Origin: Malacoraja senta
Lineage: Eukaryota
Direction of reading: 5' to 3'
NCBI GenBank assembly: GCA_038087875.1
Contig: JAXLNO010005073.1
Span: 124,001 to 188,000, forward strand
Length of the DNA stretch: 64,000 bases
The notes beneath the pieces are model-generated. The model was not told the DNA's origin. It searched no databases and saw only the letters and a program-made list of their open reading frames with translations. Positions 1 through 64,000 of the stretch are shown here, piece after piece (position 1 is the stretch's first letter; each line of letters begins with the position of its first letter). The position numbers and the translations under genes are program-made.

Positions 1-1726
1 GTCTTCACTAAGGAAGACATAAATAATCTGCCGGAAATAGCAGGGGGCCGCGGGTCAAAGGAGATGGAAGAACTGAGTGAAATCCAGGTTAGTCGGGAAG
101 TGGTGTTGGGTAAATTGAATGGATTAAAGGCCGATAAATCACCAGGGCCAGATAGGCTGCATCCCAGAGTACTTAAGGAAGTAGCTCCAGAAATAGTGGA
201 TGCATTAGTGATAATTTTTCAAAACTCTTTGGATTCTGGAGTAGTTCCTGAGGATTGGAGGGTAGCAAACGTAACCCCACTTTTTAAGAAGGGAGGGAGA
301 GAGAAAACGGGGAATTACAGACCAGTTAGTCTAACATCGGTAGTGGGGAAACTGCTAGAGTCAGTTATTAAAGATGGGATAGCAGCACATTTGGAAAGTG
401 GTGAAATCATTGGACAAAGTCAGCATGGATTTACGAAAGGTAAATCGTGTCTGACGAAACTTATAGAATTTTTCGAGGATGTAACTAGTAGAGTGGATAG
501 GGGAGAACCAGTGGATGTGTTGTATCTGGACTTTCAGAAGGCTTTCGACAAGGTACCACATACGAGATTAGGATACAAACTTAAATCACACGGTATTGGG
601 TTTTCAGTATTGATGTGGATAGAGAACTGGCTGGCAAACAGGAAGCAAAGAGTAGGAGTAAACGGGTCCTTTTCACAATGGCAGGCAGTGACTAGTGGGG
701 TGCCGCAAGGCTCAGTGCTGGGACCCCAGCTATTTACAATTTATATTAATGATCTGGACGAGGGAATTGAAAGCAACATCTCCAAGTTTGCGGATGACAC
801 GAAGCTGGGGGGCAGTGTTAGCTGTGAGGAGGATGCTAGGAGACTGCAAGGTGACTTGGATAGGCTGGGTGAGTGGGCAAATGTTTGGCAGATGCAGTAT
901 AATGTGGATAAATGTGAGGTTATCCACTTTGGTGGCAAAAACGGGAAGGCAGACTATTATCTAAATGGTGGCCGATTAGGAAATGGGGAGATGCAGCGAG
1001 ACCTGGGTGTCATGGTACACCAGTCATTGAAAGTAGGCATGCAGGTGCAGCAGGCAGTGAAGAAAGCGAATGGTATGTTGGCCTTCATAGCAAGAGGATT
1101 TGAGTATAGGAGCAGGGAGGTTCTACTGCAGTTGTACAGGGTCATGGTGAGACCACACCTGGAGTATTGCGTACAGTTTTGGTCTCCAAATCTGAGGAAG
1201 GACATTATAGCCATAGAGGGAGTGCAGAGAAGGTTCACCAGACTGATTCCTGGGATGTCAGGACTTTCATATGAAGAAAGACTGGATAGACTTGGCTTAT
1301 ACTCGCTAGAATTTAGGAGATTGAGAGGGGATCTTATAGAAACGTACAACATTCTTATGGGGTTGGACAGGCTAGATGCAGGAAGATAGTTCCCGATGTT
1401 GGGGAAGTCCAGGACAAGGGGTCACAGCTTAAGGATAAGGGGGAAAACCTTTAAGACCGAGATGAGGAAAAACGTTTTCACACAGAGAGTGGTGAATCTC
1501 TGGAACTCTCTGCCACAGAGGGTAGTTGAGGCCTGTTCATTGGCTATATTTAAGAGGGAGTTAGATGTGGCCCTTGTGGCTAAAGGGATCAGGGGGTATG
1601 GAGAGAAGGCAGGTATGGGATACTGAGTTGGATGATCAGCCATGATCATATTGAATGGCGGTGCAGGCTCGAAGAGCCGAATGGCCTACTCCTGCACCTA
1701 TTTTCTTTGTATCTATGTATCTATGT
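1..1726 (+). mobile_element. CR1-clade LINE, RT region and 3' end (continues off the window start)
   Basis: ORF 64-1389 has PQGSVLGP and KFADD RT motifs and an in-frame stop at 1387-1389; (ctatgtat)n tail. Confidence 0.95.
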
Positions 1727-1952
1727 ATTGCAGTAACGAGTCGGGAAGAAACTTGGATGTATCTTGCTGTTTACCATCAACAATAAAGCATTTATTCAAC
1801 AAAAGACTGTGTTGAAGCTTTATGAGTGAAGAAGCTCTGAAGGTCACTGAGGAAGCTTGCATGCGTATCGAAGATATTCCCCTCATCCATTCTCATCCAA
1901 ATAGCGGCTAGAGAACTCGTTTCTCAAAAGATAAGAAAAATCTGCCGCTACA
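1727..1952 (+). mobile_element. 3' half of a BEL/Pao LTR
   Basis: Aligns to 50989-51215 and ends in TACA. Confidence 0.85.
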
Positions 1953-2280
1953 CCGATGTTGGGTGAGTCCAGAACCAGGGGCCACTGTTTAAGAATAAGG
2001 GGTAAGCCATTTAGAACGTAGACGATGAAACACTTTTTCTCACAGAGAATTGTGAATCTGTGGAATTCTCTGCCTCAGAGGGCGGTGGAGGCAGGTTCAC
2101 TGGATGCTTTCAAGAGAGAGCAAGATAGGACTCTTAAAGATAGCGGATTCAGGGCATATGGGGAGAAGGCAGGAATGGGGTACTGATTGGGAATGATCAG
2201 CCATGATCACATTGAATGGCGGTGCTGGATCGAAGGGCCGAATGGCCTACTCCTGCACCTATTGTCTATTGTCTATTGTA
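1953..2280 (+). mobile_element. 5'-truncated CR1 3' fragment
   Basis: Matches the CR1 C-terminus and 3'UTR; (gtctatt)n tail. Confidence 0.85.
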
Positions 2281-3000
2281 GGCTAACAAAGTAGTCGAAG
2301 TGTTTACAATACATTCGGCATTTCCGATCTGTTTAAATTCGGATAATGACATGATGTTGCATTTGGCTCCAGTGTCGATCTTTGCAACAGTAATGGTGTT
2401 GACATGAAGTGAAACTTCAGGGTTGAGTTGCTTGTTAGTGGAAGCAACCAAGGAGTTTATGTTATGGCTGCTATCTACATGCTCAGGGAGTAGAGCTGGA
2501 GGCGGCGCTGCTAGCTCTTCGTACTTACTATCAGCAGCTTCATGTTTTAACCAGTGTACAGACTGCCTTGGGAGTGATCGGATTCCACGAGTACTGCAAC
2601 ATTTTGAGAAATTATTTCTTCTTTTGCAAAAATGGCATATTTTTCCGAGAGCAAAGCAAAGTTTGCGATCTGCAGGGTGGGAGCCGCTACAGTTAGAACA
2701 CTTTCCAATAATCTTTGAGATTGTCGAGATGATGTGTGGGGTTGTGAGCGCTATTTATGGTAGGAAGTGTCGATAGCATCGACATGGTATGAGGAATGCG
2801 GTCTGGGTCCCAATGACCTGGTGTGAGAGGTCATGATCTCATTAATACGACAAGCATGTTCAGCTTGGGCAAGTGTCAGTTCAGTATCACAAAGTAATTC
2901 ATCGCATACTTTATCACTGAGAATTCCACCCATAGGCTGTGGACCGAGCATCAAAAATGTGTCTAGAAATCCATTTTCGTGACCCACGTCACGGAACTAC
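2281..3000 (-). mobile_element. Gypsy/Ty3-like gag-protease remnant (second copy 57165-57860)
   Basis: AKIDTGAKCNIM aspartic-protease motif and a gag-like GILSDKVCDELLCDTELTL segment, both broken. Confidence 0.65.
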
Positions 3001-3116
3001 ATGAAATTTTCCACAGTTTTGGTTTAATATAATTGAGAAGGATGTCATAACTCGTCATTCCCAAAAGTTGCACATTAATTAATTAAACTAATTAGAAAAT
3101 GAGATAGGGAAAGTAC

Positions 3117-3119
<3 letters not shown>

Positions 3120-3177
<58 letters not shown>
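3120..3177. repeat. (TA)n microsatellite
   Basis: Direct reading. Confidence 0.99.
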
Positions 3178-3179
<2 letters not shown>

Positions 3180-3479
3180 CTTGTAAATATGACTGTAATC
3201 ATATATAATTAAGTATAATTATATCATAAAAAATAATATGATGAATATAATTGTGAGTGTTTTTTAATGACACTGTCGCAGTGGTCCTGCTCCTGAACCA
3301 GCCTAATTAATGGGTGAGGGCAGTTCTTGTGGGTTCCTCCCTTTACTGAACCCCACTGACTGCCAATGTGCAGAGTGGGGGTCACGGCCATAGTGGGACA
3401 GGGGCAGTTCCAGGCTGGGGGACAGCCCTTCAAGGCATCTACCAGTTGTTTTAATAGGAAATTTAATGAGACTGCAGCA

Positions 3480-5170
3480 GAGGTCCCAGGTTTTTTAAAT
3501 TTTATTTTATTATTTTTTTAAATTATTTTTATTAGAAGTACGGTAAATTACAGTAATACACAACACTTATATCTTAATACATTTTTTATACCGCTTCATT
3601 TTTTTGAGCTTTAAGAGAAAGATAGAAGTAAGAAAAGTAAAGAAAGTGCGCAAGAGTCGTGAGGTGCAAGAGAGTGTTGTGAAAAGAAAGCCCCTTAGAA
3701 AAGAAGTTAGAGAAGGAAGTAAAGTAAGAAAGTAGATCCTAGAAAAGAAAGAAAAAGAAAGTAGGAACAATCGCAGAAAGGGAACCACCAACCAAGTCTG
3801 TTTTTATTGTTTTACCTCCCATTACCAGGTCCTGACACCATTTCTTTATTTATTTATTTTTTAAATTACTATTGCACCTCATGCTTGTAATAGGTCCAAA
3901 AACGTAGACCACGTCTTTTGGAATTGGTCTGCTTTCCCTGCTAAGAGGAATCTCATCTCTTCCAGATGTAATGTTTCCAACATATTTGATGTCCACATTT
4001 TTATTGTTGGTGTGGGCGCATTTTTCCAGAATTTAAGTATGAGCCTTTTTCCCATTATTAGCCCGAAATTGAATAAGTTCTTCTGATACACGTTTAATTC
4101 AGGGATACCTTCCGATATTCCAAAAATGAACCATTCTGGTTTTGGTACCAGTTTTATTTTAATTAATTTTTAGAAAATATCAAATATTTCATACCAAAAA
4201 TTTTAGATTTTTGTACACAAAACAAAAGAATGCGCTATGGTAGCTTCTTGACATAGACATTTATCACAGATTGGTGAAACATTAGGAAAGATTTTATTTT
4301 ATTTAGTTTTTGAATAATATAGTCTATGTAATGTTTTGAATTGGATGAGCATATATACGTTGATCGAACATTTATGCACCTGTAGTAAGTGGTTATCCCA
4401 GCTCTCTTTTGAAATTTTTATAGCTAATTCTTGTTCCCAGTCTCTTCTAATTCCTTCTGTTGTGGGTATTTCTATGTTTAAAATGATATTATATAAGTAC
4501 GATATTAGATTAGCTGATTCCGCCTTTGTCTTCATTGCTTCATCTAGTAAGTCGGAAGGCATATTATGATAGTCTTTTGTGTATTTTCTCAGGTAATCAC
4601 GAATTTGTAGATATTTAAAATATTGATTATTTTTCAGATTATATTTCAGTTGTAGTTGTTGAAATGATAGTAATTTTCCCAATTCATACAGATCTTCGAG
4701 CGTTTTGATTCCCATTCTTTCCCATTGTATAAATGATTTGTCTATGGTTGAAGGTTTAAACGATGGGTTATTAACTATTGGTATTGAGAGAGATAGGTTT
4801 CTTAATTTTAGATTCTGTTTTATTTGTTTCCATGTTCTAATTGTGCTATTTATAATTGGGTTTTTATTATAATTTTTATTATTCAAATTTATTGGAGAGA
4901 GAATAATCGCTCCTATATTACTCGGGGAAAAGTCCCCTTTTTCCACTATAATCCAGTCCACCTGCTGGGCAGAATTGTCCAGCAGGTGAATCATATTTTT
5001 AATATTTACTGGCCATTTATAATACATAAAGTTAGGGAGCGCGAGACCCCCCAACTCTTTTCGTTTATTAAGGTGTGCTCTTTGTATTCTATGGGATTTA
5101 TAATCCCATATAAAATTTGTAATGTCTGAATCCAATTTTTTGAAAAACTTTTCCCCAGGTTTTAAGGGCT
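3480..5170 (-). mobile_element. L1/Tx1-like LINE ORF2 C-terminal fragment (second copy ~58430-60100)
   Basis: ORF 4299-5135 has FIW...GGLALPNF..Y; a CDKC zinc-knuckle-like motif follows downstream. Confidence 0.8.
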
Positions 5171-5369
5171 CATGAACCTGCCTAATTAAAGGGTCAGGAC
5201 AGATCCTCTGTGTTCCCCCGTTTACTGAACCCCACTGACTGCCATAGTGGGGAGAGTGGGGGTAACGGCCATAGTGGGACTGGGGCAGTGCCAGGCTGGG
5301 TGACAGACCTGTAAGAGGCCTGTCTTATTTCTGATGTAAATGCCACATCCTGACCAAGAATCGAATGAT

Positions 5370-6070
5370 CTGATGTTTTACCCCAGACCGGGTTTATTCC
5401 GCTCCCCTGTGTGTTTATAACATTATTTACCTCAGTTTTACCCCAGACCGGGTATATACAAGATTCAAGAGAGTTTATTGTCGTGTGTCCCAGATAGGAC
5501 AATGACATTCTTGCTTTGCTTCAGCACAAAAGAATATAGACGGCATGAATACAGAAAAGATCAGTGTGTCCATATACCATTGTATAAATATATACACACA
5601 TGTATAAATAAAACAGATAAAGTGCAAATAAACTGATAATGGGCTATTAATGATCAGAGTTTTGTTTGAGTTGAGTTCAATATCCTGATGGCTGTAGGGC
5701 TGTTTGTGTATTTTGTTCCCCTGTGTGTTTATAACATTATTTACTGTATTATACTGTATTATAACATTATTTACTGTCACTACGTCATGTTGTTACTTGT
5801 GGGCGGAGCACCAATGCAAATTCCTTGTATGTGAATACTTGGCCAATAAACTTACTTTACCTCAGTTTTACCCCAGACCGGGTTCATTCCACTCCCCTGT
5901 GTGTTTATAACATTATTTACTGTCACTGTATGTCATGTTGTTACTTATGGGCAGAGCACCAAGGCAAATTTCTTGTATGTGAATACCTGGCCAATAAACA
6001 TACTTAACCTCAGTTTTACCCCAGACCGGGTTTATTTTGTTCTCCTGTGTGTTTATAACATTATTTACCC
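5370..6070. repeat. Cluster of short duplicated modules around a Rex1-type tail (second copy 60305-60860)
   Basis: Recurring cagttttaccccagaccgggtt...tgtgtgtttataacattatttac. Confidence 0.75.
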
Positions 6071-6074
6071 CAGC

Positions 6075-6265
6075 CCAGTGACTAAGTGGGTTTTCTCAGA
6101 GATCTTCACTTTCCTCCCACACTCCAAAGATGTGCATGTTTGTAGGTTAATTGACTTCGTATAAATGCAACATTGTCCCTATTGTGTGTAGGATAGTGTT
6201 AATGTGCGGGGATCGCTGGTCGGTGCAGATTCGTTGGGCCAAAGGGCCTGTTTCCACGCTGTTTC
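6075..6265 (+). mobile_element. Partial tRNA-derived SINE, HE1-like (second copy 60860-61050)
   Basis: Shares its body with the full SINE copies at 16925 and 41538. Confidence 0.75.
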
Positions 6266-7219
6266 CCCAAATGTGAAACGTACCATGTCACATGAAGTGT
6301 TCTCCCCGACACTGCTCCTGATACTGTGCCCTTTACCATGCACATTGAAACCCTGTGCACAAACAGAAACAGATAGGAGCATGCAGGCAGTTCAAATATC
6401 TGGAGAAACACACCATGACAAACCAGATACTACTTTAACTGACAAAGAAATACTTTGAATTAAATGAGACGTACAAGTAAAGGAACAGTAGTGAAGTTTG
6501 GCCCAGTTTATGCAACATTCGGCAGAATGGGGTAGACAGTCTAACCCTGGCAGACTCTTCCTGCATCAGAGGACCCAGTCTTTGGAGATCCTGGGTGGAA
6601 ACTAACACTAATTGGTCACCCCTTTAGAAAGGAGCAGAGAGGAGAGGAAATGGATTCTGGCAACAGACACAAACAGACTAAACCAATTATAGATTTAGAT
6701 CAATTCCAAACAAAGCTACAGTTGGGTGAATGGAAGGGGCAAGATTACTTAATTGTAATGAGTTAAACACAAGTGTCATGAACATTAAACTACTTTCCCT
6801 GCAACAGCAGCCAACTAGGATGACTTTAACCAGGGAATGTAACCTGGTCCAAAACAAAGTGCTGGAGGTACTTGGCAGATCAGGCACCATCTACCCGACC
6901 ACAAAGGGAATGGACAGATGCTGTCGTTTCCTGTTGGGGACCCATTAAGACTGATGGAGTCGGGTAGAGAAAGTGGGAAAGAGGTGGGAGCAGGACAAAG
7001 CCTGTTATGTGATTAGTGGATACAGGGGAGAGGGTGATGGGTTGTGACATTGGCTAGGGGTGACAAGGAGACAAAAGGTGCAACAGATGAGAAGAGTGAA
7101 ACGTAAAGCTGGAGGGAGGGATACGGGTGGAAGGGGATAGAGTGAAATATGAGACTGGTTTGGGAGGTGAGCATACACAGGGAAGGAGCAGAGTGACCAA
7201 GTTGTTGGGGGAAGTGTTC

Positions 7220-7512
7220 AAACCAGGGTGGGGGGTGCAGGGAAAGAGGGGGTTCCCATTACCAGGGTGGGGGGTGCAGGGAAAGAGGGGGTCCCCATCA
7301 CCAGGGTGGGGGGTGCAGGGAAAGAGGGGGTTCCCATCACCAGTGTGGGGGGGTGCATGGAAAGAGGGGCTTCCCATCACCAGTGTGGGGGGAGTGCAGG
7401 GAAAGAGGGGGTTCCCATCACCAGGGTGGGGGGGGGGGGGTCAGGGAAAGAGGGGGTTCCCATCACCAGGGTGGGGGGGATGCAGGGAAAGAGGGGGTTC
7501 CCATCACCAGTA
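7220..7512. repeat. ~39-bp G-rich minisatellite (copies at 22075-22170 and 62000-62402)
   Basis: Unit gggaaagagggggttcccatcaccagggtggggggtgca. Confidence 0.92.
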
Positions 7513-7554
7513 TGCTGATTTCCCACCTCAATGCCACATTTCCCTTTTATCCTG

Positions 7555-8150
7555 GGTTAGCCTCTACTTCCTGAGAAGATTACCGAGAGTCGGTTTGTCA
7601 AGGAGGACTCTCTCTAACTTCTACAGGTGCACAGTAGAGAGCATGCTGACCGGTTGCATCGTGGCTTGGTTCAGCAACTTGAGCGCCCTGGAGAGGAAAA
7701 GACTACAAAAAGTAGTAAACACAGCCCAGTCCATCATCGGCTCTGACCTTCCTTCCATCGAGGGGATCTATCGCAGTCGCTGCCTCAAAAAGGCTGGCAG
7801 CATCATCAAGGACCCACACCATCCTGGCCACACACTCATCTCCCCGCTACCTTCAGGTAGAAGGTACAGGAGCCTGAAGACTGCAACATCCATGTCAGGA
7901 ATAGCTACTTCCCCACAGCCATCAGGCTATTAAACCTGGCTCGGACAAAACTCTGAACATTAATAGCTCATTATATGTTATTTGTACTTCATCAGTTTAT
8001 TTATTCATGTGTGTATATATTTATATAATGGTATATGGACGCACTGATCTGTTTTGTAGTCAATGCCTACTATGTTCTGTTGTGCTGAAGCAAAGCAAGA
8101 ATGTCATTGTCCTATCAGAGACACATGACAATAAACTCACTTGAACTTGA
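7555..8150 (+). mobile_element. Rex1/Babar-type LINE 3' fragment (second copy 62455-63030)
   Basis: FYRCTVESMLTGCIVAWF...RLQKVVNTAQ matches the longer element at 31-33 kb. Confidence 0.85.
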
Positions 8151-9119
8151 ACTATCCCCTCCCATGTCCCATTCACCCATAAACCTCCCTCTGGCTTCAT
8201 CTTCCACACCTCTCCCCTTCTTATCCAACATGTTTTATCACTTTCACCTCTGGCCTTTGTTACTTTTTCCATCCATCTGCCAATCATCCACCCCCACATG
8301 CCAGGCTTTGTCCCATCCCCACTTTCCATCTATCTCCCCCTACTCCAGTCTGTAGGTTTCCAACCCAAATGCCATCTGCCTATTTCCCCCACAGATGCTG
8401 CCTGACCCTCAGAGTTCCTCCAGCACTTCTGCTCAACATTCCAGCACCCTGAAATACAAGGAACGTGACCACAAAGCAATTAGGAAAAGACATTGTTAAT
8501 CTTTCTCAAAGATTTATCCCCATTGAAACCACGAGAAGGTCTAAACAAGGGCCTTATCTTCATATCATCTCCACAAAGACTAGATTAGATAGACTTGGTT
8601 ATAGCAAAATAAAATCACGTTAATGATTGAAATCTCCTGACATCCTTGATCACACCCTCTTTGACAATCAGTACTTGGAACAGCAAGTTGACAAAGCCCA
8701 TCTATCACAAACCATAGAAAACTGGGGACATTAGAAGATCTCCAAAGACCTTAGCACATCAACCAGAAACAAGTAGAATAACTGTAGAGGGAGAAACAGC
8801 AGCAGGTGAGAAAATTCTACATTCACCTCAAAATATCAAACACTGGGTGGACAGGGCCTGGAAAAATAACTCTAGTCCCAATGTTTCAAGGTCATTTTAT
8901 CGTCACATGTACCAATTAAGGTCCAGTGAAATTCAAATGTGTCTGCAGTAGTGAATCCTACAGGGTAGAAGAATACATTGACTATTATCATAATCAAACT
9001 GGCACAGCAACATGCCAGCCATATCAAACACAACACTTCACACAAACAGTAAACTCCCTGAATGAGCTGCCCAATGCTGTAACTCTTACTATGGGCATCA
9101 AACGTGACACTCTGTGAAA

Positions 9120-11760
9120 TGTCACGTATCCATGTTCTCCACAGATGCTGCCTGACCCGCTGAGTTACTCCAGAACTCTGTGAAACGGCACCTATCCATG
9201 TTCTCCACATATGCTGCCTGACCCGCTAAGTTACTCCAGCACTCTGTGAAACGGCACCTATCCATGTTCCCCACAGATGCTGCCTGACCCGCTGAGTTAC
9301 TCCAGCACGTTGTGCCTTCTTTTGTAAATCAGCACCTGCAGTTCCTTGATTTTCATCCCAAATATTGCTTGGTTTCAGGGTTTTCACTAAATTTGGTATC
9401 TGTCCAATGGGTGCATTACGGGGAAAGGTAAAGGGTCACAGAGCAATAGAGAACCATTTTGCAGTAAAGAACACAATACCTAATTTGTAGACAGCGCTCC
9501 CAATGTGCAGTGAATTCACATAACAGGTCGCTCCAATTTGTGGTCAACACTCCCACCGTGTGGTGATCCGCCGCACTGCAGGCCCGTCCAATGTGTGGTC
9601 AACACTCCCACCGTGTGGTGATCCGCCGCACTGCAGGCCCGTCCAATTTGTGGTCAACACTCCCACCGTGTGGATTAAGAAAATAATGCAGATGCTGGAA
9701 AAATCGAAGGTTGACAAAAATGCTGGAGTAACTCAGCGGGTGAGGCAGCATTTATGGAGAGAAGGAATAGGTGGCGTTTCAGGTCGCGACCCTTCTTCAG
9801 ACTGAAGTTGGTGGGGTTCGGGAAACAGAAAGGAAGAGGCAGAGACATTAGGCTGTGGGAGAGCTGGGAATCGAAGGGGAAGGAGGGAGAAAATAAGGAC
9901 TATCTGAAATTGGAGAATGGGAAGATGAGGCAGGTGGTGGGATCCCGTTGGAGGTGGCAAAAATCTCACAGGATTATCTGTTGTATGTGACGGCTGGTAG
10001 GGTGGAAGGTGAGGACAATAGACAATAGACAATAGGTGCAGGAGTAGATGCCATTTGGCCCTTCGAGCCAGAACCGCCATTCAACGTGATCTTGGCTGAT
10101 CATCCCCAATCAGAACCCCGTTCCTGCCTTCTCCCCATATCCCCTGACTCCGCTATTTTTAAGAGCCCTATCCAGCTCCTTCTTGAAAATATCCAGAGAA
10201 CCTGCCTCCACCGCCCTCTGAGGCAGAGAATTCCACAGACTCACAATTCTCTGTGAGAAAAAGTGTTTCCTCGTCTCTGTTCTAAATGGCTTACTCCTTA
10301 TTCTTAAACTGTGTGTGGCCCCTGGTTCTGGGCTCCCCCAATATTGGGAACACGTTTCCTGCCTCTAGTGTGTCCAACTCCTTAACAAACGTATATGTTT
10401 CAATGAGATTCCCTCTCATTCTTCTAAACTCCAAAGTATACAAGCCCAGCCGCTCCATTCTCTCAGCATATGACAGTCCCGCCATCCCAGGAATTAACCT
10501 GGTGAACCTACGCTGGGCTCCCTCAATAGCAAGAATTTCCTTCCTCAAATTAGGGGACCAAAACTGTACACAATACTCCAGGTGTGGTCTCACTAGGGCC
10601 CTGTACAACTGCAGAAGGACCTCTTTGCTCCTATACTCAACTCCTCTTGTTATAAAGGTCAACATGCCATTGGCTTTCTTCACTGCCTGCTGTACCTGCA
10701 TGCTTACTTTCAGTGACTGATGAACAAGGACCCCCAGAACCCGTTGTACTTCCCCATTTCACACAAGAGGTTAACAACTAGTTCACGTTAACTTTCCTCA
10801 ACCAAGTACAATGTAGAACCACTTTATATTCCTCACTGTCTTCTTAATCATAACAATTAGTCATCAACTGAAAACCAGTCTTCATAAAGGGCCCCAATTA
10901 AAACACAATTGGACATCTATCCAGGAGACAAATTCATTCTTGCCATTGCCTTCATGAAGTAAATGGAACCACACCCAGAAATCAGTCTGAGGCTCCCAAC
11001 CCAAGAGCTCACCTATCCATGTTCTCCACAGATGCTGCCTGACCCGCTGAGTTACTCCAGCACTTTGTGTCTTGTTTTGTTAACCAGCACCTGCAGTTCC
11101 TTGATTTTCATCCCAAATCTTCCCTGGTTTCACGGCTTTTACTAAATTTGGTATCTGTGCAATGGGTGCATTACGGGGAAAGGTAAAGGGTCACAGACCA
11201 ACAAAGACCCATTTTGCAGTAAATAGCACAATATCTAATTTGTAGACAGCGCTCCCAATGTGCAGTGAATTCACGAACAGGTCGCTCCAATTTGTGGTCA
11301 ACACTCCCACCGTGTGGTGATCCACCGCACTGCAGGCCCGTCCAATTTGTGGTCAACACTCCCACCGTGTGGTGATCCACTGCACTGCAGTCCCATCCAA
11401 TTTGTGGTCAACACTCCCACCGTGTGGATCAAGAGAGAACTGCAGAAGCTGGAAAAATCGAAGGTAGACAAAAATGCTGGAGTAACTCAGCGGGTGAGGC
11501 AGCATCTATGGAGAGAAGGAATAGGTGACGTTTCAGGTCGAGACCCTTCTTCAGACTGAAGTTGGGGTGGGGGAGCGGGAAAAAGGACGGAAAAGGCAGA
11601 CAGAAGACTGTGGGAGAGCTGGGAAGGGGAAGGAGGGAGAAACCACTGAAATTGGAGGATGGGAAGATGAGGCCAGTGGTGGGATCCCGTTGGAGGTGGC
11701 AATAATGTTGGAGGATTATCTGTTGTATGTGACGGCTGGTAGGGTGGAAGGTGAGGACAT
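9120..11760. repeat. Local direct duplication: 9120-10020 and 11005-11760, each with a 55-bp tandem unit
   Basis: Shared sequence including ccaatttgtggtcaacactcccaccgtgtggtgatccgccgcactgcaggcccgt at ~2.5 copies in each. Confidence 0.85.
10021..10765 (-). mobile_element. CR1 3' fragment
   Basis: ORF 10291-10701 has VRPHLEYCVQFWSP; the CR1 tail is at 10021. Confidence 0.92.
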
Positions 11761-12395
11761 GGGGGACTGTGTCCTTGTTACGAGTAGGGGGGTGGGGAGT
11801 AAGAGCAGAGCTGCGGGATATAGAGAAGACTATGATAAGAGTGCTGGAGAAACTCAGCAGGTCAGGCACCATCTCTGGAGGAAAAGGATGGGTGATATTT
11901 TGGGTAAGAACCCTTCTTCTATTCCATCCCAAAATCACTTGTTTCTCCAGAGATGCTGCCTCACCCACTCAGTCACTCCAGCAATGTGTCTATCTTTGGT
12001 ATAAACCAGCATCTACAGGTCTTGGTTTCTACATTTTACATCAGCCAGATTCAATTTCAGTTGTGATAAGGTTAGGGTATCATCACTTTAGTAAAGATAC
12101 ATCCTTTTATTCTGACACTGTGCCCTCTGGTCCGAGACTCTCCCGCTAGTAGAAACATCCTTTTAGTTCGGAGATACAGCACAGAATCAGCACAATTCCA
12201 GTTGCACCAGAAAAAAATAATCATTAAAAACCCTGGACACTTCAAATGACAACAATGAAAGGAAAAGTCAGCAGAATTAATCAAAGAAGCAAACACAATT
12301 CAGTAGAGAGCGATAGTGTTCTCACCAACCTCATGCCCTGGAGATGTTGATCCACATTAGACACAAGGGGAGACTCCCTGTCTCTACCCTGAGCA

Positions 12396-13178
12396 CTGCT
12401 CCCATCCACAGCCCAGGACCACTGCTCCCATCCACAGCCCAGGACCACTGCTCCCATTCACAGCCCAGGACCACTGCTCCCATCCACAGCCCAGGACCAC
12501 TGCTCCCACCCACAGCCCATGACCACTGCTCCCATCCACAGCCCAGGACCACTGCTCCCATCCACAGCCCAGGACCACTGCTCCCATCCACAGCCCAGGA
12601 CCACTGCTCCCATCCACAGCCCAGGACCACTGCTCCCATCCACAGCCCAGGACCACTGCTCCGATCCACAGCCCAGGACCACTGCACCCATCCACAACCC
12701 AGGACCACTGGTACCATCCACAGCCCAGGACCACTGCTTCCATCCACAGCCCAGGACCACTGCTCCCATCCACAGCCCAGGACCACTGCTCCCATCCACA
12801 GCCCAGGACCACTGCTCCCATCCACAGCCCAGGACCACTGCTCCCATCCACAGCCCAGGACCACTGCTCCCATCCACAGCCCAGGACCACTGCTCCCATC
12901 CACAGCCCAGGACCACTGCTCCCATCCACAGCCCAGGACCACTGCTCCCATCCACAGCCCATGACCACTGCTCCCATCCACAGTCCAGGACCGCTGCTCC
13001 CATCCACAGCCCAGGACCGCTGCTCTCATCCACAGCCCAGGATCGCTGCTCCCATCCACAGCCCAGGACCGCTGCTCCCATCCACAGCCCAGGACCACTG
13101 CTCCCATCCACAGCCCAGGACCACTGCTCTCATCCACAGCCCAGGACCACTGCTCCCATCCACAGCCCAGGACCACTG
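12396..13178. repeat. 26-bp minisatellite, ~30 copies
   Basis: Unit ccatccacagcccaggaccactgctc. Confidence 0.97.
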
Positions 13179-13404
13179 CGCTCAGACACTCCCACAACTC
13201 CCCCTTTTATACACTGCAGCTGACAATTTTCTGATCAGCTTCAATCAAGCTGATTACCACATTCACCAATCGCCCACCAGTGGCTAATCAATGTTTGTTG
13301 CACACATCATGATATCCACCTGGGGCAGTAGTTGTCTGCAGGACAATAATTCCCTCCGACTTGTTGCTTTTTACACAAAGTGGCTGCTTGCATTTCCTTA
13401 AGTC

Positions 13405-13890
13405 AGAGACGACACACAGAAACAGAATTAGGCCATTCGGCCCATCGAGTCTACCCCACCATTCAATCATGGCTGATCTATCTCTCCCTCCTAACCCCAT
13501 TCTCCTGCCTTCTCCCCATAACCCCTGACACCGCACTCATCAACAATCTATCTATCTCTGCCTTAAATATATCCACTGACTTGTGGCCTCCACCGCCGTC
13601 TGTGGCAATGAATCCCACAGATTCACCACCCTCTGGCTAAAGAATTTCCTCCTCATCTCCTTCCTAAAGGAAAGTCCTTTAAATCTGAGGCTGTGCCCTC
13701 TGGTCCTAGACTCTCCCACTAGTGGAAACATCCTCTCCACATCCACTCTCTCTGGGCCTTTCACTGTTCAGAGAAGTTTCAATGAGGTCCCCCCCCCCAC
13801 CCAATCTTCTAAACTCCAGCGCGTACAGACCCAGCGCCGACAAACTCTCATCGTACGTTCACCCACTCGTTCCTGGGATCGTTCTTGTAA
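13405..13890 (-). mobile_element. CR1 3' fragment
   Basis: ORF 13552-13764 has GESRTRGHSL...VVNLWDSLP. Confidence 0.85.
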
Positions 13891-14384
13891 ACGCTAACTC
13901 TTTTGTCTTGCTGATGTTGAGGGATGGATTGTTATCCTGACCATAGATGCAGGAGCAGGCCATTCGGCCATTCACGACAGAAGGTTCTCAATGTCTTTCC
14001 CATATTCTATCTCATAGTTGCTGCTCATGTGGCTGAAATACTGTTCTGACCAGTAGACGGACGTCTGGATCGCACTGGCCTGAGACCCGGCCACAAGTTG
14101 TGGGTGGCAAGGTCATGACCCCGAGGGACATTGGTGTCAAGGGTCACGGTGGAGGGAATGTTCTGACCAATTCTATCGTCTGAGAAGTGAATAGTGATGA
14201 TTTGTTAATTCATCATGGCTGAAGCAGGTGGGCTCACTTCTGACTAGACTTTACTGTGGACATTTAAACAGGAACAGTAAACTTTCTTTATTAACAATGA
14301 ATGACCCAGAGAAAGGAGAATGTTACTCTTGGAAGTTCATAGTCACAGCATGGAAACAGGCCCTTCCTTCGGCCCAACATGTCC

Positions 14385-16700
14385 GCCCCGACCAACATAC
14401 CCCATCTACACTAGTCCCACCCTGACCAACATGCCCCATCTACACTAGTCCCACCCCGACCAACACGCTCCATCTACACTAGTCCCACCCCGACCAACAT
14501 GCCCCATCTACCCTAGTCTCACCCCGACCAACATGCCCCATCTACACTAGTCCCACCCTGACCAACATGCCCCATCTACACTAGTCCCACCCCGACCAAC
14601 ATGCCCCAGCTACACTAGTCCCACCCCAAACAACATGCCCCATCTACACCAGTCCCACCCTGACCAACATGCCCCATCTACACTAGTCCCACCCCGACCA
14701 AGATGCCACATGTACACTAGTCCCACCCCGACCAACATGCCACATGTACACTAGTCCCACCCCGACCAACATGCCCCATCTACACTAGTCCCACCCCGAC
14801 GAACAAGCCCCATCTACACTAGTCCCACCCCGACCAACATGCCACATCTACACTAGTCCCAGCCCGACCAACATGCCCCATCTACACTAGTCCCACCCCG
14901 ACCAACATGCCCCATCTACACTAGTCCCACCCCAACCAACATGCCCGATCTACATTAGTCACACCCTAGACCATCATGCCCCGTATACACAAGTCCCACC
15001 CCGACCAACATGCCCCATCTACACTAGTCCCACCCGACCAACATGCCCCATCTACACTAGTCCCACCCCGACTAACATGCCCCATCTACACTAGTCCTAC
15101 CCCGACCAACATGCCCCATCTACACTAGTCCCACTCCGACCAACATGCCCCATCTACACTAGTCCCACCCCGACCAACATGCCCCATCTACACTAGTCCC
15201 ACCGCGACAAACATGCCCCATCTACACTAGTCCCACCCCGACCAACATGCCCCATCTACACAAGTCCCACCCCGACCAACATGCCCCATCTACACTGGTC
15301 CCACCCCGACCAACATGCCCCATCTACACTAGTCCCACCCCGACCAACATGCCCCATCTACACTAGTCCCACCCCGACCAACATGCCCCATCTACACTAG
15401 TCCCATCCTGACCAACATGCCCCATCTACACTAGTCCCACCCCGACCAACATGCCCCATCTACACTAGTCCCACCCCGACCAACATGCCCCATCTACACT
15501 AGTCCCACCCCGACCAACATGCCCCGTCTACACTAGTCCCACCCCGACCAACACGCCCCATCTACACTAGTCCCACCCCGACCAACATGCCCCATCTACC
15601 CTAGTCTCACCCCGACCAACATGCCCCATCTACACTAGTCCCACCCTGACCAACATGCCCCATCTACACTAGTCCCACCCCGACCAACATGCCCCAGCTA
15701 CACTAGTCCCACCCCGAACAACATGCCCCATCTACACCAGTCCCACCCTGACCAACATGCCCCATCTACACTAGTCCCACCCCGATCAAGATGCCACATG
15801 TACACTAGTCCCACCCCGACCAACATGCCACATGTACACTAGTCCCACCCCGACCAACATGCCCCATCTACACTAGTCCCACCCCGACGAACATGCCCCA
15901 TCTACACTAGTCCCACCCCGACCAACGTGCCACATCTACACTAGTCCCAGCCCGACCAACATGCCCCATCTACACTAGTCCCACCCCGACCAACATGCCC
16001 CATCTACACTAGCCCCACCCCAACCAACATGCCCGATCTACATTAGTCCCACCCTAGACCAACATGCCCCGTATACACAAGTCCCACCCCGACCAACATG
16101 CCCCATCTACACTAGTCCCACCCGACCAACATGCCCCATCTACACTAGTCCCACCCCGACTAACATGCCCCATCTACACTAGTCCTACCCCGACCAACAT
16201 TCCCCATCTACACTAGTCCCACTCCGACCAACATTCCCCATCTACACTAGTCCCACCCCGACCAACATGCCCCATCTACACTAGTCCCACCCCGACCAAC
16301 ATGCCCCATCTACACTAATCCCACCCCGACCAACATGCCCCATCTACACTAGTCGCACCCCGACCAACATGCCCCATCTACACTAATCCCACCCCAACCA
16401 ACATGCCCCATCTACACAAGTCCCACCCCGACCAACATGCCCCATCTACACTAGTCCCACCCCGACCAACGTGCCCCATCTACACTAGTCCCACCCCGAC
16501 CAACATGCCCCATCTACACTAGTCCCACCCCGACCAACGTGCCCCATCTACACTAGTCCCACCCCGACCAACATGCCCCATCTACACTAATCCCACCCCA
16601 ACCAACATGACCCATCTACACAAGTCCCACCCCGACCAACATGCCCCATCTACACTAGACCCACCCCGACCATCATGCCCCATCTACACTAGTCCCACTT
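14385..16700. repeat. 34-bp minisatellite, ~68 copies, with a 1088-bp higher-order duplication
   Basis: Unit cccgaccaacatgccccatctacactagtcccac; variant units recur at offset 1088. Confidence 0.97.
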
Positions 16701-16924
16701 GCCAGCGTTTGACCCATATCCCTCCAAACCTGTCCTATCCAAGTGTCTCTTAAACGTTGTGATAGTCCCTGCCTCAACTACCTCCTCCAGCAGCTCATTC
16801 CATACACCCACCATCCTCTGTGTGGAAATGTTGCCCCTCAGATTGACATTATTAATGTGGACCATTTGTGCACAACTCTGCTGGTGTGAGTAATAAATTA
16901 AATGATAGACAGCAAAAATACACA

Positions 16925-17215
16925 GTTGTGCAGCGGTAGAGTTGCTGCCTCACAGCGCCAGAGACCCGGGTTCCATCCTCAATACGGGTGCTGTCTGTAC
17001 GGAGTTTGCACGTTCTCCCCGTGACCTGCGTGGGTTTTCTCCGGGTGCTCCGGTTTCCTTCCGCATTCGAAAGACCTGCTGGTTTGTAGGTTAATTGGCT
17101 TCTGTAAAATTGTCCCTAATGTGTGTAGGATGGAGCTAGTATACGGGGTGATCACTGGTCGGCGATGACTTGTTGCGCCGAAGGGCGTGTTTCTGCGCAG
17201 TATCTCTAAAATCTA
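16925..17215 (+). mobile_element. tRNA-derived SINE, HE1-like
   Basis: tRNA-like head (gcagcggtagag...gacccgggttccatcc) followed by the conserved SINE body. Confidence 0.85.
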
Positions 17216-17569
17216 AACAATACCCGGTGACTTGGCCTCCACCGCCCTCTGTGGCAATGAATTCCACAGATTCACCACCCTCTGGCTAAAGAAATTCCTC
17301 GTCATCTCCTTTCTAAAGGCATGAGTGGGAAAGGCAGAGAGGGTGAGGGGCCAGACGTGGGCATGTGGGACTAGCTTCGATAGGCATGGCTGTGTGTTTC
17401 TGTGCTGTGGGACTGACGGGGCTACACAGGGTAGTAGTTTGATGCTTCAGCCTGCAGCAACCCAGGAGAACTGTGTTCCAGATGTTTCATTAGTTTGTTG
17501 TTCTGCACATCGATCGGGAGACGATGAAATCTCTCGTTCACACGCAGCGGCCAGAGCAGTGTACATACA

Positions 17570-19210
17570 GTGATGACCAGCCGCTCCATTCTCTCAGCAT
17601 ATGACAGTCCCGTCATCCCGGGAATTAACCTTGTAAACCTACGCTGCACTCCCTCAATAGCAAGAATGTCCTTCCTCATATTAGGGGACCAAAACTGCAC
17701 ACAATACTCCAGGTGTGGTCTCACTAGGGCTCTGTACAAATGCAGAAGGACCTCTTTGCTCCTATATTCGATTCTTCTTGTTATAAAGGCCAACATGCTA
17801 TTCGCTTTCTTCACTGCCTGCTGTACCTGCATGCTTACTTTCATAGCCTGATGAACAAGGACCCCCAGATCCCGTTGTACTTCTCCTTTTCCCAACTTGA
17901 CACCATTTAGATAGCAATCTCCCTTCCTGTTTTTGCTACCAAAGTGGATAACCTCACATTTATCCGCATTAAACTTCATCTGCCATGCATCTGCCCACTC
18001 CCCCAACCTGTCCAAGTCACCCTGCATTCTCATTGCATCCTCCTCACAGTTTACACTGCCACCCAGCTTTGTGTCATCTGCAAATTTGCTAATGTTACTT
18101 TGAATCTCTTCATCCAAATCATTGATGTATATTGTAAATAGCTGCGGAACCAGACCGAGCCTTGCCGTACCCCAGTAGTCACTGCCTGCCATTCTGAAAG
18201 GGACCCATTAATCCCTACTCTTTGTTTCCTGTCTGCCAATCACTTCTCTATCCATGTCAGCACTCTACCCCCAATACCATTTGCCCTAATTTTGCCCACT
18301 AATCTCCTATGTGGGACCTTATCAAATGCTTTCTGAAAGTCCAGGTACACTACATCCACTGGCTCTCCCTTGTCCATTTTCCTAGTTACATCTTAAAAAA
18401 ATTCCAGAAGATTGGTCAAGCATGATTTCCCCTTCGTATATCCATGCTAACTCAGACCGATCCTGTTACTGCTATCCAAATGTGCGGCTATTTCATCTTT
18501 TATAATTGACTCCAGCATCTTCCCCACCGCCGATGTCAGGCTAACTGGTCTATAATGCCCTGTTTTCTCTCTCGCTCCTTTCTTGATAAGTGGGATGACA
18601 TTAGCTATCCTCCAATCCACAGGAACTGATCCTGAATCTATTGAACATTGGAAAATGATCACCAATGCGTCCACTATTTCTAGACCCACCTCCATGAGGA
18701 CCTTGGGATGCAGACCATCAGGCCCAGGGGATTTATCATCCTTCAGTCTCATTAGACTACCCAATACTATTTCTCGCCTAATGAACATTTCTTTCAGTTC
18801 CTCTACCCCCTTAGATCCTCTGTCCTCCAGTATTTCTGGGAGATTGTTTGAGTCTTCCTTAGTGAAGACAGATCGGAAGTACCTATTCAACTCTTCTGCC
18901 ATTTCCTTGTTGCCCATAATAATTTCACCCACGTCTGCCTTAAAGGGACCCACATTTGACTTTGCTACTCTTTTTCCCTTAACATATCTAAAGAAGCTTT
19001 TACTGTCCTTCTTTATATTCCTGGCCAGCTTCCCTTCGTACTTCATCTTTTCAGCCCGTATTGCCCGTTTTGTTTCCTTCTGTTGTCCTATGAAAGTTTC
19101 CCAATCCTCTGGCTTCCGGCTACTCTTTGCTGTGTTGTACAACTTTTCTTTTAGTTTTATTCTATCCCTAACTTCTCTTGTCAGCCACGGTTGCCTCCCA
19201 CTCCCCTTAG
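17570..19210 (-). mobile_element. CR1 LINE, 5'- and 3'-truncated, frameshifted
   Basis: ORFs 17422-18192 and 18447-19142 contain KFADD and YRPVSLTS. Confidence 0.93.
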
Positions 19211-19213
19211 TTG

Positions 19214-19335
19214 TGAAAAAATCAGGAAGTAAAACAGCCCAGAGATCAAAATAGACGAATCATTGTGGTTGAATTGCATAAAAGCTCTTAATGCAGCCTT
19301 AACCATTGCTCTGAATTTTGCTTCAGGTCCTGAAT
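19214..19335 (+). promoter_or_regulatory. ETS (CAGGAAGT 19223-19230) + RUNX (TGTGGTT 19264-19270) module
   Basis: Motifs are visible directly, an inverted near-copy lies at 22254-22372, and it sits ~440 bp upstream of the leader-exon copy. Confidence 0.4.
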
Positions 19336-19775
19336 GTGATATCAGTTTGTATGTTGGTTACACCAAGCTTCAGTGCGTCCTTCAACACGTTTTCCTGCAG
19401 TCTGGAGTGGGTCAAGTGGCAACATTCCCTGATGGACCACACTTTGACATATCGTTGCTTCATCCCTCAGCACAGTAACAGTGTGTGGGAGATGGGACAA
19501 TGTTCCTGTCCTTATAATCCAGCCTTTGACCCACAGTGAGCAGCACCAGAACAGAAGTATTGCAATTGAAGTTTTATCTTTAGAAACAAAATAGACACTT
19601 CCTCACTCTTACATTCAATGGCCTTAGCATTGAAGGCAAGCATACCATACGCCTTCTTCACTACCCTAACTACTTGTGCTGCCACCTTCCGTGAGCTATC
19701 AACTTGGACTCCAAATGCACTGAAGACATGTGTCTCAAACTGGCTCAGTCTAAAATTCTATGTTATTTCCCACAG

Positions 19776-19850
19776 GTAATCCACAAAATGAGGCCCAGGT
19801 TTTTCTGCAGCAGTTTGCCAGCTGGTTTGATGTTTGGTGTATTTGTTTTT
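19776..19850 (+). pseudogene. Second, truncated copy of the leader exon (MRPRFFCSSLPAGLMFGVFVF...)
   Basis: Acceptor and exon align with 28931-29035. The sequence is cut by an LTR-like insertion before the donor. Confidence 0.7.
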
Positions 19851-21208
19851 ATCAGAACTGAACGAGGAGGAGGACTCAAATGCAGGCTCAGACACAGGGC
19901 AGATCAGTTTCCAGAGTTTAATCGGTCCAAGTCAGTACACAGGTAAGCAAAAACGGAGACAACGGTACAATCTAGGAGCAGGCAAAAACAGTGGTTGAAG
20001 ACAGGCACTGGTGGAGATAATAAGGTCAACAGATTTGTAGAGCTGGCACGAGGTGATACAAATTAACATACACAACGAACTGGCAATGAGAACTAAAACA
20101 CAAAGGGCTTAAATACACAGCCTAAAGGCTCTGTCTCACGGTGTTGCGGTCATCGGCGGTGAAGCGCGGCTTCGCCTGTAGAGGGGACCGCACGGCAACG
20201 GCGAGAGCGCCGAGCCTATGCCACGGGAGCGGCGCACGGGTGCTACACGGGGGCCGAGTGATTTAAATACGGCTGGTCCCACGAGCTTGCGGTAAGTAAA
20301 AAAAAAGGGCGGGCCGACTGCGATTACGTCATTTTGGATCTGCGGGGCTGTGGCGGCGGCCGTGCTGATCGCGGCGCCGTAGCGGTGGCTGTGGCGGCGG
20401 CCGTGCCGCACACGTGTCTCACTAGCGGAGGCTGTGGCGGCGGCTATGCTGATCGCGGCGTTGTAGCGGTGGCTGTCGCGGCGGCCGTGCCGCACACGTG
20501 TCTCACTAGCGGCGGCTGTGGCGGCGGCTGTGCTGAGCGCGGCGCTGTAGCGGTGGCTGTGGCGGCGGCTGTACCGCACACTTGTCTCACTAGCGGCGGC
20601 TGTGCTGAGCGCGGCGCTGTAGCGGTGGCTGTGGCAGCGGCCGTGCCGCACACGTGCCTCACTGGCGGAGGCTGTGGCGGCGGCTGTGATGAGCGCGCCG
20701 CTGTAGCGGTGGCTGTGTCGGCGGCCGTGCCGCACACGTGCCTCACTGGCGGAGGCTGTGGCGGTGCAAGTTCGACGCACGGCGCTCGTGCCACACTAGC
20801 GGCGGCCGTGCTGCACTCGTGCCTCACTGGCGGAGGCTGTGCGGTAGGGACATATTTTTGAACAGTGTTGGTTTTATTTTAGCACCGTGCGGTGTTGGGA
20901 ACAACGCCGCACGCCCCGGAATTATGCGTTTGACCGAGTGCGCGGTCTATGGCAGCCCAGGAGCGGTAGATTCTTCCTGTTTCGCCGCCAATGACCGCAG
21001 ACTCGTGAGACAGGCGTTTAACAGGGGATAACGAGACACAGGTGAAACACATCAGGGCGGGGCCTACAATCACACGAGGGGAAAGGACATGACAGGAAAT
21101 GGGACCTGAAACGAGAGGAGATGTGAGACACCAAAATAAAACAAGCATGCAACCAATAATACTAAAAACAATAAGAAACAGAAACTAGATCAAACGTGAG
21201 ACCTGACA
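19850..21208. mobile_element. Solo-LTR-like element (~460 bp net) interrupted by a MITE
   Basis: Ends are tatca...ctgaca (TGTCA/TGACA-like) and the sequence reads through across the MITE insertion. Confidence 0.55.
20126..21018. mobile_element. PIF/Harbinger-like MITE with GC-rich ~80-bp internal tandem repeats
   Basis: Imperfect ~40-bp TIRs (ctgtctcacg......tgcggtcat.ggcgg.gaa) with TAA on both sides (20123-20125 and 21019-21021). Confidence 0.75.
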
Positions 21209-21624
21209 CAGTGAGAACTAGAATGCAACAAGAGACACAACAAGAAATAACTCAACTGAATAAATCTCATCTTTAACGTTCAAATTGTTGCTGCATTTTA
21301 AGAGTTATTCACATTTTAGGCATTAATATCCCTTTTCCACTTGCCATGCCCGTCAGCTGTGCCTGCGCAGTAATGCCTGCATCTTCTACATCACAATGGG
21401 AACCCAATGGGCGGGAATGGATGCTCTGTCGGAGAGCCGCTAATAATGGATGCGGGAAGGGGGATGGAGTGAGTACGTGGGGGGGGAGGAAGGGCAAGGA
21501 GCGGAGTGGGGGGTGAGATCAGGAGCGTCACAACCAGAATACGTCAGCCACGCCTGCGTAGTTGGGGCTATGGGTGAGTGGTGGAATATTGCGTTGGGGG
21601 ACCAGGCCTCCTGTGTCTGAATGA

Positions 21625-22190
21625 ACTTAGTCGAGTGAACATTAAACTACTTTCCCTGCAACAGCAGCCAACTAGGATGACTTTAACCAGGGGATGTAAC
21701 CTGGTCCAAAACAAAGTGCTGGAGATACTTGGCAGATCAGGCACCATCTACCCGACCACAAAGGGAATGGACAGATGCTGTCGTTTCCTGTTGGGACCCT
21801 TTCAGACTGATGGAGTCGGACAGAGAAAGTGGGAAAGAGGTGGGAGCAGGACACAGCCTGTTACGTGATTAGTGGATACAGGGGAGCGGGTGATGGGTTG
21901 TGACATTGGCTAGGGGTGACAAGGAGACAAAAGGTGCAAGAGATGAGAAGAGCGAAACGTAAAGCTGAAGGGAGGGATACGGGTGGAAGGGGATAGAGTG
22001 AAATATGAGACTGGTTTGGGAGGTGAGCATACACAGGGAAGGAGCAGAGTGACCAAGGTGTTGAGGGAAGTGTTCACACCAGGGGGGGGATGCAGGGAAA
22101 GAGGGGGTTCCCATCACCAGGGTGGGGGTGCAGGGAAAGAGCGGGTTCCCATCACCAGGGTGGGGATTCAGGGAAAGAGGGAGCTCTTAG
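21625..22190. repeat. Third copy of the 6760-7300 / 61550-62060 segment
   Basis: Direct sequence similarity, including the start of the 39-bp repeat. Confidence 0.85.
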
Positions 22191-22253
22191 CCAAGGAAAG
22201 GTGAAGGAAAATGTCAATGTGTGAGAGTTGGCAGCCCTGTATTCAGGCCCTGT

Positions 22254-22372
22254 ATTCAGGACCTGATGCAAAATTCAGAGCAATGGTCAAGGCTGCAGGA
22301 AGAGCTGCCTTGCAATTTAACCACAATGATTCGTCTATTATGAGCTCTGGGCTGTTTCACTTCCTGTTTTTT
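22254..22372 (-). promoter_or_regulatory. Inverted copy of the ETS+RUNX module
   Basis: The reverse complement aligns with 19214-19335 and both motifs are retained. Confidence 0.4.
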
Positions 22373-25300
22373 ATCTCAACTAAATTTCACAATGTGTAAA
22401 TAAACATCAGAAGTGTGAAGGACAAAGAAAACATCCCAAAACCTATTGAAACATGCAAAAGAGAATCAGGGGTGGATTATTTGCCACTTTGAGCCTGTTC
22501 AATCATTCCAAACAATCTCATATTCCAATTCTCTCCCGATAAATTTTGATGCATTTTATGTCAAATAAATCTATCCCCTACTTAACAGGATTCAGTGACC
22601 TGCCATCTACGATTTTCTGTGGGGTGGATTTCAATGGCTCACCATATTCACAATGAAGAAATGTCTCAGCCCTAAATGTTTCACCCCTGATCTTGAGTCC
22701 AAAACCCCTTGTTCCAGATCCTACAGTCACAGGAAATATCTTCATGTATCGAGTCTGTCTAGCTCTGCTTTGAATTTTGTTTAATTTAGAGAGGTCATGT
22801 TTAAGTCTTCCAAACTCCAGTGACTACTGACTCAGTCAGCTCTTCCTCTCCTTACACATTAGTCCTGCCATTCCAGGAATCAGTCTGGTCAGCCTTGGCT
22901 GCATTACATCTGTGGCTGAAAAACCCTTTCTCCGGTAAGGAGAGCACAAAGGCATGTTTGGGGAGACATGGGCCAGGCACAGCCAGTTGTGATGGGGTCA
23001 GTTGGACATCTTGGTCAGCATGTGTGCGTTGGGTCGATGTGTCTATTTCCATGCTCTACAGCTCTATGACTCTCTGCTGCATCTGTGTATATTTGGCAAG
23101 TAACTCAACTGACTGACATCACCTGGAAACCTCTTTGCATCCTCTTTGCTTCTCCTACTTACTCTCAGTTTCATGTCATCAAACTTAGAAACATTAAATT
23201 TGTTTCCTTGTCAATACCATTGATGAACATTGAAAATAATGGACTCAAGAACTGGATTGATTCTGGATCATTCATCACCAACTGCCACCCTAACGAAGTC
23301 TTCTCTCTGTTTCCTGTCTGCCAAATAATTTTTAATTCATGCTTGTTTAATATTGCCTAATCCACATATTAAAAAATTCAAAGACCTTCTGAAAATTGGA
23401 CACATCCTCTTGTTCTCCCTGAAACAAACAAAAACAATCTGCTGGAGGGACTCAGTGGGTGAGGCAGCATCTGTCGAGGAAAATGTGCAGATGACCCTGT
23501 ATCGTGACCCTTCTTCAGTTGCCAATGGTCATCTTTCCATTTACTTCCACAGATGATTCCTGATCCACAAATTCCCTCCAGCAGTTTGCTCTTTGCTCGT
23601 GTTTCCAGAATCTGCAAACTCTTGGGTCTCCACATCTTCTCCCTTATCTATTCTACATGGTACATCACCATCATCTCCAATAGATTTGTTTGCCATGATT
23701 TCACTTACATAAATTCAAAAATACATTGTCTTATCGCATAAATTATTTTAAAATATCCAAACACTGTTTTGGAACCTGGAAACAGCAAACCAGGTTGGAG
23801 ATTGAAATATTTTCATCCAACAAGTAGCAAACAGGAAATTTAATATGTAGAAAACAATAAAGAGCAGTAATTTAGTAGAGAGAAACACCACAATAGACAA
23901 TAGACAATAGGAACAATAGAAACACCACTATTTTATTTTTTAATCAGTGGGAAGTAGCAACAATAATTTTAAAAATTACCCTTTTTCGTCAAGATACCAA
24001 CAATGCAATAGTTAGTTATTATCCTTATAATAAATGCATCCTCAGCACACATGCCCCATGTTCTGTTCTCATAGTAATAAAAAAATTACATAAATAGAAT
24101 TTCCACGGAATTACTTTAAAATGTAAAGGGTAAATAGAGAAGTTGTTTCTGAAGATAACATCAGCGTAAAAGATGAAAGGATCTGTGTTAGGTCCTGTTT
24201 ACACTTCTGCTGTGAAACTCAGCAAGTGCCTCAACGGAGACATTTGCACCAGTTAAGACAAGGGGTGATGTATAGAATGTGAGAATGACAGACCAATGTG
24301 GTTGGAGGGGCAATGAGATGAATTACGAAGAGACAGATTCAGGAGCTGGGGGAAATATCAAAACACAGGGTGAGCAGCAATAAAAATGAATTGTATTTCT
24401 CTGCAGAATTCACACAATATGGGGGAAATGAGTTGTTAACCCGGATTAAGGAAGGAGCCTGATTAGATTTCTTGTCACAATGAAGACGATACTAACTCCT
24501 GAGCTGATGATGAGCTGCACTTTGTGATTCCCACCAGAATTTTTGCTTATAAATCTATGTTTTTGGATGTGGGCCTCAGTGCTTAGGCTTCCATTTTAAC
24601 CCATGAGGATGTGACCATCCCTATTTCACCACTGAGGTGTTTAGTAAATGATAGGAGTAGGCCCCACAAATAACGAAGGAGCAGCAATGTATTTCCAAGT
24701 TATGATGGTGACTAACTGGGTCAATTTGTGCCACTCCACTAACTTGACCAAGCAATTCTGGGTATGGATTGTGGATATATTTTCTAGCATCAATGCAGTC
24801 ATCAATGTAATGGGGATAGAGTTCGGGGATAGTGCCAGTGTACACCTGGAACACAATGTATCTCTCGTGTCTATATTTCTAGGCTGTGAAGATCTTGGTG
24901 CAACTCTGTGAGGTTGTGCTTGGAGAACAACAAATGACAGAGGGAAAAACTAGTGATTGTGAAAATGTTTGCTGAGGTTCTACCTTGAGTGAAATTCAGA
25001 ACTGAGGAGAAAATTGCTCTCAATATTGGACTTACTTTGAAAATTTGTAGTAGTTTGATTATCATATGCAGCTCATTGGTGACCTCCTAAGTCCAACCTC
25101 CACCATGATCTGATGCAATGAATATTGGTTGATCTATCGGACCAACTACAGCATGAACAGGCAAGAATATTGACCGTTCCATTTATTACAAAACAACAGA
25201 TTCCGTCATTTGCCATTATCATAGACCTTTCAAACATCACACAGTCATCTGCTTGAATATGTGTTACTGGAAACTATTCTAACTTCAGTTGTGAATAGCA

Positions 25301-25664
25301 TTCATTATACTTGTCTTTCTCCAGACTGGTTAGCACTCTGCAAAAGCTTTTCTCTTTACCTCAGAAACGTGACACTGAACTTAACTGAATTGAACTGGAA
25401 GGGACGTGATTTATTCCCAGAGGTTGTGAAGGTCTTGGTGCAAACTGTGCGGTTTGATTTGGAGAAAACTGAAAGTTGCAGAAGAAATTGGATGATGATG
25501 AGGCTGGTGACTGGTGGGTTTACCTTGTGTGAAACTCGGGAGATAATTACACTCAACATTGGAATAACTGAGTAAATACAGCAATGTTATTATTACATCT
25601 GCTCGTTTGTGTTCTCCTCAACCCAAAACTCACATCGTTTTAAACTGCCAAACTACCCAAATCA

Positions 25665-25930
25665 CAGTGGCACAGATGTTAGAGCAGCTGCCTCACAGAG
25701 CCGGAGACCAGGGTTCAATCCTGACCTCGGGTGGTCTCTGGGTGGAGATAGCACGCTCCCTGTGGCCACGAATGAGTGGGGTTGTAGGGTACTTAACCTC
25801 CATAAATTGCCTGTAGTGTGTAGGGAGCGGACGGGAAAGTGAGATAACAGAACGAGTCAAACGGGTGATCAGAGGTCGGCACGGACAGAGGGCTGAACGG
25901 CAACTTTCCATGCTGTGTCTCAAAACTAAA
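25665..25930 (+). mobile_element. Degenerate tRNA-derived SINE
   Basis: Head gcagctgcctcacagagccggagaccagggttcaatcc. Confidence 0.65.
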
Positions 25931-27959
25931 CTCAATCAGAACATCACTATACATGTAAGAAGATTGACACCTACTCATCATTACAAAACAATAGATACTC
26001 TCATTCCCCAATGCCCTTGACATTTGTTATCCTCCAATAACCTTTAGAAAGATGAGGTTCCATGTCTCAACGCATCCAATGCATGCTTGAGCTCAGTAAA
26101 TTCCCATTTGCCTTTGCCGAAATAAGGTTTTACAAGATGGATTTTACGGTGACACAAACGCTTTCAACAGAAGTGATGTCTGAACCATGAGCAGGAAAGG
26201 AAGAGGGAGGTCCTGTAGTTTCATAAGACACAGAGTGAGACTGGGGAACTCAGTGTGTCGCCGTGCTTGGAGCTTTGCTGCCCAAGTCTCTGGACTCGTT
26301 CACCAGTCTCTTCCCACAAGGTAGGCGACCTTACTACAGGTTCACTTCAGGTAAAGGAGTGGTTTAAATGGGATCTAGAAACGGAACACCGTGTTCAATA
26401 ATTTCTAACGTGTGATATTCCACTCCTACAACCATTCATTAGACTTTTCCAGCCTGTTCTGCTTTAGATTTTACAAGGACATAGAAACGTAATGAATAAT
26501 GAAGAGAACACAAAATGCTGGAGTAACTCAGCGGGACAGGCAGTTACTCCCGCCCAGTTACTTTAGCGTTTATATTCGGTATCAAGCAGCATCTGTAGTT
26601 CCTTCCAACACGAAACTTTATCAATGTATATTTGTCTCCATTGTTTCCACTAGAAACTTAATGAAGCTAAATTACCAGCATCTGCCTTTTTACCCATTTG
26701 GGCTTTCTTCTTTGTTGCCTGGTCAATCTAATGTATCCATGCTCATGTGGATTTTATTTTTCCCATTTCTCCGGCAATCCTCTGGGACTGATTGAGGATG
26801 TTCAAAGTCCTCGCCGTTCTGTTGCCCACTCAATTAATTGTCTGACTAGTGAGGTACAAATGAGTTAAAACCATTCTACCGAGAAGCAGGAAGTAAGTGG
26901 GTCAAGAATGAAAATGTCGGCGTACAGATGAGTCGTTTCAGTCAAGGCAAACCGACTGAATGTGGTTGTGAAATCCCAGATTACAGCAGTGACAATATTC
27001 CAGTGGCAGATTCCACAGAGGAATGGTCCTTCCCCGTGTAATTGTGTGCGGTTAATTCTCAAATGGTCCGGTCCCAGGGTTTTCAAAGTGGCTGTGTTCA
27101 ATACAACACTTGCCAACTAGCAATTTACTGCAGCATTTCCTTTGCAAATTATTTAGTATTCCTGTTCCGTTCAAGATCACACGACGATGAAACATTCTTA
27201 AGTATGATTTTATAGATCATCACCACTTCAAATGGTGACATTTGTTTTAGAGAAATGCACGGTGGTTATGCGGGTTATTCTCGGAGGCTGTGAAGGTCTT
27301 GGTGCACTCTGTGAGGTTGAACTAGGAGAACACGGCAAGGTGCAGGAACAATTTGGATGCGAATGAAAATATTGGCTGGAGGTTCCTCCTTGAGTGAAAT
27401 TAAAAGCTCGGGAGAAAATTAGCATTCAATATTGTACTAAGTTTGAAAATAATCTATGATCCTGATGATCAAATGCACCTCATTTGTAACCCCCTAAACC
27501 CACCGTGATCTGATACATTTGGATATAGATTTAAACTGCAGGACCAGCTATAATGGTATATGGACATATAATGGTATATGGACACACTGATCTGTTTTGT
27601 AGTCAATGCCTATTATGTTCTGTTGTGCTGAAGCAAGAATTTCATTGTCCTATCAGGGACACATGACAATAAACTCACTTGAACTTGTGCTAAAGCTTTA
27701 ACATCGCTGCAAGGCGTGAATATTGACCATGTTCCCTTCGTTACAAAAGAGCAGATTCCCTCGTTATTTGCCACCCACTAATAGCATTTAATATAAGGAG
27801 GTTCCAAGTCTAAACGTATCCAATATATTTGTGACCTCAGGAAATTCCCGATTTAGTTTGTCCAAATTAGCTTTTACAAGATGATTTTTAATCTGAGGCA
27901 AACATTATCAACACAAATGGTGTCTGAATCCTGAGCTGGAAAGAAAGAGGAAGGGTGTT

Positions 27960-28067
27960 TGCCCTTCCAAAGAAACTGTGTGAGACTGTGAATCTCAGTG
28001 TGTCGCCGTGCTTGGAGCTTTGTTGCTCAGTCTCTGTACTCATTCACCATCAGTCTCTTCTCACAAG
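27960..28067 (+). other. Putative non-coding first exon (start approximate)
   Basis: Ends in AAG|GTAGGC. It is conserved with a second copy ending at 26320, the two copies differ by frame-breaking indels, and there is no ATG. Confidence 0.45.
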
Positions 28068-28289
28068 GTAGGCGAGCTCACTGCAGTCTCACTTCATGTC
28101 AAAGAATGGTTTAAAAGGTATCCACAAACTGAACAATGTTGGATGTCCTGTAAACTGTGGTTTATCACTCATTCAATCAGTTTGTTCCACTTTAGACTTG
28201 ACAAGGGCATACACACTTTATTAATCTCGTTTTGTCTCCTTTGTTTCTCACAGCTAAATGACCAGCATATGCCATTTTCCTACTGGTTT

Positions 28290-28520
28290 CAATAGACAAT
28301 AGGTGCAGGAGTAGGCCATTCAATGTTATCATGACTGATCTTCCACAATCAGTACCCCGTTCCTGCCTTCTCCCCATATCCCATGACTCCGCTATCTTTA
28401 AGAGCTCTATCTAACTCTCTCTTGAAAGCATCCAGAGAACCGACCTCCATCGTCCTCTGAGGCAGAGAATCCCACAGACTCGCAGCTCTCTGTGAGAAAA
28501 AGTGTTTCCTCGTCTCCGTT
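28290..28520 (-). mobile_element. CR1 3' tail fragment
   Basis: caatagacaataggtgcaggagtaggcc...; absent from the paralogous upstream module. Confidence 0.8.
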
Positions 28521-29012
28521 TCCTAGTCAATCTAAATTGAATACTTTTTTCCCGTTTCGCCGACAACGTCCTGGGACCGTTTGAGAATATTGAATGTCCC
28601 TTGCCATTCTGTTGCCTTCTCTGTTCATTGACTCACTAGCGAGGTCTGATTTAGTTGAGAATATTTTACCGAGTGGTAGGAGGTAATTGAGTCAAACATT
28701 AAAAAGGCGGAGTTCAGATGAATGATTTGGGACAAGGCAAACCGATAGCGGTTGAATATGGTGGTGAAATCCCAGATTACTGAAGTGACAATATTCTAGC
28801 GGCAGAGTCCACCAAGCGAATGTATTTTCCCCGTGTAATTGTGTGCGGCCAATTCTAAAGTGCCCCGGGGTCAGGAGTTTCAAACTGGCTGTACTCAATA
28901 CAACATTTGCCAACTACCAATTTACTGATCCTTAGTCTAAAACTGCACCTTATTTCCAAACAGAGAATGCACAAAATGAGGCCGAGGTTTCTCTGCAGCA
29001 GTTTGCCACTTG

Positions 29013-29058
29013 ATGTTCGGTTTCTTTGTTTTCCTGCTTCGACCTGTTTCCACACAGA
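29013..29058 (+). CDS. Leader exon coding part, MFGFFVFLLRPVSTQ (exon 28964-29058)
   Basis: Acceptor tatttccaaacAG at 28963 and donor GA|GTAAGT at 29059. The ATG at 29013 gives a hydrophobic 15-mer in phase 1 with Ig exon 1. Upstream ATGs at 28967 and 28976 are out of frame. Confidence 0.65.
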
Positions 29059-29157
29059 GTAAGTGCTTTCTCTTCGCTGGTCACAACCACCTTGCATTAA
29101 TTATCATTGTCCGTGTAAACCCGCACACATTGTCAATCTCGCTTTACTCTCCACGTC

Positions 29158-29690
29158 CATGAATGTGCTGCTGCCTCCCAAATCCACACCATCCTTCCTG
29201 GACCTCCATTCCACATCCCTGTATGTGTTGCTGCCTCACAAATCCACACCATCCTTCCTGGACCTCCATTCCACATCCCTGTATGTGTTGCTGCCTCATA
29301 AATCCACGCCATCCTTCCTGGACCTCCATTCCACATCCCTGTATGTGTTGCTGCCTCACAAATCCACGCCATCCTTGCTGGACCTCCATTCCACATCCCT
29401 GAATGTGCTGCTGCCTCACAAACCCACACCATCCTTCCTGGACCTCCATTCCACATCCCTGTATGTGTTGCTGCCTCACAAATCCACGCCATCCTTGCTG
29501 GACCTCCATTCCACATCCCTGAATGTGTTGCTGCCTCATAAATCCACGCCATCCTTCATGGACCTCCATTCCACATCCCTGTATGTGTTGCTGCCTCACA
29601 AACCCACACCTTCCTTCCTGGACCTCCATTCCACATCCCTGAATGTGCTGCCGCCTCACAAATCCACGCCATCCTTGCTGGACCTCCATT
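29158..29690. repeat. 60-bp minisatellite, ~9 copies, intronic
   Basis: Unit gtatgtgttgctgcctcacaaatccacaccatccttcctggacctccattccacatccct. Confidence 0.96.
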
Positions 29691-29900
29691 TCTGAGCCCA
29701 TCCCATCAACTCCCTCTCCTTCTCCTGCACCGACACGGTCCTTATCAAAGTCAGAAATGGGCTCCTGTGAGCTTGTTGCAGAGTTAAACTCTCCCTCCTC
29801 ATCCCGCTCAGCCTCTGCAGCCTTTGACACGGTTGTCCACACCATCCTTCCCAACATATCCTCACCACAGTCCAGGTGGGTGGAACTGCCCTCGACTTAT
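29690..29900 (+). mobile_element. Old L2-like RT fragment
   Basis: SAAFDTVVHTIL resembles the L2/CR1 LSAAFDTVDH motif. Confidence 0.5.
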
Positions 29901-30256
29901 CGATCCAGTCGCAGCCCGAGAACCACGCACAATGTCTTCACTTCACGCTCCCACAAAGTTCCTTGAAAACCAGGTGGAGTTCCTCCACTACCCCAACACA
30001 ACCCCCTATCCCCACCTACGTCTCCCTCCCTCCCACTCACTCACTTCTCTCATGTGATGAAATATCCCTGCATCAATCAGGCCAGGTTATTCCAGACGAC
30101 ATCTCTACACAAACCGTGTCTTCCTCGCTGGGGTTTCCAAGGAAGATCACAACTGTCTGGAATTAAATTCAGTTCAAAATTAATGATTACAGATATGGGG
30201 TGGATGGGGAAAATGTGTTTTAAATATTAATTCTTCATTGTTCGTATTCGCAACAG

Positions 30257-30598
30257 CAAATAGAAATCGAATGTATTTCTTGGATAATGGAGGCGACATT
30301 GTGTTCAACGGACAGGACAATGCTGAGAAAGACACTGTTGTTGCCTGGGAATGGAAACCACACTCAGGGAAGGAAATCGGAAAATTGTCGACTTTTAGAA
30401 GAACGGGGCGCGATTGGATCAAAGTGAAGGCCGCTGGCGAGAGTAAAGTGGACTTGTACCCGGAGATGAAAGTGTATTCCCGTACCCTTGATCTGACAAT
30501 TGATAAACCCACATTTAAATGGGCGGGAATTTTCACTTTGGCTCAAACAGAACCGAGAAAGCAAATCCTGAAACAATATGAAATATTTGGGATGAAAG
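30257..30598 (+). CDS. Ig domain 1, V-like, no canonical cysteines
   Basis: caacAG acceptor, AG|GTGAGT donor, 342 nt. Has the C-strand WEW, E-strand LDLTI and F-strand AGIFTL, and is homologous to domain 5. Confidence 0.85.
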
Positions 30599-31189
30599 GT
30601 GAGTGGGAGCGATAAGGATCAATAATGTTTAATTTATCTCTGTAAATATTGTCACCTATAATGATGAGAGATGGCGGGAATTGTGAGACTTCTTCCACCC
30701 GGTGAAAAGTTAAAAAACTGGGGAAGTGTTTTTGTTCATTGATTCTGTAATGATCAGCAGGGGTGATAATAGTTTGATGACTTCACTGGGAACAGCAAAT
30801 CAATGAATCGACCCGCAGCGAATACCATGGTCTTCTTGCCTGCACACGGTAAGGTGATCGCGGCAAGGTGGTATGGAACCAATGTCTCCATGCAGTGGCC
30901 CCGGGGTGACACTGCTACTTAATGTTACCCTGTGACCAGGTGGATGGAAGTCCATCGCCTGTGGAACATGGGCTCTGCCATAGAGTTCACCTCTTGAGAG
31001 CAATCAGATACACCTAGGAGTGGAAATAGATGCATTTTCAACAGTTTGTGAATATTTGAAACAGAGCATGTGTAAATACAACAACACCTGAATGTTGCCG
31101 GTTCCACCTGCAGTCACACGGTAAACAGCCGGCATTTCGCTGCGTCAATGTGAGCAGCCACGGGTGTCAGGGTTCTGAGAGCACTTGGG

Positions 31190-33115
31190 GAGAAGTTGTT
31201 CTGACTTTCAGCTACGTGTCAGCTTTAAGCCCGGTTATTGGATGAACCATGACATCCGCACTCTTCTGAAGTCCAGATTCCGGGCATTCAGGTCTGGGGA
31301 TGCAGTGGTCTACAAGAAGTTCAGATACGACCTTGGTAAGGCCATCAAAAGTCCAAAAGGGACTTCTGCTCCAAGCTGGAGGATGAGACGGATGTTCGGC
31401 AACTATCTTAGGGCTTGAATGCCATCACCTCCTATAAAGGCAAATTCAGGATGTAGCTCAAATGTCAGCGAAACATCACTCCCTGACGAGCTCAATGCGT
31501 TCTATGCACGCTTTGATAGGGAGAACACCGATGTGCCTTCCCGAGCCCCCATTCGCTGTGATGGTATTTCAGTCTCAGTCACAGAGGCCGACGTCAGGAA
31601 ATCCTTCAGAGGGGTGAACCCTCGATAAGCACCTGGACCTGATGGTATACCTGGTCGTGTTCTAAAAACCTGTGCGGACCAACTGGCTGGAGTTTTTACG
31701 GACATTTTCAACCTCTCACTTCTGAGGTCTGAGGTTCCCACCTGCTTTAAAAGGGCATCAATTATACCAGTGCCCAAGAAGAGTAAGGTGATGTGTCTCA
31801 ATGACTATCGACCTGTGGCACTAACACCTGTGGTGATGAAGTGCTTTGAAAGGTTGATCATGGCGCAAATCAACTCCTACCTCGACAAAAACCTGGACCC
31901 ACTGCCGTTCGCTTACCGCCACAACAGATCAACGGTGGATGCGATCTCGCTGGCCCTCCACTCTGCTCTGGACCACTTGGACAACAAAAACTCATATGTC
32001 AGGCTGTTATTCATTGATTACAGCTCGGCATTTAATACAATCATCCCCTCCAAGCTGGTTACCAAACTCTCAGATCTGGGTCTCTGTGCATCCCTCTGCA
32101 ATTGGATCCTCGACTTCCTCATTCACAGACCATAGTCTGTTCGTATTGGTGGAAATGTGTCAGCCTCGATAACAATCAGCACGGGAGTACCTCAAGACTG
32201 CGTGCTCAGTCCCCTGCTGTACTCACTCTAGCGTAGCCGGACATAGTGCGAACTCCATCATCCAGTTCGCTGACGACACCACTGTTGTGGGACAAATCAC
32301 TGATGGAGACGAGTCAGAGTATAGAAGAGAGATCGAGCAACTGTCCATATGGTGCCAGCACAATAACCTGGCCCTCAACACCAGCAAAACCAAGGAATTG
32401 ATTGTGGACTTTGGAAGGGGTAGGATGGGGACCCACATTCCCGTTTATATCAACGGGTCGATGGTGGAAAGGGTCAAGAGCTTCAAATTCCTGGACGTGC
32501 ATATTTCCGAAGATCACTCCTGGTCCCAGAACACTGATGCAATTATAAAGCAAGTACATCAGCGCCTCTACTTCATGAGCAGATTACGGAGAGTCGGTTT
32601 GTCAAGGAGGACTCTCTCTAACTACTACAGGTGCACAGTAGAGAGCATGATGACCGGTTGCATCGTGGCTTGGTTCGGCAACTTGAGTGTCCAGGAGCGG
32701 AAAAAGCTACAAAAAGTAGTAAACACTGCCCAGTCCATCATCGGCTCTGACCTCCCTTCCATCGAGGAGATCTATCGCAGTCGCTGCCTCAAAAAGGCTG
32801 GCAGCATCATCAAGGACCCACAACATCCTGGCCACACACTCATCTCCCCGCTACCTTCAGGTAAAAGGTACAGGACCCTGAAATCTGCAACATCCAGGTT
32901 CAGGAACAGCTGCTTCCCCACAGCCATCTGGTTATTAAACACAACTTCAAACAAACTCTGAACTATAACAGCCTATTGCACTTTATCTGTTTATTTATGT
33001 GTGCATATATGTATATATATTCTATGGTACATGGACACACTGATCTGTTCTGTATTTATGCCTTCAATATTCTGTTGTGCTGCAACAAGCAAGAATGTCA
33101 TTGTCCCATCTGGGA
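31190..33115 (+). mobile_element. Rex1/Babar-type LINE, broken RT, intronic
   Basis: ORFs 31770-32135 ([29 protein letters not shown]) and 32287-32961, with QFADD just upstream of the latter. Confidence 0.9.
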
Positions 33116-33170
33116 CTTGACCTGTACAAACCACTACTCACTCTGAATCTCATTGATCTGTTTTTCACAG

Positions 33171-33440
33171 TTGAGGCAAGTCCACAGAGGCCTCTGCTGG
33201 GCAGTGACGTCACACTCAGCTGCACCATCTCCAGACTCTCAGATACAGTCAGTCTTCACTGGAGACCCATGGACTCATCCCAGCAGAACAGGAGCAACAC
33301 TGATCAGATCCGCCTGGATAACACGGTCTATCTGATGGTTCAACACGTTACAGTGGGGGATGGGAAGCTGTATGTGTGTGATGTGCAGGAAAACGGAAAC
33401 ATTGTTCACACAAGTAATGGAGATTTTACTGTAGAGAACG
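33171..33440 (+). CDS. Ig domain 2, C2-type
   Basis: tttttcacAG acceptor, G|GTGAGT donor, 270 nt. Motifs VTLSC, LHW and LYVC. Confidence 0.92.
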
Positions 33441-34495
33441 GTGAGTGTAAACACCTCCCATTGGATATCAAGTAGACACTTGTATCACGGTGCTTCTTGT
33501 AATATTATGTGTGTGCCCTGTGAAGAACTGTGGCAGTGACCAACTGCTCTCTAGTATAAAATGCTGCAATGATCAGGGAGAAGTTTACAGAAAGTCTCTC
33601 TCTCTGTGGAGCAGCTGCCTGCTTGTCTCTGTGTGACAGACACACAGCACAGGAGGGGGATGTCTTTCTGTAACCATTCTTCTGTCAAGTATTTTGTCAG
33701 TTTATCTTGCCATCAATGCTCCAGTATCTGAGACTGAGATACTGATACAGGACTCATGTCAAAGTGTCAGATAGAAAGTGTAGTCACCATGACAACCACC
33801 AGCACTTGCTGCTCACACTCACACTGGGGGTCCCGGCCCACACATCAGCACTGAACAACAATCCATCCCCTCTCCCCTCACTGACCCTTCTCTCCGAGTC
33901 TGGTGTTGCTTGAAGTGATTCCAGCTGCTGCAGACTCTGGCTTCGGATCAGCATTCAGCTGGGAGCAGGACCCGGGAACAGGGAAGGACAGGGAATCAAT
34001 GGGTGTGAATGGGAGAGGGATGGTGGGAATTATGGGAATGAAGGGACGGGAAGACCCGACCCACTTGAAGTGCCAACCTGTCCGGGTCAGTCCCCACGCA
34101 GGCATCCTCTGGGCTGCTTCTGTCCGCAGCCTGAACCTGCACCACCTCCTGCAGACAGACTGACAGAGACATTCACCTCCCAGACCGCTCTCGGGAGTCT
34201 CCGGGAGGTTTCATTCCATCCCGGGAGATTCCCGGACAGTCCGGGTGTGGGGGCGAACCGAATGTTGAAATGTAGAGTGGAATATCCAAACTTCACTGCA
34301 ATTTACTGCCGTACAGGACATTGTATTTTATAAAGATCTGATGAGTTTAGTGCGGCATTCATGAAAGATGTTACATTTGAAACTTAATCAGCTGAACAAA
34401 ACACCACGAATGTTTATAAGAATACGGTTGAGAATCTCTGTATGGCACGGTAACTGTAATACTGAAAGGAGTTATCCTCTGTCTCTCTGATACAG

Positions 34496-34837
34496 ATTTA
34501 TATAGGGAGAGATACACACTTTACCGCTCCAGCACAGATCACAGTGAACTTCACCTGGTTTGTTCTGTGAGTTATGGTGATAGCTATTCCCGTGCTGAGT
34601 GGACCTGGACACCTCATCACCTTCATCAACACAAAGTAATAGCATCTGCAAACCGTTCTCAGCCCATCAATGTCAAAGGGACCGACTTCAGGAATCGACT
34701 GGTGACCTCAGGGAAACCCTTCGATGGCGAGGATTTCAGTGTGAGGATTGTCCCCGTTTTGTTTCAAGATGCCGGAGTTTACGCATGTTTTCTGGAATCA
34801 TATCCATTTCTCACCATTGATCTAATCACAGTGAAAG
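34496..34837 (+). CDS. Ig domain 3, V-type
   Basis: tgatacAG acceptor, AG|GTAGGA donor, 342 nt. Motifs LHLVC, WTW, FSVRI and DAGVYAC. Confidence 0.93.
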
Positions 34838-34915
34838 GTAGGAGACAGAATGTTGCCACTGAGTTTACTGATGAACTTATTGTTTAAAATGTAAACAACC
34901 TGCTTGTTTCCACAG

Positions 34916-35176
34916 TCACAGCTGAACCGTCTGATGCAGTGACTGAGGGAGACACCGTTACCCTGACCTGCTCTGTGTCTCACGTCATTGGGTCAATGAG
35001 ACTGGTTTGGATCAATGGCGATGGCAAAAGTGTTGGAGAAAAGACACTGACTGTGGAAGAGAAATCACAGAGTCTGGTTATTCAGAAAGCTGAGAGAGGC
35101 AGAGGGAACTGGAGATGTGGTTTGTTTCATCAAGACCTGCCCCGGCTTTTTGTCCCGTACTATCAGGAGCCCCGTG
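34916..35176 (+). CDS. Ig domain 4, C2-type with WxC F-strand
   Basis: tttccacAG acceptor, G|GTAAGT donor, 261 nt. Motifs VTLTC, LVW and GNWRC. Confidence 0.93.
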
Positions 35177-36186
35177 GTAAGTGATAAGGGTTTGTTCTTC
35201 ATACTTAGAGTCATGATTGAGTTTTGATGTCGCTTATTGATCCTGAAATTTGAGTGGAATATTTTCTTCCAGTTTGAGTAGTCTAACTGTTATGATCAAT
35301 GAATTCTCAAATTTCAAATAACACTTCCCGAACCCCACTTATCCCCCCCCCCCTTCATTGTGCACGCATTTATCCCACCACCCAGTTATCCTATTCTCTT
35401 CCCTTCCTCTTTCAACTCATCTCCCACCCCTTCCAATTGCAGAGTTTTCCTTTTATGTTCTTGCTCCACTTCCACCCATATCCCTCCCTCTGTTACTGAT
35501 CTGACTGTAGATCAGTCAGTATTAGTTGACCTGATCTATGTCATGTTTTACTGCATGCCGCTGTGTACTCAAACAGTCATCATATTATCTGGTCTGTTAG
35601 TCCAGCCTCTAGTTAGATTCGTTGCTGAGCTTGAGCTTACAACACCTAAGTATTTGAGCTCTGTGTGTTTACTATAACAAACAACTTCTTCTTATGTATG
35701 GATCCTGTTATTACACATGTTTACACTGACAACCTTTTGTCTCCATTTCACCCCTCCATTTTGTCATTATCTCCATCCATCTACTCATCACCATTCCCCA
35801 CCTGTATCCACCTATCACTCACCATGCTTTGTCTCGTGCCTACTTCCCTTCCCCAGTTGTCACTCTCCCATTCCATCAGTCTGAGAATGCATCCTGACAT
35901 GAAACGTCATCAATCCATTCCCTCCACAGATGCTGCCTGACCCATTGAGTTTCTCCAACACTTTGCGTTTGATCAACATTCCACAATCTGCAGTTTCTTG
36001 TGTCTCCATGGAGACCCACTGGTCAACGTGGACAGATTGCTGCAGAGGGCCTGTTTCCCTGCTGTTCCATGATGATGAATTATAACGTACAACTTAGTAA
36101 AGATTAATTCTCTGCAATATTGCTACTGACAAGGTCAGTGAAAAATTATTGTCCAACATTTACACATTTGTTCTCTTTTCCTACAG

Positions 36187-36531
36187 GAAGTGGACATTAT
36201 ATGTACTTTTTCCATCAGGAAGGCAACTTTGTATTGAAAGGACCAGACAGTCCTGGAAATGGCCCCATTGACTTGGAATGGAGGCCACACTCAGGGCAAC
36301 AAACCACAAAGCGATTGGCCACTTTCCACAGAGAAGATCAGCAGTGGGACGTACAATGGAGTGATGAGTACATTCAAATACCAGGCATTTCCCAGAGGAT
36401 GCATGCGGACTGGGGTACCCTTAATCTGAGGATCAGGATGCCCACATTCAAACTTGCAGGACTGTTCACCTGGACTCAAACAGAGTCCGCTGGGAAAATC
36501 CTGAGACAGTGGGAACTATTTGGGATCAAAG
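36187..36531 (+). CDS. Ig domain 5, V-like, no canonical cysteines
   Basis: ttttcctacAG acceptor, AG|GTAATA donor, 345 nt. Motifs LEW, LNLRI and AGLFTW; paralog of domain 1 (shared W[K/R]PHSG and TF). Confidence 0.9.
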
Positions 36532-37142
36532 GTAATAGAGTCATAGTGTCACACAGCACTGAAACAGGCCCTTTGGCCCAATTCATCCATACTGACCAAC
36601 TACCCATCTAAACATCCCATTTGCCCTCATTTGGCCCATATCCCTTCAACCTTTTTTACATCTACCTGTTTAAATGCCCTTTAAATGCTGTACCTGCATC
36701 AAACACTTCCTCTGCTCGATCTTTCCATAAAGTATGTTTAGGTACCACACTCTTTGTCAAAACTGCCCCTAATATTAAGGGGTATATCAAATCTGCCCCT
36801 CTCACCTTAAACATGTACTAACTAGTTGTTGATTCCCCAACCCTGGACAAAAGACCATGTGCGTTTACTATAGATATGCCTCTCATGATTTTATTCACTC
36901 CCATATAATCTCTGTTAAAGACATCCAAGAAATATAATGTCTGAAGAAGGGTCTCAACCTGAAACGTCACCTATCCATGTTCTCTAGAGTTCAAAGGTCT
37001 TTTATTGTCACGTGTACCAATTAAGGGGCAGTGATATTCATATTACCAGACCTGCTGAATTACTCCTGCACTTTATGTCCTTTTATATATTAACCAGCAT
37101 CTGCAGTTCTGTGTTTCTACTATACTAAAAACATCCCTACCT

Positions 37143-37470
37143 GGAAGTGTTGATGTGGGAGACGAGGGGGCGAGGGGGACAGGTGGTCACTACCAGGAAG
37201 TGTTGATGTGGGAGACGAGGGGGCGAGGGGACAGGTGGTCACTACCAGGAAGTGTTGATGTGGTAGACGAGGGGGTGAGGGGGACAGGTGGTCACTACCA
37301 GGAAGTGTTGATGTGCGAGACGAGGGGGCGAGGGGGACAGGTGGTCACGACCAGGAAGTGTTGATGTGGGAGACGAGGGGGCGAGGGGGACAGATGGTCA
37401 CTACCTGGAAGTATTGATGTGGGAGACGAGGGGGCGAGGGGGACAGATGGTCACTACCAGGAAGTGTTGA
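37143..37470. repeat. ~53-bp minisatellite, ~6 copies, intronic
   Basis: Unit ggaagtgttgatgtgggagacgagggggcgagggggacaggtggtcactacca. Confidence 0.93.
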
Positions 37471-37594
37471 AGACATCACTGAGCACGGTAGCTCAACATT
37501 CAGCCGACTGTCTGTCTGCAGGAAAAAGACAATTCTGCCCACAGTAGTTCAGAAAGCTGTTGGTGAACTGAACCACATGTGTCTGTTTCCACAG

Positions 37595-37867
37595 TTGAGG
37601 CCGACTCACCGAGGCCAGTGATGGGCAGTGACATCACCCTCAGCTGTACCATCTCCAGACTCTCAGATACCATCAGTGTTCACTGGAAACCAAGAGGCTC
37701 ATCTCAGCAGAACAGGAGGAGCAACACTGATCAAATCCATCTGAATAACGCCGTCTATCTGATGATCCAACATGTTGGAGCAGGAAATCCCAATCTGTAC
37801 ACATGGGAAGTGCAGGAAAATACCTCCATTGTTCTCACTGGAGACTCCAATGTCGAAGTGGATCAGG
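37595..37867 (+). CDS. Ig domain 6, C2-type, second Cys replaced by Trp
   Basis: tttccacAG acceptor, G|GTGAGT donor, 273 nt. ITLSCTISRLSDT is near-identical to domain 2; the F-strand reads LYTW. Confidence 0.92.
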
Positions 37868-38189
37868 GTGAGTCCAAAGCTGCCTTGCAGCAGGTATTAA
37901 ATAGATCTTGATATCAAACTGTTCCACATGTTGTATAGTGAGCACTGACTCCACCCGTGGGCTTCCACACTGCAGGATGTGGACATTGCCTTTACCCTGG
38001 GACATGGTGTAAATATAAAATGGTGGCACTAAGATTGATGGAGCAACACAGGAGAACCAAGGGATTCATTTCAGTTCACCTGTATGAATCAAAGAGAATA
38101 ATATCCAGTGATGGAAATAACATCTAGTTTTCAGTGTATAACAGAACAGGAAAATATGAACTAATTCAAGTATAAATGCAGTGGAAATA

Positions 38190-38870
38190 TCAGAATCAGA
38201 ATCACATTTTATTGGCCACGTAATAATACACAGGGAATTTGACAGTGCTTTGCTCGCATAAGGTAAAAACACGATATACAACAGACAATTAAAAATAAAA
38301 CATTATAATTTAAACATGTGAAAATAAAGTACCGGAGTAAAAAGAGGCTACCGACTTTTGGCTGTTGAGTAGAGCTACGGCTCGTGGGAAGAAGTTGTTT
38401 TTATGTCTGGCTGTGGCTGCTTTGACAATCAGGACTCACCTGCCAGAGGGAAGTGATTCAAAGAGTTTGTGGCCTGGGTGAGAGGGGTCAGAGATGATCT
38501 TGCCCGCTCACTTCCTGGCCCTTGCAGTGTACAGTTCATCAATGGAGGGAATGTTGCAGCCAATAACCTTCTCTGCTGATCGGACGATTCGCTGCAGCCT
38601 CCAGGTATCGTGCTTGGTGGCTGAGCCAAACCAGACCATGATGGAGAAGGTGAGGACAGACTCTATGATGGTAGTGTAAAACTGGACCATCATTGCCTGT
38701 GGCAGGTTGTGTTTCCTCAGCTGCCGCGGGAAGTACATCCTCTGTTGGGACTTTTTGACTGTGGAGTCGATGGTGGCCTCCCAATTAAGGTTGCTGGAGA
38801 TGATGATTCCGAAGAAATTAAATGACTCCACAGTTGTGACTGTGGTGTTGTTGAAGGTGAGTGGGGGAGG
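38190..38870 (-). mobile_element. Rex1/Babar-type LINE 3' fragment
   Basis: ORF 38508-38831 has QQRMYF.RQLRK...IESVLTFSIMVWFG. Confidence 0.8.
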
Positions 38871-39009
38871 GGAGGGGGAGCTCTACAATCAGGAGGGGAG
38901 GATTGAGTCTACAATCAATTCCACTGTCTATAGAGCACTGAGCTTCAGGTTGTTACGATGTCAACAGGACACCAGCTTTATGATTAGGGTGACTTGGACA
39001 TCGTGCTGA

Positions 39010-39410
39010 AGTAAGCATGCAGGTACAGCAGGCAATGGAGAAAGCAAATGGCATGTTGGCCTTCATAGCGAGATGATTTGAGTATAGGAGCAAAGAGATC
39101 CTACTGCAGTTGTACGGGGCCCTGGTGAGACCACACCTGGAGTATTGTGTGCAGTTTTGGTCTCCTAGTTTGAGAAAGGACATTCTTGCTATCGAGGGAG
39201 TGCAGCATAGGTTCACCAGGTTAATTCCTGGAATGGCGGACTGACATATTATGAAAGAATGGATCGACTGGGTATATATTCACTGAAATTTAGAAGGATG
39301 AGAAGGGATCTTATAGAAACGTATAAAATGATTAAGGGATTGGGCAGGCTAGATGCAGGAAAAATGTTCCCCATGTTGGGCGAGTCCAGAACCAGGGGTC
39401 CCAGCTGACA
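39010..39410 (+). mobile_element. CR1 fragment
   Basis: caggtacagcaggca...gtgagaccacacctggagtattgtgtgcagttttgg matches the CR1 RT C-terminus. Confidence 0.85.
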
Positions 39411-39506
39411 TCCCAGAGCCGGGGGTTTGTCCCTGTGGAAACTCACAACATTGTATCTCGGCGTGTGTGGAAATCTAATTCTTTGTTCCCTGTCCCTCTC
39501 TTGCAG

Positions 39507-39845
39507 GTTTACATAACAAGACGTACACAGTTTATCGCTCAGTCACAGATGACAGTCAACTCGACCTGATTTGTGAAGCTTCTCCTGAGCTCAGTGAAAC
39601 CAAATGGACTTGGAGATCACCACGTTTCCAGAATCAAGAGAAGGAAATAGCTTCTTCTCACAGGTCTGGGCCGATACATGTCAACAGGAGCTACTTTGGG
39701 AATCGACTGGAAACCATAGAGGGAAATGTGAATGGCAAGAATTTCCATGTGAGGATTGTCCCCGTGCAGTTTGCAGATGCTGGAGTTTACACATGTTCCA
39801 CGGGATCAAATATATATGTGACCATTGACCTAATCACAGTTACAG
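39507..39845 (+). CDS. Ig domain 7, V-type (this frame is absent from the ORF track)
   Basis: ctctcttgcAG acceptor, AG|GTAGGA donor, 339 nt open frame GLHNKTYTVY...LDLIC...WTW...FHVRIVPVQFADAGVYTC...IDLITVT; paralog of domain 3. Confidence 0.92.
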
Positions 39846-40652
39846 GTAGGAGACTGGATGTTACTACTTTCAAGAATTAAGTTACTGGTGTAGAGTTTCT
39901 AATCTGAGTGCAGACTGCAATGTCAGCAGAAATTCCCAAGTTTGAAGAATTATTTTACCTCCAGAGCTTCCTCTTCAACTTATTTGTATTTTGCTGAACC
40001 CAAAATCTGCTCTAAACCAACATTATTGGGAAGCACATCAAATGTTATTTTCATTTATTTTGCTGAAAACACATTGTTTTATACATAAGAGGGGGAATAT
40101 GATGAAATGTGATTCACAAAGGTGCAAATGAGCTTCTATCGAAAATATTTAAAAATCATTCAACTTCTCTTAATACATTCCCCAAGTTTCTTTGACCCCA
40201 AACGACCCATCCTAATTTTTGAAGGCTCACTGGACGCTTAAAACTGAGTGTATTTTGTGGAATTTATCGATTAATATTTACCTGGATGAGTGTTGTGGCC
40301 AAAACTGTGGCCAGAGACAATGATGTGGGCATTGGTTGCTCTTTGTATAATTAGTTCAAAACTGTTGTGAATGATTATGGAAAAGACACTTGGAGAGGTA
40401 CATGGATGGGAAAGGTGCAGAGGGATATGGGCCAAATGTGGGAACATATTTTAGATGGAGCATCTTGGTCAGCATGGATGAGTTGGGCTGAATGGACCGA
40501 ATTGTTTCATGCTGTGTGACTATGCCTCTAACTCTTGTTGTGTAATATAATTTTCCACACTTAGAACGCCAGATACTGGTGTCAAAGTACTGAGAAAAAT
40601 ACAACACAATCCAGACAAAATTCATTGTTTTACGATTTTCTTCTTTCCACAG

Positions 40653-40922
40653 TCACAACTGAACCATCTAGCGCAGTGACTGAGGGAAGAAACATTACCT
40701 TGACCTGCTCTGTGTCTCATGTCACTGAGTCAATAAGACTGGTTTGGATCAATGATGATGGCAAAGTTGTAGAGCAGAAAAATCTCATTCAAACAAAGCA
40801 GGAGAACAATTCTTTGCAGCTGATTATTGCAATAGCTGATGGAGTAAGAAGGAAATGGACATGTGGTTTGTTTCATCAAAGCACAGCCAAGGTTTCCATT
40901 CCATATAATCTGCAGGTGAACA
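40653..40922 (+). CDS. Ig domain 8, C2-type with WxC F-strand
   Basis: ttctttccacAG acceptor, A|GTAAGT donor, 270 nt. Motifs ITLTCSVSHV, LVW and KWTC; paralog of domain 4. Confidence 0.93.
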
Positions 40923-41537
40923 GTAAGTTTCTTAGCTTCTGCTCTTCGTTATCTCGACACAGAGTTCTTGTCACGTTGCTATTCTTTTTGGATAACTTTT
41001 AACATTTCATGTCTTACTGCAAGTAGAGCTCAATCATAGACATTTCCTGCAAACCTCTTGTCCATGCCTATAAGGTCACTTCTATTGTAAGTAGTCCAGG
41101 TCTCTGAAGCACATGGGAGCACATGGATCACTACTGCTGGCAGACCACTGACCAAGTCCTATGTTGGCCATCTCATTGAAGGTGATCGGGAATTTCATCA
41201 TCAATGTCTGTCCTTGTTGATAAGGGTCTCCACAGGTATGAAAACTGGTCCAGTAGTATGAAAACTAGTGTGTCACTGTGAACCTTTTTGTCAGAGGTCA
41301 GTATAGTAAGGTGGGCAGCTTGGTGGAAGATCTTTGCCATAACACCCAAACTGTGCCCCTTAAAGATCACAAAAGTAGTGAAAATCATCTTACAAATAGT
41401 TGTACAAGTTTCTTTCCCCTGTTCTGATGCTGTAAAACATTACAGCGGTTGAAGCATCCACAGTAACTTCACCAAAGGCTGCCGTGTGAGAACAGAAGAT
41501 GTGGGGGAGGGAATACTGATGTCTTCACCTTGTCTGA

Positions 41538-41835
41538 CCATGGTGGCGCAGTGGTAGGGTTGCTGCCTTACAGCGCCAGGGACCCGGGTTCAATCCTGAC
41601 TACAGGTGCTGTCTGTATGGAGTTTGTACCTTCATCCCGTGCCCTGTGTGGGTTTTCTCGAGGATTTCCGGTTTTCTCCCAAATTCCAAAGATGAACAAG
41701 TCTGTAGGTTAATAGGCTTGGTTTAATTGTATGTTGTCCCTGGTGTGTGTAGGATAGTGTTAGTCTGTGGGAATCGCTGGTTGGTGTGGACTCGGCGAGC
41801 CGAAGGGCCTGTTTCCGCGCTGTATCTCTAAACTA
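41538..41835 (+). mobile_element. tRNA-derived SINE, HE1-like
   Basis: ggtggcgcagtggtag...gacccgggttcaatcc head; ends tctctaaactaaac. Confidence 0.85.
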
Positions 41836-42439
41836 AACACGCCATTTCCTCCCAATCCCACCCATCCATTAATCCCTGCCCTTCATGTGGCCCCAAGCCT
41901 CGGTGAAAGACATTTTGTACAATGCTGACAGAAGGCAAAGCACTGATCCCTAACAGAGGAAGATCCTGTAAACACCCAGGCACAAAGAAACAATCTCCAC
42001 CACACATAGATCAATGAAGAGTCAGTGAAGCACAGTGGAAAGTATCAATGTCCCAACAGAAACATTTTAATTCCTCACAGATAATCACATCATCCAATCA
42101 TAGAATTGTGGAATGGTTGTAGCACAGAAGGTGGCCATTTGACCCATCATATCCATGCTAACTCTCATCCAGAGCAACTCGCTAATTCTACCCCCTCTCC
42201 TTTTGCCATTACATTGCAGCTTTTTCATCACTATATATTTCTCCAATTCTCTCTGGAAAGCCACGATAGAACCCAGCTCCCCAACTGATGCAGACAGTAC
42301 ACTTCAGACTCCAACTGCCTGCTGCCTAAAAAGATTTTCCTCAAGTCATTCTAACATGTTTTCCCCTTTATTTTAAACCTATAACATTTTGTGCTCAGCC
42401 TTTCCACTGAAGGGAGCATCCTTCCACAATCCATTCTGT

Positions 42440-45320
42440 TCAGACTGAATAAATGATGCATAAATGAACAATTATGCCATTGTGCAGATAACTATTAATG
42501 ACTATGATATAGTTGGGATCACGGAGACATGGCTCCAGGGTGACCAAGGCTGGGAGCTGAACATCCGGGGATATTCAATATTCAGGAGGGATAGACAGAA
42601 AGGAAAAGGAGGTGGGGTAGCGTTGCGGGTTAGAGAGGAGATTAACACAATAGAAAGGAAGGACATTAGCTTGGAGGATGTGGAATCGATATGGGTAGAG
42701 CTGCGAAACACTAAGGGGCAGAAAACACTAGTGGGTGTTGTGTACAGGCCACCTAACAGTAGTAGTGGAGTTGGGGATGGCATCAAACAGGAAATTAGAA
42801 ATGCGTGCAACAAAATAAAACAGTTATAATGGGTGACTTCAATCTACATATAGATTGGGTGAATCAAATTGGCAGGGGTGCTGAGGAAGAGGATTTCTTG
42901 GAATGTATGCGGGATAGTTTTCTAAACCAACATGTAGAGGAACCAACGAGAGAGCAGGCTATTCTAGACTGGGTATTGAGTAATGAGGAAGGGTTAGTTA
43001 GCAGTCTTGTTGTGCGTGGCCCCTTGGGCAAGAGTGACCATAATATGGTTGAGTTCTTCATTAGGATGGAGAGTGACATTGTTAATTCAGAAACAAGGGT
43101 TCTGAACTTAAAGAAAGGTAATTTTGAGGGTATGAGACGTGAATTTGCCAAGATTGACTGGCAATTGATTCTTAAAGGGTTGACGGTGGATATGCAATGG
43201 AAGGCATTTAAAGACTGCATGGATGAACTACAAAAATTGTTCATCCCAGTTTGGCAAACGAATAAATCAGGGAAGGTAGTGCATCCGTGGATAACAAGGG
43301 AAATCAGGCATAGTATCATAACAAAAGATGAAGCGTACAACTTAGCCAGAAAAAGCAGCCTACCAGAGGACTGGGAGGAATTCAGAGTCCAGCAGAGGAG
43401 GACAAAGGGCTTAATTAGGAAAGGGAAAATAGATTATGAAAGAAAACTGGCAGGGAACATAAAAACTGACTGCAAAAGATTTTATAGATATGTGAAGAGA
43501 AAGAGATTAGTTAAAACAAATGTAGGTTCCTTGCAGTCAGAAACAGGTGAATTGATCATGGGGAACAACGACATGGCAGACCAATTGAATAACTACTTTG
43601 GTTCTGTCTTCACTGAGGAAGACATAAATAATCTGCCGGAAATAGCAGGGGACCGCGGGTCAAATGAGATAGAGGAACTGAGTGAAATCCAGGTTAGCCG
43701 GGAAGTGGTGTTAGGTAAATTGAATGGATTAAAGGCCGATAAATCCCCAGGGCCAGATAGGCTGCATCCCAGAGTACTTAAGGAAGTAGCCCCAGAAATA
43801 GTGGATGCATTAGTGATAATTTTTCAAAACTCCTTAGATTCTGGACTAGTTCCTGAGGATTGGAGGGTAGCTAATGTAACCCCCCTTTTTAAAAAGGGAG
43901 GGAGAGATAAAACGGGGAATTACAGACCAGTTAGTCTAACATCGGTAGTGGGGAAACTGCTAGAGTCAGTTATTAAAGATGGGATAGCAGCACATTTGGA
44001 AAGTGGTGAAATCATTGGACAAAGTCAGCAAGGAATTACGAAAGGTAAATCATGTCTGACGAATCTTATAGAATTTTTCGAGGATGTAACAAGTAGAGTG
44101 GATAAGGGAGAACCAGTGGATGTGTTATATGTGGACTTTCAGAAGGCTTTCGACACGGCCCCACATAAGAGATTAGTATACAAACTTAAAGCACACAGTA
44201 TTGGGGGTTCAGTATTGATGTGGATAGAGAACTGGCTGGCAAACAGGAAGCAAAGAGTAGGAGTAAACGGGTCCTTTTCAGAATGGCAGGCAGTGACTAG
44301 TGGGGTACCGCAAGGCTCAGTGTTGGGTCCCCAGCTATTTACAATATATATTAATGATTTGGACGAGGGAATTGAATGCAACATCTCCAAGTTTGCGGAT
44401 GACACGAAGCTGGGGGGCAGTGTTAGCTGTGAGGAGGATGCTAGGAGGCTGCAAGGTGATTTGCATAGGCTGGGTGAGTGGGAAAATGCATGGCAGATGC
44501 AGTATAATGTGGATAAATGTGAGGTTATCCACTTTGGTGGCAAAAACAGGAAAGTAGACTATTATCTAAATGGTGCCCGATTAGGAAAAGGGGCGATGCA
44601 ACGAGACCTGGGTGTCATGGTACACCAGTCATTGAAAGTAGGCATGCAGGTGCAGCAGGCAGTGAAGAAAGCGAATGGTATGTTAGCATTCATAGCAAAA
44701 GGATTTGAGTATAGGAGCAGGAAGGTTCTACTGCAGTTGTACAGGGTCTTGGTGAGACCACACCTGGAGTATTGCGTACAGTTTTGGTCTCCAAATCTGA
44801 GGAAAGACATTCTTGCCATAGAGGGAGTACACAGGTACACCAGATTGATTCCTGGGATGTCAGGACTTTCATATGAAGAAAGACTGGATAGACTCGGCTT
44901 GTACTCGCTAGAATTTAGAAGATTGAGGGGGGTTCTTGTAGAAACTTACACAATTCTTAAGGGATTGGACAGGCTAGATGCAGGAAGATTGTTCCCGAGG
45001 TTGGGGAAGTCCAGGACAAGAGGTCACAGTTTAAGGATTAAGGGGAAATCCTTTAGGACCGAGATGAGAAAAACATTTTTCACACGGAGAGTGGTGATTC
45101 TCTGGAACTCTCTGCCACAGAAGGTAGTTGAGGCCAGTTCATTGCCTATATTTAAGAGGGAGTTAGATGTGGCCCTTGTGGCTAAAGGGATCAGGGGGTA
45201 TGGAGAGAAGGCAGGTACAGGATACTGAGTTGGATGATCAGCCATGATCATATTGATTGGCGGTGCAGGCTCGAAGGGCCGAATGGCCTACTCCTGCACC
45301 TATTTTCTATGTTTCTATGA
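42440..45320 (+). mobile_element. CR1 LINE ORF2 (APE + RT), 5'-truncated, one frameshift near 42820, inside the last ectodomain intron
   Basis: ORFs 42464-42829 (GITETWL, VGVVYRPP) and 42805-45228 (GDFN, DHN, KFADD); (ctatgttt)n tail. Confidence 0.96.
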
Positions 45321-45444
45321 TGTGATGAAAGAGCATTATTGACTCTTGTCTTCAAACTCTCTCTTCAGTGTGCCATGGTAATAACTGGACAGAGAACAGC
45401 CATTAAAAGAATCTCAATTATACCAGCCATATTTACTGTTTAGT

Positions 45445-45750
45445 TTAGAGATACAGCGCGGAAACAGGCCCTTCGGCCCACCGGGTCCACGCCAACCAGC
45501 GATCCCCGCATAATAACACTATCCTACACCCACTAGGGACAATTTTTACGTTTACTATGCCAATTAACCTACAAACATGTACCTCTTTGGAGTGTGGAAG
45601 GAAACAGAGGATCTCTGAGAAAACCCATGCAGGTCCCGGGGAGAAAGTACAAACTCCGTACTGACAGCACCCGTAGTCGGGATCGAGCCCGGGTCTCCGG
45701 CGCTGCATTCACTGTAAGGCAGCAACTCTACCGCTGCGCCACCGTGCCGC
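45445..45750 (-). mobile_element. tRNA-derived SINE, HE1-like
   Basis: The reverse complement begins gcggcacggtggcgcagcggtagagttgctgcc. Confidence 0.88.
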
Positions 45751-47402
45751 ATTCATTGTGTCATCTCTTTGTGACATGTTTACAGTTTGACTTGCCGATT
45801 CAACTGCTTCAATGCACCATCTGATGTGATTATTTGACTGAACACAGCAACCTGCTCCCTGATGGTCACTGTGTGCTTCAGGTTGGTGTTATTAATCCTT
45901 ACTCCTGGCGAGCAGCAGTCTCCCCCTGGGAGAGGACAACAGGGCTCTGACTATAGTCGGCTGAGAGTCCACTGAGGAATGAAGGCTTTGGTTGTCCTCT
46001 GCCTGTGCCTCAGTGCCAGTAAAACCCTGCTCCGTCAGCCGCTGCACCAAGGGAGAGGCCACCCCAACCCACACCGACTCCCACTGTGGTGTCCTCACCT
46101 CCCAGATTGGAAATCTGTGCTCCCGGCTGAGCAGAAGCCTCCCCATGTACGCTCATCTAGCACAGTCTCACTATGGAGCAGAACTGAAGTTGAACTTTAT
46201 TTTACAAGGGTCGCGCACACCAGCCTCTCCATCCTTTGGCCTCATTGCAGACTGATGCTTTTGGGTGTTGAGCTGTCCTTAGAGGGCAGGAGATATCAAT
46301 CAGTGAGTGAATAGATTAGTTGGTGTGTGGAATTAATGCATGGATCAACCATCACCAATTTTACACTAAAAACACATGAAGATGTGCTCATTAGGATTGC
46401 AATAATAATGTGTTCAACCTCATTGACATCAGTAGGCAATGGTTACATGCACAATACAGTTTTAGTACTTGAAGACCAAAATTAATTTTAGGAGTTGAAA
46501 ATCGGAATTAAAAATAATAATAATAATCAGCAGGACAGATAGGAACTGTGAAAGAGGAACAAGTCCAGCCATGATCGCATTAAATGACGGTGCTGGCTCG
46601 AGGGGCTGAATGGCCTACTCCTGCACCTATTGTCTATTGGCAAAGATCCTTTCTTTGAATCTGACAATGTTTTATTCATCATAAAACATGAACTCACTTC
46701 TTTCCCTTTCCACGGATACTGCTCAAACGGCTGAGTATTTGTAACGTTTACAGTTCTTGTGCTCCTGGTTAGAGAGGATTGAAGCTGGAGGGCAATATCC
46801 ACTCTGTTGTCAGCAGTGTTCATTCAACCATTGTTCCAGGCTTAGACTTTGATAGACATTTGTCCACTGTACAGTGGGAAGTGTCACAGCTGAATCAGCT
46901 ACTTTATCAACCAACCATCAGCTCCCATCTCCTGCCTGAGAAATGTCAGCTGATTGTAACCAAGAAATAGAAACTTGTGTGAATGTTTACAGTCTCTAAC
47001 TGATGGCTACTGAGGCAAGTTGTGGCTCTCTGATCTTTGTGAGTAAGGTTAATTAATCTGGGGGAAAAAAGACACAATGTGCTGGAGTAACTCAACGGGT
47101 CAGGCGGAATCTCTGGAGAACATGGATAGGTGAGGTTTTGGATCTTGACCCTACTTCAGACTAAAGGGCTGCGACCCGAAATATCACCTGCCTAACCTGC
47201 TGAGTTTCTCCAACACTTTGTGTCTTTTATTGGTAAACTCTCATCTGCAGTACCTTGTGTCTCAGTGAATCTGGATCACAAGTTAAACTCAAGACTTCTG
47301 ATCTAAATTAGTCAGTGTGGTTAATGCCTGGTCTTTGGGGGAGCTTTTGAATGATGTCCATTTATTCTACAAATGCGAACTCTGTGTTTATTATTTTGAC
47401 AG

Positions 47403-47510
47403 GGAATTATACTCTTATATACATCATTGTTGGAATTATCGGGAGTCTGGCTGTTCTCATCGTCATTATACTGGCAGTGGTGTGGTGTCAAAGAAAGCGC
47501 AAGCCTACAG
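47403..47510 (+). CDS. Transmembrane exon with basic stop-transfer segment
   Basis: attttgacAG acceptor, phase 1. Encodes NYTLIYIIVGIIGSLAVLIVIILAVVWCQRKRKPT and ends at a candidate donor AG|GTAAAG. Confidence 0.88.
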
Positions 47511-49217
47511 GTAAAGTACATGAAGACATCCTTAATGCAGCACAGATTCCCCAAATTATCAATGACAATGTTATCATTGTTACAAGGAGAAAAGAACAAT
47601 ATATTTTGGATAAGAAAAGTATCTGTTTGTGCATATGTTGTTGAGAAATTGATTTCAGACTTTTTGTGTTCAATTAAAGCATTATTTATGCAATGTGGAT
47701 TGTCTACCTACCTGCGTTGCCATGAGGAGTCTGCTGTATGATTTCAGGTGCTGTTCTGCAATGATCTGACCACGTGGTGATTGTGGCACCATCCCCTGTG
47801 TAAACCATTATCAAATAAACATGCCAGAAGATGAAGTATAGCTAGTGTAGTCATGTAGAAAATATGGTCTCCAATTTGCCCTCAACATGTTCCTATTTAC
47901 TGAGGGATGAAGATTGGCCAGGAAACCAGGAGACCAAGGTATCTCCACTGCACTTTGGTGATTCACGTTCCAAAATCTATTGTGTCCCAAGAGGCCAGAA
48001 GGGGCCTCAGTTAAACAAATAATCTTTAATCTGGTGAGGCCAATGCTCCAACAATCCCACATGGCAACAGAGTGTTAGGCTCAACTGTGTGTTCAAATTT
48101 GGGGTTGTGCCTGCGGGTTTATTCTGTGTTGTTGAACAAACTGATCAGACGGGTATCGGGCTAGTACAACAGTTCATCAAGGTCACTGACACATGGAATA
48201 CTCAATTCTTAAAGCTTCCCTTATATTTATATAAATCAACATTTTTTTCCCATTAAAAAAATAAACCATTCCAATAACTGATCATTAGAAATATAAAATT
48301 ACACGTTGAATATATTAACTGTGTGTACAATTATAAATTCAGTTGCTCCTTTACTTGTCATCTTGACTGGTGAAAACTCTGCAGTGCAAAGATGCATTTG
48401 TCCACTCTCCAGATATTTTCAACTCTGCTAGATACCTCCACATGTTGGCCTTACCTCATTCATGGTCTCCTGTGCCTTCCCACCCATGTTCTGTCCAGCA
48501 ATGGCTCTATTGTGGAATCCATACCGTAACTCAAATCCATGCTCATCCTGTACCTCATATTCTCCATCACCATCTTCTTGGGCATCCTGTCCATGTAACA
48601 CATGATCTATCCATGTAATTTGACTTCTGTCACCCATTCCCATCATTGCACCACCATTTTATTCACAATATTTTTCCTGAACTGAATCCGAATTCTCAGA
48701 TTATCAAATAGGATTTAAACCTGTGCTTCTGGACTATTAATCTCAAAGAGTCTTGGATTAATATCCAGTTAACCTATGACAATCCAAAAGTACATCAAAG
48801 TAAGCAAACTAAATAATGTACCCATTAACAGGAGTCAGCACAACACATTTGAAAGTAAGTTGGAGAGAAACACATCACCAATTCTAAATCTGGTAATGTT
48901 GGGAAAAGTTAATTACATATTGTGTTTATCATATTTGTGGAAAACGGAGTTAATGGAATCTCTATTGTGTTTTGTTCAATGTGTGAAATTAAATTGTATG
49001 TAAAATCATGAGGGGAATAGATAGGGTGAGTGTGCAGAGTCTTTGACCCAGTATAAAGTAATCAAAAACTAGAAGACATAGGTTTAAGTTGAGAGGAACC
49101 TGAGTGGCAGCTTTTTCACTCAGATGATGTTGGTTATATGGAACAAGCTGACAGAGAAGGTCAATGAGGAAGGAACTATAACTGCATTTAAAAGACACTT
49201 AGGTAGGTACATGAACC

Positions 49218-50218
49218 ACCGGGTGGCGCCGCAATGGCCGCCTCGCCAACAGTCTGTCTCGTCCTTTTCCTTCTTTGATGTTTTTTAGTATGTGTTAAAT
49301 GGATGTTTTAGTGTTCTTTAGTTTTATTTTATGTGGGGGGTGGAGGGAGGTTGGGGGAAACTTTTTAAAATCTCTTACCTCGACGAAGATGCATTTTTTC
49401 CGTATCGTATCTCCATCCGCATCCGCACTGTGGCCTAACATCGAGGTGCTGGCGGCCTCTTGCTGGGGATCGACCTTGGAGCTCCAACCGTGGGAGCCTG
49501 CAGGATATAACATCGTGGAGCTGGTGGTCCCTGTCGGGGATCGACCTTGGATCTCCAACCGTGGAGCCTGCAGGACTTAACATCGTGGAGCAGGTGGTCC
49601 CTGTCGGGGATCGACCTTGGAGCTCCAACCATGGGAGCCTGCAGGATGTAACATCGTGAAGCACGTGGTCCCTTGGTTAGGGATCGACTTCGGGAACTCC
49701 AACCGCGGGAGCCTGCAGGATTTAACATCGTGGAGCTGGTGGTCCCTTGGTTAGTGATCGACTTCGGGAGCTCCAACCGTGGGAGCCTGCAGGATTTAAC
49801 ATTGTGGAGCACGTGGTCCCTTGGTTAGGGATCGACTACGGGAGCTCCAACCGTGGAGCCTGCAGGATTTAACATCGTGGAGCACGTGGTCCCTTGGTTA
49901 GAGATCAACTTCGGGAGCTCCAAGCCGCAGGAGCTTCGACCGCCCTGACCTGGGGGCTTCAATCGTCAGCTGCGGGAGCTTCTATCACCCCGAATGTGAA
50001 TGGTTCGACTGCCCTGACCGCGGGAGAATAAAGAGTGAAGAAGATTAGACTTTATCGCCTTCCGTCACAGTGAGGAATGTGGAGAATCCACTGTGGTGAA
50101 TGTTTATATTAACTTTTCTGTAGTTGTGTGTCTTGTTGCTTTTTCTAATATGACTATGATAAATTGAGTTTAATTGTACCTTAATTGCTGCACATGACAA
50201 TAAAATACATTTGAATCT
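49218..50218 (+). mobile_element. Non-autonomous retroelement-like repeat with ~60-bp internal tandem units
   Basis: About 8 units gatcgac...agctccaaccgtgggagcctgcaggat.taacatcgtggagc; its 3' end resembles 63413-63637 and ends tgacaataaa. Confidence 0.6.
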
Positions 50219-50243
50219 TTGGAGAAGAAAGGTTAAGGTCATG

Positions 50244-50470
50244 GTGTAGCGCCGCCTGATGGGGCACGTAGATATCGAACCCGGCGTTGGGAAGCCGCGG
50301 TCACGTGACTCGGGAGGGGCTGCTGTTTTCGTGCGGTTTCGTTTTGGCGCCACAGTTGTTTTGCTGACCACCGTTGTGATCAGACGTGTATGCAGAGACC
50401 TCTTTGCTAAGGAGCGAGTGTTCAATAAAAACCGTTCAGAAAACATAGTCGTCGTTTCTGCATCCGCTAA
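50244..50470 (+). mobile_element. Possible short solo LTR
   Basis: Starts TGTAGCG, CpG-rich, internal AATAAA, inserted in an older repeat; the 3' CA is not clean. Confidence 0.3.
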
Positions 50471-50731
50471 AATGGGTGAATTGCAGGCACATGGGACAAG
50501 CTTGGATGGGGCAACTTGGATGGTATAGACTAGTTGAGCCAAAGGAGATGGTTCTGTGCTGTATGACTCTATGACTCTTTGACTTTATAAAAGGGTGAAA
50601 ACAATTTAAATTGTGCCCTCTCTCTGAACAGGTTTGGGCAATCAAAGACAGACAGCTCCACCATCAAAAAGAAACACAGAAAGTGAATCTCAACTTTAAG
50701 GCAACCTTGAAGAAATTCAGCAGAAGGCAGG

Positions 50732-53700
50732 TGTAGTGGCCATTTGGCCTGTTTTGCATTTCACTGATGATGGCATGTGCCTTTAAATTTTAGACTGCCC
50801 GTTGTATTGTGGGTTGGATTTATGGCGTGTTTTGGGGCATGTTTGGAACTTAGATGCTTGCGCAGAAGTCTAGTTTTTAGATTAGTTTGGAGAGACGATG
50901 GAGAAGGTCAATCCTTCGACCATGTCAATGTTACGGAGACACGAGGAGTTTTGTAATGTTTAAAGTTGCAAGTTGGAATTGAAGGAAGATTGCAGTAACG
51001 AGTCGGAAGAAACTTGGATGTATCTTGCTGTTTACCATCAACAATAAAGCATTTATTCAACAAAAGACTGTGTGTTGAAGCTTTATGAGTGAAGAGGCTC
51101 TGAAGATCTCTGAGGAAGCTTGCATGCGTATCGAAGATATTCCCCTTATCCATTCTCATCCAAATAGCGGCTAGAGAATTTGTTTCTCAAAAGATAAGAA
51201 AAATCTGCCGTTACAATAAGTCGAAGGGTACCTCCGGCAGGGGGGTTAAATACTAGTCCCAGACAGTGAGTCAGAAGATTAAATCGAAGGGAACCTCCGG
51301 CAGGGGGGTTAAATACTAGAAAGGGACATTGAGGGTGGTCTTTGACTGTGCTGCAGTCTTTAAAGGTACATCGCTTAACGGTGAACTACTGCAAGGTCCA
51401 GACCTTACCAACTCACTCATTGGAGTTCTCATCAAATTTAGGCAAGAACCGATTGCTTTAATGGCTGACATCAGATCGATGTTTCATCAAGTGAAAGTAG
51501 CCGGTGAACATATTGATTACCTGCGATTCTTATGGTGGCCTGAAGGGCATGTGCAGCAAGATCTTGTTGATTACCGGATGAAAGTACATCTCTTTGGAGC
51601 AGTGTCATCTCCAAGTTGTGCGAACTTCGCTTTAAGGAAGACCACAGAGGATAATAAAGATTATTTCCCAGAGGAGGTAATTTCCACTTTGAAAAATAAT
51701 TTCTACGTGGACGATTGCCTAAAATCCATATCTACTGAGCAGAAAGCAATTCAAATGGTAAAACACCTGACCTCTCTCTGCAATAAGGGAGGATTTGTAC
51801 TTTCCAAGTGGATCAGCAACAATCGTGTTGTATTGGAAAGCATTCCACCAGATGACAGAGCTGAAGAAACCAAGGAGATGGATTTAGTTATAGACAATTT
51901 GCCAATAGAAAGGGCACTGGGACTGCACTGGTGCGTGGAAACAGATGTGTTTAAGTTTAAATTGTCGATTCAGGAGCGACCATGTACAGGAAGGGGTATC
52001 TTTTCTGTGATTGGCTCAGTATACAACCCTTTGGGATTTCTTGCACCATTTACACTGCCAGCCAAGTTAATTTTACAAAACCTTTGTAAGGAAAAACTTG
52101 GATGGGTTGAGAGTATAACTCAAACATCCTCGCACCGTTGGCCAGAATGGTTAACGGACTCCATAAAATTTCCAAGTTTAAGGTGGATCGGTGCATAAAG
52201 CCTAAAAACTTTGGTAAGATCAGAAGTGCACAATTGCATCATTTTTCGGATGTCAGTGAAAGTGGTTACAGGACTGTTTCATATTAAAGACTGCAAAATG
52301 TTAGCAAAAGAGTGCATGTTGCATTCTTAATGAGAAAAGCCAGAGTGGCACCACTGAAACAAATGACGATTCCCAGAATGGAACTTACAGCAGCAGTCTT
52401 AGCTGTTAAAATTGACATAATGCTGCAAAAGGAACTACAATTTCAACTGGAAGAATCTTTCTTCTGGACCGATAGCACTACGGTTCTGAAATACATCAAT
52501 AATGAAAACAAACGCTTATGACATTTGTAGCAAATAGAGTCTCCTTTGTATTGGGAGCTACTAATGTTTCTCAATGGAGATATGTTAGCACCAAAGAAAA
52601 TCCTGCGGATGAAGCCTCTGGAGGACTAACAGCAAATTGTTTTCTAAACAACAGGAGATGGATCAATGTGCCCAAGTTTCTTTGTGAACAAAGCAGAGAA
52701 TGGCCAAAGCTTGAACTCGGATTTGAAATCTCTGTAAATGATCCGGAAATTAAACAAAACATTTCGGTGAAAGTGATTGCTAAAGACTCATACGACACCG
52801 TGAACAATTTAATTACCCACTTTTCATCATGGAATAAATTGATAACTTCTTAAGATAAATTGATAATTGTTCTTAAAATAAAAACAAGATTATTGCTGGC
52901 GGCTCGGGAAAGGAGACAAATTACAGAGTATCCTGGGAGAGAATCCTGATAAACGGAAAGGAGAGATTGAAGGCCAGATGCAAGTTTTTGAAGCTTCATA
53001 TGACGTACAGGATTTACGTCTTGATGATGTCCTCAAGGCGGAAAATGCGATCATCTCTTTCTGTCAAAGACAGAAATACAAAGAAGAAATATTAACATTG
53101 GAAGCTGGAGGACAGGGGGTAAAAAGAAACAGTCAATTGTACAAGCTCGACCCAGTCTGGGAGGAAGGTCTTCTGCGGATGGGTGGTCGCCTAAACAAAT
53201 TGGCAATGCCCGTAAAAACTAAACATCCTATCATTCTCTTAAAGGACTTTTACATAACGACATTATTTTTACGACATATTCATGAACAAGTTAGACATGG
53301 AGGAAGAAATTATATGTTGTCCCAACTTGGTAACAAATATTGGGTTATCAAGGCTGATTCTGCAGCATGACGAGGTTCTTGGTTGATGGGAAGAATACTA
53401 GAAATCATGCATCACGTTCGGGGTTTGGTGCGTATGGTACGTCTTAAAACAAAAAACTATGTTTTAATAAGACCAATAACCAAGTTGTGTTTGCTTCTAG
53501 AAGGCGAAGGTGAAGATGGAAGAGTCGATGAAGGGCCATGATTGCGGATATATAGTGCATGCTATTTTTTCCTCGTTAGTATCGTGTTTAGTATCCCTGC
53601 CTGTCACGCGTTAGACCGGGGTTCAATTTGCCGACGAGGAGCCACAGGGTTTAATTCCCTGACCTTTTGCTTTTGATATATGTATAGCCTTTATGGCCAT

Positions 53701-54013
53701 TTTTTAAATGTTTATTAGTAATTGCCTCATTAGATACTCGGAACAATTAGGAGCCGGTATGTAGTGGCCATTTGGACTGTTATGCATGTCACTGATGATG
53801 GCATGTGCCTTTAAATTTTAGACTGCCCGTTGTATTGTGGGTGGGATTTATGACGTGTTTTTAGGCGTGTTTGGAGCTTAGATGCTTGCGCAGAAGTCTA
53901 GTTTTTAGATTAGTTTGGAGAGACGATGGAGAAGGTCAATCCTTCGACCATGTCAATGTTACGGAGACACGAGGAGTTTTGTAATGTTTAAAGTTGCAAG
54001 TTGGAATTGAAGG
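50732..54013 (+). mobile_element. BEL/Pao LTR retrotransposon, internally deleted (5' LTR 50732-51215; 3' LTR from 53760, cut at 54013)
   Basis: [38 protein letters not shown] (RT); LHHFSD and KARVAP..IPRMEL (RNase H); GGRL..HPI (integrase N-terminus); direct LTRs TG...CA. Confidence 0.92.
53570..53644 (+). pseudogene. Degenerate tRNA-Asp(GUC) copy followed by CCA, inside the BEL element
   Basis: 72 nt colinear with vertebrate tRNA-Asp (TCCTCGTTAGTAT...CTGTCAC...GGTTC...ACGAGGAG). Acceptor stem is perfect; anticodon and T stems are mismatched. Confidence 0.85.
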
Positions 54014-57000
54014 GACTCAAATAGAGAATGCTATTATACAGTGTGTGAGGCAGGAGGCAGAGAAGGAAAGCACTCAGACCCAACATGTAGGGTGGAGAGA
54101 AGAAAACAATAATAAACAGAGAATAAGAGGTGGTGAGGTTCTTAAATGGGTGAGCAGAGAAACAGAGGGGTGTTAAATGCGGGCGGAAGCAATAGGTAGC
54201 AAGGTGAAAAGTAAAAGTGGCAGGCAGACAAATCCACGGCAAAAATCAAAAAGAGTCACTTTTCAACATAATTGTATAAGGGGTAAGAGCGTTGTAAAAA
54301 CAAGCCTGAAGGCTTTGTGTCTCAATGCAAGGAGCATTCGTAATAAGGTGGATGAGTTGAACGTGCAGATAGCAATTAATGATTATGATATAGTTGGGAT
54401 CACGGAGACATGGCTCCAGGGTGACCAAGGCTGGGAGCTCAACATCCAGGGATATTCAATATTTAGGAGGGATAGAGAGAAAGGAAACGGAGGTGGGGTA
54501 GCGTTGCTGGTTAGAGAGGAGATTACCGCAGTGGAAAGGAAGGACATTAGCTTGCAGGATGTGGAATCGGTATGGGTAGAGCTGCGAAACACTAAGGGGC
54601 AGAAAACGCTGGTGGGTGTTGTGTACAGGCGACCTAGCAGTAGTAGTTAAGTTGGGGATGGCATCAAACAGGAAATTAGAAATGCGTGCAACAAAGGCAA
54701 AACAGTTATAATGGGTGACTTCAATCTACATATAGATTGGGTGAATCAAATTGGCAGGGGTGCTGAGGAAGAGGATTTCTTGGAATGTATGAGGGATAGT
54801 TATCTAAACCAACATGTAGAGGAACCAACGAGAGAGCAAGCTATTCTAGACTGGGTATTGAGTAATGAGGAAGGGTTAGTTAGCAGACTTGTTGTGCGTG
54901 CCCCCTTGGGCAAGAGTGACCATAATATGGTTGAGTTCTTCATTAGGATGGAGAGTGACATTGTTAATTCAGAAACAACGGTTCTGAACTTAAAGAAAGG
55001 TAACTTTGAGGGTATGAGACGTGAATTGGCCAAGATTGACTGGCAATTCGTTCTAAAAGGGTTGACGGTGGACATGCAATGGAAGGCATTTAAAGACTGC
55101 ATGGATGAACTACAAAAATTGTTCATCCCAGTTTGGCAAAAGAATAAATCAGGGAAGGTAGTGCATCCGTGGATAACAAGGGAAATCAGGGATAGTATCA
55201 AAGCAAAAGATGATGCGTACAAATTAGCCAGAAAAAGCAGCATACCAAAGGACTGGGAGAAATTCAGAGACCAGCAGAGGAGGACAAAGGGCTTAATTAG
55301 GAAAGGAAAAATAGATTATGAAAGGAAACTGGCAGGGAACATAAAAACTGACTGCAAAAGTTTTTATAGATATGTGAAGAGAAAGAGATTAGTTAAAACA
55401 AAAGTAGGTCCCTTGCAGTCAGAAACAGGTGAATTGATCATGGGGAACAAGGATATGGCGGACCAATTGAATAACTACTTTGGTTCCGTCTTCACTAAGG
55501 AAGACATAAATAATCTGCCGGAAATAGCAGGGGGCCGCGGGTCAAAGGAGATGGAAGAACTGAGTGAAATCCAGGTTAGTCGGGAAGCGGTGTTGGGTAA
55601 ATTGAATGGATTAAAGGCCGATAAATCACCAGGGGCAGATAGGCTGCATCCCAGAGTACTTAAGGAAGTAGCTCCAGAAATAGTGGATGCATTAGTGATA
55701 ATTTTTCAAAACTCTTTGGATTCTGGAGTAGTTCCTGAGGATTGGAGGGTAGCAAACGTAACCCCACTTTTTAAGAAGGGAGGGAGAGAGAAAACGGGGA
55801 ATTACAGACCAGTTAGTCTAACATCGGTAGTGGGGAAACTGCTAGAGTCAGTTATTAAAGATGGGATAGCAGCACATTTGGAAAGTGGTGAAATCATTGG
55901 ACAAAGTCAGCATGGATTTACGAAAGGTAAATCGTGTCTGACGAATCTTATAGAATTTTTCGAGGATGTAACTAGTAGAGTGGATAGGGGAGAACCAGTG
56001 GATGTGTTGTATCTGGACTTTCAGAAGGCTTTCGACAAGGTACAACATACGAGATTAGGATACAAACTTAAATCACACGGTATTGGGGTTTCAGTATTGA
56101 TGTGGATAGAGAACTGGCTGGCAAACAGAAAGCAAAGAGTAGGAGTAAACGGGTCCTTTTCACAATGGCAGGCAGTGACTAGTGTGGTACCGCAAGGCTC
56201 AGTGCTGGGACCCCAGCTATTTACAATTTATATTAATGATCTGGACGAGGGAATTGAAAGCAACATCTCCAAGTTTGCGGATGACACGAAGCTGGGGGGC
56301 AGTGTTAGCTGTGAGGAGGATGCTAGGAGACTGCAAGGTGACTTGGATAGGCTGGGTGAGTGGGCAAATGTTTGGCAGATGCAGTATAATGTGGATAAAT
56401 GTGAGGTTATCCACTTTGGTGGCAAAAACGGGAAGGCAGACTATTATCTAAATGGTGGCCGATTAGGAAATGGGGAGATGCAGCGAGACCTGGGTGTCAT
56501 GGTACACCAGTCATTGAAAGTAGGCATGCAGGTGCAGCAGGCAGTGAAGAAAGCGAATGGTATGTTGGCCTTCATAGCAAGAGGATTTGAGTATAGGAGC
56601 AGTGAGGTTCTACTGCAGTTGTACAGGGCCTTGGTGAGACCACACCTGGAGTATTGCGTACAGTTTTGGTCTCCAAATCTGAGGAAGGACATTATAGCCA
56701 TAGAGGGAGTGCAGAGAAGGTTCACCAGACTGATTCCTGGGATGTCAGGACTTTCATATGAAGAAAGACTGGATAGACTTGGCTTATACTCGCTAGAATT
56801 TAGGAGATTGAGAGGGGATCTTATAGAAACGTACAAAATTCTTATGGGGTTGGACAGGCTAGATGCAGGAAGATTGTTCCCGATGTTGGGGAAGTCCAGG
56901 ACAAGGGGTCACAGCTTAAGGATAAGGGGGAAAACCTTTAAGACCGAGATGAGGAAAAACGTTTTCACACAGAGAGTGGTGAATCTCTGGAACTCTCTGC

Positions 57001-57135
57001 CACAGATGGTAGTTGAGGCCAGTTCATTGGCTATATTTAAGAGGGAGTTAGATGTGGCCCTTGTGGCTAAAGGGATCAGGGGGTATGGAGAGAAGGCAGG
57101 TATGGGATACTGAGTTGGATGATCAGCCATGATCA
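54014..57135 (+). mobile_element. CR1 LINE with near-complete ORF2 (54177-57113, single in-frame TAA at 54648-54650), inserted in the BEL 3' LTR
   Basis: ORFs 54177-54650 and 54711-57113 are in the same frame, with APE and RT motifs. Confidence 0.96.
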
Positions 57136-57980
57136 GCACCTATTGTCTATTGTCTATTGTAGGCTAACAAAGTAGTCGAAGTGTTTACAATACATTCGGC
57201 ATTTCTGATCTGTTTAAATTCGGATAATGACATGATGATGCATTTGGCTCCAGTGTCGATCTTTGCAACAGTAATGGTGTTGACATGAAGTGAAACTTCA
57301 GGGTTGAGTTGCTTGTTAGTGGAAGCAACCAAGGAGTTTATGTTATGGCTGCTATCTTCATGCTCAGGGAGTAGAGCTGGAGGTGGCGCTGCTAGCTCTT
57401 GGTACTTACTATCAGCAGCTTCATGTTTTAACCAGTGTACAGACTGCCTTGGGAGTGATCGGATTCCACGAGTACTGCAACATTTTGAGAAATTATTTCT
57501 TCATTTGCAAAAATGGCATATTTTTCCGAGAGCAAAGCAAAGTTTGCGATCTGCAGGGTGGGAGCCGCTACAGTTAGAACACTTTCCAATAATCTTTGAG
57601 ATTGTCGAGATGATGTGTGGGGTTGTGAGCGCTATTTACGGTAGGAAGTGTCGATAGCATCGACATGGTATGAGGAATGCGGTCCAGGTCCCAATGACCT
57701 GGTGTGAGAGGTCATGATCTCATTAATACGACAAGCATGTTCAGCTCGGGCAAGTTTCAGTTCAGTATCACAAAGTAATTCATCGCATACTTTATCACTG
57801 AGAATTCCACCCATAGGCTGTGGACCGAGCATCAAAAATGTGTCTAGAAATCAATTTTCGTGACCCACGTCACGGAACTACATGAAATTTTCCACAGATT
57901 TAGATGAAATATAATTGAGAAGGAACTCATAACTCGTCATTCCCAAAAGTTGCACATTAATTAATTAAACTAACTAGAAA

Positions 57981-58130
57981 NNNNNNNNNNNNNNNNNNNN
58001 NNNNNNNNNNNNNNNNNNNNNNNNNNNNNNNNNNNNNNNNNNNNNNNNNNNNNNNNNNNNNNNNNNNNNNNNNNNNNNNNNNNNNNNNNNNNNNNNNNNN
58101 NNNNNNNNNNNNNNNNNNNNNNNNNNNNNN
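57981..58130. other. Assembly gap (150 N)
   Basis: Falls where the paralogous copy has the (TA)n tract. Confidence 0.99.
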
Positions 58131-61100
58131 AATCATAAATAATTAAGTATAATTATATCATAAAAAATAATATGATGAATATAATTGTGAGTGTTTTTTA
58201 ATGACACTGTCGCAGAGGTCCTGCTCCTGAACCAGCCTAATTAATGGGTGAGGACAGTTCTTGTGGGTTCCTCCCTTTAGTGAACCCCACTGACTGCCAA
58301 TTTGCAGAGTGGGGGTCACGGCCATAGTGGGACAGGGGCAATTCCAGGCTGGGGGACAGCCCTTCAAGGCATCTTCCAGTTGTTTTAATAGGAAATTTAA
58401 TGAGACTGCAGCAGAGGTCCCAGGTTTTTTTTATTTTATTTTATTATTTTTTTAAATTATTTTTATTAGAAGTACGGTAAATTACAGTAATACACAACAC
58501 TTATATCTTAATACATTTTTTATACCGCTTCATTTTTTTGAGCTTTAAGAGAAAGATAGAAGTAAGAAAAGTAAAGAAAGTGCGCAAGAGTCGTGAGGTG
58601 CAAGAGAGTGTTGTGAAAAGAAAGCCCCTTAGAAAAGAAGTTAGAGAAGGAAGTAAAGTAAGAAAGTAGATCCTAGAAAAGAAAGAAAAAGAAAGTAGGA
58701 ACAATCGCAGAAAGGGAACCACCAACCAAGTCTGTTTTTGTTGTTTTACCTCCCATTACCAGGTCCTGATACCATTTCTTTATTTATTTATTTTTAAAAT
58801 TACTATTGCACCTCATGCTTGTAATAGGTCCAAAAACGTAGACCACGTCTTTTGGAATTGGTCTGCTTTCCCTGCTAAGAGGAATCTCATCTCTTCCAGA
58901 TGTAATGTTTCCAACATGATGTCCACATTTTTATTGTTGGTGTGGGCGCATTTTTCCAGAATTTAAGTATGAGCCTTTTTCCCATTATTAGCCCGTAATT
59001 GAATACGTTCTTCTGATACACGTTTAATTCAGGGATACCTTCCGATATTCCAAAAATGATCCATTCTGGTTTTGGTACCAGTTTTATTTTAATTAATTTT
59101 GAGAAAATATCAAATATTTCATGCCAAAAATTTTAGATTTTTGTACACAAAACAAAAGAATGCGCTATGGTAGCTTCTTGACATAGACATTTATCACAGA
59201 TTGGTGAAACATTAGGAAAGATTTTATTTTATTTAGTTTTTGAATAATATAGTCTATGTAATGTTTTGAATTGGATGAGCATATGTCGTACGTTGATCGA
59301 ACATTTATGCACCTGTAGTAAGTGGTTATCCCAGCTCTCTTTTGAAATTTTTATAGCTAATTCTTGTTCCCAGTCTCTTCTAATTCCTTCTGTTGTGGGT
59401 ATTTCTATGTTTAAAATGATATTATATAAGTACGATATTAGATTAGCTGATTCCGCCTTTGTCTTCATTGCTTCATCTAGTAAGTCGGAAGGCATATTAT
59501 GATAGTCTTTTGTGTATTTTTTCAGGTAATCACGAATTTGTAGATATTTAAAATATTGATTATTTTTCAGATTATATTTCAGTTGTAGTTGTTGAAATGA
59601 TAGTAATTTTCCCAATTCATACAGATCTTCGAGCGTTTTGATTCCCATTCTTTCCCATTGTATAAATGATTTGTCTATGGTTGAAGGTTTAAACGATGGG
59701 TTATTAACTATTGGTATTGAGAGAGATAGGTTTCTTAATTTTAGATTCTGTTTTATTTGTTTCCATGTTCTAATTGTGCTATTTATAATTGGGTTTTTAT
59801 TATAATTTTTATTATTCAAATTTATTGGAGAGAGAATAATCGCTCCAATATTACTCGGGGAACAGTCCCCTTTTTCCATTATAATCCAGTCCACCTGCTG
59901 GGCAGAATTGTCCAGCAGGTGAATCATATTTTTAATATTTACTGCCCATTTATAATACATAAAGTTAGGGAGCGCGACACCCCCCAACTCTTTTCGTTTA
60001 TTAAGGTGTGCACTTTGTATTATATGGGATTTATAATCCCATATAAAATTTGTAATGTCTGAGTCCAATTTTTTGAAAAACTTTTCCCCAGGTTTTAAGG
60101 GCTCATGAACCTGCCTAATTAAAGGGTCAGGACAGATCCTCTGTGTTCCCCCGTTTACTGAACCCCGCTGACTGCCATAGTGGGGAGAGTGGGGGTAACA
60201 GCCATAGCGGGATTGGGGCAGTGCCAGGCTGGGTGACAGACCTGTAAGAGGCCTGTCTTATTTCTGATGTAAATGCCACATCCTGACCAAGAATCGAATG
60301 ATCTGATGTTTTACCCCAGACCGGGTTTAATTTGCTCCCCTGTGGGTTTATAACATTATTTACCTCAGTTTTACCCCAGACCGGGTTTATTCAAGATTCA
60401 AGATAGTTTATTGTCGTGTGTCCCAGATTGGACAATGAAATTCTTGCTTTGCTTCAGCACAAAAGAATATAGACGCCATGAATACAGAACAGATCAGTGT
60501 GTCCATATACCATTGTATAAATATATACACACATGTATAAATAAAACAGATAAAGTGCAAATAAACTGAGAATGGGCTATTAATGTTCAGAGTTTTGTTT
60601 GAGTTGAGTTCAATATCCTGATGGCTGTGGGGCTGTTTGTGTATTTTGTTCCCCTGTGTGTTTATAACATTATTTACTGTATTATACTGTATTATAACAT
60701 TATTTACTGTCACTGTATGTCATGTTGTTACTTGTGGGCGGAGCACCAATGCAAATTCCTTGTATGTGAATACTTGGCCAATAAACTTACTTTACTTCAG
60801 TTTTACCCCAGACAGGGTTTATTTTGTTCCCCTGTGTGTTTATAACATTATTTACCCCAGCCCAGTGACTAAGTGGGTTTTCTCAGAGATCATCACTTTC
60901 CTCCCACACTCCAAAGATGTGCAGGTTTGTAGGTTAATTGACTTGGTATAAATGTAACATTGTCCCTAGTGTGTGTAGGATAGTGTTAATGTGCGGGGAT
61001 CGCTGGTCGGTGCAGACTCGGTGGGCCAAAGGGCCTGTTTCCGCGCTATGTCCCTAAATGTGAAACTTACCATGTCACATGAAGTGTTCTCCACGACACT

Positions 61101-63412
61101 GCCCCTGATACTGTGCCCTTTACCATGGACATTGAAACTCTGTGCACAAACAGAAACAGATAGGAGCATGCAGGCAGTTCAAATATCTGGAGAAACACAC
61201 CATGACAAACCACACACTACTTTAACTGACAAAGAAATACTTTGAATTAAATGAGACGTACAAGTAAAGGAACAGTAGCGAAGTTTGGCCCAGTTTATGC
61301 AACATTTGGCAGAATGGGGAAGATAGTCTAACCCTGGCAGACTCTTCCTGCATCAGAGGACCAAGTCTTTGGAGATCCTGGGTGGAAACTAACACTAATT
61401 GGTCACCCCTTTAGAAAGGAGCAGAGAGGAGAGGAAATGGATTCTGGCAACAGACACAAACATACTGAACCAAATATAGATGTAGACCAATTCCAAACAA
61501 AGCTACAGTTGGGTGAATGGAAGGGGCAAGATTACCTAATTGTAATGAGTTAAACACAAGTGTCATGAACATTTAACTACTTTCACTGCAACAGCAGCCA
61601 ACTAGGATGATTTTAACCAGGGGATGTAACCTGCTCCAAAACAAAGTGCTGTTGGCAGATCAGGCACCATCTACCAGACCACAAAGGGAATGGACAGATG
61701 CTGTTGTTTCCTGTTGGGACCCTTTCAGACTGATGGAGTCGGGCAGAGAAAGTGGGAAAGAGGTGGGAGCAGGACTAAGCCTGTTATGTGATTAGTGGAT
61801 ACAGGAGAGGGTGATGGGTTGTGACATTGGCTAGGGGTGACAAGGAGACAAAAGGTGCAATGGATGAGAAGAGTGAAACGTAAAGCTGGAGGGAGGGATA
61901 CGGGTGGAAGGGGATAGAGTGAAATATGAGACTGGTTTGGGAGGTGAGCATACACAGGGAAGGAGCAGAGTGACCAAGGTGTTGAGGGAATTGTTCACAC
62001 CAGGGTGGGGGTGTGCAGGGAAAGAGGGGGTTCCCATCACCAGTGTGGGGGGTGCAGGGAAAGAGGGGGTTCCCATCACCAGGATGGGGCTGGTGCAGAA
62101 AAAGCAGGGGTTCCCATCACCAGGGTGGGGGGTGCAGGGAAAGAGGGGGTTCCCATCACCAGTGTGGGGGGTGCAGGGAAAGAGGGGGTTCCCATCACCA
62201 GGTTGGGGGGTGCAAGGAAAGAAGGGGTTCCCATCACCAGTGTGGGGGGTGCAGGGAAAGAGGGGGTTCCCATCACCAGGTTGGGGGGTGCAGGGAAAGA
62301 GGGGGTTCCCATCACCAGTGTGGGGGGGGGTGCAGGGAAAGAGGGGGTTCCCATCACCAAGGTGGGGGGGATTCATGGAAAGAGGGGGTTCCCATCACCA
62401 GTATGCTGATTTCCCACCTCTATGCCACATTTCCCTTATATCCTGGGTTAGCCTCTACTTCCTGAGAAGATTACGTCAAGGAGGCCTCTCTCTAACTTCT
62501 ACAGGTGCACAGTAGAGAACATGCTGACCGGTTGCATCGCGGCTTGGTTCAGCAACTGGAGCGCCCTGGAGAGGAAAAGACTACAAAAAGTAGTAAACAC
62601 TGCCCAGTCCATCATCGGCTCTGACCTTCCTTCCATCGAGGGGATTTATTGCAGTCGCTGCCTCAAAAAGGCTGCCAGTATCATCAAGGACCCACACCAT
62701 CCTGGCCACACTCTCACCTCCCCGCTACGTTCAGGTAGAAGGTACAGGAGCCTGAAGACTGCAACAACCAGGTTCAGGAATAGCTACTTCCCCACAGCCA
62801 TCAGGCTATTAAACTTGGCTCGGACAAAACTCTGAACATTAATAGCCCATTATATGTTATTTGTACTTGATCAGTTTATTTATTCATGTGTGTATATATT
62901 TATATAATGGTATATGGACACACTGATCTGTTTTGTAGTCAATGCCTACTATGTTCTGTTGTGCTGAAGCAAAGCAAGAATTTCGTTGTCCTATCAGGGA
63001 CACACGACAATAAACTCACTTGAACTTGAACTATCCCCTCCCATGTCCCATTCTCCCATAAACCTCCCTCTGGCTTCATCTTCCACACCCCTACCCTTCT
63101 TATCCAACATGTTTTATCACTTTCACCTGTGGCCTTTGTTACTTATTCCATCCATCTGCCAATCACCCACCCCCACATGCCAGGCTTTGTCCCACCCCCA
63201 CTTTCCATCTTTCTCCCCCCTACTCCAGTCTGTATGTTTCTAACCCAAAATGCCATCTGTCTATTTCCCCCACAGATGCTGCCTGACCCTCAGAGTTCCT
63301 CCAGCACTTCTGCTCAACATTCCAGCACCCTGAAATACAAGGAACGTGACCACAAAGCAATTAAGAAAGGACATTGTTAATCTTTCTCAAAGATTTATCC
63401 CCATTGAAACCA

Positions 63413-63645
63413 CATGAGGATCGCCTCAGCGCAGAGGGAGAGCAAGGAGGGAAGAGATGGACTTTGGGACTTTTTGCCTTCCATCACAGTGAGGAGGTGC
63501 CTGGTGGACTCACTGTTGTGGATGTTAAACTGTGTTGAGTGTGTGTTTTTGTTATTTATTCTATGTTATGACTGCAGGCTAAACCATTTCGTTGCACTGA
63601 AAAGTGCAATGACAATAAATTGAATCAAAAAAAAATCAAAAAAAA
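63413..63645 (+). mobile_element. Short retroposed insertion with A-rich tail, absent from the paralogous site (~8532)
   Basis: The flanks cattgaaaccac / aaacaa.ggccttatc are nearly adjacent in copy 1. Confidence 0.75.
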
Positions 63646-64000
63646 ATAAACAAAGGCCTTATCTTCATATCATCTCCACAAAGACTAGATTAGATAGACT
63701 TGGTTATAACAAAAAAACAGATCACTTTAATGATTGAAATCTCCTGACATCCTTGATCACACCCTCTATCACAAGCAGTACTTGGAACAGCAAGTTGACA
63801 AAGCCCATCTATCACAAACCATAGAAAACTGGGGACATTAGAAGATCTCCAGAGACCTTGGCACATCAACCTTGGTAGAATAACTGTAGTGGGAGAAACA
63901 GCAGCAGGTGAGAAAATTCTACATTCACCTCAAAATATCAAACACTCGGTGGACAGGGCCTGGAAAAATAACTCTAGGCCCAATGTTTCAAGGTCAGTTT

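Follow-up and report, generated by a model that had tools for sequence, protein, structure and literature searches.

An eight-domain CD4/LAG-3-like receptor gene of the skate Malacoraja senta, damaged and probably a pseudogene, and the large unnamed fish family to which it belongs

CD4 and LAG-3 (CD223) are regarded as a family of two, with few additional members. In sharks, true CD4 and LAG-3 are each encoded by a separate, single gene that was recognized from its tail and its location and has one exon per Ig domain; both receptors carry WxC in the F strand of D2 and D4, their C2 domains (PMC10768021). Teleost G6f-like, a thrombocyte collagen receptor, is a type I membrane protein with four Ig-like domains and a tail that begins with YxN (PMC3528668). 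We analyzed a window of 64,000 nucleotides from M. senta (the whole stretch of DNA; all positions refer to it) and found that it holds a genuine cell-surface receptor gene with eight antibody-like domains (Table 1). The receptor is CD4/LAG-3-like but is neither CD4 nor LAG-3, and it belongs, as one of many copies, to a large fish family without a name, whose four-domain cassette looks most like CD4 and LAG-3.

LAG-3 is the best structural match of the predicted models, both for the cassette and for D1-D2 alone, and the two receptors share the four-domain cassette, V-C rods (as predicted), one exon per Ig domain (in sharks), and an inhibitory-type tail (in intact relatives of the skate copy). 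In contrast to LAG-3, the skate receptor has eight domains, WxC in one C domain per cassette, and a first V domain without a disulfide; its family is multigene with activating-type members, and this copy has no working tail. The LAG-3 tail is encoded by a single exon with (F/Y)xxL(D/E), whereas family tails comprise several exons with YxN and ITIMs. CD4 shares a V-like domain without a disulfide (CD4 D3; skate D1 and D5), which is third in CD4 but first in the cassette, and the Cx(C/H) LCK motif of CD4 is missing. G6f-like, set beside the skate family by its description, has an ITAM instead of ITIMs or a TM lysine. Like the KIR/LILR, SIRP, and teleost NITR/LITR receptors, the family is multigene, probably in tandem clusters, evolves fast, combines members that have ITIM tails with others that have a short tail and a basic transmembrane (TM) residue, and includes frequent truncated copies and pseudogenes, but its cassette is CD4/LAG-3-like rather than of C2 or V type and is present one to four times.

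Table 1 Features of the receptor locus (asterisk, stop; slash in donors, exon border).
Feature	Position	Strand	Description
Leader exon	28967-29058	+	Donor AGA/GTAAGT; phase 1 counted from 29013
D1	30257-30598	+	V-like, without cysteine pair; no Pfam match; family-defining domain
D2	33171-33440	+	Constant-type Ig, B-F cysteine pair, YxC (LYVC); C1-set-like score
D3	34496-34837	+	V-set, canonical disulfide
D4	34916-35176	+	C2-type, strand F WxC (NWRC)
D5	36187-36531	+	D1 duplicate, 39% identity; also cysteine-less
D6	37595-37867	+	D2 duplicate, 65% identity; F-strand Cys to Trp (LYTWEV)
D7	39507-39845	+	D3 duplicate, 50% identity; V-set
D8	40653-40922	+	D4 duplicate, 55% identity; WxC (KWTC)
TM exon	47403-47510	+	Uncharged TM, inhibitory type, then WCQRKRKPT; donor CAG/GTAAAG
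First cytoplasmic exon	50632-50733	+	GLGNQRQTAPPSKRNTESESQL*GNLEEIQQKAG; located from homologue tails
Retroelement	50735-54013	not assigned	Pao-type; begins at tail-exon donor

Gene structure of the eight-domain receptor

The eight Ig-like exons and the TM exon have AG/GT borders, phase 1, and zero stops, and once the exons are joined, the frame is open for 865 codons from an internal ATG (29013) to 47510. The borders, the homologues, and the spliced contigs of relatives bear out the original prediction of eight Ig exons and a TM exon joined by phase-1 splicing into a frame of about 865 codons, and the introns are rich in transposable elements (TEs), as had also been claimed. A Pristis pectinata protein (P0055) shows 68% identity to the joined product over residues 1-865 with no gaps at the junctions, and eight-domain ray and shark proteins align with it end to end. 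D5-D8 are duplicated D1-D4 (amino-acid identities in Table 1), and this four-to-eight-domain duplication is older than the shark/ray split; the eight-domain form would thus have arisen from an ancient internal duplication of the cassette.

Spliced contigs from RNA-like runs bridge D2-D3 (33439 to 34496), D4-D5 (35176 to 36187), and D5-D6 (36531 to 37595). The spliced reads that had been proposed as a check are therefore present for three joints, but these contigs are only 93-95% identical to the skate copy and therefore derive from relatives or paralogues. RNA-like runs also hold contigs of the D4 exon that are 100% identical to the skate copy. Two separate four-domain genes were considered as another gene model, and these are ruled out by the D4-D5 contigs and by the full-length eight-domain homologues.

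An unnamed receptor family in cartilaginous and basal ray-finned fishes

The original prediction suggested an undescribed CD4/LAG-3 relative or a convergent V-C2 family. The gene does not stand alone but has many relatives among the proteins that NCBI has already predicted for a wide range of cartilaginous and basal ray-finned fishes, where they are annotated as 'uncharacterized protein' in sharks, rays, a chimaera, sturgeon, bichir, and eel. Family members contain one to four cassettes of four domains each, and there are dozens of family loci per species, many of which share the same contigs. Based on proteins of at least 400 aa, 63 members have ITIM tails and 14 combine a short tail with a charged TM residue (in most of them a lysine of the GYLLVKL type), and a few annotated members of this size have a short tail and no TM charge. 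Short-tailed relatives with a basic TM residue, a trait of paired receptors, thus occur in the family, and the TM of the skate copy is uncharged. Homologue tails open with a conserved L-Y-S/A-N (YSNVxE or YANPDK) followed by ITIMs; a motif scan found YxN and no ITAM.

When a sturgeon member and the cassette profile were used as queries, word-indexed searches, which are blind to very distant relatives, returned only family members and no named CD4, LAG-3, or G6f. Neither an eight-domain nor an 'obscurin-like' shark receptor was found in the literature, and neither the paper on shark CD4 and LAG-3 nor a shark single-cell atlas was found to mention the family. The result is a large, old, unnamed family with a CD4/LAG-3-like rod cassette that spans chimaeras to sturgeons and eels and includes inhibitory and activating-type members. 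It would provide an outgroup for the origin of the MHC class II co-receptor fold and would mean that sharks and rays have an additional system of paired immune receptors.

Fold and sequence likeness to CD4 and LAG-3

The domain order V-like, C, V, C2 occurs twice in the receptor. D2 and D6 score as C1-set, with light-chain constant domains among their best matches, and WxC is present only in the second C domain of each cassette (D4 and D8; compare D2 LYVC and D6 LYTW). Folds were compared by means of AlphaFold (AF2) models (pLDDT 90-92) that were made for a close Leucoraja homologue and cover either the four-domain cassette or just D1-D2. In these models, LAG-3 and CD4 come first in PDB, Swiss-Prot, and an exhaustive VIA search: they occupy the top seven ranks of the Foldseek PDB search (2.7e-18 to 2.3e-15) and, in Swiss-Prot, all of the first 17, with Ly-9 and IGSF2/3/8 close behind CD4. 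Both predicted cassette halves superpose as rigid bodies on rat CD4 D3-D4 (Z 15.7-15.9, rmsd 2.5-2.7 Å over ~168 residues), at a sequence identity of 12-18% within the structural alignments, which separates them from CD4. Strands 93-108 and 296-312 of the models cross the domain borders, with V running into C. Rigid V+C rods in which strand G of V continues into strand A of C, as in CD4, are therefore predicted for the close homologue from models rather than from a solved structure. The cassette unit (cysteine-less V-like, C, V, and C2 with WxC) would accordingly fold as two rigid rods.

The sequence comparisons are divided. Searched against PDB, the D3-D4 profile finds LAG-3 as its best match (5.9e-13; CD4: 5e-7), in an alignment that runs through WxC to the end of the C2 domain. 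The whole-cassette profile ranks CEA first and LAG-3 second, the D1-D2 and D1-type profiles match neither CD4 nor LAG-3, and neither the D1 exon nor the 24-member D1-type profile has a significant match among PDB sequences. The CD4-specific Pfam models do not match. By sequence, likeness to CD4/LAG-3 is thus confined to D3-D4, and an HMM comparison, which had been suggested as a check, agrees for this half and gives no signal for D1-D2 or CD4-specific Pfam. Of the CD4/LAG-3 traits claimed from the start, the four-domain cassette (here doubled), the cysteine-less V-like D1 and D5, and WxC in D4 and D8 hold up, and the predicted fold supports the likeness; WxC is absent from D2 and D6, and D1-D2 and CD4-Pfam provide no signal.

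We infer common descent with CD4/LAG-3 mainly from the predicted structures. A tentative extension is that the CD4/LAG-3 lineage has a third branch of ancient origin, represented by the family; in cartilaginous and basal ray-finned fishes, this branch would have become a rapidly evolving multigene system of paired receptors (ITIM or TM-lysine) with one to four cassettes, i.e., KIR/LILR-like innate receptors made from CD4/LAG-3 modules that possibly read MHC class II or related ligands, with the skate copy as a snapshot of birth-and-death evolution. The family may instead be without specific CD4/LAG-3 kinship, either a V-C rod that arose convergently out of generic IgSF domains or the counterpart, in cartilaginous fishes, of another four-domain lineage such as G6f-like, SLAM/CD2, or CEACAM, a reading that we hold to be possible but doubtful. 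It would account for the unmatched CD4 Pfam models, the C1-set score of D2, the silence of the D1-type and D1-D2 profiles, the rank of CEA and the proximity of Ly-9 and IGSF2/3/8, the single WxC per cassette, and the conserved YxN at the start of family tails, as in G6f-like (PMC3528668). Against it, LAG-3 and CD4 hold all top ranks in four independent structure searches with the modeled cassette and D1-D2, both predicted two-domain halves superpose rigidly (2.5-3.9 Å), unlike other two-domain proteins, the LAG-3 profile match covers the C2 domain to its end with WxC, and there is one exon per domain, as in shark CD4 and LAG-3. It is very improbable that the gene is the true skate orthologue of CD4 or LAG-3 with added domains. 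Even though the fold matches, a would-be Y-G-N-L-E that fits (F/Y)xxL(D/E), and a read-through ending in CLCICC could be cited for it, sharks own separate, single CD4 and LAG-3 genes (PMC10768021), the family has dozens of loci per species, the homologue motif is YSNVxE or YANPDK rather than YxxL(D/E), and CLCICC falls within sequence that is removed as an intron in homologues. The tyrosine of the would-be YGNLE is itself replaced by a stop in the skate tail.

Damage at both ends of the skate copy

The original prediction assumed an intact gene from about 28964 to 47820 and overlooked damage at both ends. At the 5' end, the conserved initiator MHKMRPRFLCSSLP (MHKM..., ATG 28967), which adjoins the predicted start, has been put out of frame by a deletion of 5 nt after 29007, recognized by comparison with Rhinoraja locus L001 (92% identical around the leader exon). 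The reading from this ATG ends in phase 2, which rules it out as the leader start. The frame is open only from the internal ATG 29013 (MFGFFVFLLRPVSTQ plus 1 nt), which is in frame with D1-TM and followed by the retained hydrophobic core of the signal peptide.

At the 3' end, the strong TM-exon donor at 47510 leads in homologues to the first cytoplasmic exon, beyond the predicted end. In this exon, TAA (50697-50699) stands where homologues have a conserved Tyr (TAT in Rhinoraja); the cytoplasmic tail as read stops before any tyrosine, contains no ITIM, and, once spliced, has no CxC or CxH. A tail produced by read-through of the TM exon to ...CLCICC, a CD4-like CxC, was also considered and is ruled out: homologues splice from 47510 to 50632, and the read-through region is collinear with Rhinoraja locus L002, where protein P0093 has no coding exon. 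This locus is collinear with the skate copy from D4 to 50733 (83-89% identity) and not at all thereafter, the homology ending a few bases beyond the tail-exon donor, where the retroelement begins. The element has 254-bp direct repeats (50732-50985 and 53760-54013, 96.5% identical), candidate LTRs whose ends are not clean TG...CA, with a Pao-type pol fragment (51320-52195) between them. The three further tail exons of L002 have no match anywhere in the window, and no ITIM exon was found up to 64000 in loose-threshold searches with five homologue tails.

We read the locus as a damaged receptor gene, one copy of a putative tandem cluster; with better than even probability, this copy is a young pseudogene. 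Its uncharged TM and a tail with YxN and ITIMs in relatives would place it in the inhibitory branch. The 5-nt deletion puts the conserved ATG and the signal peptide in different frames, the Tyr-to-stop change closes the first tail exon, and the retroelement at its donor may have cut off the ITIM exons. At best, translation from the internal Met would be inefficient and would yield a membrane protein unable to signal, i.e., signaling that is probably inhibitory in intact relatives would be lost here.

Several features speak against a pseudogene. The Ig and TM exons (~2.5 kb) are without stops or frameshifts and their splice sites are intact, even though, by our rough estimate, fully neutral drift since the Rhinoraja split would give several stops; the signal-peptide core is kept after Met 29013, RNA-like runs hold the identical D4-exon contigs, and the annotated short-tailed homologues with an uncharged TM suggest that loss of the tail may be tolerated, or the tail-less form put to use. 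The gene could therefore encode a functional decoy or adhesion receptor that starts at Met 29013, carries eight domains and a 29-residue tail without tyrosine, and competes for ligand with inhibitory relatives. The intact 865-codon frame with good splice sites, the signal-peptide core, and the short-tailed homologues favor such a receptor, and the stop, 36 nt before the exon end, could escape nonsense-mediated decay by the usual rule. We nevertheless consider it unlikely: two upstream ATGs in another frame (28967 and 28976, A at -3 in each) would capture scanning ribosomes, the natural downstream intron of the tail exon is replaced by the retroelement, and the tail exon occurs in none of the RNA-like runs; the two runs that contain it, both from one study, are unlabelled and probably DNA. 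The dN/dS of 0.78 against the Rhinoraja gene (dS 0.126) also counts against such a receptor and, together with the listed differences from a transcribed relative (29 nonsynonymous, 6 synonymous), favors a pseudogene; these values argue no more than weakly for the selection on the frame that had been proposed. An open multi-exon frame does not prove a working gene, and the skate copy, most likely a pseudogene, illustrates how clusters of this kind turn over: copies duplicate, lose their tails and start codons, and take up retroelements.

A search for further paralogue Ig exons in the window found none, and no CDS other than the receptor gene and TEs was detected in ORFs of 1-9000 and 28000-49000 or in whole-window homologue searches. 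Positions 1-8898 of the window are repeated at 55488-64000.

Exons of an eight-domain receptor gene and spliced contigs of relatives

The window contains a damaged receptor gene copy. It is of the inhibitory type and comes from a large family of paired receptors, as yet unnamed, whose Ig domains form a CD4/LAG-3-like cassette. Described below are the damage to this copy, how the family divides into paired-receptor types, how old its internal duplication is, and a separate structural test of D1-D2, the first two Ig-domain exons. Eight stop-free Ig-like stretches were found on the + strand. Each has a pyrimidine tract and AG acceptor on its 5' side and a GT donor on its 3' side, in phase 1 every time, and an open frame is kept through the joined exons. 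The exons of the original prediction, a CD4/LAG-3-like gene at 28964-47820, are correct. D5-D8 (cassette 2) repeat D1-D4 (cassette 1) with identities of 39, 65, 50, and 55%, respectively. Pfam assigns D3 and D7 to V-set, D2 and D6 to generic Ig plus C1-set, and D4 and D8 to generic Ig (with a weak C1-set match on D8 only). D1 and D5 have no Pfam match and lack both cysteines, and the F-strand Cys is lost in D6.

Ig-domain and transmembrane (TM) exons of the receptor gene
Exon	Position in window	Strand	Donor
D1	30257-30598	+	
D2	33171-33440	+	
D3	34496-34837	+	
D4	34916-35176	+	
D5	36187-36531	+	
D6	37595-37867	+	
D7	39507-39845	+	
D8	40653-40922	+	
TM	47403-47510	+	CAG/GTAAAG

The joined model aligned end to end with eight-domain ray and shark proteins, including Pristis pectinata P0055 (68% identity over residues 1-865) and a Mobula birostris protein (59%); among annotated proteins, it is closest to Leucoraja erinacea P0084 (83%) and P0076 (75%). 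A profile of D1 and D5 had only 35 matches among 1.84 billion representative proteins. Contigs from RNA-like public runs placed on 33150-39000 covered the exons and not the unique intron sequence, and contained three joints (33439>34496; 35176>36187 and 36531>37595, both GT..AG). The joint-bearing contigs diverge 5-7% from the window and therefore demonstrate splicing in a paralogue or a related species rather than in the window copy; contigs identical to the window comprise the D4 exon only. The eight-domain architecture is real and transcribed within the family.

Range and composition of the family

Word-indexed protein searches yielded 107 cassette matches and 59 proteins, most of the latter with eight domains. 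Nearly all are "uncharacterized", with a few automatic names (CD276 homolog, VCAM1-like, obscurin-like, CEACAM5-like). The family has members in sharks, rays, skates, Callorhinchus, sturgeon, paddlefish, Polypterus, and Anguilla, each protein carrying one to four cassettes. The annotation gives three shark proteins (P0001, P0049, and P0051) a length of 1404-1720 aa and 12-16 Ig domains, equal to three or four cassettes; they may be real transcripts or annotation-pipeline fusions of neighbouring genes. In the maximum-likelihood tree, the cassette 2 sequences fall into one clade (support 100/97), as do those of cassette 1 save one row (97/95). Sharks and rays both occur inside each of these clades, showing that the duplication from four to eight domains is older than the shark/ray split.

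Tail and TM motifs were scanned in family members of at least 400 aa. ITIM tails were found in 63 members, a short tail with a charged TM residue in 14 (mostly a GYLLVKL-type lysine), and a short tail without TM charge in a few. Judged from these motifs, the presence of ITIM-tailed next to short-tailed, charged-TM members is typical of a paired inhibitory/activating receptor family. The TM and juxtamembrane sequence of the window copy match the ITIM-tailed Rhinoraja protein P0093.

Relationship of the cassette to CD4 and LAG-3

The window gene is neither CD4 nor LAG-3. Sharks carry separate CD4 (CxH tail) and LAG-3 ((F/Y)xxL(D/E) tail) genes, and the marks of the CD4/LAG-3 family are WxC in both C2 domains, V-C rods, and tail motifs (PMC10768021); the window gene differs in two defining features, carrying WxC in only one C domain per cassette (D4 and D8) and lacking the tail motif. 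CD4-specific Pfam models do not match it, D2 scoring as C1-set. Like D1 of shark CD4 and LAG-3, neither of which has an intron within this domain (PMC10768021), its D1 has no internal intron. The present family is not mentioned in that shark CD4/LAG-3 study (PMC10768021).

Predicted structures point to a more distant connection. The AlphaFold2 (AF2) cassette model (Leucoraja P0084 residues 35-429, 46 aligned family rows) reached a pLDDT of 89.8, and that of D1-D2 alone 92.1; in these models, long strands span both V-C borders. In a Foldseek search of the PDB with the whole-cassette model, LAG-3 ranked first (2.7e-18, 4.4e-17), followed by CD4 (9e-17 to 2.3e-15) and then an scFv-Fab (4e-15). 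In the Swiss-Prot AFDB, the best 17 matches were all LAG-3 or CD4 (1e-20 to 3e-17), with Ly-9 and IGSF2/3/8 ranking after them. A second look at the Foldseek matches using VIA-align gave Z 16-17 for CD4 and 13.7 for LAG-3 D3-4; rat CD4 D3-D4 lay on model D3-D4 (Z 15.9, 2.5 A over 169 residues), and CD4 D1D2 fitted both cassette halves at 3.3-4.0 A. With the D1-D2 model alone, LAG-3 D1-D2 ranked first in the Foldseek PDB search (TM 0.5), and rat CD4 D3-D4 ranked first in an exhaustive VIA-align search of 48,161 chains (Z 15.7, 2.7 A, 168/177 residues), other two-domain proteins fitting more poorly or on one domain only.

Sequence profiles gave a mixed picture. The best PDB match of the D3-D4 profile was LAG-3 (5.9e-13), with CD4 at 5e-7, and the LAG-3 alignment ran from the E-F region of the V domain to the end of C2, pairing WtC with WGC. 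The whole-cassette profile ranked CEA above LAG-3, and the D1-D2 and D1-type profiles found neither CD4 nor LAG-3. G6f-like, with four Ig domains, YxN, and ITAM (PMC3528668), is a candidate alternative relative. The cassette is predicted to work like a CD4/LAG-3 ectodomain and may be distantly related to CD4/LAG-3; we consider shared ancestry reasonably probable.

Lesions, constraint, and genomic setting of the window copy

Homologue leaders begin MHKMRPRFLCSSLP(A/I)GLMFGFFVFLLRPVSTQ. In the window, this leader is split between frames, with MHKMRPRFLCSSLP in one (ATG 28967) and LMFGFFVFLLRPVSTQ in another. Compared with the Rhinoraja longicauda locus L001 (92% identity over the leader exon), five bases are missing (TTGCCA-----CTTGATG vs TTGCCAGCTGGTTTGATG), which leaves the conserved ATG out of frame and the predicted start wrong. 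Only the internal ATG 29013 is in frame with D1, and two upstream ATGs, each with A at -3, start out-of-frame reading. Part of the leader exon (28969-29007) has a 95% identical 39-nt counterpart 9 kb upstream (19782-19820), possibly the remnant of a lost copy's leader exon. Directly after the leader exon, in the first intron, a 60-nt tandem repeat (29150-29690; nine copies, 92% match) yields long spurious ORFs on both strands.

The predicted end is also wrong: in homologues the TM exon is spliced, and the sequence (...CQRKRKATG/LGNQRQ...) runs on into a phase-1 exon, 50632-50733. A 44-codon read-through tail (47511-47644) ending KSICLCICC, a lookalike of the CD4-type CxC, was rejected because homologues splice this sequence out. 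The tail exon translates as GLGNQRQTAPPSKRNTESESQL, a stop, and GNLEEIQQKAG; the stop (TAA, 50697-50699) is TAT in Rhinoraja, and the position is the Tyr of L-Y-S/A-N in all relatives. Rhinoraja locus L002 follows the window collinearly from D4 as far as 50733 (83-89% identity including introns) and not beyond. The window sequence up to 64000 contains no match to the three further tail exons of L002, which code EYMSV, IHYGSISF, and IIYAQI. Collinearity ends a few bases past the tail-exon donor, where a 254-bp repeat starts that recurs at 53760-54013, with a Pao-type pol fragment between the two.

The earlier suggestion that the frame is under selection was not upheld. From D4 to the tail exon, comparison with L002 gave dS 0.126, dN 0.097, and dN/dS 0.78; exon identity (~90%) barely exceeds intron identity, and 29 of the 35 listed in-exon differences from a transcribed relative alter the amino acid. 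Either rapid evolution of an immune receptor or relaxed constraint could explain this pattern. Neither stops nor frameshifts interrupt the Ig exons, an argument for an ectodomain that stayed intact until recently. Words of the tail exon were present in two probably genomic runs only and absent from every RNA-like run. We lean towards a young pseudogene or a signalling-dead remnant; a functional tail-less form seems rather unlikely.

Window positions 1-8898 recur collinearly at 55488-64000 with 89-99% identity. This segmental duplication has a period of ~55.5 kb, consists mostly of LINE and other repeats, and is consistent with a tandem receptor-gene array. A run of 150 N inside the duplicated block (57981-58130) is an assembly gap or a mask. 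The introns of the gene hold LINE reverse-transcriptase fragments and satellite arrays. Between D8 and TM, an element at 42464-45228 contains an 807-codon open LINE frame (42805-45228) with endonuclease and reverse-transcriptase domains; it has a 95% identical partial copy at 54363-55486 and related copies at 1-1648 and 55488-57135, and looks young. Two large C-rich satellite arrays (14386-16698 and 12394-13179), one with a 34-nt unit (68 copies, 92% match) and the other with a 26-nt unit (30 copies, 96%), explain why GC skew is strongly negative across 12-18 kb.
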